Of a stretch of 64,000 nt of DNA, positions 1-64,000 are shown in pieces (position 1 is the stretch's first letter; the number at the start of each line of letters is the position of its first letter). Both the position numbers and the translations under genes were made by a program. The notes under the pieces were generated by a model. The model searched no databases and was not told the origin of the DNA. It was given only the letters and a program-made list of their open reading frames with translations. Source of the stretch: Phallusia mammillata (Eukaryota); the NCBI GenBank assembly GCA_965637545.1, contig OZ281497.1, forward strand, positions 14,880,001 through 14,944,000, in the 5' to 3' direction.

Positions 1-70
1 TCTCTTTGTGAGCGATTGTGCTGTGAACGGTCGCCCGGGAAAGGCGCCATCATGTGAACCGTTTGCCGCA

Positions 71-3000
71 CTAGTGGTCCGCGACCTGCACACAGCGTTG
101 CGGTATAAGATGGTAAACATAGCTCAAAGGACGTTCTCTACTGTAAAAATGATTAATTAACAGCACACTGACTTAAACCAGCACCATCCAGTCAAAAAGA
201 AAGTAATGTGAAATAAAGACGTGGACATGTTGTTTCGTATAAGCATTCTATCAAAGCTATTTGATTTTTAGCAAACAAAACTATTAAAAAAGATTCGAGT
301 TCATTAACTATTTTACATGAATGGAAACATTTGATTACAGTCAACAACGTGTTTTGGGCACATTACTTTCTCTCTTCAAAGTCAACGTCGCGTTGTATTG
401 TGTGCGAACGGACACAAAGCGCAAGTAACAACAGACAGACGTACTTGGCTGATCTCGGCGGCGTTGTTATAGTCGATTCGCATCCTTTTGATGGAGCGGT
501 GAGATCAAGATCTTTGTCGACCCGAGACATTGTCGAGTGGGGTCGGTAACCGCTGTTTGTAAGATGGACGAAACCGACAGGAAGTTGATCGTAAGACAGA
601 AGTTTATGAAACACCACGGGCAAGGAGTCGTTTTCACCCTGTTGTAAGTAAAGTATGTTAAACGCTTTGCGTGGTTCTATCCCAACAACAGATTTTTTAC
701 ACGGTGTGATAATGAAAAAATGCCAAATGTGAAACTTCGCACACATTGTAATAAAAGTACTCCAGCAGCATGTGTATTAAAGCTGCTGATTGCAATAACC
801 TGTTGAAAACTTACAACATTGATGAGGTTTACTTACCAAGTTACTTATGGTACCATTTTTCGCTTTGGTTTCAATCACCCTTGCGTCGTTTTGTTTTAGT
901 TGCTCATCCCACGACAGAGGAAAAACTGTACCATCTGCAATCTCCGCAACACGTTTCGACTTTTTGCGCTGTAAATCTTCCCTCATCTTTCTCCACTTTT
1001 CCTTTGAAATCCAAAAGGATGGTGACGCTTCCTTCAGCAATTTCCAAACCGATTCGTCAGCCACAAGTTCCATGTCGCTGTTCTTGGCGTTCTTCACATT
1101 TCGAGCAATATCAGCTAACAAGGCTGAGAGATTGCCTGAACTCGTTGAGGTCGACGGCGAGTTTGCCACATACGGATTTTCGCCGTTCGCTACTCCGACG
1201 AAGCGAAGTAAAGTAAATTTACGGTCTTCCTCTTGGGGTGTGTCGGCATTTTCGGGTTTGTGGTCTTGCATTTTGTCATCGCTTCCCAACTCCGACTCCG
1301 CCTTTTCCTCCTCTACTGATTCTATAGAGTCTCCTTTTCCTGATGAACTGGCTTTGTCTTCTCTATAAATCAACATAATGTGGCGTAATATTTTAAACAA
1401 CCATGACACATATACAGTAGTTATAACACAACTAGCAAAGTTTAGAGCAAAATTATATTTGTGAAAATCCCCTTTTATACAGCTTTATTAACAAATGTTA
1501 CGTTTTCGCGTCACTTGTGAAGTCTGTTTGTTGATTTTCTTCGTCATCCCATGAAATGTCATCATTACCTGTTGCGGTTCCATTTTGAGATTTCTTGACA
1601 ACCTGTCGTAATACAATTGTTGCTTACAGTTGTTGCAATTTTTAAACACGAATATCACAAAGACACGAAAATGTATATTCACCTTCATCGAGTCCGAAAC
1701 AACATTTCCGTTGACACCGATTCTTATTCCTGCTTTAGACTGCAACTGATTGATTACTGTTTCACTAACTCGTGATTCAATGTTGTAGTAATCATCAGCA
1801 TGTTTTTCTAGAAAATATACAAATTCTGTTTTCCAATGGCTCAAACCATATTCACCCATCCAGCCTTTCAACCAGTTTGTAAAATAGGAAAATATTAAAA
1901 AGTTGGTTAATATTTAACCTAATTTGCGTCTTAGCCTGTACATAAAGCAAACACCTGTGAACGATGTTAAGATCGGTTGTTGTTTGGACGGATCTTTGCC
2001 GGCAAAACTGTACCACTGAGATGAAGGTCCAAACTGAGGAGGGGCGCCTAGCTGTCGTTCAAACCTGGGTAGAGTTTATTGAGTTACTATAACAACGAAA
2101 ACAATGCAATTATTCTTGTCAGCTTATGTGAAAAACTGTACCTGGGAGCCGACTTTTTCTCCTCTCGTGGAAGTGAATTAGCTGTTTCTTCCCAACCGGG
2201 AAGTTTGGAAGACTGGAAACCGTTCAAATCTCCGTTAAAGTATGATGGTGGTGTGGAGTCGGAAACAACCCACATATCTTTGCCAGTTACCTTTCACGAC
2301 ATTGCAACAAATTTAAATCTTTGCATAACTAGAAAGGTGGCTTTCTAATATACTTCCATTTTATATATTCTTTACGATATTTACCAATTTACTATACATC
2401 GTTTGATCTACACATATGCAAGCAAAAACAAATGGGTCCCCACACGCGTGTTTGTGCGGATTTACGGTAAACAAACATCCTGGTTATTTTTAGATTCTTA
2501 AGGAAAAACTTAAAAACAGTAAATAACTACAAAAAAACAGTAAATAAGAATGGGAAAAATACTTTTAATTTAATCTCATGCTTTGATCTTGATATTGTTG
2601 TTCAAGGTCAGTTTTTAAACACAATTTTCCAAAACTGAAAATGTGTTACACAATTATTACGTCACACATGCTCTGTGGCGCCCCCAGTGTTTGTTTCGTA
2701 ACGGCGATGCTCGACGTGGCAGGTGAATGCACGTGGTAGTCGTGATTTGGTCGTTGTGCAAGACAGATGTAATTTTCCTGTCTGGATTTTATATGCCGGT
2801 TTTTATATTGCCAATAAAGATTGCAACAACTGTTAACTGCAGGTCCATATCGAACTGAAAAGGCGCGTTACAAATGTGCGTGATAACTTAATAAAACGAC
2901 AAAGCATAGCTGCGCAAAAACAGCTGATTTCTAATCACCGACACGTCAAGCTGAGCACTCCCGCTGCATTCACCCGCCTTAATCGTAAACAAGTGAATTA

Positions 3001-4373
3001 CCCCGTATGAGAGTTGAGACTTTTCAAACTGACAGTGTACACATATTATGGGCTGTTCTTTAGTCAGTACAGCCGTTTTAATTTTTTTCGTTTAGGGGGG
3101 CTGTGGGTGAACCGCTGGGTCGTTTGGGGTCACACTTCAGGAGGATCAAATTTGGATTAATGACTAACATCTGAGGAAATTTGAATAAATTTAAAGCACT
3201 CTTTCTTGACCAAATGCATTTAACAAACCAGCGTTAGACATAAACGATATTTTGGGGTTTAATGGGTGAAAATGGGTAACTCTTTTTTAAGGTACGAAAT
3301 TCATTGAAATACCTTATATTGCACCAAAAAACAAAGCATATAACTCCTAAATGAAGTACTTTAGTCAGTACAGCCATTTTAAAAAATTTACGTTTTGGGT
3401 GCCTGTGGGTGAACCGCTGGGTCATTCGGGGTTAAACTTCAGGAGGATCAAATTTGGATTAATAACTAACATGTTTCTAAATTTTGTAAAAAATGAAGCA
3501 CTCTTTCTTGACCAAACGCGTATAACAAACCAGCGTTAGACAGACAGAAAAAAAAGAAAAAAGGAAAAAAAAGAAAAAAGAACAAAAATACAGACAAAAA
3601 CAATATGTGTCCCCTTCATAGAAGGTGACCTACAATAAATATATTCGCAGAAACAGGTAACGATTATAGTACTCTGAAACTTGAACTTTGGTACACATTT
3701 GCTAGCAAGCATACAACGTACCTTTACTGTTGCAAACGGTCCAGGCCTTCTATCCCATTTGCTTTCCTCTTCCACTGCTCGTGGTGAAGGTCTTCCATGG
3801 CTAGTTTGGGATCGTTTATGAGAATTCAATGAGCGGCAACCAAGACTGACTTTTCCAAAACCTGGAAGTGATGACGATGTGAACGGACGGGTTTTGTAAG
3901 TTGTGTTTCGTGTCTGCGAAAGAAACGTCTGTTGTGTTGAAATGGGCTATATTTAAACAAGCTCTTTTTAAACTAAGTAGGGTGTCCAACCGCACAATTA
4001 CAATCAAATGTACAACTTGATTCGACACAAATATCAGACCCGAACAACTTTTATATAAAACTTAATTGTATAGCCGTTATTAGCATGTAATCAATTTTGA
4101 AACACAGTGATCCTAGTTTAGAAAACCTTGGGAGGAGTGTGTGTGAGAGGTTTGTTCACGATATCCATCATAACTTCGTCTCGCGCGTCACTTGGTCCAA
4201 CATCAACTCCCGGTCGTGTGAACGCCATCTTAGTGACGGAGGTACTTGATGATGTCATTTGCGATTCGGGGCGCGGAATGTTTCGTCTTCGATTGACCTT
4301 CGTTGATTTTCCGACGTTTGTACTTGAGGTCAGAGGTCGACTTGTGGCAATACGTTTTCGTGACGGAGCTGAC
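71..4373 (-). CDS. Uncharacterised multi-exon protein-coding gene, 3' part (hydrophilic, Ser/Thr/charged-rich)
   Basis: Exons with canonical GT/AG: 4373-4127 (SAPSRKRIATSRPL...HTPPK), 3928-3722 (TFLSQTRN...PFATVK), about 2290-2142, 2064-1955 (FERQLGAPPQFGPSSQWYSF), 1864-1683 (GWMGEYGLSHWKTEFVYFLEKH), 1602-1569, about 1360-837, 638-445, 140-71 (ends TAG). Most junctions are phase-consistent. The links between 3722 and 2290 and the acceptor near 1360 are ambiguous, and I did not find the 5' end. No domain recognised. Confidence 0.65.
3058..3541. repeat. Diverged direct repeat pair (about 183-bp blocks, 301-bp period) in an intron
   Basis: 3058-3240 and 3359-3541 both start ctttagtcagtacagcc, share gtgggtgaaccgctgggtc and cttcaggaggatcaaatttggattaa, and end aacaaaccagcgttagaca, with many substitutions in between. 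Confidence 0.85.
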
Positions 4374-5763
4374 CTATGGTATGATATAAAGCAATTTGTT
4401 TAACTCTTTGGCTTGAGAAGTCATAAGATCACAATCAATTATTGAAATAGAAATTATAAACGTGCCAAGTTGTGTTTTTGAAACTTGGAGTCTCATCAGT
4501 AGACAAAAACCACAAATACAAGCTACTTTGAACGGGTTTTCGAAGTTTTCTTTGTGTCTTGTATGTCTGGAAAACTTCTGTTTCTAAATAAAAAAGGTTG
4601 TGCGGAAGCGACGAACATTTTAGCCCTTTATTCGAAAGCTTTTATCAGGCATTTTGTGATAAGAAACAGGCGTGAGTCGAAAGCGATTTTACCGTACACT
4701 GGTCAACAATTAACAATGGGTACGGGATATTCGGGGCAACTCGATAACCATAAACACATAGCACAGAAATGTAGGAGTAACATCCACAGCTAGTATAAAT
4801 GGATAATCAATGTCACCAGATCAAGCTGATTGGACGGTCACAATAACCCGGTGTTGTTGCTTGTGAAATTGTATCCAACTATGCGCTTCTGTCGCTGGCC
4901 GGGTTACTCGCTTAGAATTACGTTTTTAAGATGTCGATATTGTTGACAGCGTCACACTACACCAAACGAAATCACTGACTCTGTTGCGAGTGTAAACGCG
5001 AAATAACAGCACTGAAATGTCGCTACGTTAGTGGGATAATTTCTTCTCCACATTTCCGTGCTCCTGGCATGTCGCCCCCTTGTTTGTCTGTCGTAAATTC
5101 ATGTCCTATAGATAATTCATAAGTCGCACCTGCCTCAGCATATCCTGAAGATCTCGCTCCTCGGCGATTTTGAAAACTGTGTATGAGACAATGCAAATGT
5201 GTATTGTCAACCTTGTGTTACATAATTTACCGCACAATGCAACCTCGTTTCATAAAGCTGCGTTACAACATACAAAATGACAATTAGCGAAAGTTTGGAA
5301 TGTGGTGGAGAGGGTCGGAAGGGCATAGCTTGCCATCTTGTCATCAAAGTGGGTCCGCAGCGCGTGCGCCGCCGCAAGTTCGAGAATGCTTGTGGTAATC
5401 GCACAGCCGTGGTTCTGGTGGCTCTGCGAGTTAGTACCAGCAGCAGGACAATGGCGGCAAGCAACAAAACAAACTTTGGAGTCCCGATCAAGTACTGTCC
5501 ATTCACTGTGGGCTGGGCCGCCGAGGCGAGCGCTCACACAAAACACATCGAAGCGGATTTGTAAAAATAACACGGTCCACGGTCACCAAAGTTTCTCCCA
5601 AAATTCAATTCGTTTTGTTAGTGCCTAATATCGTAGTTAAGTATAATAAAATCCAATACTGCTATATTACGACAGGTCCTTACAAATTCTCGCAAATTTT
5701 AATGCTGCGCACAGTAAACATATCCTAACATGCTGATATAGGAGTAAAACAGAAACTAATCAC

Positions 5764-6943
5764 CTTGTTCGCTGCGTTGACAGAACAATCCTCTCACGAT
5801 CTTCGTCCAGTATCTGGTCGACGGTCTTTTGTCGTGACAGATTCGTGCGCTTGATTCCCAAGAGATTTATCTGGTCATGTATCACCGCTGACAGCGGCAT
5901 TTCTGTTGGGTCTATAACCTCATATTTGGAGTCGATGTCCCCGAGAGATCTCTGTCAAAGGCACGAGTGACGTTACTGAGCACCAATAAACACTGAGGCT
6001 ATATTAGCTCGTAAAACGACACAGAACAAACTTAAGAGTTCACAAATTAACGAGCTGGTTAAGCATGGCAACGATGCAAACACAGCAAGCAGAAAATCAA
6101 TTTGGAGGGCAATTTCCTAGTGTATTGCTAGGTTACGGAAAACGACCGGTAACTTAACTTACACTAACTAGGGTATTATTGCACACCAGTCCGCCATTAA
6201 CATTCGTTGTTTAATATTGTTGTTATTAATCACAACTGATTTAGTGCTTTTCCAGATACAATTTACAAGTGCAGTTTTTTTGTAACGCTTCTTCCTATGA
6301 GTGAACATTGTTTATCATCTATATAAGGCAGTTAAAAGTCACAAAACAGCATTCACTGTATTTCTCACTGCAGACAGAAATAGCACTTGGTACAGCTATA
6401 ATCACCCAACTGCGTTTAAAGCTTCAGATCATAATATACTTGATGCCTGACATTTTGAAGCGTTTTAACCCGCAAATGTTACCGAACGGTTAATAGATGT
6501 ACATGATTAAGTTCACTATCAGAAAACTGGTTTTATAAAACACACATAAAACCAATAAGTATTCATAATAATCCTGTTTCATTGACTTGAATCACGTAGC
6601 ATAATATTTGTTTAGCTTGGAGCGTATACTACAACTCCTGTGAGTGTGGTTACTTTGTAAGAATTGGATGTATTCATTGTTGTTGACAACCATTGAGTAC
6701 AAAATTAATCGATCTGTATCAGGCAAAGTCCGCACAATGACATGTTTCATTGAATCCATAAGAATGGTAAACATTCATAGAGCAGGCGACGTTTATTGAG
6801 TTTCTAAAATTGCCATGTATACTTACATGCTTCGACTTTTGTAGCACGAAAGAAGTGTGTGCATCCAAATATTCCAAGGCTGCGATGATTCTATCCGCCA
6901 TTGCCAATATCTTTAAGGTTCTTATCTTTAACGATATATTTTT
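5764..6943 (-). CDS. Probable coding exons of an unidentified gene (may be the 5' continuation of the 71-4373 gene or a separate gene)
   Basis: Two open exons with good splice sites: 6943-6827 (KNISLKIRTLKILAMADRIIAALEYLDAHTSFVLQKSKH, caacag/gtaagt) and 5951-5764 (RSLGDIDSKYEVIDPTEMPLSAVIHDQINLLGIKRTNL..., ttgacag/gtgatt). They are phase-compatible (0-0). I could not chain them reliably to their neighbours. Confidence 0.4.
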
Positions 6944-8759
6944 CTGTTGGTAGGTAGAAAGTAACAATAAATCCTACACAATGCACTTTAAAAATTGCAG
7001 TAAAACTGCAACAGACCAGACAGCAAACACTTTATTCCAGACTACGACCTACTTGTTACTGTACTACTCATTACCATCGAATCGTGAGAAACTTAACTTT
7101 TCCCATCGAAGTTTATTTAAACCCTTAAAGTGATATGAATCAGTCGCCTATAAGAGCAATCGTTGACACCGCAAAATTACCCCCAAACTGTATCTGAAGT
7201 ACGGATAAAGAACACGATTGTAACTAGTCCGTCTGTCCGAGCAATTCTTCCAACCCTCAATCTTCCAACAACGAATGCATGGACACATAAATATTTTAAA
7301 CGTTCGCAACCGAAAATTTCATTGATGGTCCTTGGCCATGTTTCTGCATACATCGTTACCTGTAAATCGTGATGCTGGTCCTACTAGCTTTAAACGCTGT
7401 ATTTTGAGACAATATCTCTTTCTTCGCAAAGCAGTGAAGTGGTTTTGACGCACAACTAACCGGTCATTTACTGAAGTTGAAACGAGCGGCGCTTCTTGCT
7501 ACTACGTTAGTTGACAAAGCACTTACTCAAAATCTCCACCCGCACTTGTGCCTGCAAAGTATTGCCGATTACTGCAATTTGCTACACTACAGACCTTGAG
7601 TTGAGCCCGAGGAGGGATTAAATTGGCGATTTGTAAACACCAACGTCGACTTGTGATTTGCAGTTCAAAACCTTAATATTGTTGGGGCGTAATTAAACCT
7701 CGCAGTAACAACAAACTTCTATACGATCAGCAAAAGAGGCAATTACTATGACAGAACTTCTTGTTTTGGTACACCAAAATGAGCAAGCAACTTTGAGGAC
7801 ACCAGCACAATGTGATGTACATGTTTACTGTCAACTTACCTACACCCTGACTTTCAGTATGGATGCTACTAAAGAACAGGATAGGTGCGAAACCAAAACC
7901 GCTAAACACATGAATCATCACATCTTGACAAACCACCGGTCATACACTCCAAACGCGTCGCGTCGCCCCCTGCTTTAACGAGAAACCAAAGCTGTTCCAT
8001 TGTGCTACTTTTCTTGTAGGGTGGCTTTAGCCGCGATAAGACGCGTTGAACGTTGCCTAAAATGAAACACGAATCGCCGATGTGCCACTGTACCAGGCCT
8101 TTTCGTTTTCTACGACCGTCGACGTCAGTACACAAACTTGCCTTCAATACTTGGCCGATAATAATATGCTGGCGTGTGGAGACATGGAGTTCGTACAATA
8201 TCCCAGTGACAGTCGATAACTCACAAATTTGCTTTTGGTAATACACATATAACCCACCCAAAGCCATTGTCATACATTCAGTCGTCGAGAGACTTTGGCA
8301 AACAATATACCTTACGATTATATGGATATTAATGTTGAATGAACTTGTTGAAATTTGTTGCCTTGGTTGTACTGCCTTACGTGATAAAATTTTATGTTTT
8401 GTGAACATTCAAGCAGTAAATTGCACAAAGTTGTTTGCCAGTTGTGCAGTAAAACACCTTATTTGGCGCTATATACTCCAATGGAGGTCGGGGTTTGACA
8501 ACTATCGCTTTCTCAAAGTGCCTGTCCTTACATTGGCTGTACAGTGTTTGATTTAAGGCCTGGGAAAGTTGTTTTGAGCGATTTTCCTGCTACATGCTCT
8601 GGAACAGCACTTTTACATTGTAATCTTTAAATCTCACTGTGGATGCGGTAAAATATTCATTATTTGATTGATTGTGCTAGTTCCATGTAAATAGTGTCAG
8701 CTTAACTTGTTTTGCAGCAAAGCCATAATTGCTTAACCTATTTGTTATGCATAATTTTT

Positions 8760-9335
8760 AGGTTCATTTAAAAAAGAGTAGGAAAGGCACTAAGTCCCCG
8801 CCCCTTTCAACTTGTTTTATTCAGCTTACTAATAATCCAGATTAGGCACAAGCAACCGAATTACCAGCAGTTGCACTAAGGTATAGCGGTATGTTGTTCA
8901 GAGTAATATCGATTGAGCCAAATTCTCAAATTCTACTAAATGAGGAAATGCGTTTTGGCCATAAAGAATGTAGTGAGTTCAAAGTTTTAAATTACCCTTA
9001 TAAGTATTTTAATGCAAAAACCTGTTACGCACCAAAAGAAAACCTATGAATAACAGATAAGAAACATTTATTTGAGGTCCAACCTCAACAACTTTTGCCC
9101 ACAGCTTAAATCGGCACATTAGGAAGATGCCAAAAAAGGCAACACGAGCAAAGCGCACAAAACGCAAAATACAGTGGAAAGAAAACGGATGTCGTAAAGG
9201 CAGAAATCGTACGTCTGTGTTTACTGCAATACAGCATCTGTACGCAACAAAAGTCCAGCGGAGTCCTCGCTTCGAGTCTCGCTGAAAAAAAACTGTTGGA
9301 AAGCAGCACCTAGCGGCAAGATCGGGTTTTAGTAC
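8760..9335 (-). repeat. Diverged copy of the NHL gene 3'UTR and 3' flank, lacking the coding exons
   Basis: Aligns to 9954-10540. It is near-identical over the first ~340 bp and visibly more diverged over about 9100-9310, with many substitutions and loss of ctgcctaataaatatgg. It ends at the last codon and stop (minus-strand TAC TAA). Confidence 0.85.
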
Positions 9336-10536
9336 CTAGCGGCAAGATCGGGTTTTTTATAGGGCACATATATGGTGATTAACTGAAAATTGTGGATTAT
9401 AATATATAGCTGTAGTTATTATAATCTATCATTGGTTCAAAACCCAATGATGTAATATTTTACTAGGTCAATGCATTTTGATCCAAAGGTTATTAAACGG
9501 ATTGCACCACAATATGAATCAGTCCACGTTACACCAGCCATACGTCAAATAGGGAAGTGTGAGGAGATACTAGAGTTTCGACCTACGAGTTTGGCCAAAA
9601 TTATAAACACGAAGTCATATTGCATTATATAAATCATATTGACTTGCATACGAAACCTGCAGAGTCTTGTGATCATACTGTTCAGAATTCCCGAAAATGA
9701 TTCCCCTTTCAGAAAAAGGAGAAAAAACCCCTAAAGAACGCATAAAGATTCACGCTTGTGTTAACAATTTTGTAGAACTGAAATCCCCTATAGGCAAAAA
9801 TAGGCTACCTATTCATTGACAGCTTGGCAAGATTTACGGTTAAATAAAATTTTCTTCCGAAAGAATTTACTAACCTGTCGATCTCACTGCAACAGACTTT
9901 GCGAATTTAAACATATTTCTGCCATGTTCTGCCGTGTTTTTTAAACATTTTCAGGTTCATTTAAAAAGATTAGGAAAGGCACTAAGTCCCCGCCCCTTTC
10001 AACCTGTTTTATTCAGCTTACTAATAATCCAGATTAGGCACAAGCAACCGAATTACCAGCAGTTGCACTATGGTATAGCGGTATGTTGTTCAGAGTAATA
10101 TCGATTGAGCCAAATTCTCAAATTCTACTAAATGAGGAAATGCGTTTTAGCCATAAAGAATGTAGTGAGTTCAAAGTTTTAAATTGCCCTTATAAGTATT
10201 TTAATGCAAAAACCTGTTACGCACCAAAAGAAAACCTATGAATAACAGAGAAGAAACATTTATTTGAGGTCCAACCTCAACAACCTTTGCCCACAAACCG
10301 GCACAGTAAGAAGATGTCGAAGAAAGCAACACGAGCAAAGAACGCCCAAAACGCAAAATACAGTGGAAAGAAAATGGATGTCGTAAGGCAGAAATCGTAC
10401 GTTTGTGTTTACTACAATACAGCTGCCTAATAAATATGGCATCTGTGCGCAACAAAAGTCCAGCGAAGTCCTCGCTTCGAGTCTCGCTGAAAAAAAAAAA
10501 CTGTTGGACAGCAGCACCTAGCGGCAAGATCGGGTT

Positions 10537-11858
10537 TTAGTACGTGAACACGTAAACAGCTGTTCCGCCAAAATTTGTCACTGACAAACGATAATCTTCG
10601 GTATTATCATGCCGGGATACTGACACAGAACAAGGTAAACGTATTGCGTGTTCAGGATCTGGAACGATGTGCCGCAGAAAGTTGCCCTCGCGATCGTAGA
10701 CGGAAACTCTATTGTTCCACATATCGGCAATCACAAGGTTGTTTTCGCAATCGACCGATATACCGTACGGAAGGTCAAGTTCTCCATCGCCTCCACCTTT
10801 TGTGCCAAAGGATCGCACAAGTTCGTTTTCTTCGTCAAAAATCTAGAAATAACGTAGAAATACCAGTTACGTAACAATTTCTTAAGCATACAAAAGGTTG
10901 CGTAAAAACGAAATAGACCAGAAAAGACCGGCCCGACTTGCAACTCTACATGGTTCTTATTTATCATTGCCACATGACACTCACAAAGACTGCCTTTCTA
11001 GTTTGCCGACTTTTTTGGATTCTTATTCCTCTGTTGAAGGCAGTGATGCACTAATTACCCGCCTTAAAAGTTTCGGGCCGAAACCGAATATTCAGATAAT
11101 TTCGGCCGAATCTGGCCGAACCTAAAATCGCCTTTCTGGAGGATGTTTTTATTTAAACCTTGTGTTGTTGTTGTTGCAGGTGAACTCATTTACGAAACTC
11201 CAAACCACTTTTACGATACGTAAACTGAAAAACACATTGTTTTTGCAGACAACGTGACTCGTGTTTTTTATGGAAACTATAGATGCGAGAGTTAGGTTAA
11301 TTTATGATGCTTCAAATTGGCGATATTGAAAGTTCGTGCTCTAATTTCAGATACCAAAAAAGTTCGGTATCGGCCAAATTAAAAAAAAACTCTGGCCTAA
11401 ATCGAAACTTTGGCATTACAGAATATACAGCCAAAATGTTTCGGCCAACCGCAACTTCGGCGCATTTAGTAGTTTTGAAAGCATTGTTTTGTGCATTCAT
11501 AAGCAATGACAGAATACTTTAGTTCAAGTATGAAAGCTATTACAATCGTCAAGCGTCGCTGTCTTAGGATGCAAGGCACACTGTTCCGACTTGTGCAGCG
11601 ACAAACTGAAAACTTATGAGACAAAATTGCTTGAAACACAGGATCAATGAAACCACGAAAATTAACAATTAAAGGTAAAATAGAATATTTTTCCTACCGA
11701 TATCCTGTCTTTCCAGTCAACGACAATTATATTGTCATCACTGTCAACGGTGACGCCCACTGGACAATCAAAATCTCCGGTCAGTTTGGATATTTGTTGA
11801 CCATTCGGTGATATAATTTTTACAGCGTTGTTATCAGTATCCGTTACTATGATTTCAC
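10537..11858 (-). CDS. Duplicated terminal exon pair of the NHL gene (distal copy): exons 11858-11698 and 10842-10537
   Basis: Same splice sites (ttttacag|GT...TCG|gtagga; ttctag|ATT...TAC TAA) and the same encoded peptide as 17792-17632 and 16776-16471. Whether it is expressed is unknown. Confidence 0.75.
11041..11471. mobile_element. Possible degenerate hAT-type non-autonomous element in the NHL last intron (also present at +2967 and +5934)
   Basis: Begins cagtgatgca. There are clusters of CCGAA/TTCGG subterminal motifs at 11073-11121 and 11364-11460, and it ends ttcggcgcatttagta, which only weakly mirrors the left end. No clean TSD. Confidence 0.4.
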
Positions 11859-13503
11859 CTGTAAAAGATCAGTTGTTAGTTAAAAAATGTTTTCTGTGCA
11901 AATACAAAACGGCATGACAGTCCGTAATTCCAGGTGGTCAACCGTCAACCATTCACTAGGCCTATAACGTTGCTTAAGTTCACGAATCACATTAGATGAG
12001 GTGTTCTTAACGCGTTGTGATTGCAGACAATCAAGCCCACCTAATCACGCATTTCGTGATGTAACTGTTGGCGCTTGTCACACGGTATTTGAACAACATT
12101 TTTGAAATTGAAACCACAACGGAATCACAGATTGCGACAACCAAAACGGTGTAACTGTGACCCAAAATTTGAAAACCTCTGAAATCAAAATGATCCAGAA
12201 CGGCAACTGCTATATGGAACATGTCCCAAACTGCCCTTTTGAGTACAACATTTTTTACGTGATACACAGAAAGCTTTATCCAACTTTCCAAACAAACATG
12301 TAATAATTTGTAATGAAAGAATTTATAGGGCGCATATATGGTGATTAACTGAAAATTGTGGATTATAATATATAGCTGTAGTTATTATAATCTATCATTG
12401 GTTCAAAACCCAATGATGTAATATTTTACTAGGTCAATGCATTTTGATCCAAAGGTTATTAAACGGATTGCACCACAATATGAATCAGTCCACGTTACAC
12501 CAGCCATACGTCAAATAGGGAAGTGTGAGGAGATACTAGAGTTTCGACCTACGAGTTTGGCCAAAATTATAAACACAAAGTCATATTGCATTATATAAAT
12601 CATATTGACTTGCATACGAAACCTGCAGAGTCTTGTGATCATACTGTTCAGAATTCCCGAAAATGATTCCCCTTTCAGAAAAAGGAGAAAACCCCCCTAA
12701 AGAACGCATATAGATTCACGCTTGTGTTAACAATTTTGTAGAACTGAAATCCCCTATAGGCAAAAATAGGCTACCTATTCAGTGACAGCTTGGCAAGATT
12801 TACGGTTAAATAAAATTTTCTTCCGAAAGAATTTACTAACCTGTCGATCTCACTGCAACAGACTTTGCGAATTTAAACATATTTCTGCCATGTTCTGCCG
12901 TGTTTTTTAAACATTTTCAGGTTCATTTAAAAAAGATTAGGAAAGGCACTAAGTCCCCGCCCCTTTCAACCTGTTTTATTCAGCTTACTAATAATCCAGA
13001 TTAGGCACAAGCAACCGAATTACCAGCAGTTGCACTATGGTATAGCGGTATGTTGTTCAGAGTAATATCGATTGAGCCAAATTCTCAAATTCTACTAAAT
13101 GAGGAAATGCGTTTTAGCCATAAAGAATGTAGTGAGTTCAAAGTTTTAAATTACCCTTATAAGTATTTTAATGCAAAAACCTGTTACGCACCAAAAGAAA
13201 ACCTATGAATAACAGAGAAGAAACATTTATTTGAGGTCCAACCTCAACAACCTTTGCCCACAAACCGGCACAGTAAGAAGATGTCGAAGAAAGCAACACG
13301 AGCAAAGAACGCCCAAAACGCAAAATACAGTGGAAAGAAAATGGATGTCGTAAGGCAGAAATCGTACGTTTGTGTTTACTACAATACAGCTGCCTAATAA
13401 ATATGGCATCTGTGCGCAACAAAAGTCCAGCGAAGTCCTCGCTTCGAGTCTCGCTGAAAAAAACAAACTGTTGGACAGCAGCACCTAGCGGCAAGATCGG
13501 GTT

Positions 13504-14825
13504 TTAGTACGTGAACACGTAAACAGCTGTTCCGCCAAAATTTGTCACTGACAAACGATAATCTTCGGTATTATCATGCCGGGATACTGACACAGAACAA
13601 GGTAAACGTATTGCGTGTTCAGGATCTGGAACGATGTGCCGCAGAAAGTTGCCCTCGCGATCGTAGACGGAAACTCTATTGTTCCACATATCGGCAATCA
13701 CAAGGTTGTTTTCGCAATCGACCGATATACCGTACGGAAGGTCAAGTTCTCCATCGCCTCCACCTTTTGTGCCAAAGGATCGCACAAGTTCGTTTTCTTC
13801 GTCAAAAATCTAGAAATAACGTAGAAATACCAGTTACGTGACAATTTCTTAAGCATACAAAAAGTTGCGTAAAAACGAAATAGACCAGAAAAGACCGGCC
13901 CGACTTGCAACTCTACATGGTTCTTATTTATCATTGCCACATGACACTCACAAAGACTGCCTTTCTAGTTTGCCGACTTTTTTGGATTCTTATTCCTCTG
14001 TTGAAGGCAGTGATGCACTAATTACCCGCCTTAAAAGTTTCGGGCCGAAACCGAATATTCAGATAATTTCGGCCGAATCTGGCCGAACCTAAAATCGCCT
14101 TTCTGGAGGATGTTTTTATTCAAACCTTGTGTTGTTGTTGTTGCAGGTAAACTCATTTACGAAACTCCAAAACACTTTTACGATACGTAAACTGAAAAAC
14201 ACATTGTTTTTGCAGACAACGTGACTCGTGTTTTTTATGGAAACTATAGATGCGAGAGTTAGGTTAATTTATGATGCTTCAAATTGGCGATATTGAAAGT
14301 TCGTGCTCTAATTTCAGATACCAAAAAAGTTCGGTATCGGCCAAATTAAAAAAAAACTCTGGCCTAAATCGAAACTTTGGCATTACAGAATATACAGCCA
14401 AAATGTTTCGGCCAACCGCAACTTCGGCGCATTTAGTAGTTTTGAAAGCATTGTTTTGTGCATTCATAAGCAATGACAGAATACTTTAGTTCAAGTATGA
14501 AAGCTATTACAATCGTCAAGCGTCGCTGTCTTAGGATGCAAGGCACACTGTTCCGACTTGTGCAGCGACAAACTGAAAACTTATGAGACAAAATTGCTTG
14601 AAACACAGGATCAATGAAACCACGAAAATTAACAATTAAAGGTAAAATAGAATATTTTTCCTACCGATATCCTGTCTTTCCAGTCAACGACAATTATATT
14701 GTCATCACTGTCAACGGTGACGCCCACTGGACAATCAAAATCTCCGGTCAGTTTGGATATTTGTTGACCATTCGGTGATATAATTTTTACAGCGTTGTTA
14801 TCAGTATCCGTTACTATGATTTCAC
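13504..14825 (-). CDS. Duplicated terminal exon pair of the NHL gene (middle copy): exons 14825-14665 and 13809-13504
   Basis: Intact splice sites and an identical peptide to the gene-proximal copy. Confidence 0.75.
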
Positions 14826-16470
14826 CTGTAAAAGATCAGTTGTTAGTTAAAAAATGTTTTCTGTGCAAATACAAAACGGCATGACAGTCCGTAATTCCAG
14901 GTGGTCAACCGTCAACCATTCACTAGGCCTATAACGTTGCTTAAGTTCACGAATCACATTAGATGAGGTGTTCTTAACGCGTTGTGATTGCAGACAATCA
15001 AGCCCACCTAATCACGCATTTCGTGATGTAACTGTTGGCGCTTGTCACACGGTATTTGAACAACATTTTTGAAATTGAAACCACAACGGAATCACAGATT
15101 GCGACAACCAAAACGGTGTAACTGTGACCCAAAATTTGAAAACCTCTGAAATCAAAATGATCCAGAACGGCAACTGCTATATGGAACATGTCCCAAACTG
15201 CCCTTTTGAGTACAACATTTTTTACGTGATACACAGAAAGCTTTATCCAACTTTCCAAACAAACATGTAATAATTTGTAATGAAAGAATTTATAGGGCGC
15301 ATATATGGTGATTAACTGAAAATTGTGGATTATAATATATAGCTGTAGTTATTATAATCTATCATTGGTTCAAAACCCAATGATGTAATATTTTACTAGG
15401 TCAATGCATTTTGATCCAAAGGTTATTAAACGGATTGCACCACAATATGAATCAGTCCACGTTACACCAGCCATACGTCAAATAGGGAAGTGTGAGGAGA
15501 TACTAGAGTTTCGACCTACGAGTTTGGCCAAAATTATAAACACAAAGTCATATTGCATTATATAAATCATATTGACTTGCATACGAAACCTGCAGAGTCT
15601 TGTGATCATACTGTTCAGAATTCCCGAAAATGATTCCCCTTTCAGAAAAAGGAGAAAACCCCCCTAAAGAACGCATATAGATTCACGCTTGTGTTAACAA
15701 TTTTGTAGAACTGAAATCCCCTATAGGCAAAAATAGGCTACCTATTCAGTGACAGCTTGGCAAGATTTACGGTTAAATAAAATTTTCTTCCGAAAGAATT
15801 TACTAACCTGTCGATCTCACTGCAACAGACTTTGCGAATTTAAACATATTTCTGCCATGTTCTGCCGTGTTTTTTAAACATTTTCAGGTTCATTTAAAAA
15901 AGATTAGGAAAGGCACTAAGTCCCCGCCCCTTTCAACCTGTTTTATTCAGCTTACTAATAATCCAGATTAGGCACAAGCAACCGAATTACCAGCAGTTGC
16001 ACTATGGTATAGCGGTATGTTGTTCAGAGTAATATCGATTGAGCCAAATTCTCAAATTCTACTAAATGAGGAAATGCGTTTTAGCCATAAAGAATGTAGT
16101 GAGTTCAAAGTTTTAAATTACCCTTATAAGTATTTTAATGCAAAAACCTGTTACGCACCAAAAGAAAACCTATGAATAACAGAGAAGAAACATTTATTTG
16201 AGGTCCAACCTCAACAACCTTTGCCCACAAACCGGCACAGTAAGAAGATGTCGAAGAAAGCAACACGAGCAAAGAACGCCCAAAACGCAAAATACAGTGG
16301 AAAGAAAATGGATGTCGTAAGGCAGAAATCGTACGTTTGTGTTTACTACAATACAGCTGCCTAATAAATATGGCATCTGTGCGCAACAAAAGTCCAGCGA
16401 AGTCCTCGCTTCGAGTCTCGCTGAAAAAAACAAACTGTTGGACAGCAGCACCTAGCGGCAAGATCGGGTT

Positions 16471-19400
16471 TTAGTACGTGAACACGTAAACAGCTGTTCC
16501 GCCAAAATTTGTCACTGACAAACGATAATCTTCGGTATTATCATGCCGGGATACTGACACAGAACAAGGTAAACGTATTGCGTGTTCAGGATCTGGAACG
16601 ATGTGCCGCAGAAAGTTGCCCTCGCGATCGTAGACGGAAACTCTATTGTTCCACATATCGGCAATCACAAGGTTGTTTTCGCAATCGACCGATATACCGT
16701 ACGGAAGGTCAAGTTCTCCATCGCCTCCACCTTTTGTGCCAAAGGATCGCACAAGTTCGTTTTCTTCGTCAAAAATCTAGAAATAACGTAGAAATACCAG
16801 TTACGTGACAATTTCTTAAGCATACAAAAAGTTGCGTAAAAACGAAATAGACCAGAAAAGACCGGCCCGACTTGCAACTCTACATGGTTCTTATTTATCA
16901 TTGCCACATGACACTCACAAAGACTGCCTTTCTAGTTTGCCGACTTTTTTGGATTCTTATTCCTCTGTTGAAGGCAGTGATGCACTAATTACCCGCCTTA
17001 AAAGTTTCGGGCCGAAACCGAATATTCAGATAATTTCGGCCGAATCTGGCCGAACCTAAAATCGCCTTTCTGGAGGATGTTTTTATTCAAACCTTGTGTT
17101 GTTGTTGTTGCAGGTAAACTCATTTACGAAACTCCAAAACACTTTTACGATACGTAAACTGAAAAACACATTGTTTTTGCAGACAACGTGACTCGTGTTT
17201 TTTATGGAAACTATAGATGCGAGAGTTAGGTTAATTTATGATGCTTCAAATTGGCGATATTGAAAGTTCGTGCTCTAATTTCAGATACCAAAAAAGTTCG
17301 GTATCGGCCAAATTAAAAAAAAACTCTGGCCTAAATCGAAACTTTGGCATTACAGAATATACAGCCAAAATGTTTCGGCCAACCGCAACTTCGGCGCATT
17401 TAGTAGTTTTGAAAGCATTGTTTTGTGCATTCATAAGCAATGACAGAATACTTTAGTTCAAGTATGAAAGCTATCACAATCGTCAAGCGTCGCTGTCTTA
17501 GGATGCAAGGCACACTGTTCCGACTTGTGCAGCGACAAACTGAAAACTTATGAGACAAAATTGCTTGAAACACAGGATCAATGAAACCACGAAAATTAAC
17601 AATTAAAGGTAAAATAGAATATTTTTCCTACCGATATCCTGTCTTTCCAGTCAACGACAATTATATTGTCATCACTGTCAACGGTGACGCCCACTGGACA
17701 ATCAAAATCTCCGGTCAGTTTGGATATTTGTTGACCATTCGGTGATATAATTTTTACAGCGTTGTTATCAGTATCCGTTACTATGATTTCACCTGTAAAA
17801 GATCAGTTGTTAGTTAAAAAATGTTTTCTGTGCAAATACAAAACGGCATGACAGTCCGTAATTCCAGGTGGTCAACCGTCAACCATTCACTAGGCCTATA
17901 ACGTTGCTTAAGTTCACGAATCACATTAGATGAGGTGTTCTTAACGCGTTGTGATTGCAGACAATCAAGCCCACCTAATCACGCATTTCGTGATGTAACT
18001 GTTGGCGCTTGTCACGCGGTATTTGAACAACATTTTCGAAAAACCACAACGGAATCACCGATTGCGACAACCAAAACGGTGTAACTGAGACCCAAAATTT
18101 GAAAACCTCTGAAATCAAAATGATCCAGAACGGCAACTGCTATATGGAACATGTCCCAAACTGCCCTTTTGAGTACAACATTTTTTACGTGATACACAGA
18201 AAGCTTTATCCAACTTTCCAAACAAACATGTAATAATTTGTAATGAAAGGATTTATAGGGCGCATATATGGTGATTAACTGAAAATTGTGGATTATAATA
18301 TATAGCTGTAGTTATTATAATCTATCATTGGTTCAAAACCCAATGATGTAATATTATACTAGGTCAATGCATTTTGATCCAAAGGTTATTAAACGGATTG
18401 CACCACAATATGAATCAGTCCACGTTACACCAGCCATACGTCAAATAGGGAAGTGTAAGGAGATACTAGAGTTTCGACCTACGAGTTTGGCCAAAATTAT
18501 AAACACGAAGTCATATTGCATTATATAAATCATATTGACTTGCATACGAAACCTGCAGAGTCTTGTGATCATACTGTTCAGAATTCCCGAAAATGATTCC
18601 CCTTTCAGAAAAAGGAGAAAAACCCCCTAAAGAACGCGTATAGATTCACGCTTGTGTTAACAATTTTGTAGAACTGAAATCCCCTATAGGCAAAAATAGG
18701 CTACCTATTCATTGACAGCTTGGCAAGATTTACGGTTAAATAAAATTTTCTTACTAAAGAATTTACTAACCTGTCGATCTCACTGCAACAGACTTTGCGA
18801 ATTTAAACATATTTCTGCCGTGTTCATTCAGAAGTTTGCCCTCCTTCGACCAAACTGTCACACATGAGCCGCAGGCGATCACAATGTTTCCTTCCGGTGT
18901 TTCGCACATCTGTGGAGTCGCATAATAGCAAATGTTTACAAATGTTTACAAATGTTATGTTTTGGACGAAGGTTGTTTGCTGCAAGTTAGGAGATTCATA
19001 TGAAGCGCTTTTGCAGCTATCGGGAGCATAACTTGTGAAAACATGGTTAAGCACACAGTCTTTATCGAGTCACAAATTCACCTTGACACTTAAAGGCCAC
19101 TTCAGCGTGTAACACACGCATTTGGATATCATGCCCATATGTATATATATATATATAGTCTCATTTAAAGACATGCGTATAAAGTTTTTCAATGACGTTT
19201 CGTCGAATTCTTTCATAGTGAATAGGAAAGGCGAGGTTAAATCAATTGACATTTGTAATTTGTTTGCCAAGCAAAAGTACCAAGCCAGCTTGCGTAATAT
19301 GTTACGCATGTGGTAGTTTTAAATGGCAAAAATACACAGAACTGCCTCGTTATCAATGTGACGTAATTTACACAGGATACGTAAAACCCGGCAAATTAGG

Positions 19401-21712
19401 TATATGGTATTAGAATTATCGTGGAAAACGTGAGATCAATGTGTAATTACTTAACTGATGACTTAACTTGACGTCACACGATTAGTGTTTGCACAAATGT
19501 CAAACACTTTTAAAAGCAACAAAAGATCATGAAACAAACGAAGTTTTCGCTATTGTTGACCATTCTTGAAAAGCTATGTCAAGAATGTGTGCAAATTTCC
19601 TATAACCTATCAAAACGTTGTTTGGGTGAAAAGCCTTTTATTGATATCGTTAAAAATGATTTTTTTCGGTTACACCCTTACACTGTTATGGCGCAACTGA
19701 AGAAACGTGATTTCGAAATCAATAAATTGTTTAAAGAGAAACTAGTTTCACCTGGTAAGGCTCAAAGGGTTTGCCTGCCTTTGTCGTTCTGGTGTGGAAA
19801 GATTTGACGAGTACTCCATTGCGGTCGTAAGTCTGTATAATTCGCTCTTCTTTGGCTGTAATCACCGACACATAACACAAACCTGACTTGCCCAGGTGTG
19901 TCCCAAACACAAGACCACCAGTGGGTAGCTTTCTGTTAAAAAGTCATATTAAACAAAGGAACTATTTAAAAATGGTATAGATTATAGAACTTACTTTACA
20001 CTTTTCGGCATGAGCCACGTTTTGACACTTGGTCCTGCTGGTGGGACCATGCGCTTCTGCCTAAACACACAAAAACAGCCTTCAGCTTCACGTATGTTAA
20101 CTGCTTAGCGTTTAATATCTGTGCACAATCGTTTTTCCTTAAAAATCAATACAACGTAGCGTCAACAACAGCAGCCTTACAACCGTTCAAAACCCTTTAC
20201 CTCCTTGACGCGACGAACATCTCGTTGTGTATGGCAATTCCCATGGCACTTAAAAACGCTACAAAAACCATTGCCCAAGCAAAATCAGTCGTTTTCACAA
20301 GTATACTCACGGGGAATTAGATTTCTTCTTGTGACTGCTGTTGGTGTATGGCGGGCTGTTCACGTACTCGCTGATGGTGTTGTTGGCGTTCACGTCTACC
20401 GAGTGAATACTGCACACGAGGCTGTCAAAAGCGCCACCACAGTTTAGCGAAGTGTCAACTGACGAGTTGCGTTTTGACCTGGCAACAAACACGTCTAGGT
20501 GTGAATGGCCGCCAAGAAAAGCTATATCTGCGAACGTTCGCCAGAAGTGTGAGAAAGGAAACGCGTGGGGAATAAAGTGACAGCCCCACTGTTCAAACAC
20601 ACGTTGTGCAATCGATGAATCTACTTGCAAACAGAGGTGTGCCGCGACAAAGACTATAAATTACCACAGGAGCTGACTTGTGACAACCTGTACAGTGTAT
20701 ATTCCACGATCCTATGTCACGAAATTTTGTTGACAAACATTCGTAGAAAGCGCGTGCCTGGTATCACCATGCTAGAATACATGCAAACTTTTTGCGTACA
20801 CCAGCTGTGAGTTAAACACGATCCACATTTACACCGTTTTACTTTCCACAACAAATACTCGAGTCATTCGGGGGCGTTTTCTCCGATTTAGTGCTATTTC
20901 GTACCGCTAATGACTAATTTCCTAAACTGAATTTGGCCGCTATAGTTCAAGCCTCGGGCAAAATGTCTCGACACATTTGTTTAAAACAACTCATAACAGA
21001 ACAAACATTAATACGTATTTTTGTAACTTTGCGACAATTACGACAAAACCAATGAGTTTAGCCGATACAGCAAGATCGGTGATGTACAATATAAGCTTTA
21101 GTTGTGTTACTCCAGATAATGAAAGTTACAATACACATCCAGACAAGCTTTTGCAAACGCTTGTTGGATTGATAGTTAGTCCACCAGTAAGTATTAACAA
21201 ACACCGCTGGACGCAGGCAATAAGCCCACAACACGAACCATTGTTCCATTTCCGTATCATACCACTCTGGAAGGGATTGCTTTCCCAAAAAGGTGGGCGA
21301 TTTTAAAGGCTGAATTAAGGTTTCCAATAGACTGCGGGAACGTGGTCTATAGGTACGAAGTAGGTTAAAAACACTGAAATCTTACAAAGGAACTTTTCAT
21401 GATCAACAGAAGCCATTTGATAAACAAGCGCTCAATGAAAAGAACAATGTATAACCTTACACGTTTTAGATGGCATACGTTGTTTTGCTTTAATTAACTT
21501 ACTTTGAGCCTTTACCAAACGTGCTGGTTCTTGTGGGGGAAGTCTGCTCACCAAATGGAGACCCAGATGAGTTTGACGAATTCGACAGGCTGTCAGCCGG
21601 GTTTACTTTTAAATATTGTGACCCAACAAACATTGAATAAGGCCTTGGGCTCTGCAAGTTCGGTGAGCGCCGTTTGCTAGGCAAAGGTGAACGTCTTCCG
21701 TTCATAATTCCA
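16471..21712 (-). CDS. NHL-repeat six-bladed beta-propeller protein (TRIM2/3/Brat-like C-terminus); 5' end unresolved
   Basis: Phase-consistent exons 21712-21503, 20478-20311, 20060-19995, 19932-19752, 18909-18771, 17792-17632, 16776-16471. They encode a Ser/Pro-rich linker followed by NHL repeats: EPYQMCETPEGNIVIACG, FAKSVAVRSTGEIIVTDTDNNAVKI, CPVGVTVDSDDNIIVVDWKDRISIFD, LPYGISVDCENNLVIADMWNNRVSVYDREG, ending VYVFTY*. Confidence 0.88.
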
Positions 21713-24402
21713 CTTTTGTTTAAAATGCAATTCGCCCAAATCAGTAAATCTGTCAACTTTATGACTAAACACTTTAACTAGTAAAACATAAACACAAATT
21801 GACAAGAGACCAAAGGTAAAATAATAAAAGTACTGCCATTTCCTCATCAGCACATGAACAACTTTCGTAAGTTAACTATAACACCGTCACTAACCAAAGC
21901 TAAACAAATACTTGGTTGACATAAGACTGGAAGTGTCGCCTATGAAAGTACTGCAATTTCCTCGCAAAACATGGACAAATCTGTGAGTCAACGCCTACAT
22001 GGAGTGTATATATAACTGATGCAAATCCTTGTTCAGTCAAACACATGTGAGTTATATTGCTACGCAGCGCAACATGCGTCAGGCCTTGATTTGTTGTCTT
22101 GACGTGGGTGCAGTATTTCTTGCCTTATAAGCATGAACGTGTGCCATTGTTTCCCAAAACTGAAGGCAACAGAACGACATGTCTATCGAGCGGTCGCAAG
22201 TTTGATCGGGAAACACATTTACGCCATAGTAGTTTCGATGAAGCAAAATAGGGGTCGGCTATTCACAAAAACTGACGTTAATCTACGCATTTGGTGAAAG
22301 TTTCTAACATTACATTGCCTGAAAGGATTGCCCAGATTCCTACCATGTCGTTCCACATCGTCTAACGTGTTTAGACAAAATGTCGATCACTATGACCAAC
22401 ACCCATTTTTAAAAATGTGTCTTGGTTATTATCCATAAACGTTTTGGCTTTTTAAATGAGACTTAATGTTGTCCTGAGAGAGGAGCAAACTGGATTTTTA
22501 TTGTTTAGAAATACTTTTAAAATAAGTTATATTAACTGCGCATTAATGAAAACAAATTGTGGAAAAAGTCGTCACTTTACAAACACACAAACCGACATAT
22601 AGTTTTTGATTGTGTTAACTAAAACACCGAAAATACGATTAACAACAGTATTACCGTGCAACGTGTACTTTTTCTGTAACATACACTAACTCCTCGAAAA
22701 ACTACAAAACCGAACATACATCGAAAAATACGACTGTGGATACTTTTGTTGTCAAGTTTAAGCTTTGCGTGGCCTCCCTGTGATATGGCATTGCAGTTGC
22801 CACTAACTTTGATTAAGAAACGCAACGATAACTTCAGGCTGCTGAAGAATATGTATCTCAGTGAATAGAACGGATTGCACGAGCACGCCATACCAGTTCC
22901 TGTTTCCTGACGCTCATTGAATGACTGAATCATGTATACCCTGCGAAAGACGCGGCGCGATGCGAAACGTGCTGGTCTCATTTCTTTAGTTTGAGGTTAT
23001 CATTTACCGCAGGCCAGTGCACGCTGTTTAATTGGTGCGCGATATTCTGCGGCTAAAACGTGCCTTGCAGCATTGGGTAGCTCCGCCTCCGCGCACAAAA
23101 GGGTCGTCTCTGCCTCAACTTGACTGATTGTTTAAAATCCGATACGGAACGACAGGTGTATCGCAAACATTCGGCTGCACTACTGGTCTCAAACCTGACA
23201 TTCCTTTTTGCGGCCGTAAAATACAGAAACACACAACACAAAAGACTGGCCACAAGAGTAAAACCTTAAATAGCGATAATCTGGGTTTTGACTTAATGTC
23301 AAATTTGCGATTGGTTATGGAATTACCAACGTATGTCTGGCAGGTATCCGGACAAATACTGAACCACAGAAAACTCTGGCCCACGGCGGAAAAGTAACAA
23401 CGTCACAGGCGAACGTTCGAAACAGACTTGTTTAAAACAACAACAACTTATTCTAATTTAAAACGACTTGATCTTTGGAATATTTATTCGATACAAGTCG
23501 ACAAGGTTCACCGGCGTGCAAACCTTCACCGCATTATCAGACAAGCGCAACAGTTATAAGAAAGTGTTAGTTTATAATAACCACACAAATAGAAAGCATT
23601 GTTACAAAAAAAAAACAATAATCATAAATGTTATTTGAAGAAACATTAACTTACCGGCAGTTCCAGAACGTCGCAAAGCTACATGTACCAATCCGGAAGC
23701 CAGCCCACTATTTCATACACAGCGGCCCTATCAAAGTTTGAAGACACCTATTATAAACAAAGTAAAGTACTGAAATACTTAGACGGTAGTTAACAGCCTG
23801 ATGGATAACATGCATGATATGACTTCCTTGTAAGCACGGTTGCCATATCGCAACCAAGAGCAATTAACATACAGTAGTTAAAACACTGTGTAAACAGTTT
23901 TACTGCTACTGTTTAGAGGGGGCAACTAGACAATGGAACATCTACACCAGTTGATTCTTACCCTCGTAGTTGAACAGTTTTCTCCAGTACACGGTACTTT
24001 AACAACAAACAACACGAAAATTAACACCGGTACGCTCGACGGAATGATTGTGTCAAAACGCTACTGTAATAAAAGGTCAATTGTAGAGAGACCTTTTAAC
24101 TCGTCAGAGGATCAGTGAAGCTTGTAGACTGCTGTAAAACTACATTGTGTTGCCACAAAAGGCAAAGCCCGGACTAAAACCCCATAAACACGCTGTTTTT
24201 TTAATTCAATGTAAATTATTGATGAATACAACGTGCTACCTGACACTTTTTCTCCGGTGGGCAGGCAATATTCTATAATTATTCGCATCTTATCTACACG
24301 CGAATTTATCTTACAGAGAATATTAAAATAAAATAACTGTTTACCAAGTATGCTTACACACAAGGTTGACACGATAGGTCAATTTCAGGCTGCGACTCGA
24401 AG

Positions 24403-25340
24403 CTAATTGATTTCTATTGGCGTGCGGTCGTTCCTCATTTGTTCAGGCCTGTTACGCCGCACCACGACTTCCTGTTTCCTTTTCTGTTGAAGGGGGTGTT
24501 CAGGAGGCGAATCCTGGAAGGTCTCGCCAAAATACATCGTATTTTTCTAAGTGTTTTTTACAAACCGAATTCAACAAGACGATAGTGATCAAACTGTTTA
24601 CTCATTGCATTACTCCTGAAACATGCTGTGGCTGTTTTGCTTTTGACAAACTTGCAGGCGAATATGCAGGTGCCCAAGAACAGTTTTGCTGCCGGTTAAT
24701 AGCTCTAGTAAAAGGAAAGTAAAAGTCTCTGACGCAACACTATCAGTGCACCTAATTTATCAAAATCCCGTCAAGTACTCTGACAGCGTCCCTAGCCTGT
24801 AGGCGCAAGTTTTTATCTATTCATATATCGGCGCAAGTTTCTGCTGCGATACGTCAGTTGAAGGTCAATTGCAATGCGACACGGTAATTTACCAAGGGAC
24901 ATACAAATCGAAGGCGATTTTTACACTGACGTACATCTTATACGTCATTTGGGGATTCATTGACGTATTTTTTTGCAAAATATCAGTGAATTCTAAAAGA
25001 CACCATCAAAGCTACCCAGACAATAGGTAAAATTGTGCAGCAAAACGCACACTTTTGGTACGGCGGTGATTAGGGATCGACTGAAACTTGCAATTCTCTA
25101 ATAATGTGAGAACGGTTTAGTTTTATCATATGGTAGAGTGGTTTCTTAACTTATTTACTTGTTAGTCCCCCCTAAAGTCACAAACCTGTTCTCGTGCCCC
25201 TTGTATTTTTCAAACAGTTACTGATATTCCATAACCATGATGATTCTGCATTCTCGCATGCTTTTTTATCGTCTTGGAAAGAAATTGACGTTGTACTAAA
25301 TACTGAGACCAGCTGCTGGTATCATTTTCACCTGCCTCTG
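24403..25340 (-). CDS. Putative 3' exons of an uncharacterised gene
   Basis: Four exons, 25340-25236, 24992-24935, 24704-24614 and 24546-24403, join in phase into 133 codons (EAGENDTSSWSQYLVQRQFLSKTIKKHARMQNHHEFTDILQKNTSMNPQ...RNDRTPIEIN*). Two of the acceptors are strong. No domain recognised. Confidence 0.5.
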
Positions 25341-27029
25341 CTAGTTGCCAATGTAACTAACCATCACAAACTAGAGTTTCAAAACTATCCCAAATGACAG
25401 GTCTAAATGTCGGTGCGTGAGGATAAAGTTTTTGTAAAAAGGAAATATGTTGTCTGGTATAGTTAATACCTGATTTTAATCAACGAATCTTGTTTGTTAA
25501 ACCGAACTTGGCCACGACCTTTTCTGTTCGGCAACAATTTTCTAATCTTCTCTTACCACCCACAACAAAACAACAACCTCATACGCAGTTACATATAGAT
25601 TTGCACCCTTTGTTGAGTATTTGCGATAAAACGCTTTTGCGACATCGTCGAAGTATGACGCAAGCGCACAAAAGCGATCCAATAAATAAAAGGGAATAAA
25701 ATTAAAGTACACTCCAAAATAGATTTCTTCGGTGGGCGCTTAAACACATATAAGGACAGCAGAAACAATAATTATGAAATCACAATACAACGAAGTTAAG
25801 TTTCCTATACCCTAATGGCAAAACAAAGAAGTCAACAATTCGGCTTAGATTTGCAGCTGTAGCAAAAACATCGAGATTTAGCATTCAAACCACGTACATT
25901 TGTCAAGGGTAAATGGCTAATCAACCGTAATTTAGTCCATCAGTAAGACAAGAATACAAAAGTGCCTGTACATAACTGAATAAACAGACGGTGTTGATAA
26001 TTAAATATCGGAAGCAGAGTAAACTATTTTGGTTAGAGGTAAGTTCGTTTTTTTACTGTGAAGGTATATATATGTTGTCAAGCAGCTAAACGTACTTTTA
26101 GCTTTACAATTAAATTAGACTAATTTGTATCAGCAACAAGGCCAAGTCCGGTTGTGAGAGCCAAACGAAGACACAGTGAACAGCCTTGTACGTTGTGACA
26201 ATTGTCATTTTCTCGACTCTTTGTGCCCACCTTTAAACCAAATGTTGGGTTTTTAATATGTTCGAGTGTGACTTATTCAGATTGCATTGGTAGTGCGAGA
26301 AGAATACCAGGATGCTAAATAGAAAAGCAAGTGTTATCGTAAAAGATTGTTATTGTTCCGCTGTTTGTGTTTTTGTCAACCGACTGGTCGCTGCGTTTTG
26401 GCCCAAATGACCACGCGGTAAGCGCGTTTAAGCTTGCTATGAAGCTGCGCAGTGGGAGAATGGATTAAAACAAGAAGAAAAACATAAAACTGGCTGACAG
26501 AATCAAAAGAGTTAATTTAAAACGAAAAAATGAAATAATAAAGTATATGACGCCTCCATATATGGAGCCACCTCTTTGTGCATGCAAAATAAATAAAACT
26601 TCGTGGGTCCGTTAGTGGAGATAAGAAGAACATCAAGAAAAACAACGACGAAAAACAGATCGTTGAAACTTAACAAAACGGGCTTAAAACTCGCGTTTAG
26701 TGCGACCAAGCATGATGAGATCGCCGCATCATTTGTTTCAAGTTATCAGAAAACCATGATACGGCGGTGATTTTCCGATTGTAAGAGCAACACACTGTTG
26801 CGGTTTACACTAATGTGTACATGAAAGAAATCAAGTCGGTTCAATACTTATGAGCGGCACACGATCACTGCATTGCAAAGGGTTAGAAAGATAACCGGAT
26901 AGCGATCAGAAATTTCCTAAAACGTCTTTGCGCAGTCGCTGACGACATCCACGTCACGACCACGGGTTCAAAGCCAGTTGCGTCAATACCCTCTCGCCCG
27001 GGGCGCATGTTTATTGGCCAGACCGACAA

Positions 27030-30000
27030 TTACCGAATACGCGTGAACAAATTAAGCACAGATGTAGAGTCTTTGTTCGACGGCGTCTTCGAGAAAACGT
27101 TCCAGAACCGCAGGGTTTCGTCGCCAGCGCCCGTCACAATTGCTTCACCGTCGGGTGATGTGGCCTGTAAAGTCAATTCATTTTATGGCCTTGTAAAACA
27201 TGTAGACCTCACAGTAGGGTGTCCCAAGCCGAATGCATTTTACAATATGCTGCAGGTTGGTATTTGCGATGATTACATTTTATGTCCACAGCCTGTATAC
27301 TTTATTTTGACCCACAACCACACCAGGCCTATTCTCTAATAACATATCGTGCGGTGTGGCACTCAAGATTAGTGACATAATGTCCAACCACCAGTACAAA
27401 AAAAGTTTACTTAAAGACTTACAATTTACTTTAAAGGTTATAGAATGCAAGCTTGTTCACTCTTGAAACGACACAACTGTGTCAAGTTCATTATATTTTT
27501 TTGAAAAGGTTAGCAATATATACGCATTTCCTAAATATATGAAAGGGTGGATAGGACACTGTACTGTTGTCCAATCGGGTTCTACTGTATTGAAGCAACA
27601 ACGTTTTAAAGGGGGACAATTCACCCTATACCAGTTATTCTCACTCATTTAAAAGAGACACATATTGCATACATTACTAGCTTATCAATGATTTGCCGTG
27701 AACCACACGTTTTCAAAATTCGCTTACCAGGTAGAGAACACGGTAGGAGTGCCCGGTGAGCTTAGCAACTTGCGTGAGCGAAGGATATTTCCAGAGGAGG
27801 ATTTGGTTCTGGCTGTATCCGTGAGTCGACACCAACTCACTGGCGTGTTTTGACCAAGCAAGGTTACAAACTTGAGAGCCGGTGTCCACGCACTGGAGGG
27901 GTTGCTGGGTTAGAGTGTTCCAGAAACGAATGCATCTGTATTAATGTTAACAAATAAGTATTTTATGGCGGGATTAGCGTAAGGGCATAGAAACATTGCG
28001 ACCAGTAACATAAGATAGGAAAAAGCAAGCAATCTGGTAGAAGCCAAATTCACTTTTAATTTGCAATTTTGGGACTGGATAGTTTTAATGGGCGCTCTGT
28101 TTTTTTGGCTTTGGGCAAACAACACAAATACAAAAATTTAAGAGCTGTTCTTGTTTTTCAATATCGCACGGTTGTTTCCTTCGCTTAATAACAGTTTCGT
28201 TACAAGTTCACGGTATCTTAAAACTGGTAAACAAGGGGGGAAACTTCCCAAACGAAGGCATGACGAAAATTGATGCCATGCCCAATTGTTTCGCTTTAAT
28301 TAGTTCCCTATAGATTGCAAGGGAAGCAATCACGTGGGGGACAATGCAATTGGCGATGGGCGTGAGAAATTTGCGAAGTTGCAACTATAAACTTTTATGA
28401 TGGAGGGAACCCGCCAAAACAAACCGCCAATTATTTACCGTTTCTTGCCCCGTAATGCGCGGTCGATCAAAGTCGAGTGAAAACAGTGGCCTTTGAAGAG
28501 AGAAGATCATTTTAATTGTTCACAGATGGCGAAAACAAATTAGATCTGAAGTATTGGGGTCATAGGTCACAGCACAATGCTTTTGCGAAACAACTTTTCG
28601 AGGTTAATATCGCACAATAGTGAAATTTAACCTGGTACAATGTTGAAGTTTGGGTAAGATTCATATTTTTCAATTAGGCCAAAACGTTATCTCGCCCATC
28701 CTTCTACCTTCACTGAACGCGTAATGTAAAACTAAGCCTGTCGTCAAAAACAAAACCTCCAATATTGAACTTCATGTTGACAATGACAAAAACAGCAAAA
28801 CAGGACATGCGAAACCATGATGCATCAACCACCATGGTCTGAACACAGATAACCATAAAATTACCTGTCTGCTGTGCCACCACCTGATGCGAGCAAACCA
28901 TGTTGGTGGGGAGACCAGGCTATCGCTTTGACCGCAGCCAGATGATCGCTGTACGTTTGTGCGGCTTGTTGTTGAAAAACTGACGAAGTGCTAGCGTTCC
29001 ACACCAGCAGCTTGTTATCGTTGCCACCTGATGCCAAATGTTGACGATCGGGCGACCACTTTAAGCCACACACCTGCGACAAGGAAACACATCGTAAGGT
29101 TGGCACTATTTCTAAACTAAAAGGAAAAATCCACCATAAATTTCTTCTCTTATCATCTACACAACAAACAAATATACGGGGTGCAGAATCTGCCCCTTTA
29201 GAACAGCATCAATGTGTGAACACGAGAAATGTGACTTAAATCTTTAAACTCTATTAATAACACTGCATAACGCAACAAAAACAATACAAATGTTATGTGT
29301 AGGCAAGTGGGTGCACGTTAATATAAAAACACACAAGTGCACACTTCACTTAAGAGCAAGATCCTTCATGAGTTAAATCCCACGCAACCGATCAGACACG
29401 CATATAACTTGCAAATCGTGATTCGCGTTGACAATTGTGACGTAACAAAGTTGTTCATCAATCGGCAGTGGCCAAATATATCCATGCGTCATACTACGTA
29501 ATCAATTGGTGGTCGACAGAAGGGATCATGCTAATGTATTCTAACATTGTTCGAAATCAAATACGCTGGTCAAACCCTTATTGATATGTGACAGCAGGAA
29601 CTTTGACGAAAAGATGAGATTAGATCACGTTGTGGACCACGACGCCATAGCTCATAAAGTATGTTAGAAGTATTTTTTGTGCTTTTAAATAACTGCCCCT
29701 GCTGTATGACAAATAAACGCGTTTTTACCTTATAAGGAAAGTCTTTATCACTAGAAAAGGACCAAGGTATGGCTGACAAACAACTTATAATAATGTGAAG
29801 TTCATTTTTATACTTTTCCTCACACAGTCGCCCAGCGGTGCGGTGAGAAAGAAACATATGGCCCACCCTGGAAAAACCTGAACGTGAGAGGAACACAAAA
29901 CCAACCTCTTGTTTGTGTCCAGCAAGCTTCCTGTCAGCGGTGTTTCCAGCAACAGCGGAGTAGGAGCGAATATCACGCTGCAAGATCGTTCGATCTCGGC

Positions 30001-33000
30001 TCCCTGACGACAGCTGGTCACCATTCCACGCGAGGGCGCCAACACGAGCCGAATGACCTTCCAACTGGATGATCCTTTTGCCTGCTGAGGCATCCCACAC
30101 TTGAACGTAACCTTTATGAGTACCGACGGCAACCAGATTACCCTGAACAACAACAGTCTAATAAAATTTGCGGCAAAGAACAATAAAATTCAAAATATGC
30201 TAAGTCAGCATTTATGACAAAGTAGTTTTGTAAGCGCCCGCATGACTCACATATGACTCGGGTCGCCAAAGTAAGACTTACAGATGTACAAGTCATCACT
30301 TCGATTGAATGATTTATCATTTGAAAGTTACCCGAGCGCATTACAGCAAGGGACACTTGTCAAGCAAATCGCTGCAGCTTATTGACACAGATATCTGGGT
30401 CGACTTCACTGCTCACAGCAAAGTACCAACAACAGTAGCCTACATAACACATTGATGATATTTCAGCAGGCCCTTGTGCTACGTTCAAAAGACTCGCAAC
30501 TAATTTAGGTCACGAGTGAAAGGCCGGGCAATGCCATGTGTCGCAAGGCGTTACTCACCCGATCGCTCCAGTTCACCGAAGTGACGGTATCGCCCTCTGA
30601 GACCAAATCGCACAAACGTGTGACCTGGCTTGTACAGGCACTCCAGAGGTAGACGCACGCACCCAGTCCGACGCTGCAAAAAAGAAAATCGAAACCGGTG
30701 AGCTTTATGATCGATGGACACTAGCATGATTTCCCTCAAGGCTTGTCCGTGCGATTTTGTGAAATCACCGCAGATGCGCACAGATTTCCGCTACTAGTTC
30801 CACCCAAATGCCGCATGTTACTGTTATGGTTATTATTGCGAAGGGGGAGGCGAAACAGTATGGGGATTGTAATGCTCCGCCCGTGTCACCCGCTCATAAA
30901 TATGTCCCAGTGCATGACTGAATAGGCGGGTTGTGTACAATTTACAACACAACGCAATTAGTTTTCCCACGTTTGATAGTTTTTTATGGTGTGCACAATA
31001 TACAGCCATATTAGGTAAATACTTCAAGTTGAAAATATGCATTTTTACATTAGTCACATGTCAAATAAACTCAACTAGAAACTCTTATCCATAAATAATG
31101 CATGGCAACACATGTTTAAGTCAACAAACAAAGGAAGCATTTAAAATGCCCAACAAGTATAAACACTACATACCTTAGAACATTTGTTGACGACCAATCA
31201 ACTAGATTTAAATAAAAATCATCTTGAAGTTCAGGGGCATCTAATACTTTAAATGGAACTTTTGGAATTTTTCGCATAGGCTTTCGCGGTGATCGAAGAA
31301 GTTTTTGGCTGGAAATGCAAAGCGAAAATGTAATACACAGTCAAAAAAATAGTACAATCCAAGACATTTAACCCCGACTGTACATATGTTATTTATCACA
31401 TAATTCACCTTTTACAGCCAATAGGAGAAAGGGAATAAGGTGATGTTGATTCATTGCAATCTACCCTTTTGATTCTTAAAGAGTACTGTAAAATGCAAAA
31501 CAGTGGTATAAAGATTGTCATGTACATTTGACCTATATTATCACAAGTGATATTGTTGCAAAAAGACAATTGTTACGAAAACCATTACCCTAATTTTGAA
31601 GCTTATATTGATTTCCTGCCCATTAAATGAACAATACATGGATAATCAATAATACAACATGTAATGACTATTGGATTGAAAATAAATGCACATGGATTCA
31701 AATTAAGTTGCAAATCACAACACCATTGCCATTAGGAATGTTTAAACTGCTTAAAATAATAACAAACAAACTATAAGAGGTTTGAACAGCATGCATCATT
31801 AGTACATGTCATGACATTGTGGGTAGCAAATGTAAACATATGGTGCTGGTGCAATTAGACCTGCTGGGTTTCTGTTAGAAGGTAAAGAGTGTTGCACCAC
31901 ATGTAATTTGCTGTTGCAAGAACACAAAAGTGTCTAAAGGAATACACTTGCACACCAAAGCAGTCATCAAAATTTGAGTAAAGTTACTTTAAAGAGGTTT
32001 TTCTTCTCTGAGCATGGACTTCCAGTAACTCTTCTGTCTTCAGACTGACTGTCTTTGATTCTGTCAATTTCAGATCCAAGCAATTCATTTCTTAGTAAGC
32101 ACTGGTACATCAGACTGTCTGTAAATACAAATCAAAACATGATGTAAATATTATGTATACTTACGTCACAATGTGTGGAGTGGACAAACAAAATAAAATT
32201 TGTAAAATAAAGTATTTCTATAACTATAACAACCTATTTTTTGCTTCTTATTTTTTTGTTAAAATTTGGATTAACTACACACATTAACTATTTTTGCAGT
32301 TCTCCCTCAAAGTGTAGTTTGTTTGTGATAACATCAAACATATGTACCTTTTCCATTTTCATTTACATCTCTGTTTTTCCTATTTTGACTTGTGGAAGTT
32401 TGTTGAGTTTGTTGCTGTTGTTGGGATGATTGTTGTGGTGCTTGCTGTTGATTCTGTTGGTTTTGTTGATTGGTTTTGTTGTTTGATATTCGACCAAATC
32501 CCTTTTCAGAAATCATGTTGAAGTCAATGTGCCACCTAGCACCTGCTCGACTTGGTATAAACCGGTCTCCACACCTTTCTGGTTTTACTGGGGATAATGT
32601 GCTTGGTGAAGGAGGCAGTGACCTTGGCAAATGACGATTGGCAAATGGTGATGAAGATGGCTGCAATTCAACAGTAAAACTTGTGTTAAAAAGGAGTCTC
32701 TTCTTAAAGTACAGCTGCATAATGATATACACACTTATTTGGTCTAACACCCATGTTAAACATTTACAAACATATTTTCAGATGGGCCTATTTGAATAGG
32801 GAACTGAGGATGCCATTTCGACAAAATGTAGTTTTTCACCTAAAATAGACCGATTAAACAGTGATGTCATTATCTACTGGTCTTACTGTTTACAGATGAA
32901 CATATCTTTTGTAACAAAAAAAGATATTTTGCTTGTTATAATAGATGGACCTTTTACTGTCAATTAAACATAAATTTCCCTCTCACGTTTAAATGGTGTG

Positions 33001-33314
33001 TCTGTTAGGTTTTGTATCTTATCAATTAACATATCATCAATGTGGAAAAAGTATGAACCTATTTTATATATACAAGTCTTTTAACCTATAGATAAAGTAA
33101 CATATAATACTATATACACTGGTTTTATACTTTCGCACCAATCTATAAGTAAAACATTGAGAAAAGGAACCGTGAAAAGTAAGTTTTAAAAATTCCATAC
33201 ATGAAACATTTGTTGAAAATATCATATGGACAGATTACTTACAGACAAGATTGGTGATATTGGTGGTGGCCCATTTTGCTGTCTAAGCAATCTTTTTTCA
33301 AAATCCTGATCCAT
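27030..33314 (-). CDS. FZR1: Fizzy-related protein / Cdh1, APC/C co-activator (WD40), 543 aa
   Basis: Exons 33314-33243, 32660-32348, 32118-31988, 31485-31409, 31308-31174, 30673-30559, 30142-29906, 29073-28865, 27935-27728, 27164-27030 total 1632 nt, in frame. Features: [12 protein letters not shown] start, C-box [33 protein letters not shown]40 repeats, and C-terminal VLNLFTRIR* (IR tail). Confidence 0.98.
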
Positions 33315-34049
33315 AATGGTGAGTATTCCCTTAGTTCACTGGGAGTTATTTTCACACATAAGCAACAAAATTTCCAAATTTAATTTACTAGTCCAAATTA
33401 AATGTACTGTTTCAAACAACAAAAAACTGAATAAGCTTTTGAAAGTATTTCATTACAAAATATAACAATCTAGTTTGTTCCAACACTATGTCTTATTCTA
33501 TTAAAATAAGACAAGTCTGCCACACTCACGAGTCACGACCACATTAATATTCATCTCATAACCGTTAACCTCAGGTTACTGGGCAGAACTGTGTCACCTT
33601 GGTTTCCACTTGAGAAGTACCCGATAAAATTGACTTAGCAAAAACGAACAGATCCTAATGTCCACTGCCTTCGCATATTTTCCAATTATGCTGGTCTGAG
33701 ACTGAGAGTGAGACTCGGACAGATGGCAGCTCAACCTTTTATACGATTTTTGAACAGCTGACTGGTTTTAACAACTTCGAACTTATTTTCCACACCATTT
33801 ACGTTAGTGCGATGTCTGTGCCACTGAACTGGTAGAAGTCTACAACAATACCTTCAACTTCAAGTAGAAAAACAAAATGTCGCAGTACTAGAAGGCCGAC
33901 AATTTGTCAGACTCCATCAAATACGCAATGATGCGTTGCCGACGCGCCCAGTCAACTGTAACCCTTATCTCTTTGTATGACGTGCACAAAGAACAACACA
34001 ACCAAACTCGGTCGCTGATTGGTCGGTGAGCAGAACTTCCAAACAACAA

Positions 34050-34062
34050 GCTTCTTGGCAAC
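34050..34062 (+). promoter_or_regulatory. Candidate RFX X-box upstream of FAM183
   Basis: GCTTCTTGGCAAC has a perfect GGCAAC half-site and an imperfect left half. It lies about 425 bp upstream of the FAM183 ATG in the fzr/FAM183 divergent interval. Confidence 0.35.
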
Positions 34063-34485
34063 GGGGTTAGCGTGGGTTAGATTAGCTCAGCAATGCCTGT
34101 GCTAGCTGTAAAGTTGTTTAGGATTACTTCAGTGTCAGTGGCTGTTTTTATTTGAGTAATTTGTATGGTTTGCTACTTTCACTAGTGACTCATGTAGGTT
34201 AGGCCCGTAAACAGTGTGTTTCCGGGATTTAATGACGCCCTTAGGTAATTGTCGCTACTAATAGACTGTAAAGCAGTCATGAAAGTTTTAGACATATCTT
34301 GACTTCCGCTAGCACTTAGTCATAAATTTGCTCGTTTTAATTGATGTACTGTTTAATACATAGCACAGATAAATGTACACGTTTCTGGATGTTATTGTTT
34401 AGTCTGCTTAGCCTGCACTGTTTTCGTTATCCGTTTCACTGTACCTTTATCCAGATACGTTCATTGAACAAAGCCTTTAATAACC

Positions 34486-35092
34486 ATGGCCAAGCAAACT
34501 CGTGAGAAGGAACCAGTAAATATTGTTCATCAAAATGCAATTTTGTGCGAGACTATTAAGAAGGAAGTAAGAAATCAAAAGCTGTACACAAACTACAGCG
34601 TTAATCCGTTTAAGAAAAGTAAGCTCCGTTAAGTAGGCTTTAATGCAAAAGCAATACCCTTAATGTCCTTCTCTTTGCAGTGTACACATTAACCGGTAAA
34701 CCCAACTCTTACCACGACTCAGCAGACGGCGAAGAAGATGGCAAGTTTAAGTTTTATTGTAACCATGTCTTTGAACGTTCTCGTGGTGCGACCTATTCTG
34801 TATTTTTTAGAAAACTTCCTAAAAATCGTTCACAGAGCTTCGCAAGAACCCGTGCACAAGTATATTCAGCCGCAAACAGAGGCACAAGAATATGGTTGGA
34901 TGCACAGGCCACTGGTATGTAAATTTCTGCGCGCATTTAGTTGCAGTACTAATGGTAATCTTTTTGACGATTCATTAGGTGCAGCACAGCCGTGAAGACC
35001 GACGACTCAATTTTCCACGTCAAAATTCAGAGATAACCAAATACATGGACGCCGCATGGCGACTGAAAGAACAAACAGAAAACCTGCAGTAG
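34486..35092 (+). CDS. FAM183A: FAM183 / CFAP144 ciliary microtubule inner protein, 136 aa
   Basis: Exons 34486-34618, 34681-34740, 34811-34914, 34979-35092 (411 nt). Peptide: MAKQTREKEPVNIVHQNAILCETIKKEVRNQKLYTNYSVNPF...PQTEAQEYGWMHRPLVQHSREDRRLNF, matching the FAM183 pattern VHQN.IL.E...KE.R.QKLYT.Y.VNP and QTE.QE.GW. Intron 2 needs a GC donor. Confidence 0.9.
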
Positions 35093-35481
35093 CTTAATAA
35101 CACTCCGTATCCGAAGCACTTTTTTATATTTTCGTATGTTCGTACTCAACCACTGTCCCATAGCCATCCAACTGTATTACATGTTTAGAAATAGGAAATT
35201 CAGCTCTACCTGAACTGGTGACCAAATTTACGTTGGTTTTCACTACAAAACCTCGGCATATGCATTGTAACGTGATTTCATCCAATCCTTACAAACTGTT
35301 GTTGTAACACAATTATCGTGCAATACAACCAAGTCAGGTTTATTGGCATTGAAAGATTTCAAAGACTTCAAGAGCAGTAAGAATGCAGGCCAACATGTTT
35401 CGTCGCACCTCAACCAGCTGTTACTGGGCGAGCAGCAGTAGGCATGAAAATAGAGTTGAAAAACTAAGCGATGACCAGAGA

Positions 35482-38324
35482 TCATTTGTTTTTGTTTCGA
35501 TTTCGCATTTGAACCCTTCTGTTTTTTCCCGGGCGTTGGGTATTTTTCTGTTGACAAAATACTTGTGTTCATGGTGTGTTTTAATACACCACAAGGTTAT
35601 GAATTCAACTGTTACCTTGCTATGAACATGTTTCTTAAATCCTGAAACATCGTTTGCACTTTTGTTGTTGTTCCGTTTCATACCACGCTTTTTACCTCCG
35701 AAGCCATATTTCTTATTTTTGGATGCCCGCTTTGGATTTAGTTTCCTTGAACAGCAAGATATGTCAACATGAATGGGAGATCGCAGTCAATATATGTAAT
35801 GGAAAAGTTTAGTTCTTACTTTTGCTGTTGAAGCTTTTGTAACTGAGATAGTTTCTTCCCACCCTTTTGTTTGTCATCAGGTTCATCTAGGAAATCCAAG
35901 CTTTTTGTCTGACCTGAAATGTTTGCATTGTACACATTACACACAAAACCTTCACCATGAAATGCACACATTAAACAAAAACGAACCTTTACGATATTTC
36001 TTTACAGATTTAAGCAATTCTTTTTTCTTTTGATGCCTTTCAATAGTGACAGAATGTTGAACTTGTTTACCATACTTTCGCAATTTAAAGTTGGTCTTGT
36101 TCTTTTCTGCTGTTTCTCGCTGGCGTTGTAGAGCAAGCAGTTTTTCACGAACCTAACCAAATCAAATATCATTAAATTATATTTGTAACTTACATTTGTT
36201 TCTTTCAAACCTTTTTCATGTGATCATCTTTTTTGGCCATTTCAGCAAAATAGTCTTCAGGTCTTTTCGTTTTTACCCCATCACCATGTAGGCGCTTCAT
36301 TGCAAAAATAACTGCAGATTTGGCTTGTTCATAAAATGTGATCTCTCGCTGAAAGTCATTGTGTACATCTGTGTCACCATCCTCCACTTAATAAAAAACA
36401 TTTTTAGGTATGCCTTTAGAGACAAGTGCAGCCATGATTTAATTCATACACATATATTCAACATTTTCTCGAAACAAGAAGTAAATTAGGTTAGTCCACA
36501 TCAATTTACACAATTAAAAATGATGAATAAATTTCATTTTTTTAAATGCATTTGAACACAGCCTAACTGATACATAGGAATATCAATAAAACAAAGTGTT
36601 CAAGGCTTAGAAGAAACAAGCAACAAGACAAAACAGCTGGTGATTTATAACGCTTTGTTGTTCAGTATATATTTATTATCTGAATAGTCGATGACATATG
36701 TTATGGTGTTTTTTGCGACCTGAATGTTTGCCTAAAACTGCTGTATGTAGAGATAGTTAAAGGAGGAAAGATGACAAGTGTGCTGGTGGCAATGTGAGCG
36801 AAGGGCACTGTGAGTAAACAAATATTTTAATAGGGGTGACACAAAATGGGTAAGTTTTTTATTTGCTGGTTCATTTATATCCTAATGATGTGGAACATTT
36901 GTTATGCCAAAAAAAAATGTGTCATAATAATAATTCTTCAATGTTTGTTCTTTGTGGCTGCCAATATATTTAAACTTGGTTATTTGCTGGCATATGGTTA
37001 TGACCTTAATGCAGTGGTTCTCAAACTGTGAGTAGCTTTCTGCTATATATACTTAATTCAAGCCACTTCAAGAATTGCTTATCACTGACCGAAGTGATCA
37101 GCCCTGTTTTTTTTTTGCAGAACCAATGTCTACGACATTTTTTAGGAATTGCTAACATGCTGTCATCATAAATTAGCCACCGTGGTCAAGAAGAACTCTT
37201 CGTCTACCCATTTAAACAAGATTTCAGTGGCACAGAGTGATAGAAAAGGTTGCCAGGTGGTACGCAATCAGTATAAGTTTGAGAACCACTGCCTTGATGC
37301 AAGAATTTGATGTTGATAAGAGTATTGCAATAAACAGTACATAATATAATTCATTTTTTGACCCATATATTTTTGTTTAACTGTGTTTTCAATCTGTCAT
37401 TTTAAGTGGCACATGAACAAAAGTTTGCACACTGCTACACACTTTTTGAATTTATGTATAAATACCTTCATCAGCATTGTTCTCCTTGTTGTCGTGAGGT
37501 TGCACTGTAACATCTAACCTCTCTATCCACTCAAGATTAGTCTGTTTAATTTCTTCTAGCTTTTGTTTTAGTCCATCTAAGTTGTTGATAACAGGAGCGG
37601 GCGCTGTTATCGGACGAACTAGACCAGGCTTGAGAAGACCAGATGCATATGCAACTTGTAACTGCAAATAAAAGTAATAAAAAATCAATGCAAATAAGAA
37701 CCAAAATATCCAAACTGTTTCACAGCAAACCAGATAGCTTAGAAGCCTCAAATAAATAAGACATAACAGTTTAAACACTAGTTTATTGTAAATTTAAGCT
37801 TTAAGCAGTAAATTTAATTTGTAAAAGCAGTCTAATGATAACAAAATGTGATAATAAAATACATTTTAACTTTAATGATGAAAATAACGTTTTGGCAAAT
37901 GCTCAAGCCATCACTTATATTACGGCTGTTATTTTCATCATTACACTTACGAACAGATTCGTACATAGTGTTCCACAATTCAAATTGTAATACAATTTAT
38001 GCTATTTGGTGAACTAAACTTTTGAAGTCTTATTTTAGAATGTTTTTGGAAAGTAATGAATAAGTTGAATGACATAAAAACGTTTCCTAAAAATGTATTT
38101 GATTCCTCAAGAGTTAAGAGTATTTTATACCTTTGTGTTAGAAAAAGAAAAGACAAATCAATTTTTTATTTGCAATATTAGAAACACAAATCATTATTTG
38201 TTTGTACTGACAATCTACGTAAAACGTGTGCTACCTCTTTGTCAGAATCTCCATCACTTGCATCCTCATTTAACCTTGGCACATGAAACTCTTCGTCAGA
38301 AATATCACTCTCCATATCACTCAT
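35482..38324 (-). CDS. EBNA1BP2: rRNA-processing protein EBP2 (EBNA1-binding protein 2), 305 aa
   Basis: Exons 38324-38235, 37661-37466, 36386-36211, 36152-35987, 35913-35820, 35745-35616, 35547-35482 total 918 nt, in frame. Motifs: LQVAYASGLLKPGL, HNDFQREITFYEQA, TKRPEDYFAEMAKKDDHMKKVREKL, LRKYGKQVQ, KYGFGGKKRGMKRN, QRPGKNRR. Confidence 0.96.
37012..37291. mobile_element. hAT (Charlie-type) MITE, 280 bp, in an EBP2 intron
   Basis: Perfect 16-bp TIRs cagtggttctcaaact / agtttgagaaccactg, flanked by 8-bp direct repeats ccttaatg / ccttgatg (7 of 8 match). Confidence 0.92.
37873..37943. other. 71-bp hairpin with a perfect 16-bp stem in EBP2 intron 1
   Basis: taatgatgaaaataac (37873-37888) and gttattttcatcatta (37928-37943) are exact reverse complements separated by 39 nt. 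Confidence 0.8.
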
Positions 38325-39271
38325 TTTTAGTTCAAATATAACTGTGGAACAACAATTGAATAATTAGAAGCAAAATAACACAGCGGCATTTCAAATGTAT
38401 TGGTTCGTGCAATAAACTAGTAACTAGATATCAATTAGCACAAAATTGTTTCAACTGGAATCAAGCTACGGTATTCTGAATATTATCTAAGATGACCGAA
38501 ACGCAATTTTTTTCATGGTAATTATATAATATTTGCCAAGATACCAAAAATAAAAAAAATAATTTGATAAGCGGTAAATTTTAATCAGAAAGTCATGCCA
38601 ATAAACTACTTATAATCTCGAAATAAAAGCCACACGCTCCTGGTAAATCTCATACCATCTTGCACGTTTGTCGTATCCAACATAAATGCTTGTGGCGCAC
38701 GTGTTTTTGTAATGTTGTTTTTTATCTTTTTCGTGATGAAAATTTTCGAACACTTTTTCGTCAAAAAAAATTGATTAATTATTATCAAAAGTATTTTGTT
38801 TAAGCTACATGACCTCAGCCGAGAATAAAAATGCGACTTATTCTCGCTTGTTAGGCGGCGCACCAGAGTAGGCTACGGCTAAGTTCGTTGTATTGGCAAC
38901 TGAACACACGGGTCTCCCATAAAATACGCAATCTACTAATAAAACTTATGCAAATGTTGACAGTTAAGGCTATTGGGGTCGAGGTGAAGGTTTGTAACAA
39001 AAATAACATTTTAATCCAATCTCAGACGCCCGTTTTGATATAATCACTATAGCGTACTTTCATGTTGCCCAATAGGCCTAAAATCGACGATGACAAAACT
39101 ACTCAAACGTCGAACAGACAAAGGGATGTTTAAGTAGGGATTAAATCACGAGCTTTTGGAAGCCAAAGTTTTAAAATTATTTTTTTAGTTGAAGGGTCTT
39201 TCGTTTGGAATGATGCTCGTTGGCAAAATCGTGAAGTGCCTTGTGTTTCTCAACAGGGCTTACGGCAAGAA

Positions 39272-39650
39272 TTTGCACAATGTGCGCCAAAATGTGCAGG
39301 TCGAAATGTGCGCACATTTTTCGAAAATGTGCAGGTGCCAAAATGTGCAGGGTAAAATGTGCGCACATTTTTCGAAAATGTGCAGGTGCCAAAATGTGCA
39401 GGTCAAAATGTGCAGGTGCCAAAATGTGCAGGTTAAAATATGCGCACATTTTTCGAAAATGTGCAGGTGCCAAAATGTGCAGGTCAAAATGTGCAGGTGC
39501 CAAAATGTGCAGGTCAAAATGTGCAGGTCAAAATGTGCAGGTGCCAAAATGTGCAGGTCAAAATGTGTAGGTTAAAATGTGCAGGTCAAAATGTGCAGGT
39601 CAAAATGTGCAGGTCAAAATGTGCAGGTCAAAATGTGCAGGTGCCAAAAT
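39272..39650 (+). repeat. Left TIR minisatellite array
   Basis: Units aaaatgtgcaggtc (14 bp), aaaatgtgcaggtgcc (16 bp) and aaaatgtgcgcacatttttcg (21 bp, containing an 18-bp palindrome). The 21-mers occur only in the outer half. Confidence 0.97.
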
Positions 39651-40019
39651 TTCTCCCTTTCATACTAAAAAAGTCTTTCTGTCCCTTTCACACAAACAAT
39701 TTTTTGTCCCAATTACATAATTATTATATATCTTTCCCTGCATTTTTATTTTAAATAGTGTTCTGTGCAAATCAATTAACTTATATAGGTATGTTATTTT
39801 TCTTGTTAAATGCAGTGGATTAAGTTTTTTAACTGAACAGAATATGACCCTTCAGGGCAAAAATAACTGAAAATACAATGTGGTTTCAAACAAATGCAGT
39901 GGTAAATAACTGATGCCTATATAAATGGTGAGAACTTATACTTTTGCATTGCACATCCATCATTTTTTTCATGACATCTCAGTATTATCCTTTTCTAAAC
40001 CCGTTTTGTTACCATTGTA

Positions 40020-41760
40020 CATATTTTTTACCAAAAATATAATACAGAATGCCCACAGCGGTCTCAAAAAAATATTTTCCCTATCCTAATATTCTTTCTG
40101 GCTGTTTCAGTCTCTTTATCTCTCTAATTGTTCACGCCAGGTTTAGTTTGTTTATTTATTTGCAATCCCACATGAAACATACACCTTTTTCGTTCATAAT
40201 GGCAATCATCTAGTTTCTGTATATTAGTCAGGAAACAATTACAAATTTTGCAAAAGCATCTAATGATATTTTGGTGTATTATGATATTCCTACAGTAGGT
40301 CTTTTTAGCCATCTGGTCCACACAATAGCAAGTCAGAAGCAATAACATGAATGTTTTAGCAAACTTAAAATTAGGGCATCACATCAAGTATTTGTGTGGG
40401 TTTCAAAATTAACCTAATTAAATACCCATATACCAAGTTATGTCATGTAAATGAGCCTCAAAGAAATAAAAAATGTCAAACATTAAGTTGGGCAACTGTG
40501 TGGTTGTCCTTTTCTTTTTGAATGTTGTCATTTGAGTTTCTTCCAAAGACACATATATAGTCCTTTTGTGCAGTATAACCCAAAGGATGGAAAACTTTCT
40601 AATAATTCATTTGTTTCATTGAATAAAAATCACTGGACAGCTGGGTCTTTGACTTGGTTTTGAGTTTAATAACAGTATACTCATATGGTAGTCCAGCAAC
40701 TTCTAGAATTTCACATATGTCTTTTTTGGAAACTCTGTGAGGATCAGTGTAACTTTTGCAATGCAGTAAAAATCTAGCTTGTTGGCTGGCCGTAAACATC
40801 CTGTCAGGCATTTACGCACTTTGTAAAAGTTGCAGTAACTCATAAAAGGATAAGCGAGACCTCCAGACTTTGGCTCCACTAAAGAAATCAGCTGGCCCTG
40901 TGGTCGCATGGTTGACAACATGCTGACAATTTTGATAACTTCCGTAAACTAGTTTTTTGCCTTGAAAAAACATATCCTCATAAATACTCTGTTGTGTCTA
41001 ACTCTTTGTTACTTATCATAGCAATTTGACTTGTGTTTTCTGCACCAGTTTCCTTGGTGGTTATGATGTCTAGCAATTGTTTTGGTGCCTTGAATTTTTC
41101 TTCAAATAAACTTAATTTTTGATTCACAAAATTTACCCTTTGTTGACAGTTTAAAATGAGTAACTTTGGAAAAAAACATGATCTTTGTTCAAGCTTGACC
41201 TTTCGTCTGTCCAGAGTTCCTGGTCGAGGCCAAAGTCGTTGAACATCAGTTCAAAGATACAGCCAGTTAGGAAAGTTCTATTTTTACCAGACTTTAAATC
41301 AATTAGTAATAAACTTTATGCACCCTTTAATATGTTAGGTAAAATCACTTCAAAGCGTTTAAAGAAGTACTAAAAAGATAAAACGTACATTAAATACTCT
41401 CCAACAGCACAATCACAACCACGTAGTAACATTATACAGGGTAGATGCATAAATCTGACCATACAAGCCCAGCTTTGTCATTTGCTTGCTCTTAAAGCAC
41501 CAAACTCAATGCAAGCATCCGACAAGCGTGTAGTGTTAATCAAGCGTGACGGAAACAATAGCTGGACTGTCATATGAGTATACTATTGTCTAATTGTAAA
41601 ATCTATAGAAGCTGGGCAGGCTACAAGCTAACAGGCCTTAAATTAAAAACAATAAAGTCAAACCGATTGAGGTGACGATCGTGTACATATCTAGTCTGAA
41701 AAACAGTGTTTCCTATTTCCTGAATGCTAGATAATTTCACGCTTTGCCATATCTAACAAA
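40020..41760 (-). pseudogene. Decayed coding-like remnant inside the foldback core (second copy at +2552)
   Basis: Long near-open stretches on the minus strand broken by isolated stops and frameshifts, e.g. LIDLKSGKNRTFLTGCIFELMFNDFGLDQELWTDER, LLILNCQQRVNFVNQKLSLFEEKFK, IYEDMFFQGKKLVYGSYQ...SFYELLQLLQSA*MPDRMF...EVAGLPYEY, and RCFCKICNCFLTNIQKLDDCHYERKRCMFH. No family identified. Confidence 0.4.
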
Positions 41761-41895
41761 CACAACATGCATTTTTACAAGTTTCTCTTAAATCCGATTT
41801 TAATTTATAGGTCATAACTTATAACTAATATTTTTGGCACAATTTATGACCACAACAATAGTTTGACGTTAAATATCAATACTTCATTTGAGCGA

Positions 41896-42202
41896 CTGCA
41901 CATTTTGGCACCTGCACATTATGACTTGCACATTTCGGCACCTGCACATTTTGACNNNNNNNNNNNNNNNNNNNNNNNNNNNNNNNNNNNNNNNNNNNNN
42001 NNNNNNNNNNNNNNNNNNNNNNNNNNNNNNNNNNNNNNNNNNNNNNNNNNNNNNNNNNNNNNNNNNNNNNNNNNNNNNNNNNNNNNNNNNNNNNNNNNNN
42101 NNNNNNNNNNNNNNNNNNNNNNNNNNNNNNNNNNNNNNNNNNNNNNNNNNNNNNNAATGTGCAGGTCAAAATGTGCAGGTCAAAATGTGCAGGTGCCAAA
42201 AT
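41896..42202. repeat. Central arrays (inner end of a right TIR, 200-N gap at 41956-42155, inner end of a left TIR)
   Basis: 41896-41955 matches the start of the right array (44448 onward). 42156-42202 matches the end of the left array. Confidence 0.9.
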
Positions 42203-44447
42203 TTCTCCCTTTCATACTAAAAAAGTCTTTCTGTCCCTTTCACACAAACAATTTTTTGTCCCAATTACATAATTATTATATATCTTTCCCTGCATTTTTA
42301 TTTTAAATAGTGTTCTGTGCAAATCAATTAACTTATATAGGTATGTTATTTTTCTTGTTAAATGCAGTGGATTAAGTTTTTTAACTGAACAGAATATGAC
42401 CCTTCAGGGCAAAAATAACTGAAAATACAATGTGGTTTCAAACAAATGCAGTGGTAAATAACTGATGCCTATATAAATGGTGAGAACTTATACTTTTGCA
42501 TTGCACATCCATCATTTTTTTCATGACATCTCAGTATTATCCTTTTCTAAACCCGTTTTGTTACCATTGTACATATTTTTTACCAAAAATATAATACAGA
42601 ATGCCCACAGCGGTCTCAAAAAAATATTTTCCCTATCCTAATATTCTTTCTGGCTGTTTCAGTCTCTTTATCTCTCTAATTGTTCACGCCAGGTTTAGTT
42701 TGTTTATTTATTTGCAATCCCACATGAAACATACACCTTTTTCGTTCATAATGGCAATCATCTAGTTTCTGTATATTAGTCAGGAAACAATTACAAATTT
42801 TGCAAAAGCATCTAATGATATTTTGGTGTATTATGATATTCCTACAGTAGGTCTTTTTAGCCATCTGGTCCACACAATAGCAAGTCAGAAGCAATAACAT
42901 GAATGTTTTAGCAAACTTAAAATTAGGGCATCACATCAAGTATTTGTGTGGGTTTCAAAATTAACCTAATTAAATACCCATATACCAAGTTATGTCATGT
43001 AAATGAGCCTCAAAGAAATAAAAAATGTCAAACATTAAGTTGGGCAACTGTGTGGTTGTCCTTTTCTTTTTGAATGTTGTCATTTGAGTTTCTTCCAAAG
43101 ACACATATATAGTCCTTTTGTGCAGTATAACCCAAAGGATGGAAAACTTTCTAATAATTCATTTGTTTCATTGAATAAAAATCACTGGACAGCTGGGTCT
43201 TTGACTTGGTTTTGAGTTTAATAACAGTATACTCATATGGTAGTCCAGCAACTTCTAGAATTTCACATATGTCTTTTTTGGAAACTCTGTGAGGATCAGT
43301 GTAACTTTTGCAATGCAGTAAAAATCTAGCTTGTTGGCTGGCCGTAAACATCCTGTCAGGCATTTACGCACTTTGTAAAAGTTGCAGTAACTCATAAAAG
43401 GATAAGCGAGACCTCCAGACTTTGGCTCCACTAAAGAAATCAGCTGGCCCTGTGGTCGCATGGTTGACAACATGCTGACAATTTTGATAACTTCCGTAAA
43501 CTAGTTTTTTGCCTTGAAAAAACATATCCTCATAAATACTCTGTTGTGTCTAACTCTTTGTTACTTATCATAGCAATTTGACTTGTGTTTTCTGCACCAG
43601 TTTCCTTGGTGGTTATGATGTCTAGCAATTGTTTTGGTGCCTTGAATTTTTCTTCAAATAAACTTAATTTTTGATTCACAAAATTTACCCTTTGTTGACA
43701 GTTTAAAATGAGTAACTTTGGAAAAAAACATGATCTTTGTTCAAGCTTGACCTTTCGTCTGTCCAGAGTTCCTGGTCGAGGCCAAAGTCGTTGAACATCA
43801 GTTCAAAGATACAGCCAGTTAGGAAAGTTCTATTTTTACCAGACTTTAAATCAATTAGTAATAAACTTTATGCACCCTTTAATATGTTAGGTAAAATCAC
43901 TTCAAAGCGTTTAAAGAAGTACTAAAAAGATAAAACGTACATTAAATACTCTCCAACAGCACAATCACAACCACGTAGTAACATTATACAGGGTAGATGC
44001 ATAAATCTGACCATACAAGCCCAGCTTTGTCATTTGCTTGCTCTTAAAGCACCAAACTCAATGCAAGCATCCGACAAGCGTGTAGTGTTAATCAAGCGTG
44101 ACGGAAACAATAGCTGGACTGTCATATGAGTATACTATTGTCTAATTGTAAAATCTATAGAAGCTGGGCAGGCTACAAGCTAACAGGCCTTAAATTAAAA
44201 ACAATAAAGTCAAACCGATTGAGGTGACGATCGTGTACATATCTAGTCTGAAAAACAGTGTTTCCTATTTCCTGAATGCTAGATAATTTCACGCTTTGCC
44301 ATATCTAACAAACACAACATGCATTTTTACAAGTTTCTCTTAAATCCGATTTTAATTTATAGGTCATAACTTATAACTAATATTTTTGGCACAATTTATG
44401 ACCACAACAATAGTTTGACGTTAAATATCAATACTTCATTTGAGCGA
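42203..44447. repeat. Second copy of the foldback core (39651-41895), apparently identical
   Basis: All ORFs recur at a constant offset of 2552 with identical translations, and spot checks found no differences. Confidence 0.95.
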
Positions 44448-44719
44448 CTGCACATTTTGGCACCTGCACATTATGACTTGCACATTTCGGCACCTGCACA
44501 TTTTGACCTGCACATTTTGGCACCTGCACATTTTGACCTGCACATTTTGGCACCTGCACATTTTCAAAAAAATGTGCGCACATTTTGACCTGCACATTTT
44601 GGCACCTGCACATTTTCAAAAAATGTGCGCACATTTTGACCTGCACATTTTGGCACCTGCACATTTTCGAAAAATGTGCGCACATTTCGACCTGCACATT
44701 TTCGAGCACATTGTGCAAA
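44448..44719 (-). repeat. Right TIR minisatellite array (inverted)
   Basis: Reverse-complement units gacctgcacatttt, ggcacctgcacatttt and aaaaatgtgcgcacatttt. Shorter than the left array (about 272 vs about 379 bp). Confidence 0.97.
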
Positions 44720-45070
44720 AAACGCTCGCATGCCCGCCTCGTGTTTCTGGCCTTCGCAAAATGGAACATCACAGAAAACGTTCAATAGGTTGTGGATTTT
44801 ATTGCTCAATTAAACACAAGTAGAAAGTTTCGTAACATGCAATACAAAGCGCACCAATTCTCACACAAAAACATATAATTTATGTCTCCCAATTCCGGCA
44901 GTTTGTAATTAATATAACTCGGCCTTTGACTTAAAAGCAACAAAATCAAGTTTTTCGTCACTGTGATCGATTAAAACTTTTGCTTTAAGATTAAGAAATT
45001 TAAACTATTTAAACCAACTCTAATAATTCATCATTTTGGGTCGCAAAAAAACTAAACAAAAACAACTAAG

Positions 45071-47347
45071 TTACGCTCCAATAGGGCGGTTTTCAAACAG
45101 TGAAGTTGATTCCCACCTTCTTGGAATACCAATCCTGTTTGCATTAACTGTTTCTCGGGCCCAGGTACTTCCATATCGAAACTTTTGACCTGAAAATAAC
45201 AACGCTATCATGGTTAAACATGGTAATTCATTTACAAGGTGGTATGGTTTGGCAATCGTGTTATTTAAGAATCTGATCTAACAATAGTTGTAACAAACGA
45301 TGTTTTAAACGGAAAGGTAGCAATTGGCAGAAGAAGGCAATTATTGGTATTGGCAATTTAGCAATTGGTTGTTTTAACTGACAGGTTGGCTGGAAAAAGG
45401 GCTACCCCAAACTTATTGCATTGACCATCGTTTAGTGTCATGGGAACGTTGCAATGTGTTGTTTTCGTTTCAAAGCCTCGGTAGAATACCTGGAACATAT
45501 CCGGAGTAGTTTGGAATAAGTCCTTTCTCCGCGTGAAATATCCGTTGTGCCGGTAAACGTTCTCGAAAGACCTGCTGACGATATCGGTCCAAATCTTCCT
45601 TGTCATGCCACACACCCTGACTAGGATCAGGAGTGAACCAGCGATACATGTCACGACACCATGGTGTCAATTGTCGAAAGTTGAGCGTGATCAACTGTGA
45701 AGAAAAACAAACAACTCGGATAAGATATTGAACACGTCTTTAAAATAGGCGATGTATTACAACAGTAACAAAGGGAAGGGCCAAATTGTTCATGCTAAGT
45801 GGTGCTATAGCCAAATTTCTGCAAGCATGTGGAAATTAAAGTCCGCGAACGTAAACGAGAAAAAAGTTGCTGATCTTTGATGCTAACAATAGTTTTTTGT
45901 CTGAGCAAAGAAATTAGAAAAGTTTTGCCATCAAAAGTTTGAGGAAATGCTACAAACAACCACAGACCAAAACAGGCATAGAGATGCATGGTTATGTCAT
46001 TATAGGTATGAAGATTCAAAACAAAAAGGTACAATATTTTTTCTTTTAGGAGACAGGTGTATAACGCGGCAATTAAGCTGCTTGAGTTTTCAATGCCTTA
46101 TTGTCACAATGCTTCAAGCAAAATATTCACGAATAAAGGTGTAAATGCATTTTTAAGCACTGACTGACCTTTTTATGTTTGTTGATTGGTGGCATTGTTT
46201 TGTAGCCCGGTGGGGCAGTCTTGGCTCTTGGGGACCTCGGAGAGGATTCTTGAGATGAGGTGTTGGACCCCCGCGGACTCTCGCGTTGAAATCCTGTATT
46301 CGGTCGAGTAGTCAAGTTGAGGTTCCCCATGAGGGGGTAGTCATATCTACAACAAACATACCCTTCTGAAAATTTACAGTGGACTTTCGCCGTTCGACAG
46401 CGAGGCAAAGCTTTGACGCAATGTTGACAGAGTTTTTAGTATTTCAGCTAAACATAAGTTACATTGCAAGAGTATCCAATAGTTTATAATCCTTTAAGAC
46501 AACTTTGGTGTGGTTCAAACCAGGGATTGTGGCAATAAATGCTGACAATTTAATCCGTACTCCAACATCCCATTGTCCAGCTTGTCGAAGAGCTCGCACC
46601 GCGTAGGGTTAACAGCCCGTTTGTAATAAACGTCTTAGGCAACAATCAACGCCAGTCTAAAGCAAACGTACCAAGTGGCCCCGAAGTGCTGTTAAGGATT
46701 AACTAGCCAACTTAAACAACCCTTTGCGGCGCATAGTCAGGTTTTATATTGAAACGAATTATAAAAAAGATACTGATATGAACAGCATTCCTAATTTAGT
46801 GGCTAGATGGCGACATTACATATATATATTAAACCTAATAGTTTTAGTTGACTAAAACACCCCCCCCCCCAAAAAAAAAAAACAAACAAACAAACAAACA
46901 ATTTGACAGTAATGCAAAAATAATGTGTATTTAATTATCATTGCACATTGAAACAAAAGTCCGGTCATAGTATAGGAGGTAATACAACTGACCATAAACT
47001 ACCTACATATGCAACCTTAAACTAATCTATTTTCATACACGAGGTAAACGATACAAAACAATAAGTTTCCAATCGTTTTATTGCTAACAACAGGATATAC
47101 TCCATGTCTGGTTAAAGTGTTAATTAAATTATACAACTTTCTATTTTGTTGAATAGACGAGGTTTTCACTAATTATGCCACAACATAAATACAAATTATT
47201 AAGACGTAAAGGCTTGACACGATTATTTTGATAGGTGCAAACATAATAATTAACTGACTTTCCGTCCTTGCTTTTGTAGAGCGGACTTGTAGTGACGTGA
47301 ATGCTTTGCGATCCATAAGGATGTCCGGGCGTGTTGTAGTTTGGCAT
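45071..47347 (-). CDS. FAM166/CIMIP2-motif ciliary protein-like, 196 aa
   Basis: Exons 47347-47259, 46346-46169, 45694-45490, 45189-45071 total 591 nt, in frame. The C-terminal IFHAEKGLIPNYSGYVPGQKFRYGSTWARET resembles the FAM166 motif GL.PNY.GYVPG.KF.FG.T. Orthology is not established. Confidence 0.75.
46860..46901 (+). repeat. Low-complexity C11-A12-(CAAA)n tract in an intron
   Basis: Read directly from the sequence. Confidence 0.9.
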
Positions 47348-47872
47348 GACGATTTATACCCACATAAAAAAACTAACCTGAAACAGCAACAATAACTGAA
47401 TTTAACATGTTTAACGGCAGCCCAAATCTTGTCAAACTTGTTTTGGTACATTTGCTAGCATCTCGCAACTGAACATATCACTATGCGGAACAGAAAAGAA
47501 TCAACATGGTACCTGACAGCTTGCTAAATGGTGAATGCGTGTTGACAAAACAGCAGCTGAAAGCAAACGACTTACAAAGAACTGTAAGAACGCTTTGTCA
47601 GAGCGGGATCAGTGAAACAAGAGAAAGTTCCGACGACACACAAGCGACGTTTTTCAGGCGGTTCACGGTCGGTTAACGTGACGGCGGACAAGCCAGATTT
47701 GTGTGTATACACGGGACCAAAGCAGTTGCCACAAATAATAAGAGGTAATTTCGCGTATTGAGACAAGCAACCCGATGTGTTGTTTCGGCATGAAAAAAGC
47801 ATGTCAAGGCATATGTTCGAACGCAAACGCTGCTCGTGTGGCAGCATTGTCCTGCCGGTATTCACAGCTTCG

Positions 47873-47886
47873 GTTACCTGGGTGAC
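47873..47886. promoter_or_regulatory. Candidate RFX X-box upstream of the FAM166-like gene
   Basis: GTTACCTGGGTGAC is a 14-bp imperfect palindrome fitting GTNRCC-N-RGYRAC, about 525 bp upstream of the ATG at 47347. Confidence 0.45.
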
Positions 47887-49694
47887 GACTAGATCCAGCC
47901 CTTGTAAGCGGTTTCAGGTGTCACACTCCATAGCGCCTCTAGTGAAAGGTATTGCGTGACTGGTCCATTGAGCGAAACTCGTACGGAAAACAATAAGGTT
48001 GTGAATGATACCCTTGCTGTTTGGCGGCAAAGGTCGATTAACAAGCCCGGTTTTCAGGAGTTTGTTAAGGATGCTTATACTGGAAGACAGGCGTAAAAAT
48101 AGCTTTTTGACTTGCAACGACTTATAATCTGATTGGAGTGTCAACTGCGATGATCTTTGATTAATTTGAGGTCGACATTTTTAACCCACAACTCAACAAG
48201 CGAAACAGGATATCTTTGCGTGGATTTACGTCCACTGATTTTAACCGACTTTCCCAATGATTTCGTACGCTCAAAACTCCCTTTGCAACTTACTGAAATG
48301 AGTAATTCACAAACGGTGTTTGCCACGTGATTTAAATTTCGTAAATGTCGTATTATTATGGTTATGATGGAAATCCACAGTATGGGAAAATAACAATCAA
48401 CTCGGGGCCCAAGTGATTTATTTGTTTAAATACAAGGTACACACGGACGAGACACTCAAAAAACGCAAATAGGAAAGATCATGAAAACTGTGTTGTTATA
48501 ACGGACACACGGCTTCAGTACATTCTGAAAAAAGTGATAACACAAAAAGATGGGCACAAGGTCTAAAACGCAAACGAAAGTAGCACCAGATCCAAGACAA
48601 ACTGTACTGTTTCCATACTTTGTTACGAATGGCCATATATGAACAACAAACATGGTTGATAATACTTAGTGGTGCTTTTATCAAACGACAAATTTTAAGC
48701 AAATACTACAGTGCGGGTGTATGAAAACGGCGTAACCTCAGTGTTTACTGGCATTTCGGAACGCCTGCAACTGCGACAAATAAACTGATTCTGCGCGACT
48801 TTATGAATGGATAGACACGATTCTCTTGATAAAAAATGCGGCATGTCGTCAAACAGTACCTAACAAGCGGCGGAAAAATGTTCACACTATGTACACTGTA
48901 CAGAGGTGGCGGTACGTCGGGTGAGCGCTGTGTGCGACGTCGTCCCACTTAAATAACAAATGTTGCAACGGGACAAGACATCACAGTGACCGTACTGCGC
49001 ACGTGTGGGAAACGTTGAGTGTGTGTAGAAGTTGTAATCTTACTGCCCCTGCTGAATACAGTGGTCGACAGAACTTGCTGAGTCACCCGGCGGTAAAGGT
49101 TGACATTTGAAAGCGGGGCGAACAGTTTTCGCAGTGTCATGGCTCGACGTGCAGTACAAAAACACAGAACTCGGATTGGAAGTTTTTGTGGCGTAAAATC
49201 AGATTTGTTAAATCGTTTTATTGGCTTGTTTAGTTCGCAATTTTAAAGGTAAGCTCAAAGTTAGTTCACCAACAGACTGTCAAAGCCTGTGAGGGGACAA
49301 ATGACGCAACTAGTCGAGACAACGGTTTGTTACAGACATTTTATCACACACAGCAGTCACGTGACAAACAAAGCTTAAGAGCCAGCGACGTAGGCAAGTT
49401 CAACACAAAGAAAGCACCAGAACTTACAAAAAACACAAGCGCAAAATAAGACGTACATCGCGACCTAGCGATATCCAAGTGGCTGATTGGGAATAGCAGC
49501 TGCCGATCTTCCTCCAGTGAGTAAACCGTCGTATGCTTTTGATATGACTTACAGATGCCGCTAAAAACATGCGGGGTTTATATATCTATGTTTTCACGTT
49601 TATGTTGTGGTGTGAGTTTGACTATATCTGCACGAGGCAAATACAACACCAGCGAAAGGACACGGTCAGTTTTGATGACTTTCTGTCCGGCGTT

Positions 49695-52323
49695 TCAAAC
49701 AGACGCCATAAAACCAAAGTCGGCGCTAGATGGCGCACCGTTCCCGTCTCCGTCCTTTGCTTCGAAGCGTTTTGCTTCCTGTTGCATGCTTTCTTTAATC
49801 TTCAAGATGGCGGCCGACTCGTTGTGATCCTGTGCGCGCGTCAGTTGGATGAAGCGGTTAATTGAAAGCAAGTCAGCAGGGTCGAACGAGCGATGATTAG
49901 CGGCGGTTATTTTGAAAATACCCGGTAGCCACCCGAAGACGAATTTTGTCACGCCCAATGCGGCGACATGGAGCATCAGCAAAGGCAAGACGACAGGCAG
50001 GCAGACAGTCGCACAACGAAAAGATATGCAAAAACAACAACAAACAGAGTCGGGTTAGGTTTTGAAAGGACGGTTAGTGTTATTAGTACCAAAGTATCAA
50101 ACAGCCTAGTACGAATTTAAACGATATAATATGTATGTAGGTCTTTGGTTCATTTTTTTATTTGACGTGCCATGGAGTTCCATATGTTAAAAGTGGCTTA
50201 TGAAGGAGAACCATGCATTTCAGTCTCTTTTAAATGCCATAAATAGCTCCGCGATCGTCAACGAATGCTGTCGCGCGGTTAAGTTGACTGAACATGCGTT
50301 TACGCACACTTATGTAGAGCAGGCAAACGCAGCAAGCAGGGTTAGCAAGAGACGGAAAGTTGAGGCTATTTTCTCACTGGTGATTAGACCACTCTTACCA
50401 GTTGACTTGGAAATTTATTTCAACGACAAAAATGGGACTTAACAACATCATAGGCGAGAATTCGTTATGATACAAACAATATTTTGGTATGTACATCAGC
50501 GAATAAATAGTAAAATAGGGATACAGTAAGTAGTACCAGTAAATTACTCTAATCTCTGAACGTCACGTGTGCTTAAGCCTTGTTTAGCTTAAATCCTTCA
50601 CATTGTTAAGTTATGTTGTGTTATTTTGACTTACGAAGAATTAGAAAAAGATAAACAGCACTAGCCAACAAGCAGAAATAATCCTCACGATTTAAACATG
50701 TCAACGATTTCAGTATGTACAAGTACCATAATCAAAACTAGCACGTTGGTAGGTTTGGCCAGTTACCCGAACACCTTTGTCCCATTTGAGCATTTTCTGG
50801 TCACCTCTCGGGTGGGTATAGGTACAGTATAATCGATCTTATGTACTAATCGAAGACTACGTCATCACATAGTGACGTCAAATTATCGCACGCACGAGGC
50901 ATAATTCACTGGGATCAAAACGAACCCATGGGCGGATTGTTACTCACGTTCTCATTAAAACTTGACACCATAAACGAGCCGTCATCGCCCTCTTGTGGCG
51001 TGTGTGGTGTTCCACCTGGTCCACCAGGTGGCCCCATTTGCGGCGGAGCACCAGGGACGCTCATGTTGTTCATAGGCATGTTGTTACTGGGCGAGCTCTG
51101 TGTAAAGAACCAATGGTTACTGAATGCACAAACTTCATTTAGCTTCTAAACCACACTGTTCGTTGGTTGTAACTTTAGCTTGGAAGTATCAGTTTGGAAA
51201 ATGTAATTGCAAAAAAGCATTGTATATTATAGTCTTATCGGAAAGTTGTGTGTTCAATGTTAAGGTATTCAAACCTTGGGCATTCCTTCCATCATGGACG
51301 AGTCTGGTCCGGATCCGTTCATTCCATTCAAGGGTTGGGCCATGTTGGGAGTTGACACCGATAATGGTGGACCGCCTGACATGGGGATAGAGGTCGGTGG
51401 AAGAGATCCGTCCTGGCCGACAGGATACTACAAAGAAAACGATTGCTAAAATACTCGAAACGTGCCTGTCAAATGATTACATAGTGGCGAGATTTTCTTC
51501 CGTGCAAGCGCAGCTATACTTTACTCTACAAAAGCAATTGTGGAATTCGCAGCGAGAAAAGAGTTTTTTGGTTATCTCAACCGGTTTGGATAAGGATTGA
51601 CCTAGTTAAAAGGTAAGTGTGTGCAATCGCTAAAAAATATAAACACATACCGCGGAGGACATTTGCGGGTGAGGAATCGGTTTTCCCATAAAATCTGGGT
51701 TCATTTGATCTGAAAAACAACAAAAGGTTCAAGTATAACTACCAAAAAACTAGAACGAATTACCGTAATTAACCGAAAGTGATTATTTCAAATACAAGTA
51801 GAAGTTTGATTCTAATACTGTGTTGTAAGTCATGCAATTCGGCAGTTTGCAAAGACAATTAATAAGCTACTTGTTTGACAATGGCAGTGCCAATCAAATG
51901 AGTACAACAAGGATTCGCGCGATCAATGAAAAATTCGTAGCAGCATGCTTGTGTTACAGTCAGTCAGTTACTAAGCAACGGTCATGCACACTGTGTACAC
52001 ATATGTCTCAAGTGCTGCCAGTGAACAGATTTTGCGACAACCACTACGCGGGCTAGGTTATTTTTTTGTGCGGTGCAGCCGACAGTAAGTATACTGCATC
52101 ACCTGGGTTCTTGGGGTCATGGACCGGGGGAAATCGGCTCGGATGGGGGCCGGGGTGCATACCCGGTCGGGGGCCTGTGGTGGGGCACAAGAAGTTAAGT
52201 TTGGACTACGGGCGGAAACGGCTTAGATGACATGCAAAACTTAAACTTCGTCCTGACTTTACTGGAAAACTGTTACTATTCATTAAAACATTAAAAGCCG
52301 AAAAACGGGTTAGCTGTGTAAGG

Positions 52324-52362
<39 letters not shown>

Positions 52363-55300
52363 ATTCTCTATGAAAACAAGCACACAATCCCTATGAACGT
52401 GACTGCAAATGCACGTGCTGGAGTGTATTTGGCAGCGGGCAGTGTGATGTGGCTGATGTTGAACAACGTACGCGTACACTTTACATGTATGTAGTGATAG
52501 AAAGCACGAGGATAATATGACATTCGTTTTGTGATGATTTAACTGTATTATGTGGATAAACGCAGTCAACTTTACCTTGTGGACTTCTCATTATAGGGTT
52601 ACCGGGAGGTCCTCCAGTGGGCGGGCCCTGCGACAGAAATTAATGTGTGAAACAAAACAAAACATATTCGATGTAGGAAGATTTATTGTTGTTTTTGTCT
52701 GGCTAAAATGTTTTTGGATATATTAGGTTCACTTACGACGGGTCCAGACGGGTTGGGCCATCTTCCATGCCTGTAATGCAACGAAAAAGTTAACCACTAT
52801 ATGTCCGACTCAAAGCAAACCCGACATGAATTCTTACATGGACATTGGAATCCCGCTGTGCCCTGGCATCGTACTCGGAGGCATTCGCATCGGAAAAGGC
52901 TGAAACATATTTTGTATTTGTACTCATGGAAAATCTAACACACTTTGGCAGGTGATGAATAACACAAATACCTGTTGGAACTGGTCTGGTCCACCCCAGG
53001 ATGGGTTCATGGCGCCAGGGGGCATCCCCCGGGGATGTACCATTCTTGACATCGACATCATTTGGCTTCCTGCAAAAAATGTAAAGAATCGTTACACATG
53101 GCTGCTGGTTGCAGTTTACAATACATATTTAATTAATAAACTTACATTTCAACAAAGACATTTAAAAAGCAGAATATTCAGGGTGATTTTTCTCTCACAA
53201 CGCTTCTCTGACATGAAAGCTGCCAAACTCATAAAAGTCTCACAGGCGGCGCAGTACGTAGTGGCCGCCTAATAGCATTATGTAGCAAGGCTTTAGCACG
53301 CTTGGTCGCCCGGTGGACGGTATAAGTGGCGGAAAATGGCGAAATAATTTAATTTGCGCAACTCATTAATGCGCAGAGGTGCGTTGTGGGCCACACTGAA
53401 GCAAACCGACAATCGTGAAGCCACAGGCCTAACTTACTGAGATTGGCCCACAAGAACTTATTTCCTTGTTGCAAATTGCCTTGTGGTTGTGTCAATAATA
53501 CGTTAGATATGTTCAAAATTGCCACTTGTACTAGCTTAAACTTAATTGCCAGTTTCTACGACAAGCGCTTTTCAAGCCTTGGTTTCTGTACATGCTGAAA
53601 ATTTTTATGCTGGTGTAGACCGAAAACTATTAGCGTCAAATGCAGGGTTATTATCAGTGAGTAAGCAACGTTAAATCGCAATGGGATTATAACTAAACCC
53701 ATAGCGACTTATTATTACCAGTAAAAAGTCTTAAAACGTCTGAAATGGCCAATAAAAGCACAAGTCAGCAAGATTACATTGGGTTTTAAGCTTCGAAAAC
53801 GATTAGAACGTGCGCAATTCAGGGCAATATTTCCCTAGGGGTTCGCCGCAAAGTTTGAATAGCGATTCTTAAATTCCAAGCAGACCCACGAACTTCGGCC
53901 ATAGTGATTTAGGCGCCAGAACTACCTCGCATTAGCGCCAGTGTTTGTTAAGCGATAAAACGTGAACGTGACGAAGGACAATAAAAGCGTTTCGCGGATG
54001 CTTTGTGCCTTGACATCCAAATGCATTAACTGAATGGATGTGGTATCCAAGCTGGATTGGGAGAAGGTATTGCCTTGTGAGAAAGTCAATCGTGTAGGAA
54101 ACTGACGGCAGACAGTTATGTGTAAAACATTTAGTACGAGAATACGTTATCTGTGAGCCGACTACAACATACAGCGTTCTACACGGTCCCTTCTGATATT
54201 CTGATGTAAGCATCGTTATTACACGAACTTCGAACGCAAGCGGTGGTCAAGTCGGCACCACAGTTATAAGCTGATTTCTTTACTTTAGCCGTATGTTCGT
54301 GACAGGTACGGCGCAGGTAGGCTACTGGTACGCAGTATAGTGGGCCGGGAATTTGAACTATAAATGATCGTAAATTAGGCCTGGGCTTAGGTGCGATAAG
54401 AGCTCTGTCAGCCGAATTATTGCGTTTTAGTGCTGCGACAAATGAAATATTCATGACTGTTTTCGATCTAATGAAAGATTTCATTTCTTCGTCGACGGCC
54501 AACAGCGGGGCAGAATTGGAGGTCACATGAATATGCAATGTTATTTACCCGCACCTCAATGTGGAGCACGTCAGAATTGCGCCAAATGGCGACAGGTGGC
54601 AGCAAAACATCTTCGTCTGTTAAAGGCGAGAAAAGACGAAAAAGGCGACCATCGCGAGTAAAAACATTGAGTGAGCGTTCAGGCGCCACAAGCCTAGGGC
54701 CCGAGTCTGCGGGAGGCACGTAAAAAGCAACGCAGTTTGCGGGAATAAAGTGTTAGAAATCCCGCAGGAAAGTAATTGATTTTGAAAGACATCAAAACAG
54801 ATTTGATAAACTAGTACTCAAGAGAAGAGCATACATTGAACGGACAAAGAAAGCAACGATTTGGATGCCTTTCAGGCTGAAAAAGTAAGTTTTTTTACTA
54901 TTTGTTTTGCTGTTGTACAAGTAGTCGTTTTATCTTACTCTAATTCGTGCTTAACACACCAAGCGCTTTTGTCGCGTTCTGATTCAAATCGCCCTGAAAA
55001 CACATCAATGCGGAACTATGTCCTGTGAGGAAATTAAAAGGCAACTACGCGGACCGTGCGTTAGATGATTGTTTGTCTTCCGTGCTAGCATCAGTGGGAT
55101 CGTCGGTTTTCATTTCGCGCGAGGGGAAGTGAATTTATTAAGGTTGCCCACCGCACACAATGCGTAAGGGCTTGGGCGCGTGTGGATCAACGAAGGAGTG
55201 CCAGGTATTACATAGTTCCGTTGTCATATTCTCCTAAAATGAGTCACAAATTGGGCTTTTATAATCCGTACAGTTGTGACATTTACTAAGGGAAAGTACG

Positions 55301-58300
55301 CTGTAGAATATAGGTATACGTATTTCAACATGTAATACAGAACCAATTTTGCTGGCCTGACAAACTTTAGTGCTTCAGGAAAAACAAACTTCAAGAAGCT
55401 GCTTCGCAAAACACGGGTCATAGGGAAAGATAGGGGAAGGGCCGCCGTTGTACGAAGTATTCAAGTTTGCAGGCTTAGTGCGATTTAGCCGCGACCGCTG
55501 AGCGTTGTTTCGGTAGGATTTCGTGCTTCCCTGCGTTTTTTACGCTCACCTTGCTTTGGCCACTTGACTGACGCGCCAGGCGAATAATAAAGACCAGCAC
55601 CCGAAGCTGCTATCGGCTGTGTGCAGGCAATTATCTCGTAAAGCTATTTGTTTATTTAGTAAACGGAGAGCGCCTCTCAGCGCGTTAACGCAGCGAAACG
55701 GATAAGCGGCAAGTTTTGGGCCTTGTAGCTCAAAGCCTGGCAACACACGCACAATAAACCGAGGTTTTGATGACAAGATGATGTTTATCGGGCCTTTGGG
55801 TGAAGCTCAGAAACGACATGTTAATGCTGGATTTACGGGCGTGGGACGCGATACGTTGGTAGTCTTTACCGCCGTTACGATCACATAAAGCACGTATTGA
55901 AGTGCTTGCCCTCCAGAATGGATCGCACGCGGGCAAGTCGTCAAATACGACGGTGTCGTCTCGGCGGACGAAAAACGCACATAATTAATGTTGTCGTTTC
56001 AACGTCCAGGTTCGCCCTTTCATGCCAGCGAATTCAGTGTTTTTAATGACATTGCAAAGAGGAAACGCCATTGAAACTTTATGAGACCCGTTTAAAACAC
56101 ATCTAATTAAATTCATTCAGCATTTTTATTGACTTTCCATCCTCCAGTTTACCATTAAACACACGGGAACATTACCGTTGAATAAAAGTATTTGCGTTGT
56201 TGGGTAAACACAATTAACCCCGTTTGATGCATGACATCAACTGAATCATACGCGGGCATCAACATTCGTGTCGTTTAAAGTCGTCGTTATAATGGGGCGA
56301 GCTGGCACGGAGGGCAAACACTTTTAATGCGATTCTGCCGCTAATTTGTCGCTTTGTTGGCAGTCCGAGTAAAGTTTGTCGTTCCCGAGTGGGACTAACG
56401 ATAAGCAGGCAGCGATAGTACGCGACAGCAATGATGATTAATCGGCTTATCGGAACGTTGGGCGGGCGCACAGCTAATTGACAGAATGTTCCCAGACCAA
56501 TCCGGACAAGGCCATTAACAAACCACATTTGCAACGTTGTTGCAGTAAGTCAGTCTGTAATTTTTTCCTCTTAAATTCTTTGAAGCGTTAAAGTTATCTG
56601 ATAGGAGCAATAACACCCACCGTCACTTGGCCAATTTACAACAGATTTTTAAAACAAGGAGAGGGGAGAAATCTTAATTGTAACCGATAGTTTGTTTTTA
56701 CCTACAAACTAGTTTTGTTATACATTTTTCCTAGTAATTCAAGCAAGTCTCCCTCTACCAACAGTTCGCAAACTGACTACGAACCAATGTTTAAAATATC
56801 GGTTATCCATCGTTTTAAAGCGTGAAGATTTATTTCGCTTGCGATGGAGCAACGGTATTCCCTTTCCTTCGTTTATTGACTTGTGATTGGCTTAACAAAG
56901 GCCCTTGTCTGGTTTGTTATTACAGCGCGATCGCGGGTAATTGCTTTGCTCGGCTAACAAGCTTATATTGAGCCAAGGGCTTTCCCCTTTCAAACAGTCG
57001 TTGGACGCCTTTCACCGACCGCTAAAGCAAATTAGAACTGGCAAGCGGACAGAATTCTTTGATTTTTTGTCAATTTTTAATTCAATCTCAAGTAAAAGTC
57101 ACAATCTCATTATTCGCATGAACAGTTTTGAAACCAATATAACTAAGGTGTGATTTGTGAGCTAAAAGCGGATCTGGGCTTGAGTAAGGTAAAGCAGGAC
57201 CGTTGGAGAAAAGAGACATTAGAAATGGTCTGGTAAGCAATTAGCAGCAGCAAGAAGCTTGTAATCAAATTACGAATCGTCATTCTTTCGGAAACCTCAG
57301 CAACCACAATGCTCATGGGGAAGGTGATGGCGCCGAAATTCCTCTGTGTAATCACCTACATTAGTCGTTTGCTGAAAGGTACTTTGTAGTCACGCGCCAC
57401 TTAATGTTCAGCACTGTGCCATCATTAGCGCTGAAAGTGTTTTTTAAACGAATGCAGTTGAGGTTTTGTTTGATTGATCCATGTGCAGTCTACCACAATA
57501 GGATGACTGCATGTAGAATTAATAAAGGGTTCGGTTTTTCCTGTCAATTTTAGCGCTATGTTTTTGTTCAAAAGCTGTTTAATTCATACCACGGTTGCAG
57601 CAAGTTTTTCGCTAAAAAGGTTTGAATTTGAAGTAGTTTTTTGCACTAAAGTTCGTGTTTGATTTAAAATAATTCTTGAAAATCGCTTAAGTTACTACAC
57701 AACACTTTTCCTATGCCATAGCAGTTGGATATTTTCTTCAATCGCGATTCTTCAGAGCCGCGAAAATGTTAAACCCCGCGGGGTTCACAAAGGGTAATAA
57801 TAGGAATGGGGTTGTGTCAGCATTCTGCATGTGCTGGTACAACAAAATAGAATTAGGTGATAATCTAGGCCATAGCGCGAACGTGACAAAGTTTTGTCGA
57901 TAAGCTCAAGCGTTTGAGATTGCAATCAAATTGCTACAATTTTTGCAGCATTATCACCACAATGAGGAAGTTGGGAGACCATTTTAGAGAAGATGAAGAT
58001 GAGACATTTGAATAAGAACTGTACCACATAAGGTAAGACGTTTTTTAATCGCAAACTAACAAACCTGTATTTAGAATTTGGTGTATGTCTGCACATGTTT
58101 AGAAAGTTCTTTATCGCCGCTGGTTTTAAATGCCAAAAATATTTGACTTTCTTGAAACAAAATTTGTTTTGCGCCCAGGCGAACGACTTATCGCACCAGA
58201 CTTGCAAACGATAGCATAGATTTGAATTTATGGCAAACAAGTTGATTGATGTGAAAACAAGCAAAGGCGTATGATTAATTCTGAACCAAAAGGTTAAACT

Positions 58301-61300
58301 TTGCACGAACTGCACAATTTTTCAACACCACATATTCAACAACTTTTATATGAGATATAATATATCAAGATTTTAATAGAAATGCTATTTTTCGGGAAAG
58401 CATTTTAATAGCATGGAAAATAAGCGTTTTTCAATACGAGGCTATAACATGGATTGTATGTTCAGGTGTACGAACGTAAATTAAAAACTCACGTAAATTT
58501 TCGTTCTGGCGACGCCAAACCGCTCGCTGGTGAATGTTTAACCCGAAACGAAAACAAACAAGCCAAGCTCGATTCCTAATTAGCTTCGTCAATCAAAATA
58601 CGCGAGACCGAGCTCTTTAAGGTTATTATGAATATCGACCCGACCAATAAGTTGAGTCTGCGCCGAACATGGTCGCTCATAAAACTTGTCGGTTTTGAGC
58701 AAATTGAAGGGAAAAGCGACCAGGACAAAGTAGACTGAGGATCCTGGTAGTTGGCAATCAACCGAGGCCTGTCCCTTTCCATCATGGGATTAGGCTGACC
58801 TATTTTGATGCTTTGCGAAAAATATTGGCGCCCTGGTGTAGTGAGGTAGCTCGAACGATCAATTACATTAAGGCTAACTTTAAGTGCCCAAAACAGACAA
58901 TATTTATGCAAGGATAGGATGTAAAGTAAAAAGTTTTCAACTTTTCATCTTTGAGATGCACCACTTTTTTTGCGTGGACAATGTATAAAGGTTCGCAATT
59001 TTCGTTACCTCAGTTTGATTTGGGGCTTAACTCAAAACCTTAAAGTTGTCACAACATAAACAAATAAACATGAGTTTTATGATCAAAGCTACGGTGTAGG
59101 AAACAGCAAATAAAATGCCATTAACGGACTGTCGTAGAGGTGTTTAATTCTCCATCGGAGGTTGTTTGTCATGCCCGTTTCCGTACAAATTACCCATCGC
59201 CTGCCAGAAGATTACGATCCCTAAACGTATTGACTAAGGCCGATTAGCCGACCGTCGGCCCCAAATCAAGTGTCATGGCAAATCAATGGGCGGCTTGTAC
59301 GTGCTTAAGTGGCCCGACAGCGCAGATTAACCAAGGTTCAGATCAAGACGAACATGTCACATGTCAACCTATAGGCTTATAAGCTATTGTGCAGCGGATA
59401 TGAATGTTGTATTGGGCTCTGATGGTGTTGTCGTAACAACAATTAGAAGCCAATGTTAAATGTGATGTTTGTTTTAGATTATAGACGACGGTTGGGCGAG
59501 ATAGTCGTAGTGGGCGATGTTAACCCTACAAAATAATAACGGGTTTGGGTCCACTCAAAGTTTTATAAAAAAATCGCAAAGACGGCGATTCCTTACATTA
59601 AATAGTCTTATATAATCCTTTGATTGTGTTGATATTTGCAACCATACGCTGGCGGTTTCTGCCGCTAAATTGCAACATCTTGTGGGCAGTTTTTGTTAAG
59701 CGATTAGGCGAGACGGGTGACACGAATCAGGGCAATCGCCTCGCCGCAAAGAAGTCTTCTCGGTTATGACAGGGCACCAACACAACTTTGCAATTAGCTT
59801 GAGTGCGCCGTCACGACTAGCGCTTGGTCATGACACCAACACGAGTTACCGAAGCCTGCCAAACGGGACTTAGTATTAGTCGGCAACACAGTGGCATAAC
59901 GCCGTTTAGGAAAAGTGAAACAGCGATGCTTTATGGACCCTTTGCAGTTTTTTTTAGACATTTTTCGTATTTTGTGTGAATTCAAGCGTCTTTGTACCCG
60001 CAAAAGCGCTAACTTTCGTCAAAATGCTTTTAGCACGCAGTGGACTGATTGCCTTTCCAGCCCGCCTTTTTTGTAAAAAAAAAACAATGTCAAAAGTAAA
60101 AAAAGAAATTAACAAACCAAAAATTCTGAAAGTTACGTGCCGTTCTAAGTGTGCTTGTAAGATACCACCAACACACTTATCGCAGCGAAATATTGCCACA
60201 AAATGTGTTTCGGTCGGTCTATAATCTCCCAAAGCGAACAAGAGCTGTCACTTGCGAGGTTCCCACGCCTAGGGCAAAATCATTCGTGCCCTTGAAGTCA
60301 GGCCAGCGCGAAGCGGAACTGAGAAAATAATGAAGATAATTCCGTGGTCTGTGCTTCCAGCATTTCCCGCAACATTAAGGGGTTTGACAAAAGACCATTC
60401 GATCCTTCGCAGAGTTGGTAGCGGACCAAAAATCCGAGCCCGAATCCAACCCAAAAGTATAAGCCCGAAGCCCGGCCCGAATCGGAATCGTTTTTGAGAA
60501 ACCCGTTTAGGCCCGAAAGTTCAATTGACGGGCCAATACCAAAGAAATAAACAATGGCAATAATCGACAATGGCCTAAACACGACGTTTTTGGGCTGTTG
60601 GGTATTAGATTAATTCCTGCAACTATTAGCTAGATAATTTGCATTCGTAACACATACGAACACATAATGTTTAAGTCCCGACTTAACAACTCTGATCCTC
60701 CATGCAAACGACGAATAGTCCATTCCTATGTGAGTGAACATCTCGCGCTTGACAGTTGGACTCGGGATTCTGTTATTCGCCTTTCAACTCAAACTTATTT
60801 AGGCGACATTTCACAATGTGCGTGTGGTCCGTAAGTCGATCGTTCGTGGCCGCTAACGGATTATTAAATCCGCAATTTCAAATTAGGCCTGGCGCCTTTA
60901 CGACGGGGTAATAAAAACAGCGATTTCTGACGGCAATAAACTTTGTCAGTTAAATCATAAACTACCGACTTTTGTTTGTGCAACATTCGCTTTATAAGCA
61001 GGTCGTGGCTACTGGACATATTTAACCAGTCAAGTAAAGGCTTTGTCAGCAAATCTAAAAAAGAGTTCTAACATTGAAGTTCTTTAAACTTCTTGAATTC
61101 ATCTTCCTTGTACCAGCAGTACACGTGTTTGGCTTGTTAATAAAGTGAATTCATTTCTTTTTTTTAGACGACTGCCTTAACACTAAGCAACCAAATCTGA
61201 CAGGACCCTGATGTCTTTTGGATTTGTTGCATCTTCACTTACTCTCTCACTAAAGCTGTTCCTATAAAGTCTTCCTTCTAGCCAATTCTTAAACAATTAA

Positions 61301-64000
61301 AGTAAATAAAAAAAGTAAAATATATTTAGCTCAACAACAATACAACAACTTACCAGGCCTTTCCATTCCTGGTAACATGGGTTGTGGACCTGGGCCCTAC
61401 AAAAACACACACTGTTAACGCGCATCTAAATTTCTTGCACAAGTGTGTAGAAATACTGTTTTTACAGCTATTTGCTTTGTAAAACTACATACAAGGAGGT
61501 TAATAAAGTGGATGATAAAAAACTCACTTGCATTCCAGGTCTCGGCCCACCCGGAGGATATCGTGGGGACATGTAGGGCTGGAAAAGTAGAAGAAGTGAT
61601 ATAACCAAAACAGTAAGGTATATAGAGAGTGAAATTAATAGATTTGTAAATTAATAGATGGATAGTATGTCAAACTTAATATTTACCGTCACCAGTTTGT
61701 CAAAGACAAGTGGTATAGCGACATAGACATATCGTTCTTACCATGTCATTTATAACAGAAACTAGTGATATAATGACTATAATCACGTCCTATCTAATAG
61801 TGCCTTGGCTTGCCACGAATTTCGAACAGCACAATGGCGCCACCTAACGAACGTAACCAGGAGTATCAGTTTTCGCAAAACGTCACTAACGAGACTGGTT
61901 TTGAAATATAACCGCTAGATGTCGCAAAAGGGCTCCAAAATACATCGAACAGGCAGGCGGTTGTCTTTTATATCGCATAAATACAAAACCTACATTTTCT
62001 TTACATGACTTAGCAACACATTTGTGAAACAAAATAAGCGAAATTTTAACCACTTGTAATATATAGGTTGATTTGATAGTGGTGGTGAGCACACTAAAAA
62101 TATTGCAGTGGCCAAGCCTATCTTGTAAGACAATTACACACATAAATACATACACTTTTCATTTTAAAACTAGCATAAGAAAAAAAAATGCCATTCCAAG
62201 TTTGGTTTCTGGGTAACCAACGCGTTTATTGTACACAAGTATTTTAAAATGACAAATACAAAAGGTATAATTTACCTGTTGCCTCATCATGTGGTTGTTT
62301 GGGTTATGATGGGGGGAGGGGGAAGCAGCTGAACCAGGCTGAAAAATCAACAACAGAAAATGACAGCACATACCAAAATGTTGCAAACAAATAAGGTAAT
62401 ATTTAAATGAGGACAGCGAAACCTGCTGCTCTTTGTCCACACTAGTCTAAAAATGACACATGTTAAGATGTGTTTGGTTGCTATTACACTTATAAACACA
62501 ATGCCTACATATGATATCATTATTGAAAAAAAATTCTTAGTTCTTAAGTTGTTTTGAGAATAAATTTGGAAATGTATTTTTTTTTCAACAAAAAACATAT
62601 GAAATAAATTCTTACACACAACAAATAAGTTGAACATGGTGTGACAGAGAACTAAAATATGTTTAATCTGACCTGCAACCTTGTTTCAGTTGCACCACTC
62701 TGATTCAACAGTAAACAATAACTGATTCCTCATCATGTACTACTTACTAATGTAACAGCGCAACATGTAACTTTCTATTGACTACAATCAACATGGTTAC
62801 TAGAATTTTACAAAAAAATGTTTGCACCAGCATAAACACATGGGTCCCAAAACATTAAATATCTTCGGTAGCAGTATTACTAGAATTTTTTGTTAGCCAT
62901 TTTTACCTTTATCTATTAAAACCTAATGCCACTCATTTACGCAAACATTACCGTCAATAGGGAAATACATCTAAATTATATTTTTAAAACTGTTATAAGA
63001 ACCATTAATTTTCTATGCTCCCTTGTTGAAATTTTAAGGGCATGTTTGAAAACAGTCACAACTGTTGTAATAAACCCACATAAAAAAAGATAGACCGTGC
63101 ATTTAAGTGTACATTAAATCATTCATGTTATGCCAAGGTTATATGTAGACCTGCATATGTAGAAACTTTTCAATGGACATTATGGGCTAAAGGAGTATAA
63201 AAAAATACAACCAAAAATGTCAAACTGCTTTTAAAACTTTACCATAAACCACAATCATCATGAAAATCATGCTATTACCAATAATGAATTTTGTTCTTAA
63301 TTTTAAGAAACTGGAACATACACTACTATGACAAGCAATAAAATATTGTGCCACATGGGGAAGTAAAAATTGGAAAAAGGTTTGTACAAAAAAGGTTCAT
63401 GAATACAAGTGTTTTTTGTAATGACTGTTAAATGTACTAACCTAAAAAGAAAACATGTTTTTGTTCTTACAGAAACTTTGGTTACACATACACTAAACTT
63501 CTTACATTAAAATGCACTTGGTTGTTATTTTTTTTTCTTTATGGATGTTTGTTATGGTTCGGTAAAAAATGATCAATGGTTGACACTTGATTTTACACAA
63601 AACAGGAAAGTTCCTGGCAGTTTTACAACTAGTTTGAAATATTAATGCTATGACAACAGGATTAGGTAATTATAGGTCACACAAAAAATATGTGTCTGAG
63701 TTAACTGTGCATCAAAATAGAAAAAATATAATGTAAGTAATTTGACTCCATAAAGTGAGATACTCCAAACATAAAAGTTTTTTTTTTTCAATGGCATACA
63801 AAAATCTTTTTGAGTTGATGCTATTCTAATCATTATTATTTTTTAATAAAGTCAACAAACATGTATCAATTCAGAGGAAAAAATAGTCCATGAAAAATGT
63901 AAAAATGTAAAAAAAACAATTCATTTTATCAGAGGTGCTAAATGGTGCACAATCATTTTTTTATAAACTTGTTTTCTTACAGGAAAATATCCTGGAGGTA
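49695..64000 (-). CDS. ssdp: Single-stranded DNA-binding protein SSDP/SSBP2-4 family (LDB1/Chip partner), 3' part; the LUFS domain lies beyond the window
   Basis: Phase-consistent exons 64000-63981 (PPGYFP, partial), 62338-62276, 61578-61528 (PYMSPRYPPGGPRP), 61396-61354, 53069-52972 (RMVHPRGM), 52899-52838, 52770-52737 (GRWPNP), 52627-52576 (GPPTGGPPGNPIMRSP), 52174-52103, 51709-51651, 51412-51275 (MNGSG...MPK), 51097-50948 (SSPSNNM...PGGTP), 49829-49695 (ends MASV*). The Pro/Gly/Met motifs occur in the same order as in SSBP2/3. Confidence 0.92.
52326..52360. repeat. (AC)17 microsatellite in an ssdp intron
   Basis: Read directly from the sequence. Confidence 0.98.
60410..60694. mobile_element. 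hAT-type MITE, 285 bp, in the large ssdp intron
   Basis: 8-bp TIRs cagagttg / caactctg, flanks atccttcg / atcctcca (6 of 8 match), and an internal cluster of (A/G)GCCCG(A) subterminal motifs at about 60435-60520. Confidence 0.7.

What the first reader, a model, noticed from the sequence alone, without database searches (positions are those of the whole stretch)
9358..18824. Tandem triplication of the last two exons of an NHL beta-propeller gene
Seen: each 2967-bp unit carries the 3' part of exon C with its donor, intact exons B and A (about blades 3-6 of the propeller), the stop codon, a 3'UTR with AATAAA (minus strand, e.g. about 10259-10264) and flank. Splice sites and peptides are identical in all three copies. 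Inference: this is partial-gene amplification caught in progress. It gives the gene three interchangeable terminal modules and poly(A) sites, which is raw material for mutually exclusive 3' ends or a copy-number polymorphism in a possibly immune- or RNA-binding TRIM-NHL-type gene.
Basis: partly seen in the sequence, partly recalled or inferred. Interest (0 to 1): 0.7.

Follow-up and report, generated by a model that had tools for sequence, protein, structure and literature searches.

The report
Polymorphic tandem duplication of gene end
The last 3 kb of a sea-squirt gene for a small NHL-propeller protein is repeated head to tail about three times; the repeat is real, is seen in some animals and apparently not in others, and the extra copies sit behind the gene's normal end with no sign of use, so this is an ordinary young copy-number variant.

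Summary
Window 9356-18825 is a tandem array with a period of 2963-2967 bp, 3.19 copies, 98.4-99.5% identical. Each unit carries the last 55 nt of exon C with its donor, exons B and A, the stop codon and the 3'UTR of a minus-strand, 7-exon, 388-codon NHL gene. The exons and their splice dinucleotides are identical in all copies.

The duplication is not an assembly invention. The unit-to-unit junction stands in contigs of two public DNA runs from two studies. A third run crosses the boundary in one unbranched contig without it. Contig depth over the repeat is about 2.2x, 1.2x and 1x the flank in the three runs. That pattern fits a copy-number polymorphism.

The third copy is less secure. It is a perfect 3302-bp repeat at lag 2967. 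That is the signature of one very recent unequal crossover in a two-unit array, or of an assembler looping once too often.

A spliced RNA contig joins C, B and A and ends about 16 nt past the AATAAA. No RNA contig crosses the junction.

The gene is NHL-only. No B-box lies in the window, so the TRIM-NHL label is not supported.

The scan has described a very similar gene-end tandem variant elsewhere in this genome (s1-392419).

Verdict: a real, young, probably neutral variant of a known kind.

The parts
9356..18825 (.). Whole tandem array: 3.19 units with a period of 2963-2967 bp
15863..18825 (-). Proximal unit (copy 3), in gene phase: exon C 3' 55 nt, intron 1, exon B, intron 2, exon A, stop, 3'UTR and 17 bp. 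This is the copy contiguous with the rest of the gene
12896..15862 (-). Middle unit (copy 2). It is an exact chimera: its 5' part matches copy 1 and its 3' part matches copy 3
9930..12895 (-). Distal full unit (copy 1), with 14 private differences, three of them in the UTR (9962 indel, 10186, 10497)
9356..9929 (-). Fourth, partial unit (copy 0): the exon C 3' fragment with its donor plus the first 519 nt of intron 1
9336..9355 (.). 20-bp filler at the truncation point. 18 of its bases re-copy 10520-10537 (the start of the UTR), a templated insertion
8754..9335 (-). Older copy of the 3'UTR (psi-UTR), 92% identical overall. About 2% diverged in the part far from the stop and about 10% in the 225 bp next to it. 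It keeps all three poly(A) hexamers
   Evidence: only 4 copies in the genome, all here
11206..17474 (.). Stretch with perfect 2967-bp periodicity: 11206-14507 equals 14173-17474 with 0 differences
18771..18909 (-). Exon C. The array boundary (18825/18826) lies inside it
   Evidence: RNA joints
17632..17792 (-). Exon B of copy 3. Identical copies lie at 14665-14825 and 11698-11858. NHL repeat, Pfam E = 6.5e-9
16471..16776 (-). Exon A coding part with the stop, in copy 3. Identical copies lie at 13504-13809 and 10537-10842. NHL repeat
16177..16470 (-). Main 3'UTR as seen in RNA. AATAAA lies at 16193-16198 and the RNA contig ends at 16177. A weak RNA contig at 15926-16118 lies upstream of a second AATAAA at 15942-15947
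15833..15897 (.). Unit-to-unit junction J (15862|15863; also 12895|12896 and 9929|9930). The motif TGCC[A/G]TGTT occurs on both sides of the joint
   Evidence: junction contigs in runs X1 and X3
19752..21736 (-). Single-copy upstream exons: G 21503-21736 (ATG at 21703-21705), F 20311-20421, E 19995-20060, D 19752-19932
   Evidence: RNA contig joints; frame and GT-AG check; 5' sequence
16976..17257 (.). Old interspersed repeat inside intron 2 of every unit. It is not at the unit boundaries
   Evidence: 589 candidates genome-wide, 71-77% identity; depth spike

Best explanation
This is a real, young and polymorphic tandem segmental duplication (a copy-number variant) of the 3' end of an NHL-only propeller gene.

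How it formed (inferred). A first event joined a point 17 bp past the 3'UTR homology to a point inside exon C. The short motif repeated at the joint points to a replication or repair template switch. The array then changed length by unequal crossing-over between units. The present middle unit is the exact chimera expected from one such crossover in intron 2 of a two-unit array. The distal-most copy lost exons B and A in a 1.8-kb deletion sealed with a templated 20-bp filler.

How it works now. Transcription starts upstream, splices C to B to A in the first (proximal) copy, and ends at that copy's poly(A) site. The extra copies are silent passengers behind the gene's end. Even if they were used, they would encode the same peptide.

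Shown: the array, the identical exons, the junction in other samples, the spliced RNA and its 3' end. Inferred: the mechanism of origin, neutrality, and the exact copy number in any animal.
For: Junction evidence:
- The 18825->15863 'goes back 2963' joint stands in one contig each of X1 (depth 192.6 against 96 for the flank) and X3 (16 against 28.1). These are two studies, with 36 and 53 letters on the two sides of the joint.
- In X4 a single 10,238-nt contig runs unbranched from 16401 to beyond 21800, through both 18252 and 18825, and shows no junction.
- Repeat contigs against the flank contig: X1 216 vs 96, X3 32.3 vs 28.1, X4 the same contig.
- Many sites that differ between copies also differ between the runs (18356, 18457, 18622, 18638, 17088, 17116 and others). 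The copy differences are therefore ordinary population variants caught in the array.

Recombinant structure:
- The differences between neighbouring units are strongly clustered. All 7 events between units 3 and 2 lie in the last 781 columns, and all 14 between units 2 and 1 lie in the first 1851 columns. If they were spread evenly, p = 9e-5 and 1e-3.
- There is a 3302-bp exact tract at lag 2967.

Gene use:
- The gene model has GT-AG at all six introns and 388 codons.
- RNA contig 10 of X12 (depth 75) is spliced C-B-A and ends at 16177, 16 nt past the AATAAA. Only a depth-3.5 contig lies beyond it, and none lies on the junction.

Other points:
- The UTR segment is not a dispersed repeat: it has 4 copies, all local.
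- The filler is templated.
- No Rfam family is found in the unit.
- Tandem arrays that vary in copy number are documented in Ciona (bioRxiv 10.64898/2026.10.01.755871).
Against: All runs were available only as contigs, so depth is one k-mer mean per contig. The tool itself warns that this is not a copy number and that contigs show presence, not absence.

One of X1 and X3 may be the sample the assembly came from, which would leave one independent witness of the junction.

The junction alone proves only that the UTR end is joined to the exon-C fragment, which needs at least 1.19 units. It does not prove three units. The zero-difference third copy could be an assembler error.

The truncated distal end (copy 0 + filler + psi-UTR) was not seen as a branch in any of the three DNA runs. 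Contigs in X1, X3 and X4 run through 18252 and 16478 without a break, so that end may be private to the assembled haplotype or wrong.

In X3 the junction depth (0.57x) is lower than the unit depth (1.15-1.5x), which the reference structure alone does not predict.

The 8% divergence of psi-UTR, against about 1% for the neighbouring partial unit, is not explained by a single clock.
Confidence: 0.7

Rival explanations
1. The duplication is real, but the assembly overstates it. The true haplotype has two units (2.19 copies), and the long-read assembler threaded one extra period through a near-identical array.
For: The extra period is letter-perfect. 11206-14507 equals 14173-17474, 3302 bp with 0 differences, while the outer units differ by about 0.7%. 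X1, the run closest to the window, has repeat contigs at only about 2.0-2.6x the flank. The same scaffold carries a 100% identical 2352-bp duplication on both sides of an N gap, so assembly artefacts do occur nearby.
Against: A single very recent unequal crossover gives exactly the same pattern. In X1 the contig holding the unit-3/unit-2 type of UTR start (16431 C) has depth 149 against 96 for the flank, about 1.5x. That fits one haplotype with two such copies plus one haplotype with one copy better than it fits one copy per haplotype (a noisy short contig). There is no gap or N in the array.
Confidence: 0.2
2. The extra copies are used. Read-through past the first poly(A) site lets the exon C donor pick exon B of copy 2 or copy 1, giving alternative 3' ends and UTRs. 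Alternatively, the downstream copies make a truncated propeller from the in-frame ATG inside the exon-C fragment or by trans-splicing onto exon B.
For: All splice sites and poly(A) hexamers are intact in every copy. Weak RNA contigs (depth 2-3.5) lie beyond the main poly(A) site and in intron 1. The exon-C fragment holds an in-frame ATG. Only 1 of about 30 copy differences falls in coding sequence, and it is synonymous.
Against: The encoded peptides are identical, so there is nothing to choose between. No RNA contig crosses the junction. The main RNA contig ends at the first poly(A) site at 20 times the depth of anything beyond it. The exon-C fragment has no acceptor, only an A-rich tract before a junction-made AG. 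A 3.6-blade fragment cannot close a six-blade propeller (established knowledge of NHL propellers). The shortage of coding differences is not significant (about 4.5 expected, 1 seen, Poisson p about 0.06, my arithmetic), and it is expected if the differences are inherited polymorphisms.
Confidence: 0.04
3. Pure assembly artefact: the locus is single-copy and the 'copies' are two haplotypes or read errors laid in tandem.
For: The differences between copies (0.3-1.6%) are in the range of allelic differences seen between runs. X4 looks single-copy.
Against: The junction sequence exists in contigs of two runs from two studies. Repeat contigs have higher depth than the flank in both, and the contigs break at 18790-18819 exactly where a tandem repeat must branch. 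The templated filler and the older psi-UTR are not things assemblers invent.
Confidence: 0.03

Closest known systems
Tandem segmental duplications and copy-number variants that grow by unequal crossing-over, for example the 23-copy CYP tandem repeat in Ciona intestinalis (bioRxiv 10.64898/2026.10.01.755871)
   Same: Head-to-tail kb-scale units, near-identical copies, copy number differing between animals, and a chimeric unit as a footprint of unequal exchange.
   Different: Here the unit is not a whole gene. It holds only the last two and a bit exons plus the UTR, so no dosage change and no new gene results. The copy number is small (1 to 3).
The gene-end tandem duplication described earlier in this same genome (scan note s1-392419)
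   Same: The last few kb of a gene repeated three to four times head to tail, young, not present in all animals, and with no sign of use.
   Different: A different gene (a membrane receptor) and a different unit length (4.6 kb). That note is unchecked by me.
Tandem exon duplication leading to mutually exclusive exons (Kondrashov and Koonin 2001; Letunic et al. 2002; recalled from my own knowledge, not read here)
   Same: Internal duplication of exons with their splice sites.
   Different: Those cases involve internal exons that have diverged and are spliced alternatively. Here the block contains the stop codon and poly(A) site, the copies are identical in protein, and RNA shows only one C-B-A path.
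NHL beta-propellers of TRIM71/LIN-41, TRIM2/TRIM3, Thin and Brat
   Same: Exon A matches their NHL domains (PDB 8j72 E = 2e-40, 6d69 E = 1.4e-38, 7b96 E = 6e-31). Exon B matches the Pfam NHL repeat.
   Different: No RING, B-box or coiled coil. The protein is 388 residues, with a Ser/Pro-rich N-terminal tail and then the propeller.

Membership tests
Tandem segmental duplication / copy-number variant | Head-to-tail copies with a constant period and a novel junction | tested here: met
   Spacings of 2966, 2967 and 2963 bp, with three identical junctions at 15862|3, 12895|6 and 9929|30.
Tandem segmental duplication / copy-number variant | The junction is present in DNA of samples other than the assembly | tested here: met
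   Junction contigs in X1 and X3, from two studies. One of them may be the source sample.
Tandem segmental duplication / copy-number variant | Copy number differs between individuals | tested here: inconclusive
   Contig depth ratios are 2.25x, 1.15x and 1x. X4 has no junction and an unbranched contig. These are contig depths only; no raw reads or long reads were on hand.
NHL-repeat beta-propeller proteins (Pfam PF01436) | NHL repeats above the Pfam cut-off | tested here: met
   Exon B scores 35.8 bits and exon A 20.8 bits against a cut-off of 20. Solved NHL domains are the best PDB matches.
NHL-repeat beta-propeller proteins (Pfam PF01436) | Six blades forming a closed propeller | not tested
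Exons F to A sum to about 320 residues, the right size.
TRIM-NHL proteins | N-terminal RING, B-box and coiled coil before the NHL domain | tested here: not met
   The whole-genome B-box search has no hit in C4:14880001-14944000. The RNA contig starts 31 nt before the ATG at 21705, with an in-frame stop at 21778-21780. No Cys/His-rich ORF lies between 21800 and 27000.
Mutually exclusive / alternative 3' terminal exon sets | Transcripts that use one or another copy | tested here: inconclusive
   One spliced RNA contig, compatible with copy 3 or copy 2, ends at the poly(A) site. No RNA lies on the junction. Contigs cannot exclude rare isoforms.
Mutually exclusive / alternative 3' terminal exon sets | The copies differ in the encoded protein | tested here: not met
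   Exons B and A are letter-identical in all three copies.

The most novel reading that the evidence does not exclude
Tandem multiplication of gene 3' ends may be a recurrent mutation class in this sea-squirt genome. This locus and s1-392419 would be two instances of it, tied to something that happens where transcription ends, such as replication-transcription conflict or template switching at poly(A)-proximal sites. In that case the downstream copies could occasionally be reached by read-through and act as spare terminators or UTR variants.
Probability: 0.07. Interest if true: 0.5.

Novelty: new member of a known kind. Interest (0 to 1): 0.25.

Why it matters
It matters little for the biology of the gene: the intact gene is unchanged and the extra copies add nothing to the protein. 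There are three practical uses.
- It is a clean, datable example of how a tandem array grows. The junction, the chimeric middle unit and a decayed last copy are all readable in one haplotype.
- It warns annotators that automatic gene models may string together or duplicate the last exons here.
- Together with a second gene-end array in the same genome, it hints that such variants are common in this very polymorphic animal, which could be counted genome-wide.

Tried and rejected
- The whole-library protein search with exon A was swamped by giant multi-NHL bacterial proteins and gave no orthologue.
- The search for homologous proteins with exon A found a single 93-aa Logan fragment at 87% identity.
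- I tested whether the 3'UTR / psi-UTR pair is a transposon. It is not: there are only four copies, all local.
- I tested whether an intronic RNA gene could be the reason for the amplification. Rfam has no hit at E <= 0.1 in 8000-22000.
- The interspersed repeat in intron 2 is not at the unit boundaries, so it did not mediate the duplication.
- The bacterial promoter/terminator scan at the junction is meaningless for an animal gene and should be ignored.
- A paper search for Ciona plus TRIM-NHL found nothing.
- The joined seven-exon protein was neither searched nor folded, because it has no reference. Exons were searched one by one.
- I tried to derive exact haplotype structures for X1, X3 and X4 from contig depths. 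Several combinations fit, for example 3+1 units in X1, and I do not claim any of them.
- The species was not verified by me. 'Ciona / sea squirt' comes from earlier scan notes. The scaffold sizes seen (positions above 30 Mb, 240 Mb in total) look large for Ciona robusta.
Full report
**1. The observation**

Self-comparison of the window finds a tandem array at 9356-18825:
- 9356-15862 matches 12322-18825 at 99.49% over 6508 bp.
- 9356-12895 matches 15289-18825 at 99.07%.
- 9356-9929 matches 18252-18825 at 98.4%.

Start-to-start spacings are 2966, 2967 and 2963 bp. That makes three full units and a 574-bp fourth piece, 3.19 copies. There is no N in it; the only N run of the window is 41956-42155.

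**2. The gene**

A spliced RNA contig of run X12 (1493 nt, depth 75) lies on the minus strand with these blocks:
- 21736-21503
- 20421-20310
- 20059-19995
- 19932-19752
- 18909-18769
- 17790-17632
- 16776-16177

Where the tool says the cut can move, shifting it by 1-2 nt gives GT-AG at all six introns. From the ATG at 21705, seven exons sum to 1167 nt, which is 388 codons plus a stop. I checked the frames exon by exon and did not build or search a joined protein.

Upstream of the ATG there is an in-frame TAG at 21780-21778, inside a pyrimidine-rich '...ttttactag'.

Exon B and exon A match the Pfam NHL repeat (35.8 and 20.8 bits against a cut-off of 20). The best solved relatives of exon A are the NHL domains of TRIM71, Thin, TRIM2/3 and Brat (E = 2e-40 to 1e-17).

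A whole-genome scan for the B-box finds 13 hits, none in this window. No Cys/His-rich frame lies between the gene and the next gene upstream. So this is an NHL-only protein: a Ser/Pro-rich tail followed by a propeller-sized region of about 320 residues. It is not a TRIM.

**3. What a unit holds**

The array boundary at 18825/18826 lies inside exon C (18771-18909). Read in the direction of the gene, each unit contains:
- the last 55 nt of exon C with its GT donor
- intron 1
- exon B
- intron 2, which holds an old interspersed repeat with at least 589 candidate copies genome-wide
- exon A with the stop codon
- about 600 nt of 3'UTR and downstream sequence with three poly(A) hexamers
- 17 further bases

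Exons B and A are letter-identical in the three copies. The acceptors and donors are intact. The exon-C fragment differs at one synonymous site.

**4. Is it real?**

Only Logan contigs were on hand, with no raw reads. I laid four runs on a stretch holding exactly one unit plus the single-copy upstream flank (15863-21800).

- *Junction.* The unit-to-unit junction appears as a joint 18825->15863 ('goes back 2963') in one contig each of X1 and X3, which come from two studies. It has 36 and 53 letters on its two sides.
- *Branching.* In both runs the contigs break at 18790-18819, where a tandem repeat must branch.
- *Depth.* Repeat contigs have a higher k-mer depth than the 17-18 kb flank contig: 216 vs 96 in X1 and 32.3 vs 28.1 in X3. 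The junction contig has 192.6 and 16.
- *X4.* One 10,238-nt contig runs unbranched from 16401 across 18252 and 18825 and on past 21800, with no junction.

The tool warns that contig depth is not a copy number and that contigs show presence, not absence. With that caveat, the simplest reading is that the duplication exists in some animals at different copy numbers and is missing in others.

Many of the sites that differ between copies also differ between runs (18356, 18457, 18622, 18638, 17088, 17116, 17475, 18016 and others). The copy differences are therefore ordinary population variants trapped in the array, not a clock.

**5. How the array grew**

The differences between neighbouring units are not spread evenly. 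Units 3 and 2 differ only in alignment columns 2187-2966 (7 events). Units 2 and 1 differ only in columns 11-1851 (14 events). An even spread would give this with p about 9e-5 and 1e-3.

As a result, 11206-14507 equals 14173-17474 exactly: 3302 bp with 0 differences at lag 2967. In the direction of the gene, the middle unit has the 5' part of the distal unit and the 3' part of the proximal unit.

That is the product expected from one unequal crossover between the two units of a two-unit array. The exchange point lies in the 335 bp where the two types do not differ (14173-14507, in intron 2). It is equally what an assembler would produce by looping once too often. I cannot separate the two.

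One weak pointer favours a real third copy. In X1 the short contig carrying the unit-3/unit-2 type of UTR start has about 1.5x the flank depth.

**6. The junction and the far end**

At the junction, the motif TGCC[A/G]TGTT stands on both sides of the joint. This suggests a template switch or another microhomology-guided repair event, not recombination between repeats. The only interspersed repeat in the unit lies far from the boundaries.

At the far end the array stops 519 nt into intron 1 (9356). A 20-bp filler follows, 18 bases of which re-copy the start of the UTR (10520-10537). After that comes a 582-bp copy of the UTR, running from about 4 nt before the stop codon onward (8754-9335).

The UTR segment has only these four copies in the 240-Mb genome, so this is a decayed last unit, not a transposon. 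Its divergence from the array UTRs is uneven: 6 differences in the 300 bp far from the stop, against about 20 substitutions and 5 indels in the 225 bp next to it. The adjoining partial unit is about 1% diverged. Gene conversion, or recombination between old alleles, must have been at work. I cannot say which.

The truncated end is not visible as a branch in X1, X3 or X4. Their contigs pass 18252 and 16478 without a break. Contigs of all three runs carry the psi-UTR letter A at 16443; in X4 that letter is in the same contig as exon A, and in X1 and X3 it is in a short contig that overlaps the exon A contig. The truncation may therefore be private to the assembled haplotype. In other animals the last unit may be complete, with the psi-type UTR next to the flank. 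This remains open.

**7. Use of the copies**

The RNA contig ends at 16177, 16 nt past the AATAAA at 16198-16193. A contig of depth 3.5 covers 15926-16118, upstream of the second AATAAA at 15947-15942, which suggests a minor longer UTR. Nothing lies on the junction. The RNA carries C at 16431, the unit-3/unit-2 letter, not the unit-1 letter.

The exon-C fragment of the extra copies has no acceptor. Before the junction-made AG there is an A-rich tract. All copies encode the same peptide, so even a read-through transcript that picked a later exon B would make the same protein. No Rfam family is found in the unit. I conclude that the extra copies are silent passengers. Contigs cannot exclude rare isoforms.

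**8. Comparison and novelty**

This is a tandem segmental duplication that varies in copy number. That kind is known, and is documented in Ciona for a whole P450 gene (bioRxiv 10.64898/2026.10.01.755871). The scan has already described a gene-end tandem array of the same style elsewhere in this genome (s1-392419; not checked by me).

It is not a case of mutually exclusive terminal exons, because the copies do not differ in protein. The gene is not a TRIM-NHL. The finding is a new member of a known kind, of modest interest.

**9. Limits**

- Read laying and the look-up of sequencing runs allow one call each, and both are used.
- The species name rests on earlier notes, not on my own test.

Noticed in passing
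window 39604-41955 and 42156-44507, around the N run 41956-42155: The 2352 bp on either side of the 200-N gap are 100% identical direct copies. This is the usual look of a false duplication made when a gap is scaffolded. It lies inside the element that another note (s1-399126) reads as a foldback transposon, so that element's size and symmetry may be partly an assembly product.
   Followed up: no
window 27000-32800, minus strand: The next gene upstream has WD40 exons that read like a CDC20/Cdh1 (Fizzy-related) activator of the anaphase-promoting complex, for example 29573-30157 and 27716-27940. This is recognised by eye only.
   Followed up: no
window 16976-17257, with copies at 14009-14290 and 11042-11323: An old interspersed repeat of about 280 bp sits in intron 2. 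It has at least 589 candidate copies genome-wide at 71-77% identity and very high contig depth in all DNA runs.
   Followed up: partly
G000 contig C3, many places between 11.6 and 17.4 Mb: About 15 NHL-repeat hits share the same score (27.8 bits) and lie in open frames of 145-172 aa, on both strands. This looks like a multi-copy NHL-bearing gene or element family on one chromosome.
   Followed up: no
window 17404 and 20479: Contigs of X3 and X4 leave the reference at 17404 with the same 30 letters, and a contig of X1 leaves it at 20479 (loose ends). These are probably insertion/deletion polymorphisms in intron 2 and in the intron between exons G and F.
   Followed up: no
window 21122: All three DNA runs read T where the window has A. 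This is either a private variant or a base error of the assembly.
   Followed up: no
window 39286-39650 and 44448-44722: Minisatellites built on AAAATGTGCAGGT units stand in inverted orientation at the two ends of the 39.2-44.7 kb element.
   Followed up: no

Follow-up and report, generated by a model that had tools for sequence, protein, structure and literature searches.

Structure of the locus

The window, i.e., the whole 64,000-nt stretch of the Phallusia mammillata genome analysed here (contig OZ281497.1, positions 14,880,001 to 14,944,000 of the forward strand), contains at 39251–44740 a repetitive element bordered by two mutually inverted arrays of short tandem units. The 9-mer AAAATGTGC, the core from which the arrays are built, occurs 25 times and its complement 18 times in the window, all within 39289–44702. 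The left array (39272–39650) is 379 bp long and the right one (44448–44719) 272 bp; both consist of 14-bp and 16-bp units (AAAATGTGCAGGTC and AAAATGTGCAGGTGCC, respectively), the left one having in addition a 51-bp higher-order unit with the palindromic AAAATGTGCGCACATTTT. The octamer gtgtttct is found exactly twice in the window, at 39243–39250 and 44741–44748, each time 21 nt beyond an array, and represents the left and right copies of an 8-bp target-site duplication (TSD). The unequal inverted arrays and the placement of the octamer are as given in a preliminary description of this DNA.

The extreme ends are unique sequences. The left terminus (39251–39288, + strand) comprises 38 nt beginning with CAACAGGGCTTACGG and is an imperfect inverted repeat of the 37-nt right terminus (44704–44740, − strand), which finishes with CGCATGCCCGCCTC. 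When the outer ends are aligned in register, 8 of their first 15 positions agree, the same value as that reported earlier for the partly complementary 21-nt outer termini; altogether, 22 of 38 positions agree, including a perfect 14-nt block TTTGCACAATGTGC common to both ends at positions 22–35. The terminal inverted repeat (TIR) is imperfect and is accompanied by the inverted arrays, which, when delimited against the unique ends, occupy 39289–39650 (+ strand) and 44448–44703 (− strand, left-array units inverted). The right terminus at this locus carries C at the fourth-last base, where most copies have T; the C variant is present in at least five other loci.

The arrays bracket a core of 2,245 bp, non-coding and AT-rich (33.5% G+C). 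Its size and base composition agree with the preliminary description, which had a single core enclosed, but the span 39251–44740 contains two core copies, at 39651–41895 and 42203–44447 (both + strand), 100% identical to each other. Between them lie the initial 60 bp of a right array (41896–41955, + strand), stopping at a contig end, an assembly gap of 200 N left unfilled (41956–42155), and the last 47 bp of the left array (42156–42202, + strand), beginning at a contig start and identical to 39604–39650. No stop-free frame of the core exceeds 90 aa, ten frames gave no Pfam family, a search of the core against Rfam gave no match, and no protein-level similarity of the core to the transposase family of the coding elements described below was found.

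Probably one element drawn twice

The sequences bordering the gap, 39604–41955 and 42156–44507, are identical over 2,352 bp (0 mismatches, offset 2,552), which argues that the sides overlap each other and do not abut; the second core most likely represents the first one assembled again. Collapsing the overlap shortens the element from 5,490 by 2,552 to 2,938 bp, within 4 bp of the range of six gap-free full-length copies (2,942–2,976 bp). Moreover, two unplaced contigs, C195 and C265, match both flanks of the window element at 99–100% and carry a single core between them.

It is conceivable, though unlikely, that both cores are real, forming a head-to-tail dimer or resulting from the insertion of one copy into the array of another, in which case the element would be ca. 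5.5 kb or longer. The junction is concealed within the gap, arrays in inverted orientation can favour rearrangements, and a copy devoid of a TSD (L017) hints at recombination between elements; on the other hand, such a structure is at odds with the complete identity over 2,352 bp, with the outer TSD, which is that of a single insertion, and with the two other contigs of the same site carrying one core. Furthermore, a 200-N gap lies between partial copies at all five two-core loci examined (the window and four others), at four of which at least one partial copy breaks off within the core, as expected of contig ends, while no gap-free dimer is present among the retrieved copies (20 loci with flanks).

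The 5.5-kb span, regarded earlier as the extent of the element, is probably one element of ca. 2.94 kb drawn twice by the assembly. Two contigs, each ending inside the element, would share the 2,352 identical bases, and the element would appear twice because these overlapping contigs were joined by a 200-N spacer and not merged. Judging from the sequence, the locus most likely holds one insertion of a cut-and-paste DNA transposon of ca. 2.94 kb that is non-autonomous, lacking a transposase. Each of its ends comprises an imperfect TIR of ca. 37 bp followed inwards by a subterminal array of 14/16-bp units, the two arrays being mutually inverted; these enclose the 2.25-kb non-coding core, and the whole is flanked by an 8-bp duplication of a GC-rich target.

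A young family of copies

The left 38-mer (at most 3 mismatches) has 73 matches in the genome and the right end at least 71, with 0 for the control pattern in both cases. At least 44 matches to the core were found, 98–100% identical, and the mean pairwise divergence among 15 cores is 0.16%. The copies are spread over all eight large scaffolds, and the boundary between element and flank is constant in all copies compared. The lengths of the arms vary between copies, from 100 to 397 bp and from 77 to 266 bp (14-, 16-, and 51-bp units). All 100 listed of the 222 array matches fall inside elements bounded by the family ends, so that among these the arrays do not occur as free satellites unlinked to the core. 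A perfect 8-bp TSD, different at each locus, accompanies the element in 19 of 21 independent loci, including the two coding copies L028 and L029 described below. The target sites (n = 19) are GC-rich and weakly palindromic, with C at position −1 in 12 and G at +10 in 14 of them.

Other genomic copies with the same termini and 8-bp TSDs, on which the preliminary description had made its proposal depend, are therefore present, while for an empty gtgtttct site there is no match in the assembly. The family is real, young, and recently mobile, and its transposition may still be going on. The opposite view, that of a dispersed segmental repeat or a satellite-bounded duplicate spread by recombination and not a transposon at all, could draw on a solo right end amplified in a tandem unit on C5, but has next to no chance of being correct: it is refuted by the tabulated TSDs, i.e., 19 different perfect 8-bp duplications that directly abut the constant ends and are spread over the eight large scaffolds, when an 8-bp match at one site would arise by chance once in 65,536.

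The amplification of the solo right-end fragment on C5 took place within a tandem unit of ca. 5 kb and shows passive spread of pieces of the element to occur as well.

Sister coding elements and their gene

Three coding elements of 6.5–6.8 kb have the same 16-nt left end, right end, and array units as the short element of the window. L028 is 6,518 bp long with the TSD CAAATCAA, L029 is 6,793 bp long with the TSD CCGATCGG and shows 97% identity to L028, and the third copy is located on contig C249; the other two occupy C4:3.018–3.024 Mb and C6:8.045–8.051 Mb. Three further elements of 5.3–7.4 kb (L022, L023, and L024) were considered as autonomous candidates and rejected, as they are older copies (ca. 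90% identical) with nested foreign insertions and are non-coding.

The gene of the coding elements is multi-exonic, with at least 15 exon-like segments, searched piece by piece and unjoined, that are collinear with residues 22–1265 of the 1,283-aa product of Ciona intestinalis LOC104265342. The identity to this protein and its Styela and Clavelina paralogues ranges from 33 to 82% per exon. The domain order is C2H2 fingers, a SWIM-like cluster, CxC4, an RNase-H-like DDE core, a Ulp1/C48 protease, and a PHD finger. CxC4 (PF18717) scores above the cut-off in all full-length homologues; in Ciona LOC104265342 it reaches 49.5 bits (cut-off 26.9), next to the Peptidase_C48 and PHD domains. The Ciona protein and its Styela and Clavelina paralogues thus have CxC4, C48, and PHD in the same order as the coding-element gene, but are annotated as ordinary genes for uncharacterised proteins. 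Relatives of Ciona LOC104265342 were found only in tunicates and many teleosts; a fish relative, P0067, matches the Ciona core with E of 4e-66 and contains C48, an F-box, and CxC7.

For the full-length copy with an intact transposase envisaged in the preliminary description, the coding elements with the same ends are candidates, but at least one candidate lesion is present in both sequenced copies: a stop at 1175–1177 in L028, and a stop with a frame change near 3070–3137 in L029.

In the structural model (729 aa, pLDDT 79), residues 337–711 align to DDE transposases and integrases with Z of 5–9.3, the closest being ISCth4 (Z 9.3) and ASV integrase (Z 8.0), followed by TnsB, Tn5, MuA, Hermes, and the P element; Z scores of 7–9 are middling for the search tool used. 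The fold was found by exhaustive VIA search only, while Foldseek with the same 729-aa model returned nothing from the PDB. Residues D356, D559, and E650 are invariant in 21–31 sequences; in the model the first lies on a strand, the second directly behind a strand, and the third on a helix. L028 retains the matching motifs GDGNWK, ITDIA, and AEQSN. According to the model, the coding-element protein has an RNase-H-like DDE catalytic core.

Probable assignment to the Zisupton (KDZ) lineage

The Zisupton superfamily and the KDZ group are said to go back to Bohne et al. in 2012 and Iyer et al. in 2014, respectively. TSDs of 8 bp are known for Zisupton (PMC12730594), which has multi-exon genes for proteins of up to 1,400 aa (PMC9297572) and within vertebrates is confined to teleosts (PMC4350176). 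Both the short and the coding elements resemble it in their 8-bp target duplications and TIRs, and the coding element also in having a transposase that is large, encoded by multiple exons, and equipped with KDZ-associated cysteine clusters as well as a Ulp1-type protease module. Further points of likeness are the recent bursts of activity and the range of the relatives, which are numerous in teleosts but lacking in other vertebrates. Platyfish Zisupton served to define the CxC7 cluster, and an F-box occurs in one of its isoforms, so that the combination of C48, F-box, and CxC7 in P0067 is, when compared by description, that of platyfish Zisupton (PMC12062965). An Atlas feature search pointed to KDZ clusters at 0.77–0.83, which is a lead only.

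Several features set the Phallusia elements apart from Zisupton. The tunicate/teleost branch escapes the Pfam KDZ model (PF18758): its 18 genomic matches all lie away from the coding-element locus, which itself has none, and the homologues from Ciona, Styela, Clavelina, and fish are not matched even with E relaxed to 10. The window element has no gene, and its 2.2-kb core shows no relationship to the coding element apart from ca. 170 bp at the right edge of the core that are similar to the transposase gene. Finally, the ends carry inverted arrays of 100–400 bp, composed of 14/16-bp units and variable in length between copies; in the literature surveyed, which leaves aside the original Zisupton paper, no description of such terminal arrays for Zisupton was found.

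The gene content points to the coding elements belonging to the Zisupton (KDZ) lineage, and not to P, hAT, or Mutator. Since the likely driver encodes a Zisupton-type transposase, the short element represents a new family within a known type of element and not a new type; as in the preliminary description, it matched no named one. We consider it quite probable that the locus contains a single non-autonomous element of ca. 2.94 kb, doubled in the assembly, which would most likely be moved in trans by the Zisupton-lineage protein of the sister elements. The shared ends suggest this mobilisation, and the array units would be putative transposase-binding sites.

The kinship with P/Galileo, hAT, or Mutator/Phantom suggested in the preliminary description is not supported, as a gene of the Zisupton/KDZ lineage is present in the only coding elements bounded by these ends. 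It seems improbable that the element should nonetheless be of foldback type and belong to the P (Galileo-like), hAT, or Mutator (Phantom-like) superfamily, moved by a transposase from one of these, with no more than a captured gene in the 6.5-kb elements. The 8-bp TSD would fit P and hAT as well, but it is all that hAT shares with the family, and the hAT domains (BED finger, hAT dimerisation) are missing from Pfam scans of the coding-element exons and the homologues, no hAT domain being present in any element retrieved with these ends. A GC-rich, weakly palindromic target is also that of P, and the genome has P-type transposase open reading frames of up to 744 aa; however, the P-type domain (THAP9/P) occurs in no element retrieved with the family ends CAACAGGGC...GCCCGTCTC, and a P-type transposase was rejected as the driver, none of the 52 PF21787 matches in the genome being linked to these ends. 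In the case of Mutator, the best structural match is a transposase of the IS256 family, bacterial kin of Mutator, owing to which a distant relationship may exist; nevertheless, no MULE domain was matched in the coding-element exons or in the Ciona homologue, or in any element retrieved with these ends. Mutator usually produces TSDs of 9–10 bp, Galileo of 7 bp, and FB of 9 bp, against 8 bp here. Moreover, the KDZ-associated CxC4, the invariant DDE triad, and relatives present in multiple copies in teleosts and tunicates are features typically seen with a transposase and not with a captured host gene.

Few cut-and-paste enzymes have been studied as little as the Zisupton/KDZ transposases, for which no structure, binding site, or in vitro reaction has been reported in the literature surveyed. 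That a chordate harbours a Zisupton system active at present, composed of an autonomous/non-autonomous pair with expandable arrays of putative 14/16-bp binding units at the ends, is a tentative proposal, somewhat less probable than the opposite. If one of the three coding copies were intact, it would provide the first Zisupton-type transposase directly testable for binding, excision, and 8-bp integration, and possibly a transgenesis tool native to ascidians. Now that the ends, the likely binding unit, the GC-rich and weakly palindromic target, and a family that is young and has ca. 70 copies have been described, the mechanism becomes testable.

Foldback-like features and the effect of the family on the assembly

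The foldback-like nature proposed in the preliminary description stands as far as the structure is concerned, but is not supported with respect to kinship with the foldback superfamilies (P/Galileo, Mutator/Phantom). As in Drosophila FB and Galileo, the inverted arms are made up of short tandem subrepeats and are unequal and variable in length between copies. Unlike in those elements, the subterminal arms contribute only some one-fifth of the element's length, there is no palindrome in the 2.2-kb middle, each extreme end is a unique and not a repeated sequence, the associated transposase is not P-type, and the TSD differs in length.

The family also shares with foldback elements the destabilisation of the assembly, which is broken at no fewer than five chromosomal gaps with falsely doubled copies alongside; gene and repeat counts derived from the assembly are consequently inflated at those places. 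In addition, ca. 20 small unplaced contigs are copies of the element family.

Structure and assembly of the element

The element (39251-44740) was characterised by direct reading of 39,100-44,900, with Tandem Repeats Finder and by an inverted-repeat scan. Its left array (39272-39650, + orientation) is composed of 14-bp and 16-bp units, AAAATGTGCAGGTC and AAAATGTGCAGGTGCC (Tandem Repeats Finder), and also shows a 51-bp higher-order unit with the palindrome AAAATGTGCGCACATTTT inside it; the right array (44448-44719) has the opposite orientation and units identical in kind. The 9-mer core of the arrays is confined to the element within the 64-kb window, and gtgtttct occurs twice, directly outside the ends at 39251 and 44740. 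The inverted arrays built from one core unit and the flanking repeat, reported in the preliminary description, are borne out, but not the single 2.25-kb core between them, as the span contains two cores. Within the non-coding core there is an inverted repeat of 40 nt with 78% complementarity (40658-40697 and 41561-41600, 863 nt apart).

The two cores are separated by a 200-N gap (41956-42155), and 39604-41955 matches 42156-44507 over 2,352 bases with 0 mismatches at an offset of 2,552. The left contig breaks off after the first 60 bp of a right array, whereas the right one opens with the last 47 bp of a left array; given the identity of the 2,352 bases, the two sides of the gap thus overlap each other. 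With the overlap collapsed the element measures 2,938 bp, while full-length gap-free copies measure 2,942-2,976 bp. Two unplaced contigs, C195 and C265, show 99-100% identity to both flanks of the site (the left one from 37.9 kb, the right one to 46.1 kb), and each carries one core with gtgtttct on both sides. At every other locus with two cores side by side (four read: C1:22.19 Mb, C4:15.80 Mb, C1:16.84 Mb, and C7:0.69 Mb) the cores are likewise separated by a 200-N gap, and in all four one partial copy stops within the core in the manner of a contig end. No gap-free dimer was found among 20 copies retrieved with 1.5-kb flanks. The collapsed length, the single-core contigs, the gaps at the other two-core loci, and the lack of gap-free dimers together make it very probable that the two cores represent one element assembled twice.

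With the window gap and these four loci, at least five chromosomal 200-N gaps lie inside copies that are probably falsely doubled. A family copy is also borne by some 18-20 small unplaced contigs out of 312 (C49, C54, C174, C176, C186, C187, C195, C209, C220, C235, C242, C243, C249, C256, C260, C265, C279, and C286). The family is therefore a systematic source of assembly breakage, accounting for a class of assembly errors in the P. mammillata genome.

Copies, ends and age of the family

A search of the genome (240 Mb, eight large scaffolds) gave at least 44 matches to the core at 98-100% identity. The 38-nt left end has 73 genomic occurrences and the 37-nt right end at least 71, against 0 for the reversed control patterns. 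The ends are constant, every copy starting with CAACAGGGCTTACGG and ending with CGCATGCCCGTCTC. The same termini with 8-bp target site duplications (TSDs), predicted for further copies, are found at 19 independent loci, where a perfect 8-bp direct repeat, different in sequence each time, lies exactly at the ends; integration is staggered by 8 bp. Target sites tend to be rich in GC and show a weak symmetry (n=19): position -1 is C at 12 of them, +1 is C at 11, and +10 is G at 14. In one copy (C4:22761719-22764606) either a 7-bp duplication fits or one of 8 bp with the last base of the element lost. Another (C4:2297024-2299986) has no target duplication, with 1 of 8 bases matching; a recombination of two copies or a rearranged flank would account for this.

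Fifteen cores from separate loci differ by 0.16% on average in pairwise comparison, and each departs from the consensus of the set at 0-3 positions by substitution; as judged from this divergence, the burst of the family is very recent. In the window copy, 7 bp of the core are deleted and the right end reads GCCTC in place of GTCTC. Since this right end is also present at several further loci, and one other copy (L004) carries both the variant and the deletion, the sub-lineage has itself transposed. Older copies, ca. 90% identical and 3.4-7.4 kb long, have acquired unrelated insertions. One of them (L022, C5:16345700-16353200) contains at locus positions 3516-6591 a nested foreign element with a THAP and DDE_Tnp_4 gene (Harbinger/ISL2EU-type) and, adjoining it, a gene for a YqaJ exonuclease that includes a SWIM-like motif (Pfam E values of 3e-39, 5e-13, and 7e-12).

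The array length varies broadly among copies, from 100 to 397 bp on the left and from 77 to 266 bp on the right. It is unequal even between contigs of one site, i.e., the window compared with C195 and C265, and C243 compared with C209 (for example, 379/272 bp vs 232/77 bp), reflecting either allelic or somatic array instability or assembly collapse. An existence of the arrays as free satellites, considered in the preliminary description, is contradicted by the distribution of a 46-nt array stretch: it has 222 genomic occurrences, and among the 100 listed all 100 lie inside intervals bounded by family ends. MITE-like derivatives of 108-122 bp consist of the left end, 2-3 array units, and the right end (C1:15172357-15172466, 110 bp; C2:20470922-20471043; C6:12110608-12110715); the first of these was read and is flanked by an 8-bp TSD of its own, CAACTTTT. 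A solo right-end fragment (ca. 60-110 bp, without a left end) is repeated eight times on one strand of C5:6614764-6682844, mostly at 5-10-kb intervals, and appears to be carried passively in a tandemly duplicated unit. On C2, a pair of equally oriented copies of 4,458 bp, 34.5 kb from each other (C2:17971110-17975567 and C2:18005654-18010111), have the same variant ends, probably owing to a segmental duplication taking in the element.

Coding partner elements

The window-type core has no open frame of more than 90 codons and no match in Pfam or Rfam. A search with 20 nt of the left end revealed a variant diverging after the first 16 nt, and a right-end search the matching variant ends. Their pairing delimits two elements, L028 on C4 (6,518 bp) and L029 on C6 (6,793 bp), 97% identical to each other and flanked by their own 8-bp duplications, CAAATCAA and CCGATCGG, respectively. 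These coding elements have the array units and the right end in common with the short non-coding family. Between their arrays, only ca. 170 bp adjoining the right array are related to the 2.2-kb core. A third copy is present on contig C249, and two distant paralogues (ca. 40% identical) on C2 and C3.

The interior of the partner is a gene with at least 15 exon-like segments. A stop at 1175-1177 of L028 is absent from L029. Conversely, the frame of L029 is interrupted near 3070-3137 by a stop together with a frame change, a stretch across which L028 is continuous. Comparison of a 161-aa exon with 1.84 billion representative proteins gave 29 relatives; the five looked up by name come from Ciona intestinalis (four) and Styela clava (one). 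The longest, Ciona LOC104265342 isoform X1 (P0031, 1,283 aa), is collinear with L028 and L029 over residues 22-1265 and comprises CxC4 (49.5 bits, cut-off 26.9), a cysteine cluster linked by Pfam to KDZ transposases, together with a protease domain of the Ulp1/C48 type and a PHD finger. In word-indexed searches, made first with the central part of this protein and then with a profile, all relatives came from tunicates (Ciona, Styela, Clavelina) or from numerous teleosts. The teleost proteins, often annotated as "HMG domain-containing protein 3-like", have the order CxC4, SAP, C48, PHD in common. One fish protein (P0067) aligns with the Ciona core (E 4e-66) and continues with C48, F-box, and CxC7.

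The fold was modelled with AlphaFold on a Ciona paralogue (P0003, 729 aa; 31 sequences, pLDDT 79). A Foldseek search of the PDB with this model gave no match. In an exhaustive structural search residues 337-711 align to DDE transposases and integrases, which take up almost all the top ranks: ISCth4 is the best (Z 9.3, 211 residues), followed by the ASV and foamy-virus integrases (Z about 8), with further matches to TnsB, Tn5, MuA, IstA, piggyBac, Hermes, and the P element. Three acidic residues are invariant in the alignment: D356 lies on a strand, D559 directly follows one, and E650 belongs to a helix. L028 retains the corresponding motifs. By these features the partner encodes a DDE-type transposase, and by those given below one of the Zisupton lineage.

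Classification and proposed mechanism

In published descriptions, the platyfish Zisupton protein served to define the CxC7 family, and one Zisupton isoform has an F-box (PMC12062965), Zisupton makes 8-bp duplications (PMC12730594), it is multi-exonic with proteins of up to 1,400 aa (PMC9297572), and among vertebrates it is found in teleosts only (PMC4350176). The 8-bp TSDs, the large multi-exon gene, and the teleost relatives of the partner are consistent with this, as are the F-box and CxC7 of the fish protein P0067. The Pfam KDZ domain model had no match in the partner locus or in the tunicate and fish homologues of this branch. The kinship with P/Galileo, hAT, or Mutator/Phantom elements envisaged earlier is not supported, the partner gene being assigned to the Zisupton lineage. 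The comparison with foldback elements holds in part: the arms are inverted arrays of variable length, but they are subterminal and make up only about a fifth of the element, and the probable driver is not P, hAT, or Mutator. The system is best filed as a new non-autonomous family with its putative autonomous partner, within the known Zisupton superfamily, in an ascidian. It is of a kind already known, yet unusually clean and young.

In the proposed mechanism, zinc-finger modules of the transposase would bind the 14/16-bp units, the number of which may drift via slippage or unequal exchange. The two ends would be paired, and the element then excised and inserted with an 8-bp stagger at GC-rich, weakly palindromic sites. 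The short elements would be mobilised by the protein from the 6.5-kb ones.

Two other transposase groups were noted in the genome. KDZ-domain (PF18758) loci with internal stops are found at C6:12803120-12804337, C3:31860265-31861166, C4:29056850-29057751, and C3:17635711-17636708, and represent a further KDZ lineage of more canonical type; those on C3 and C4 score identically and look like duplicates. P-element/THAP9-type domains (PF21787) occur at 52 places (e.g., C3:17509267, C3:17562131, C3:12656428, and C85:11235), and since some lie in open frames of 666-744 aa, the genome includes P-like genes that are apparently intact.
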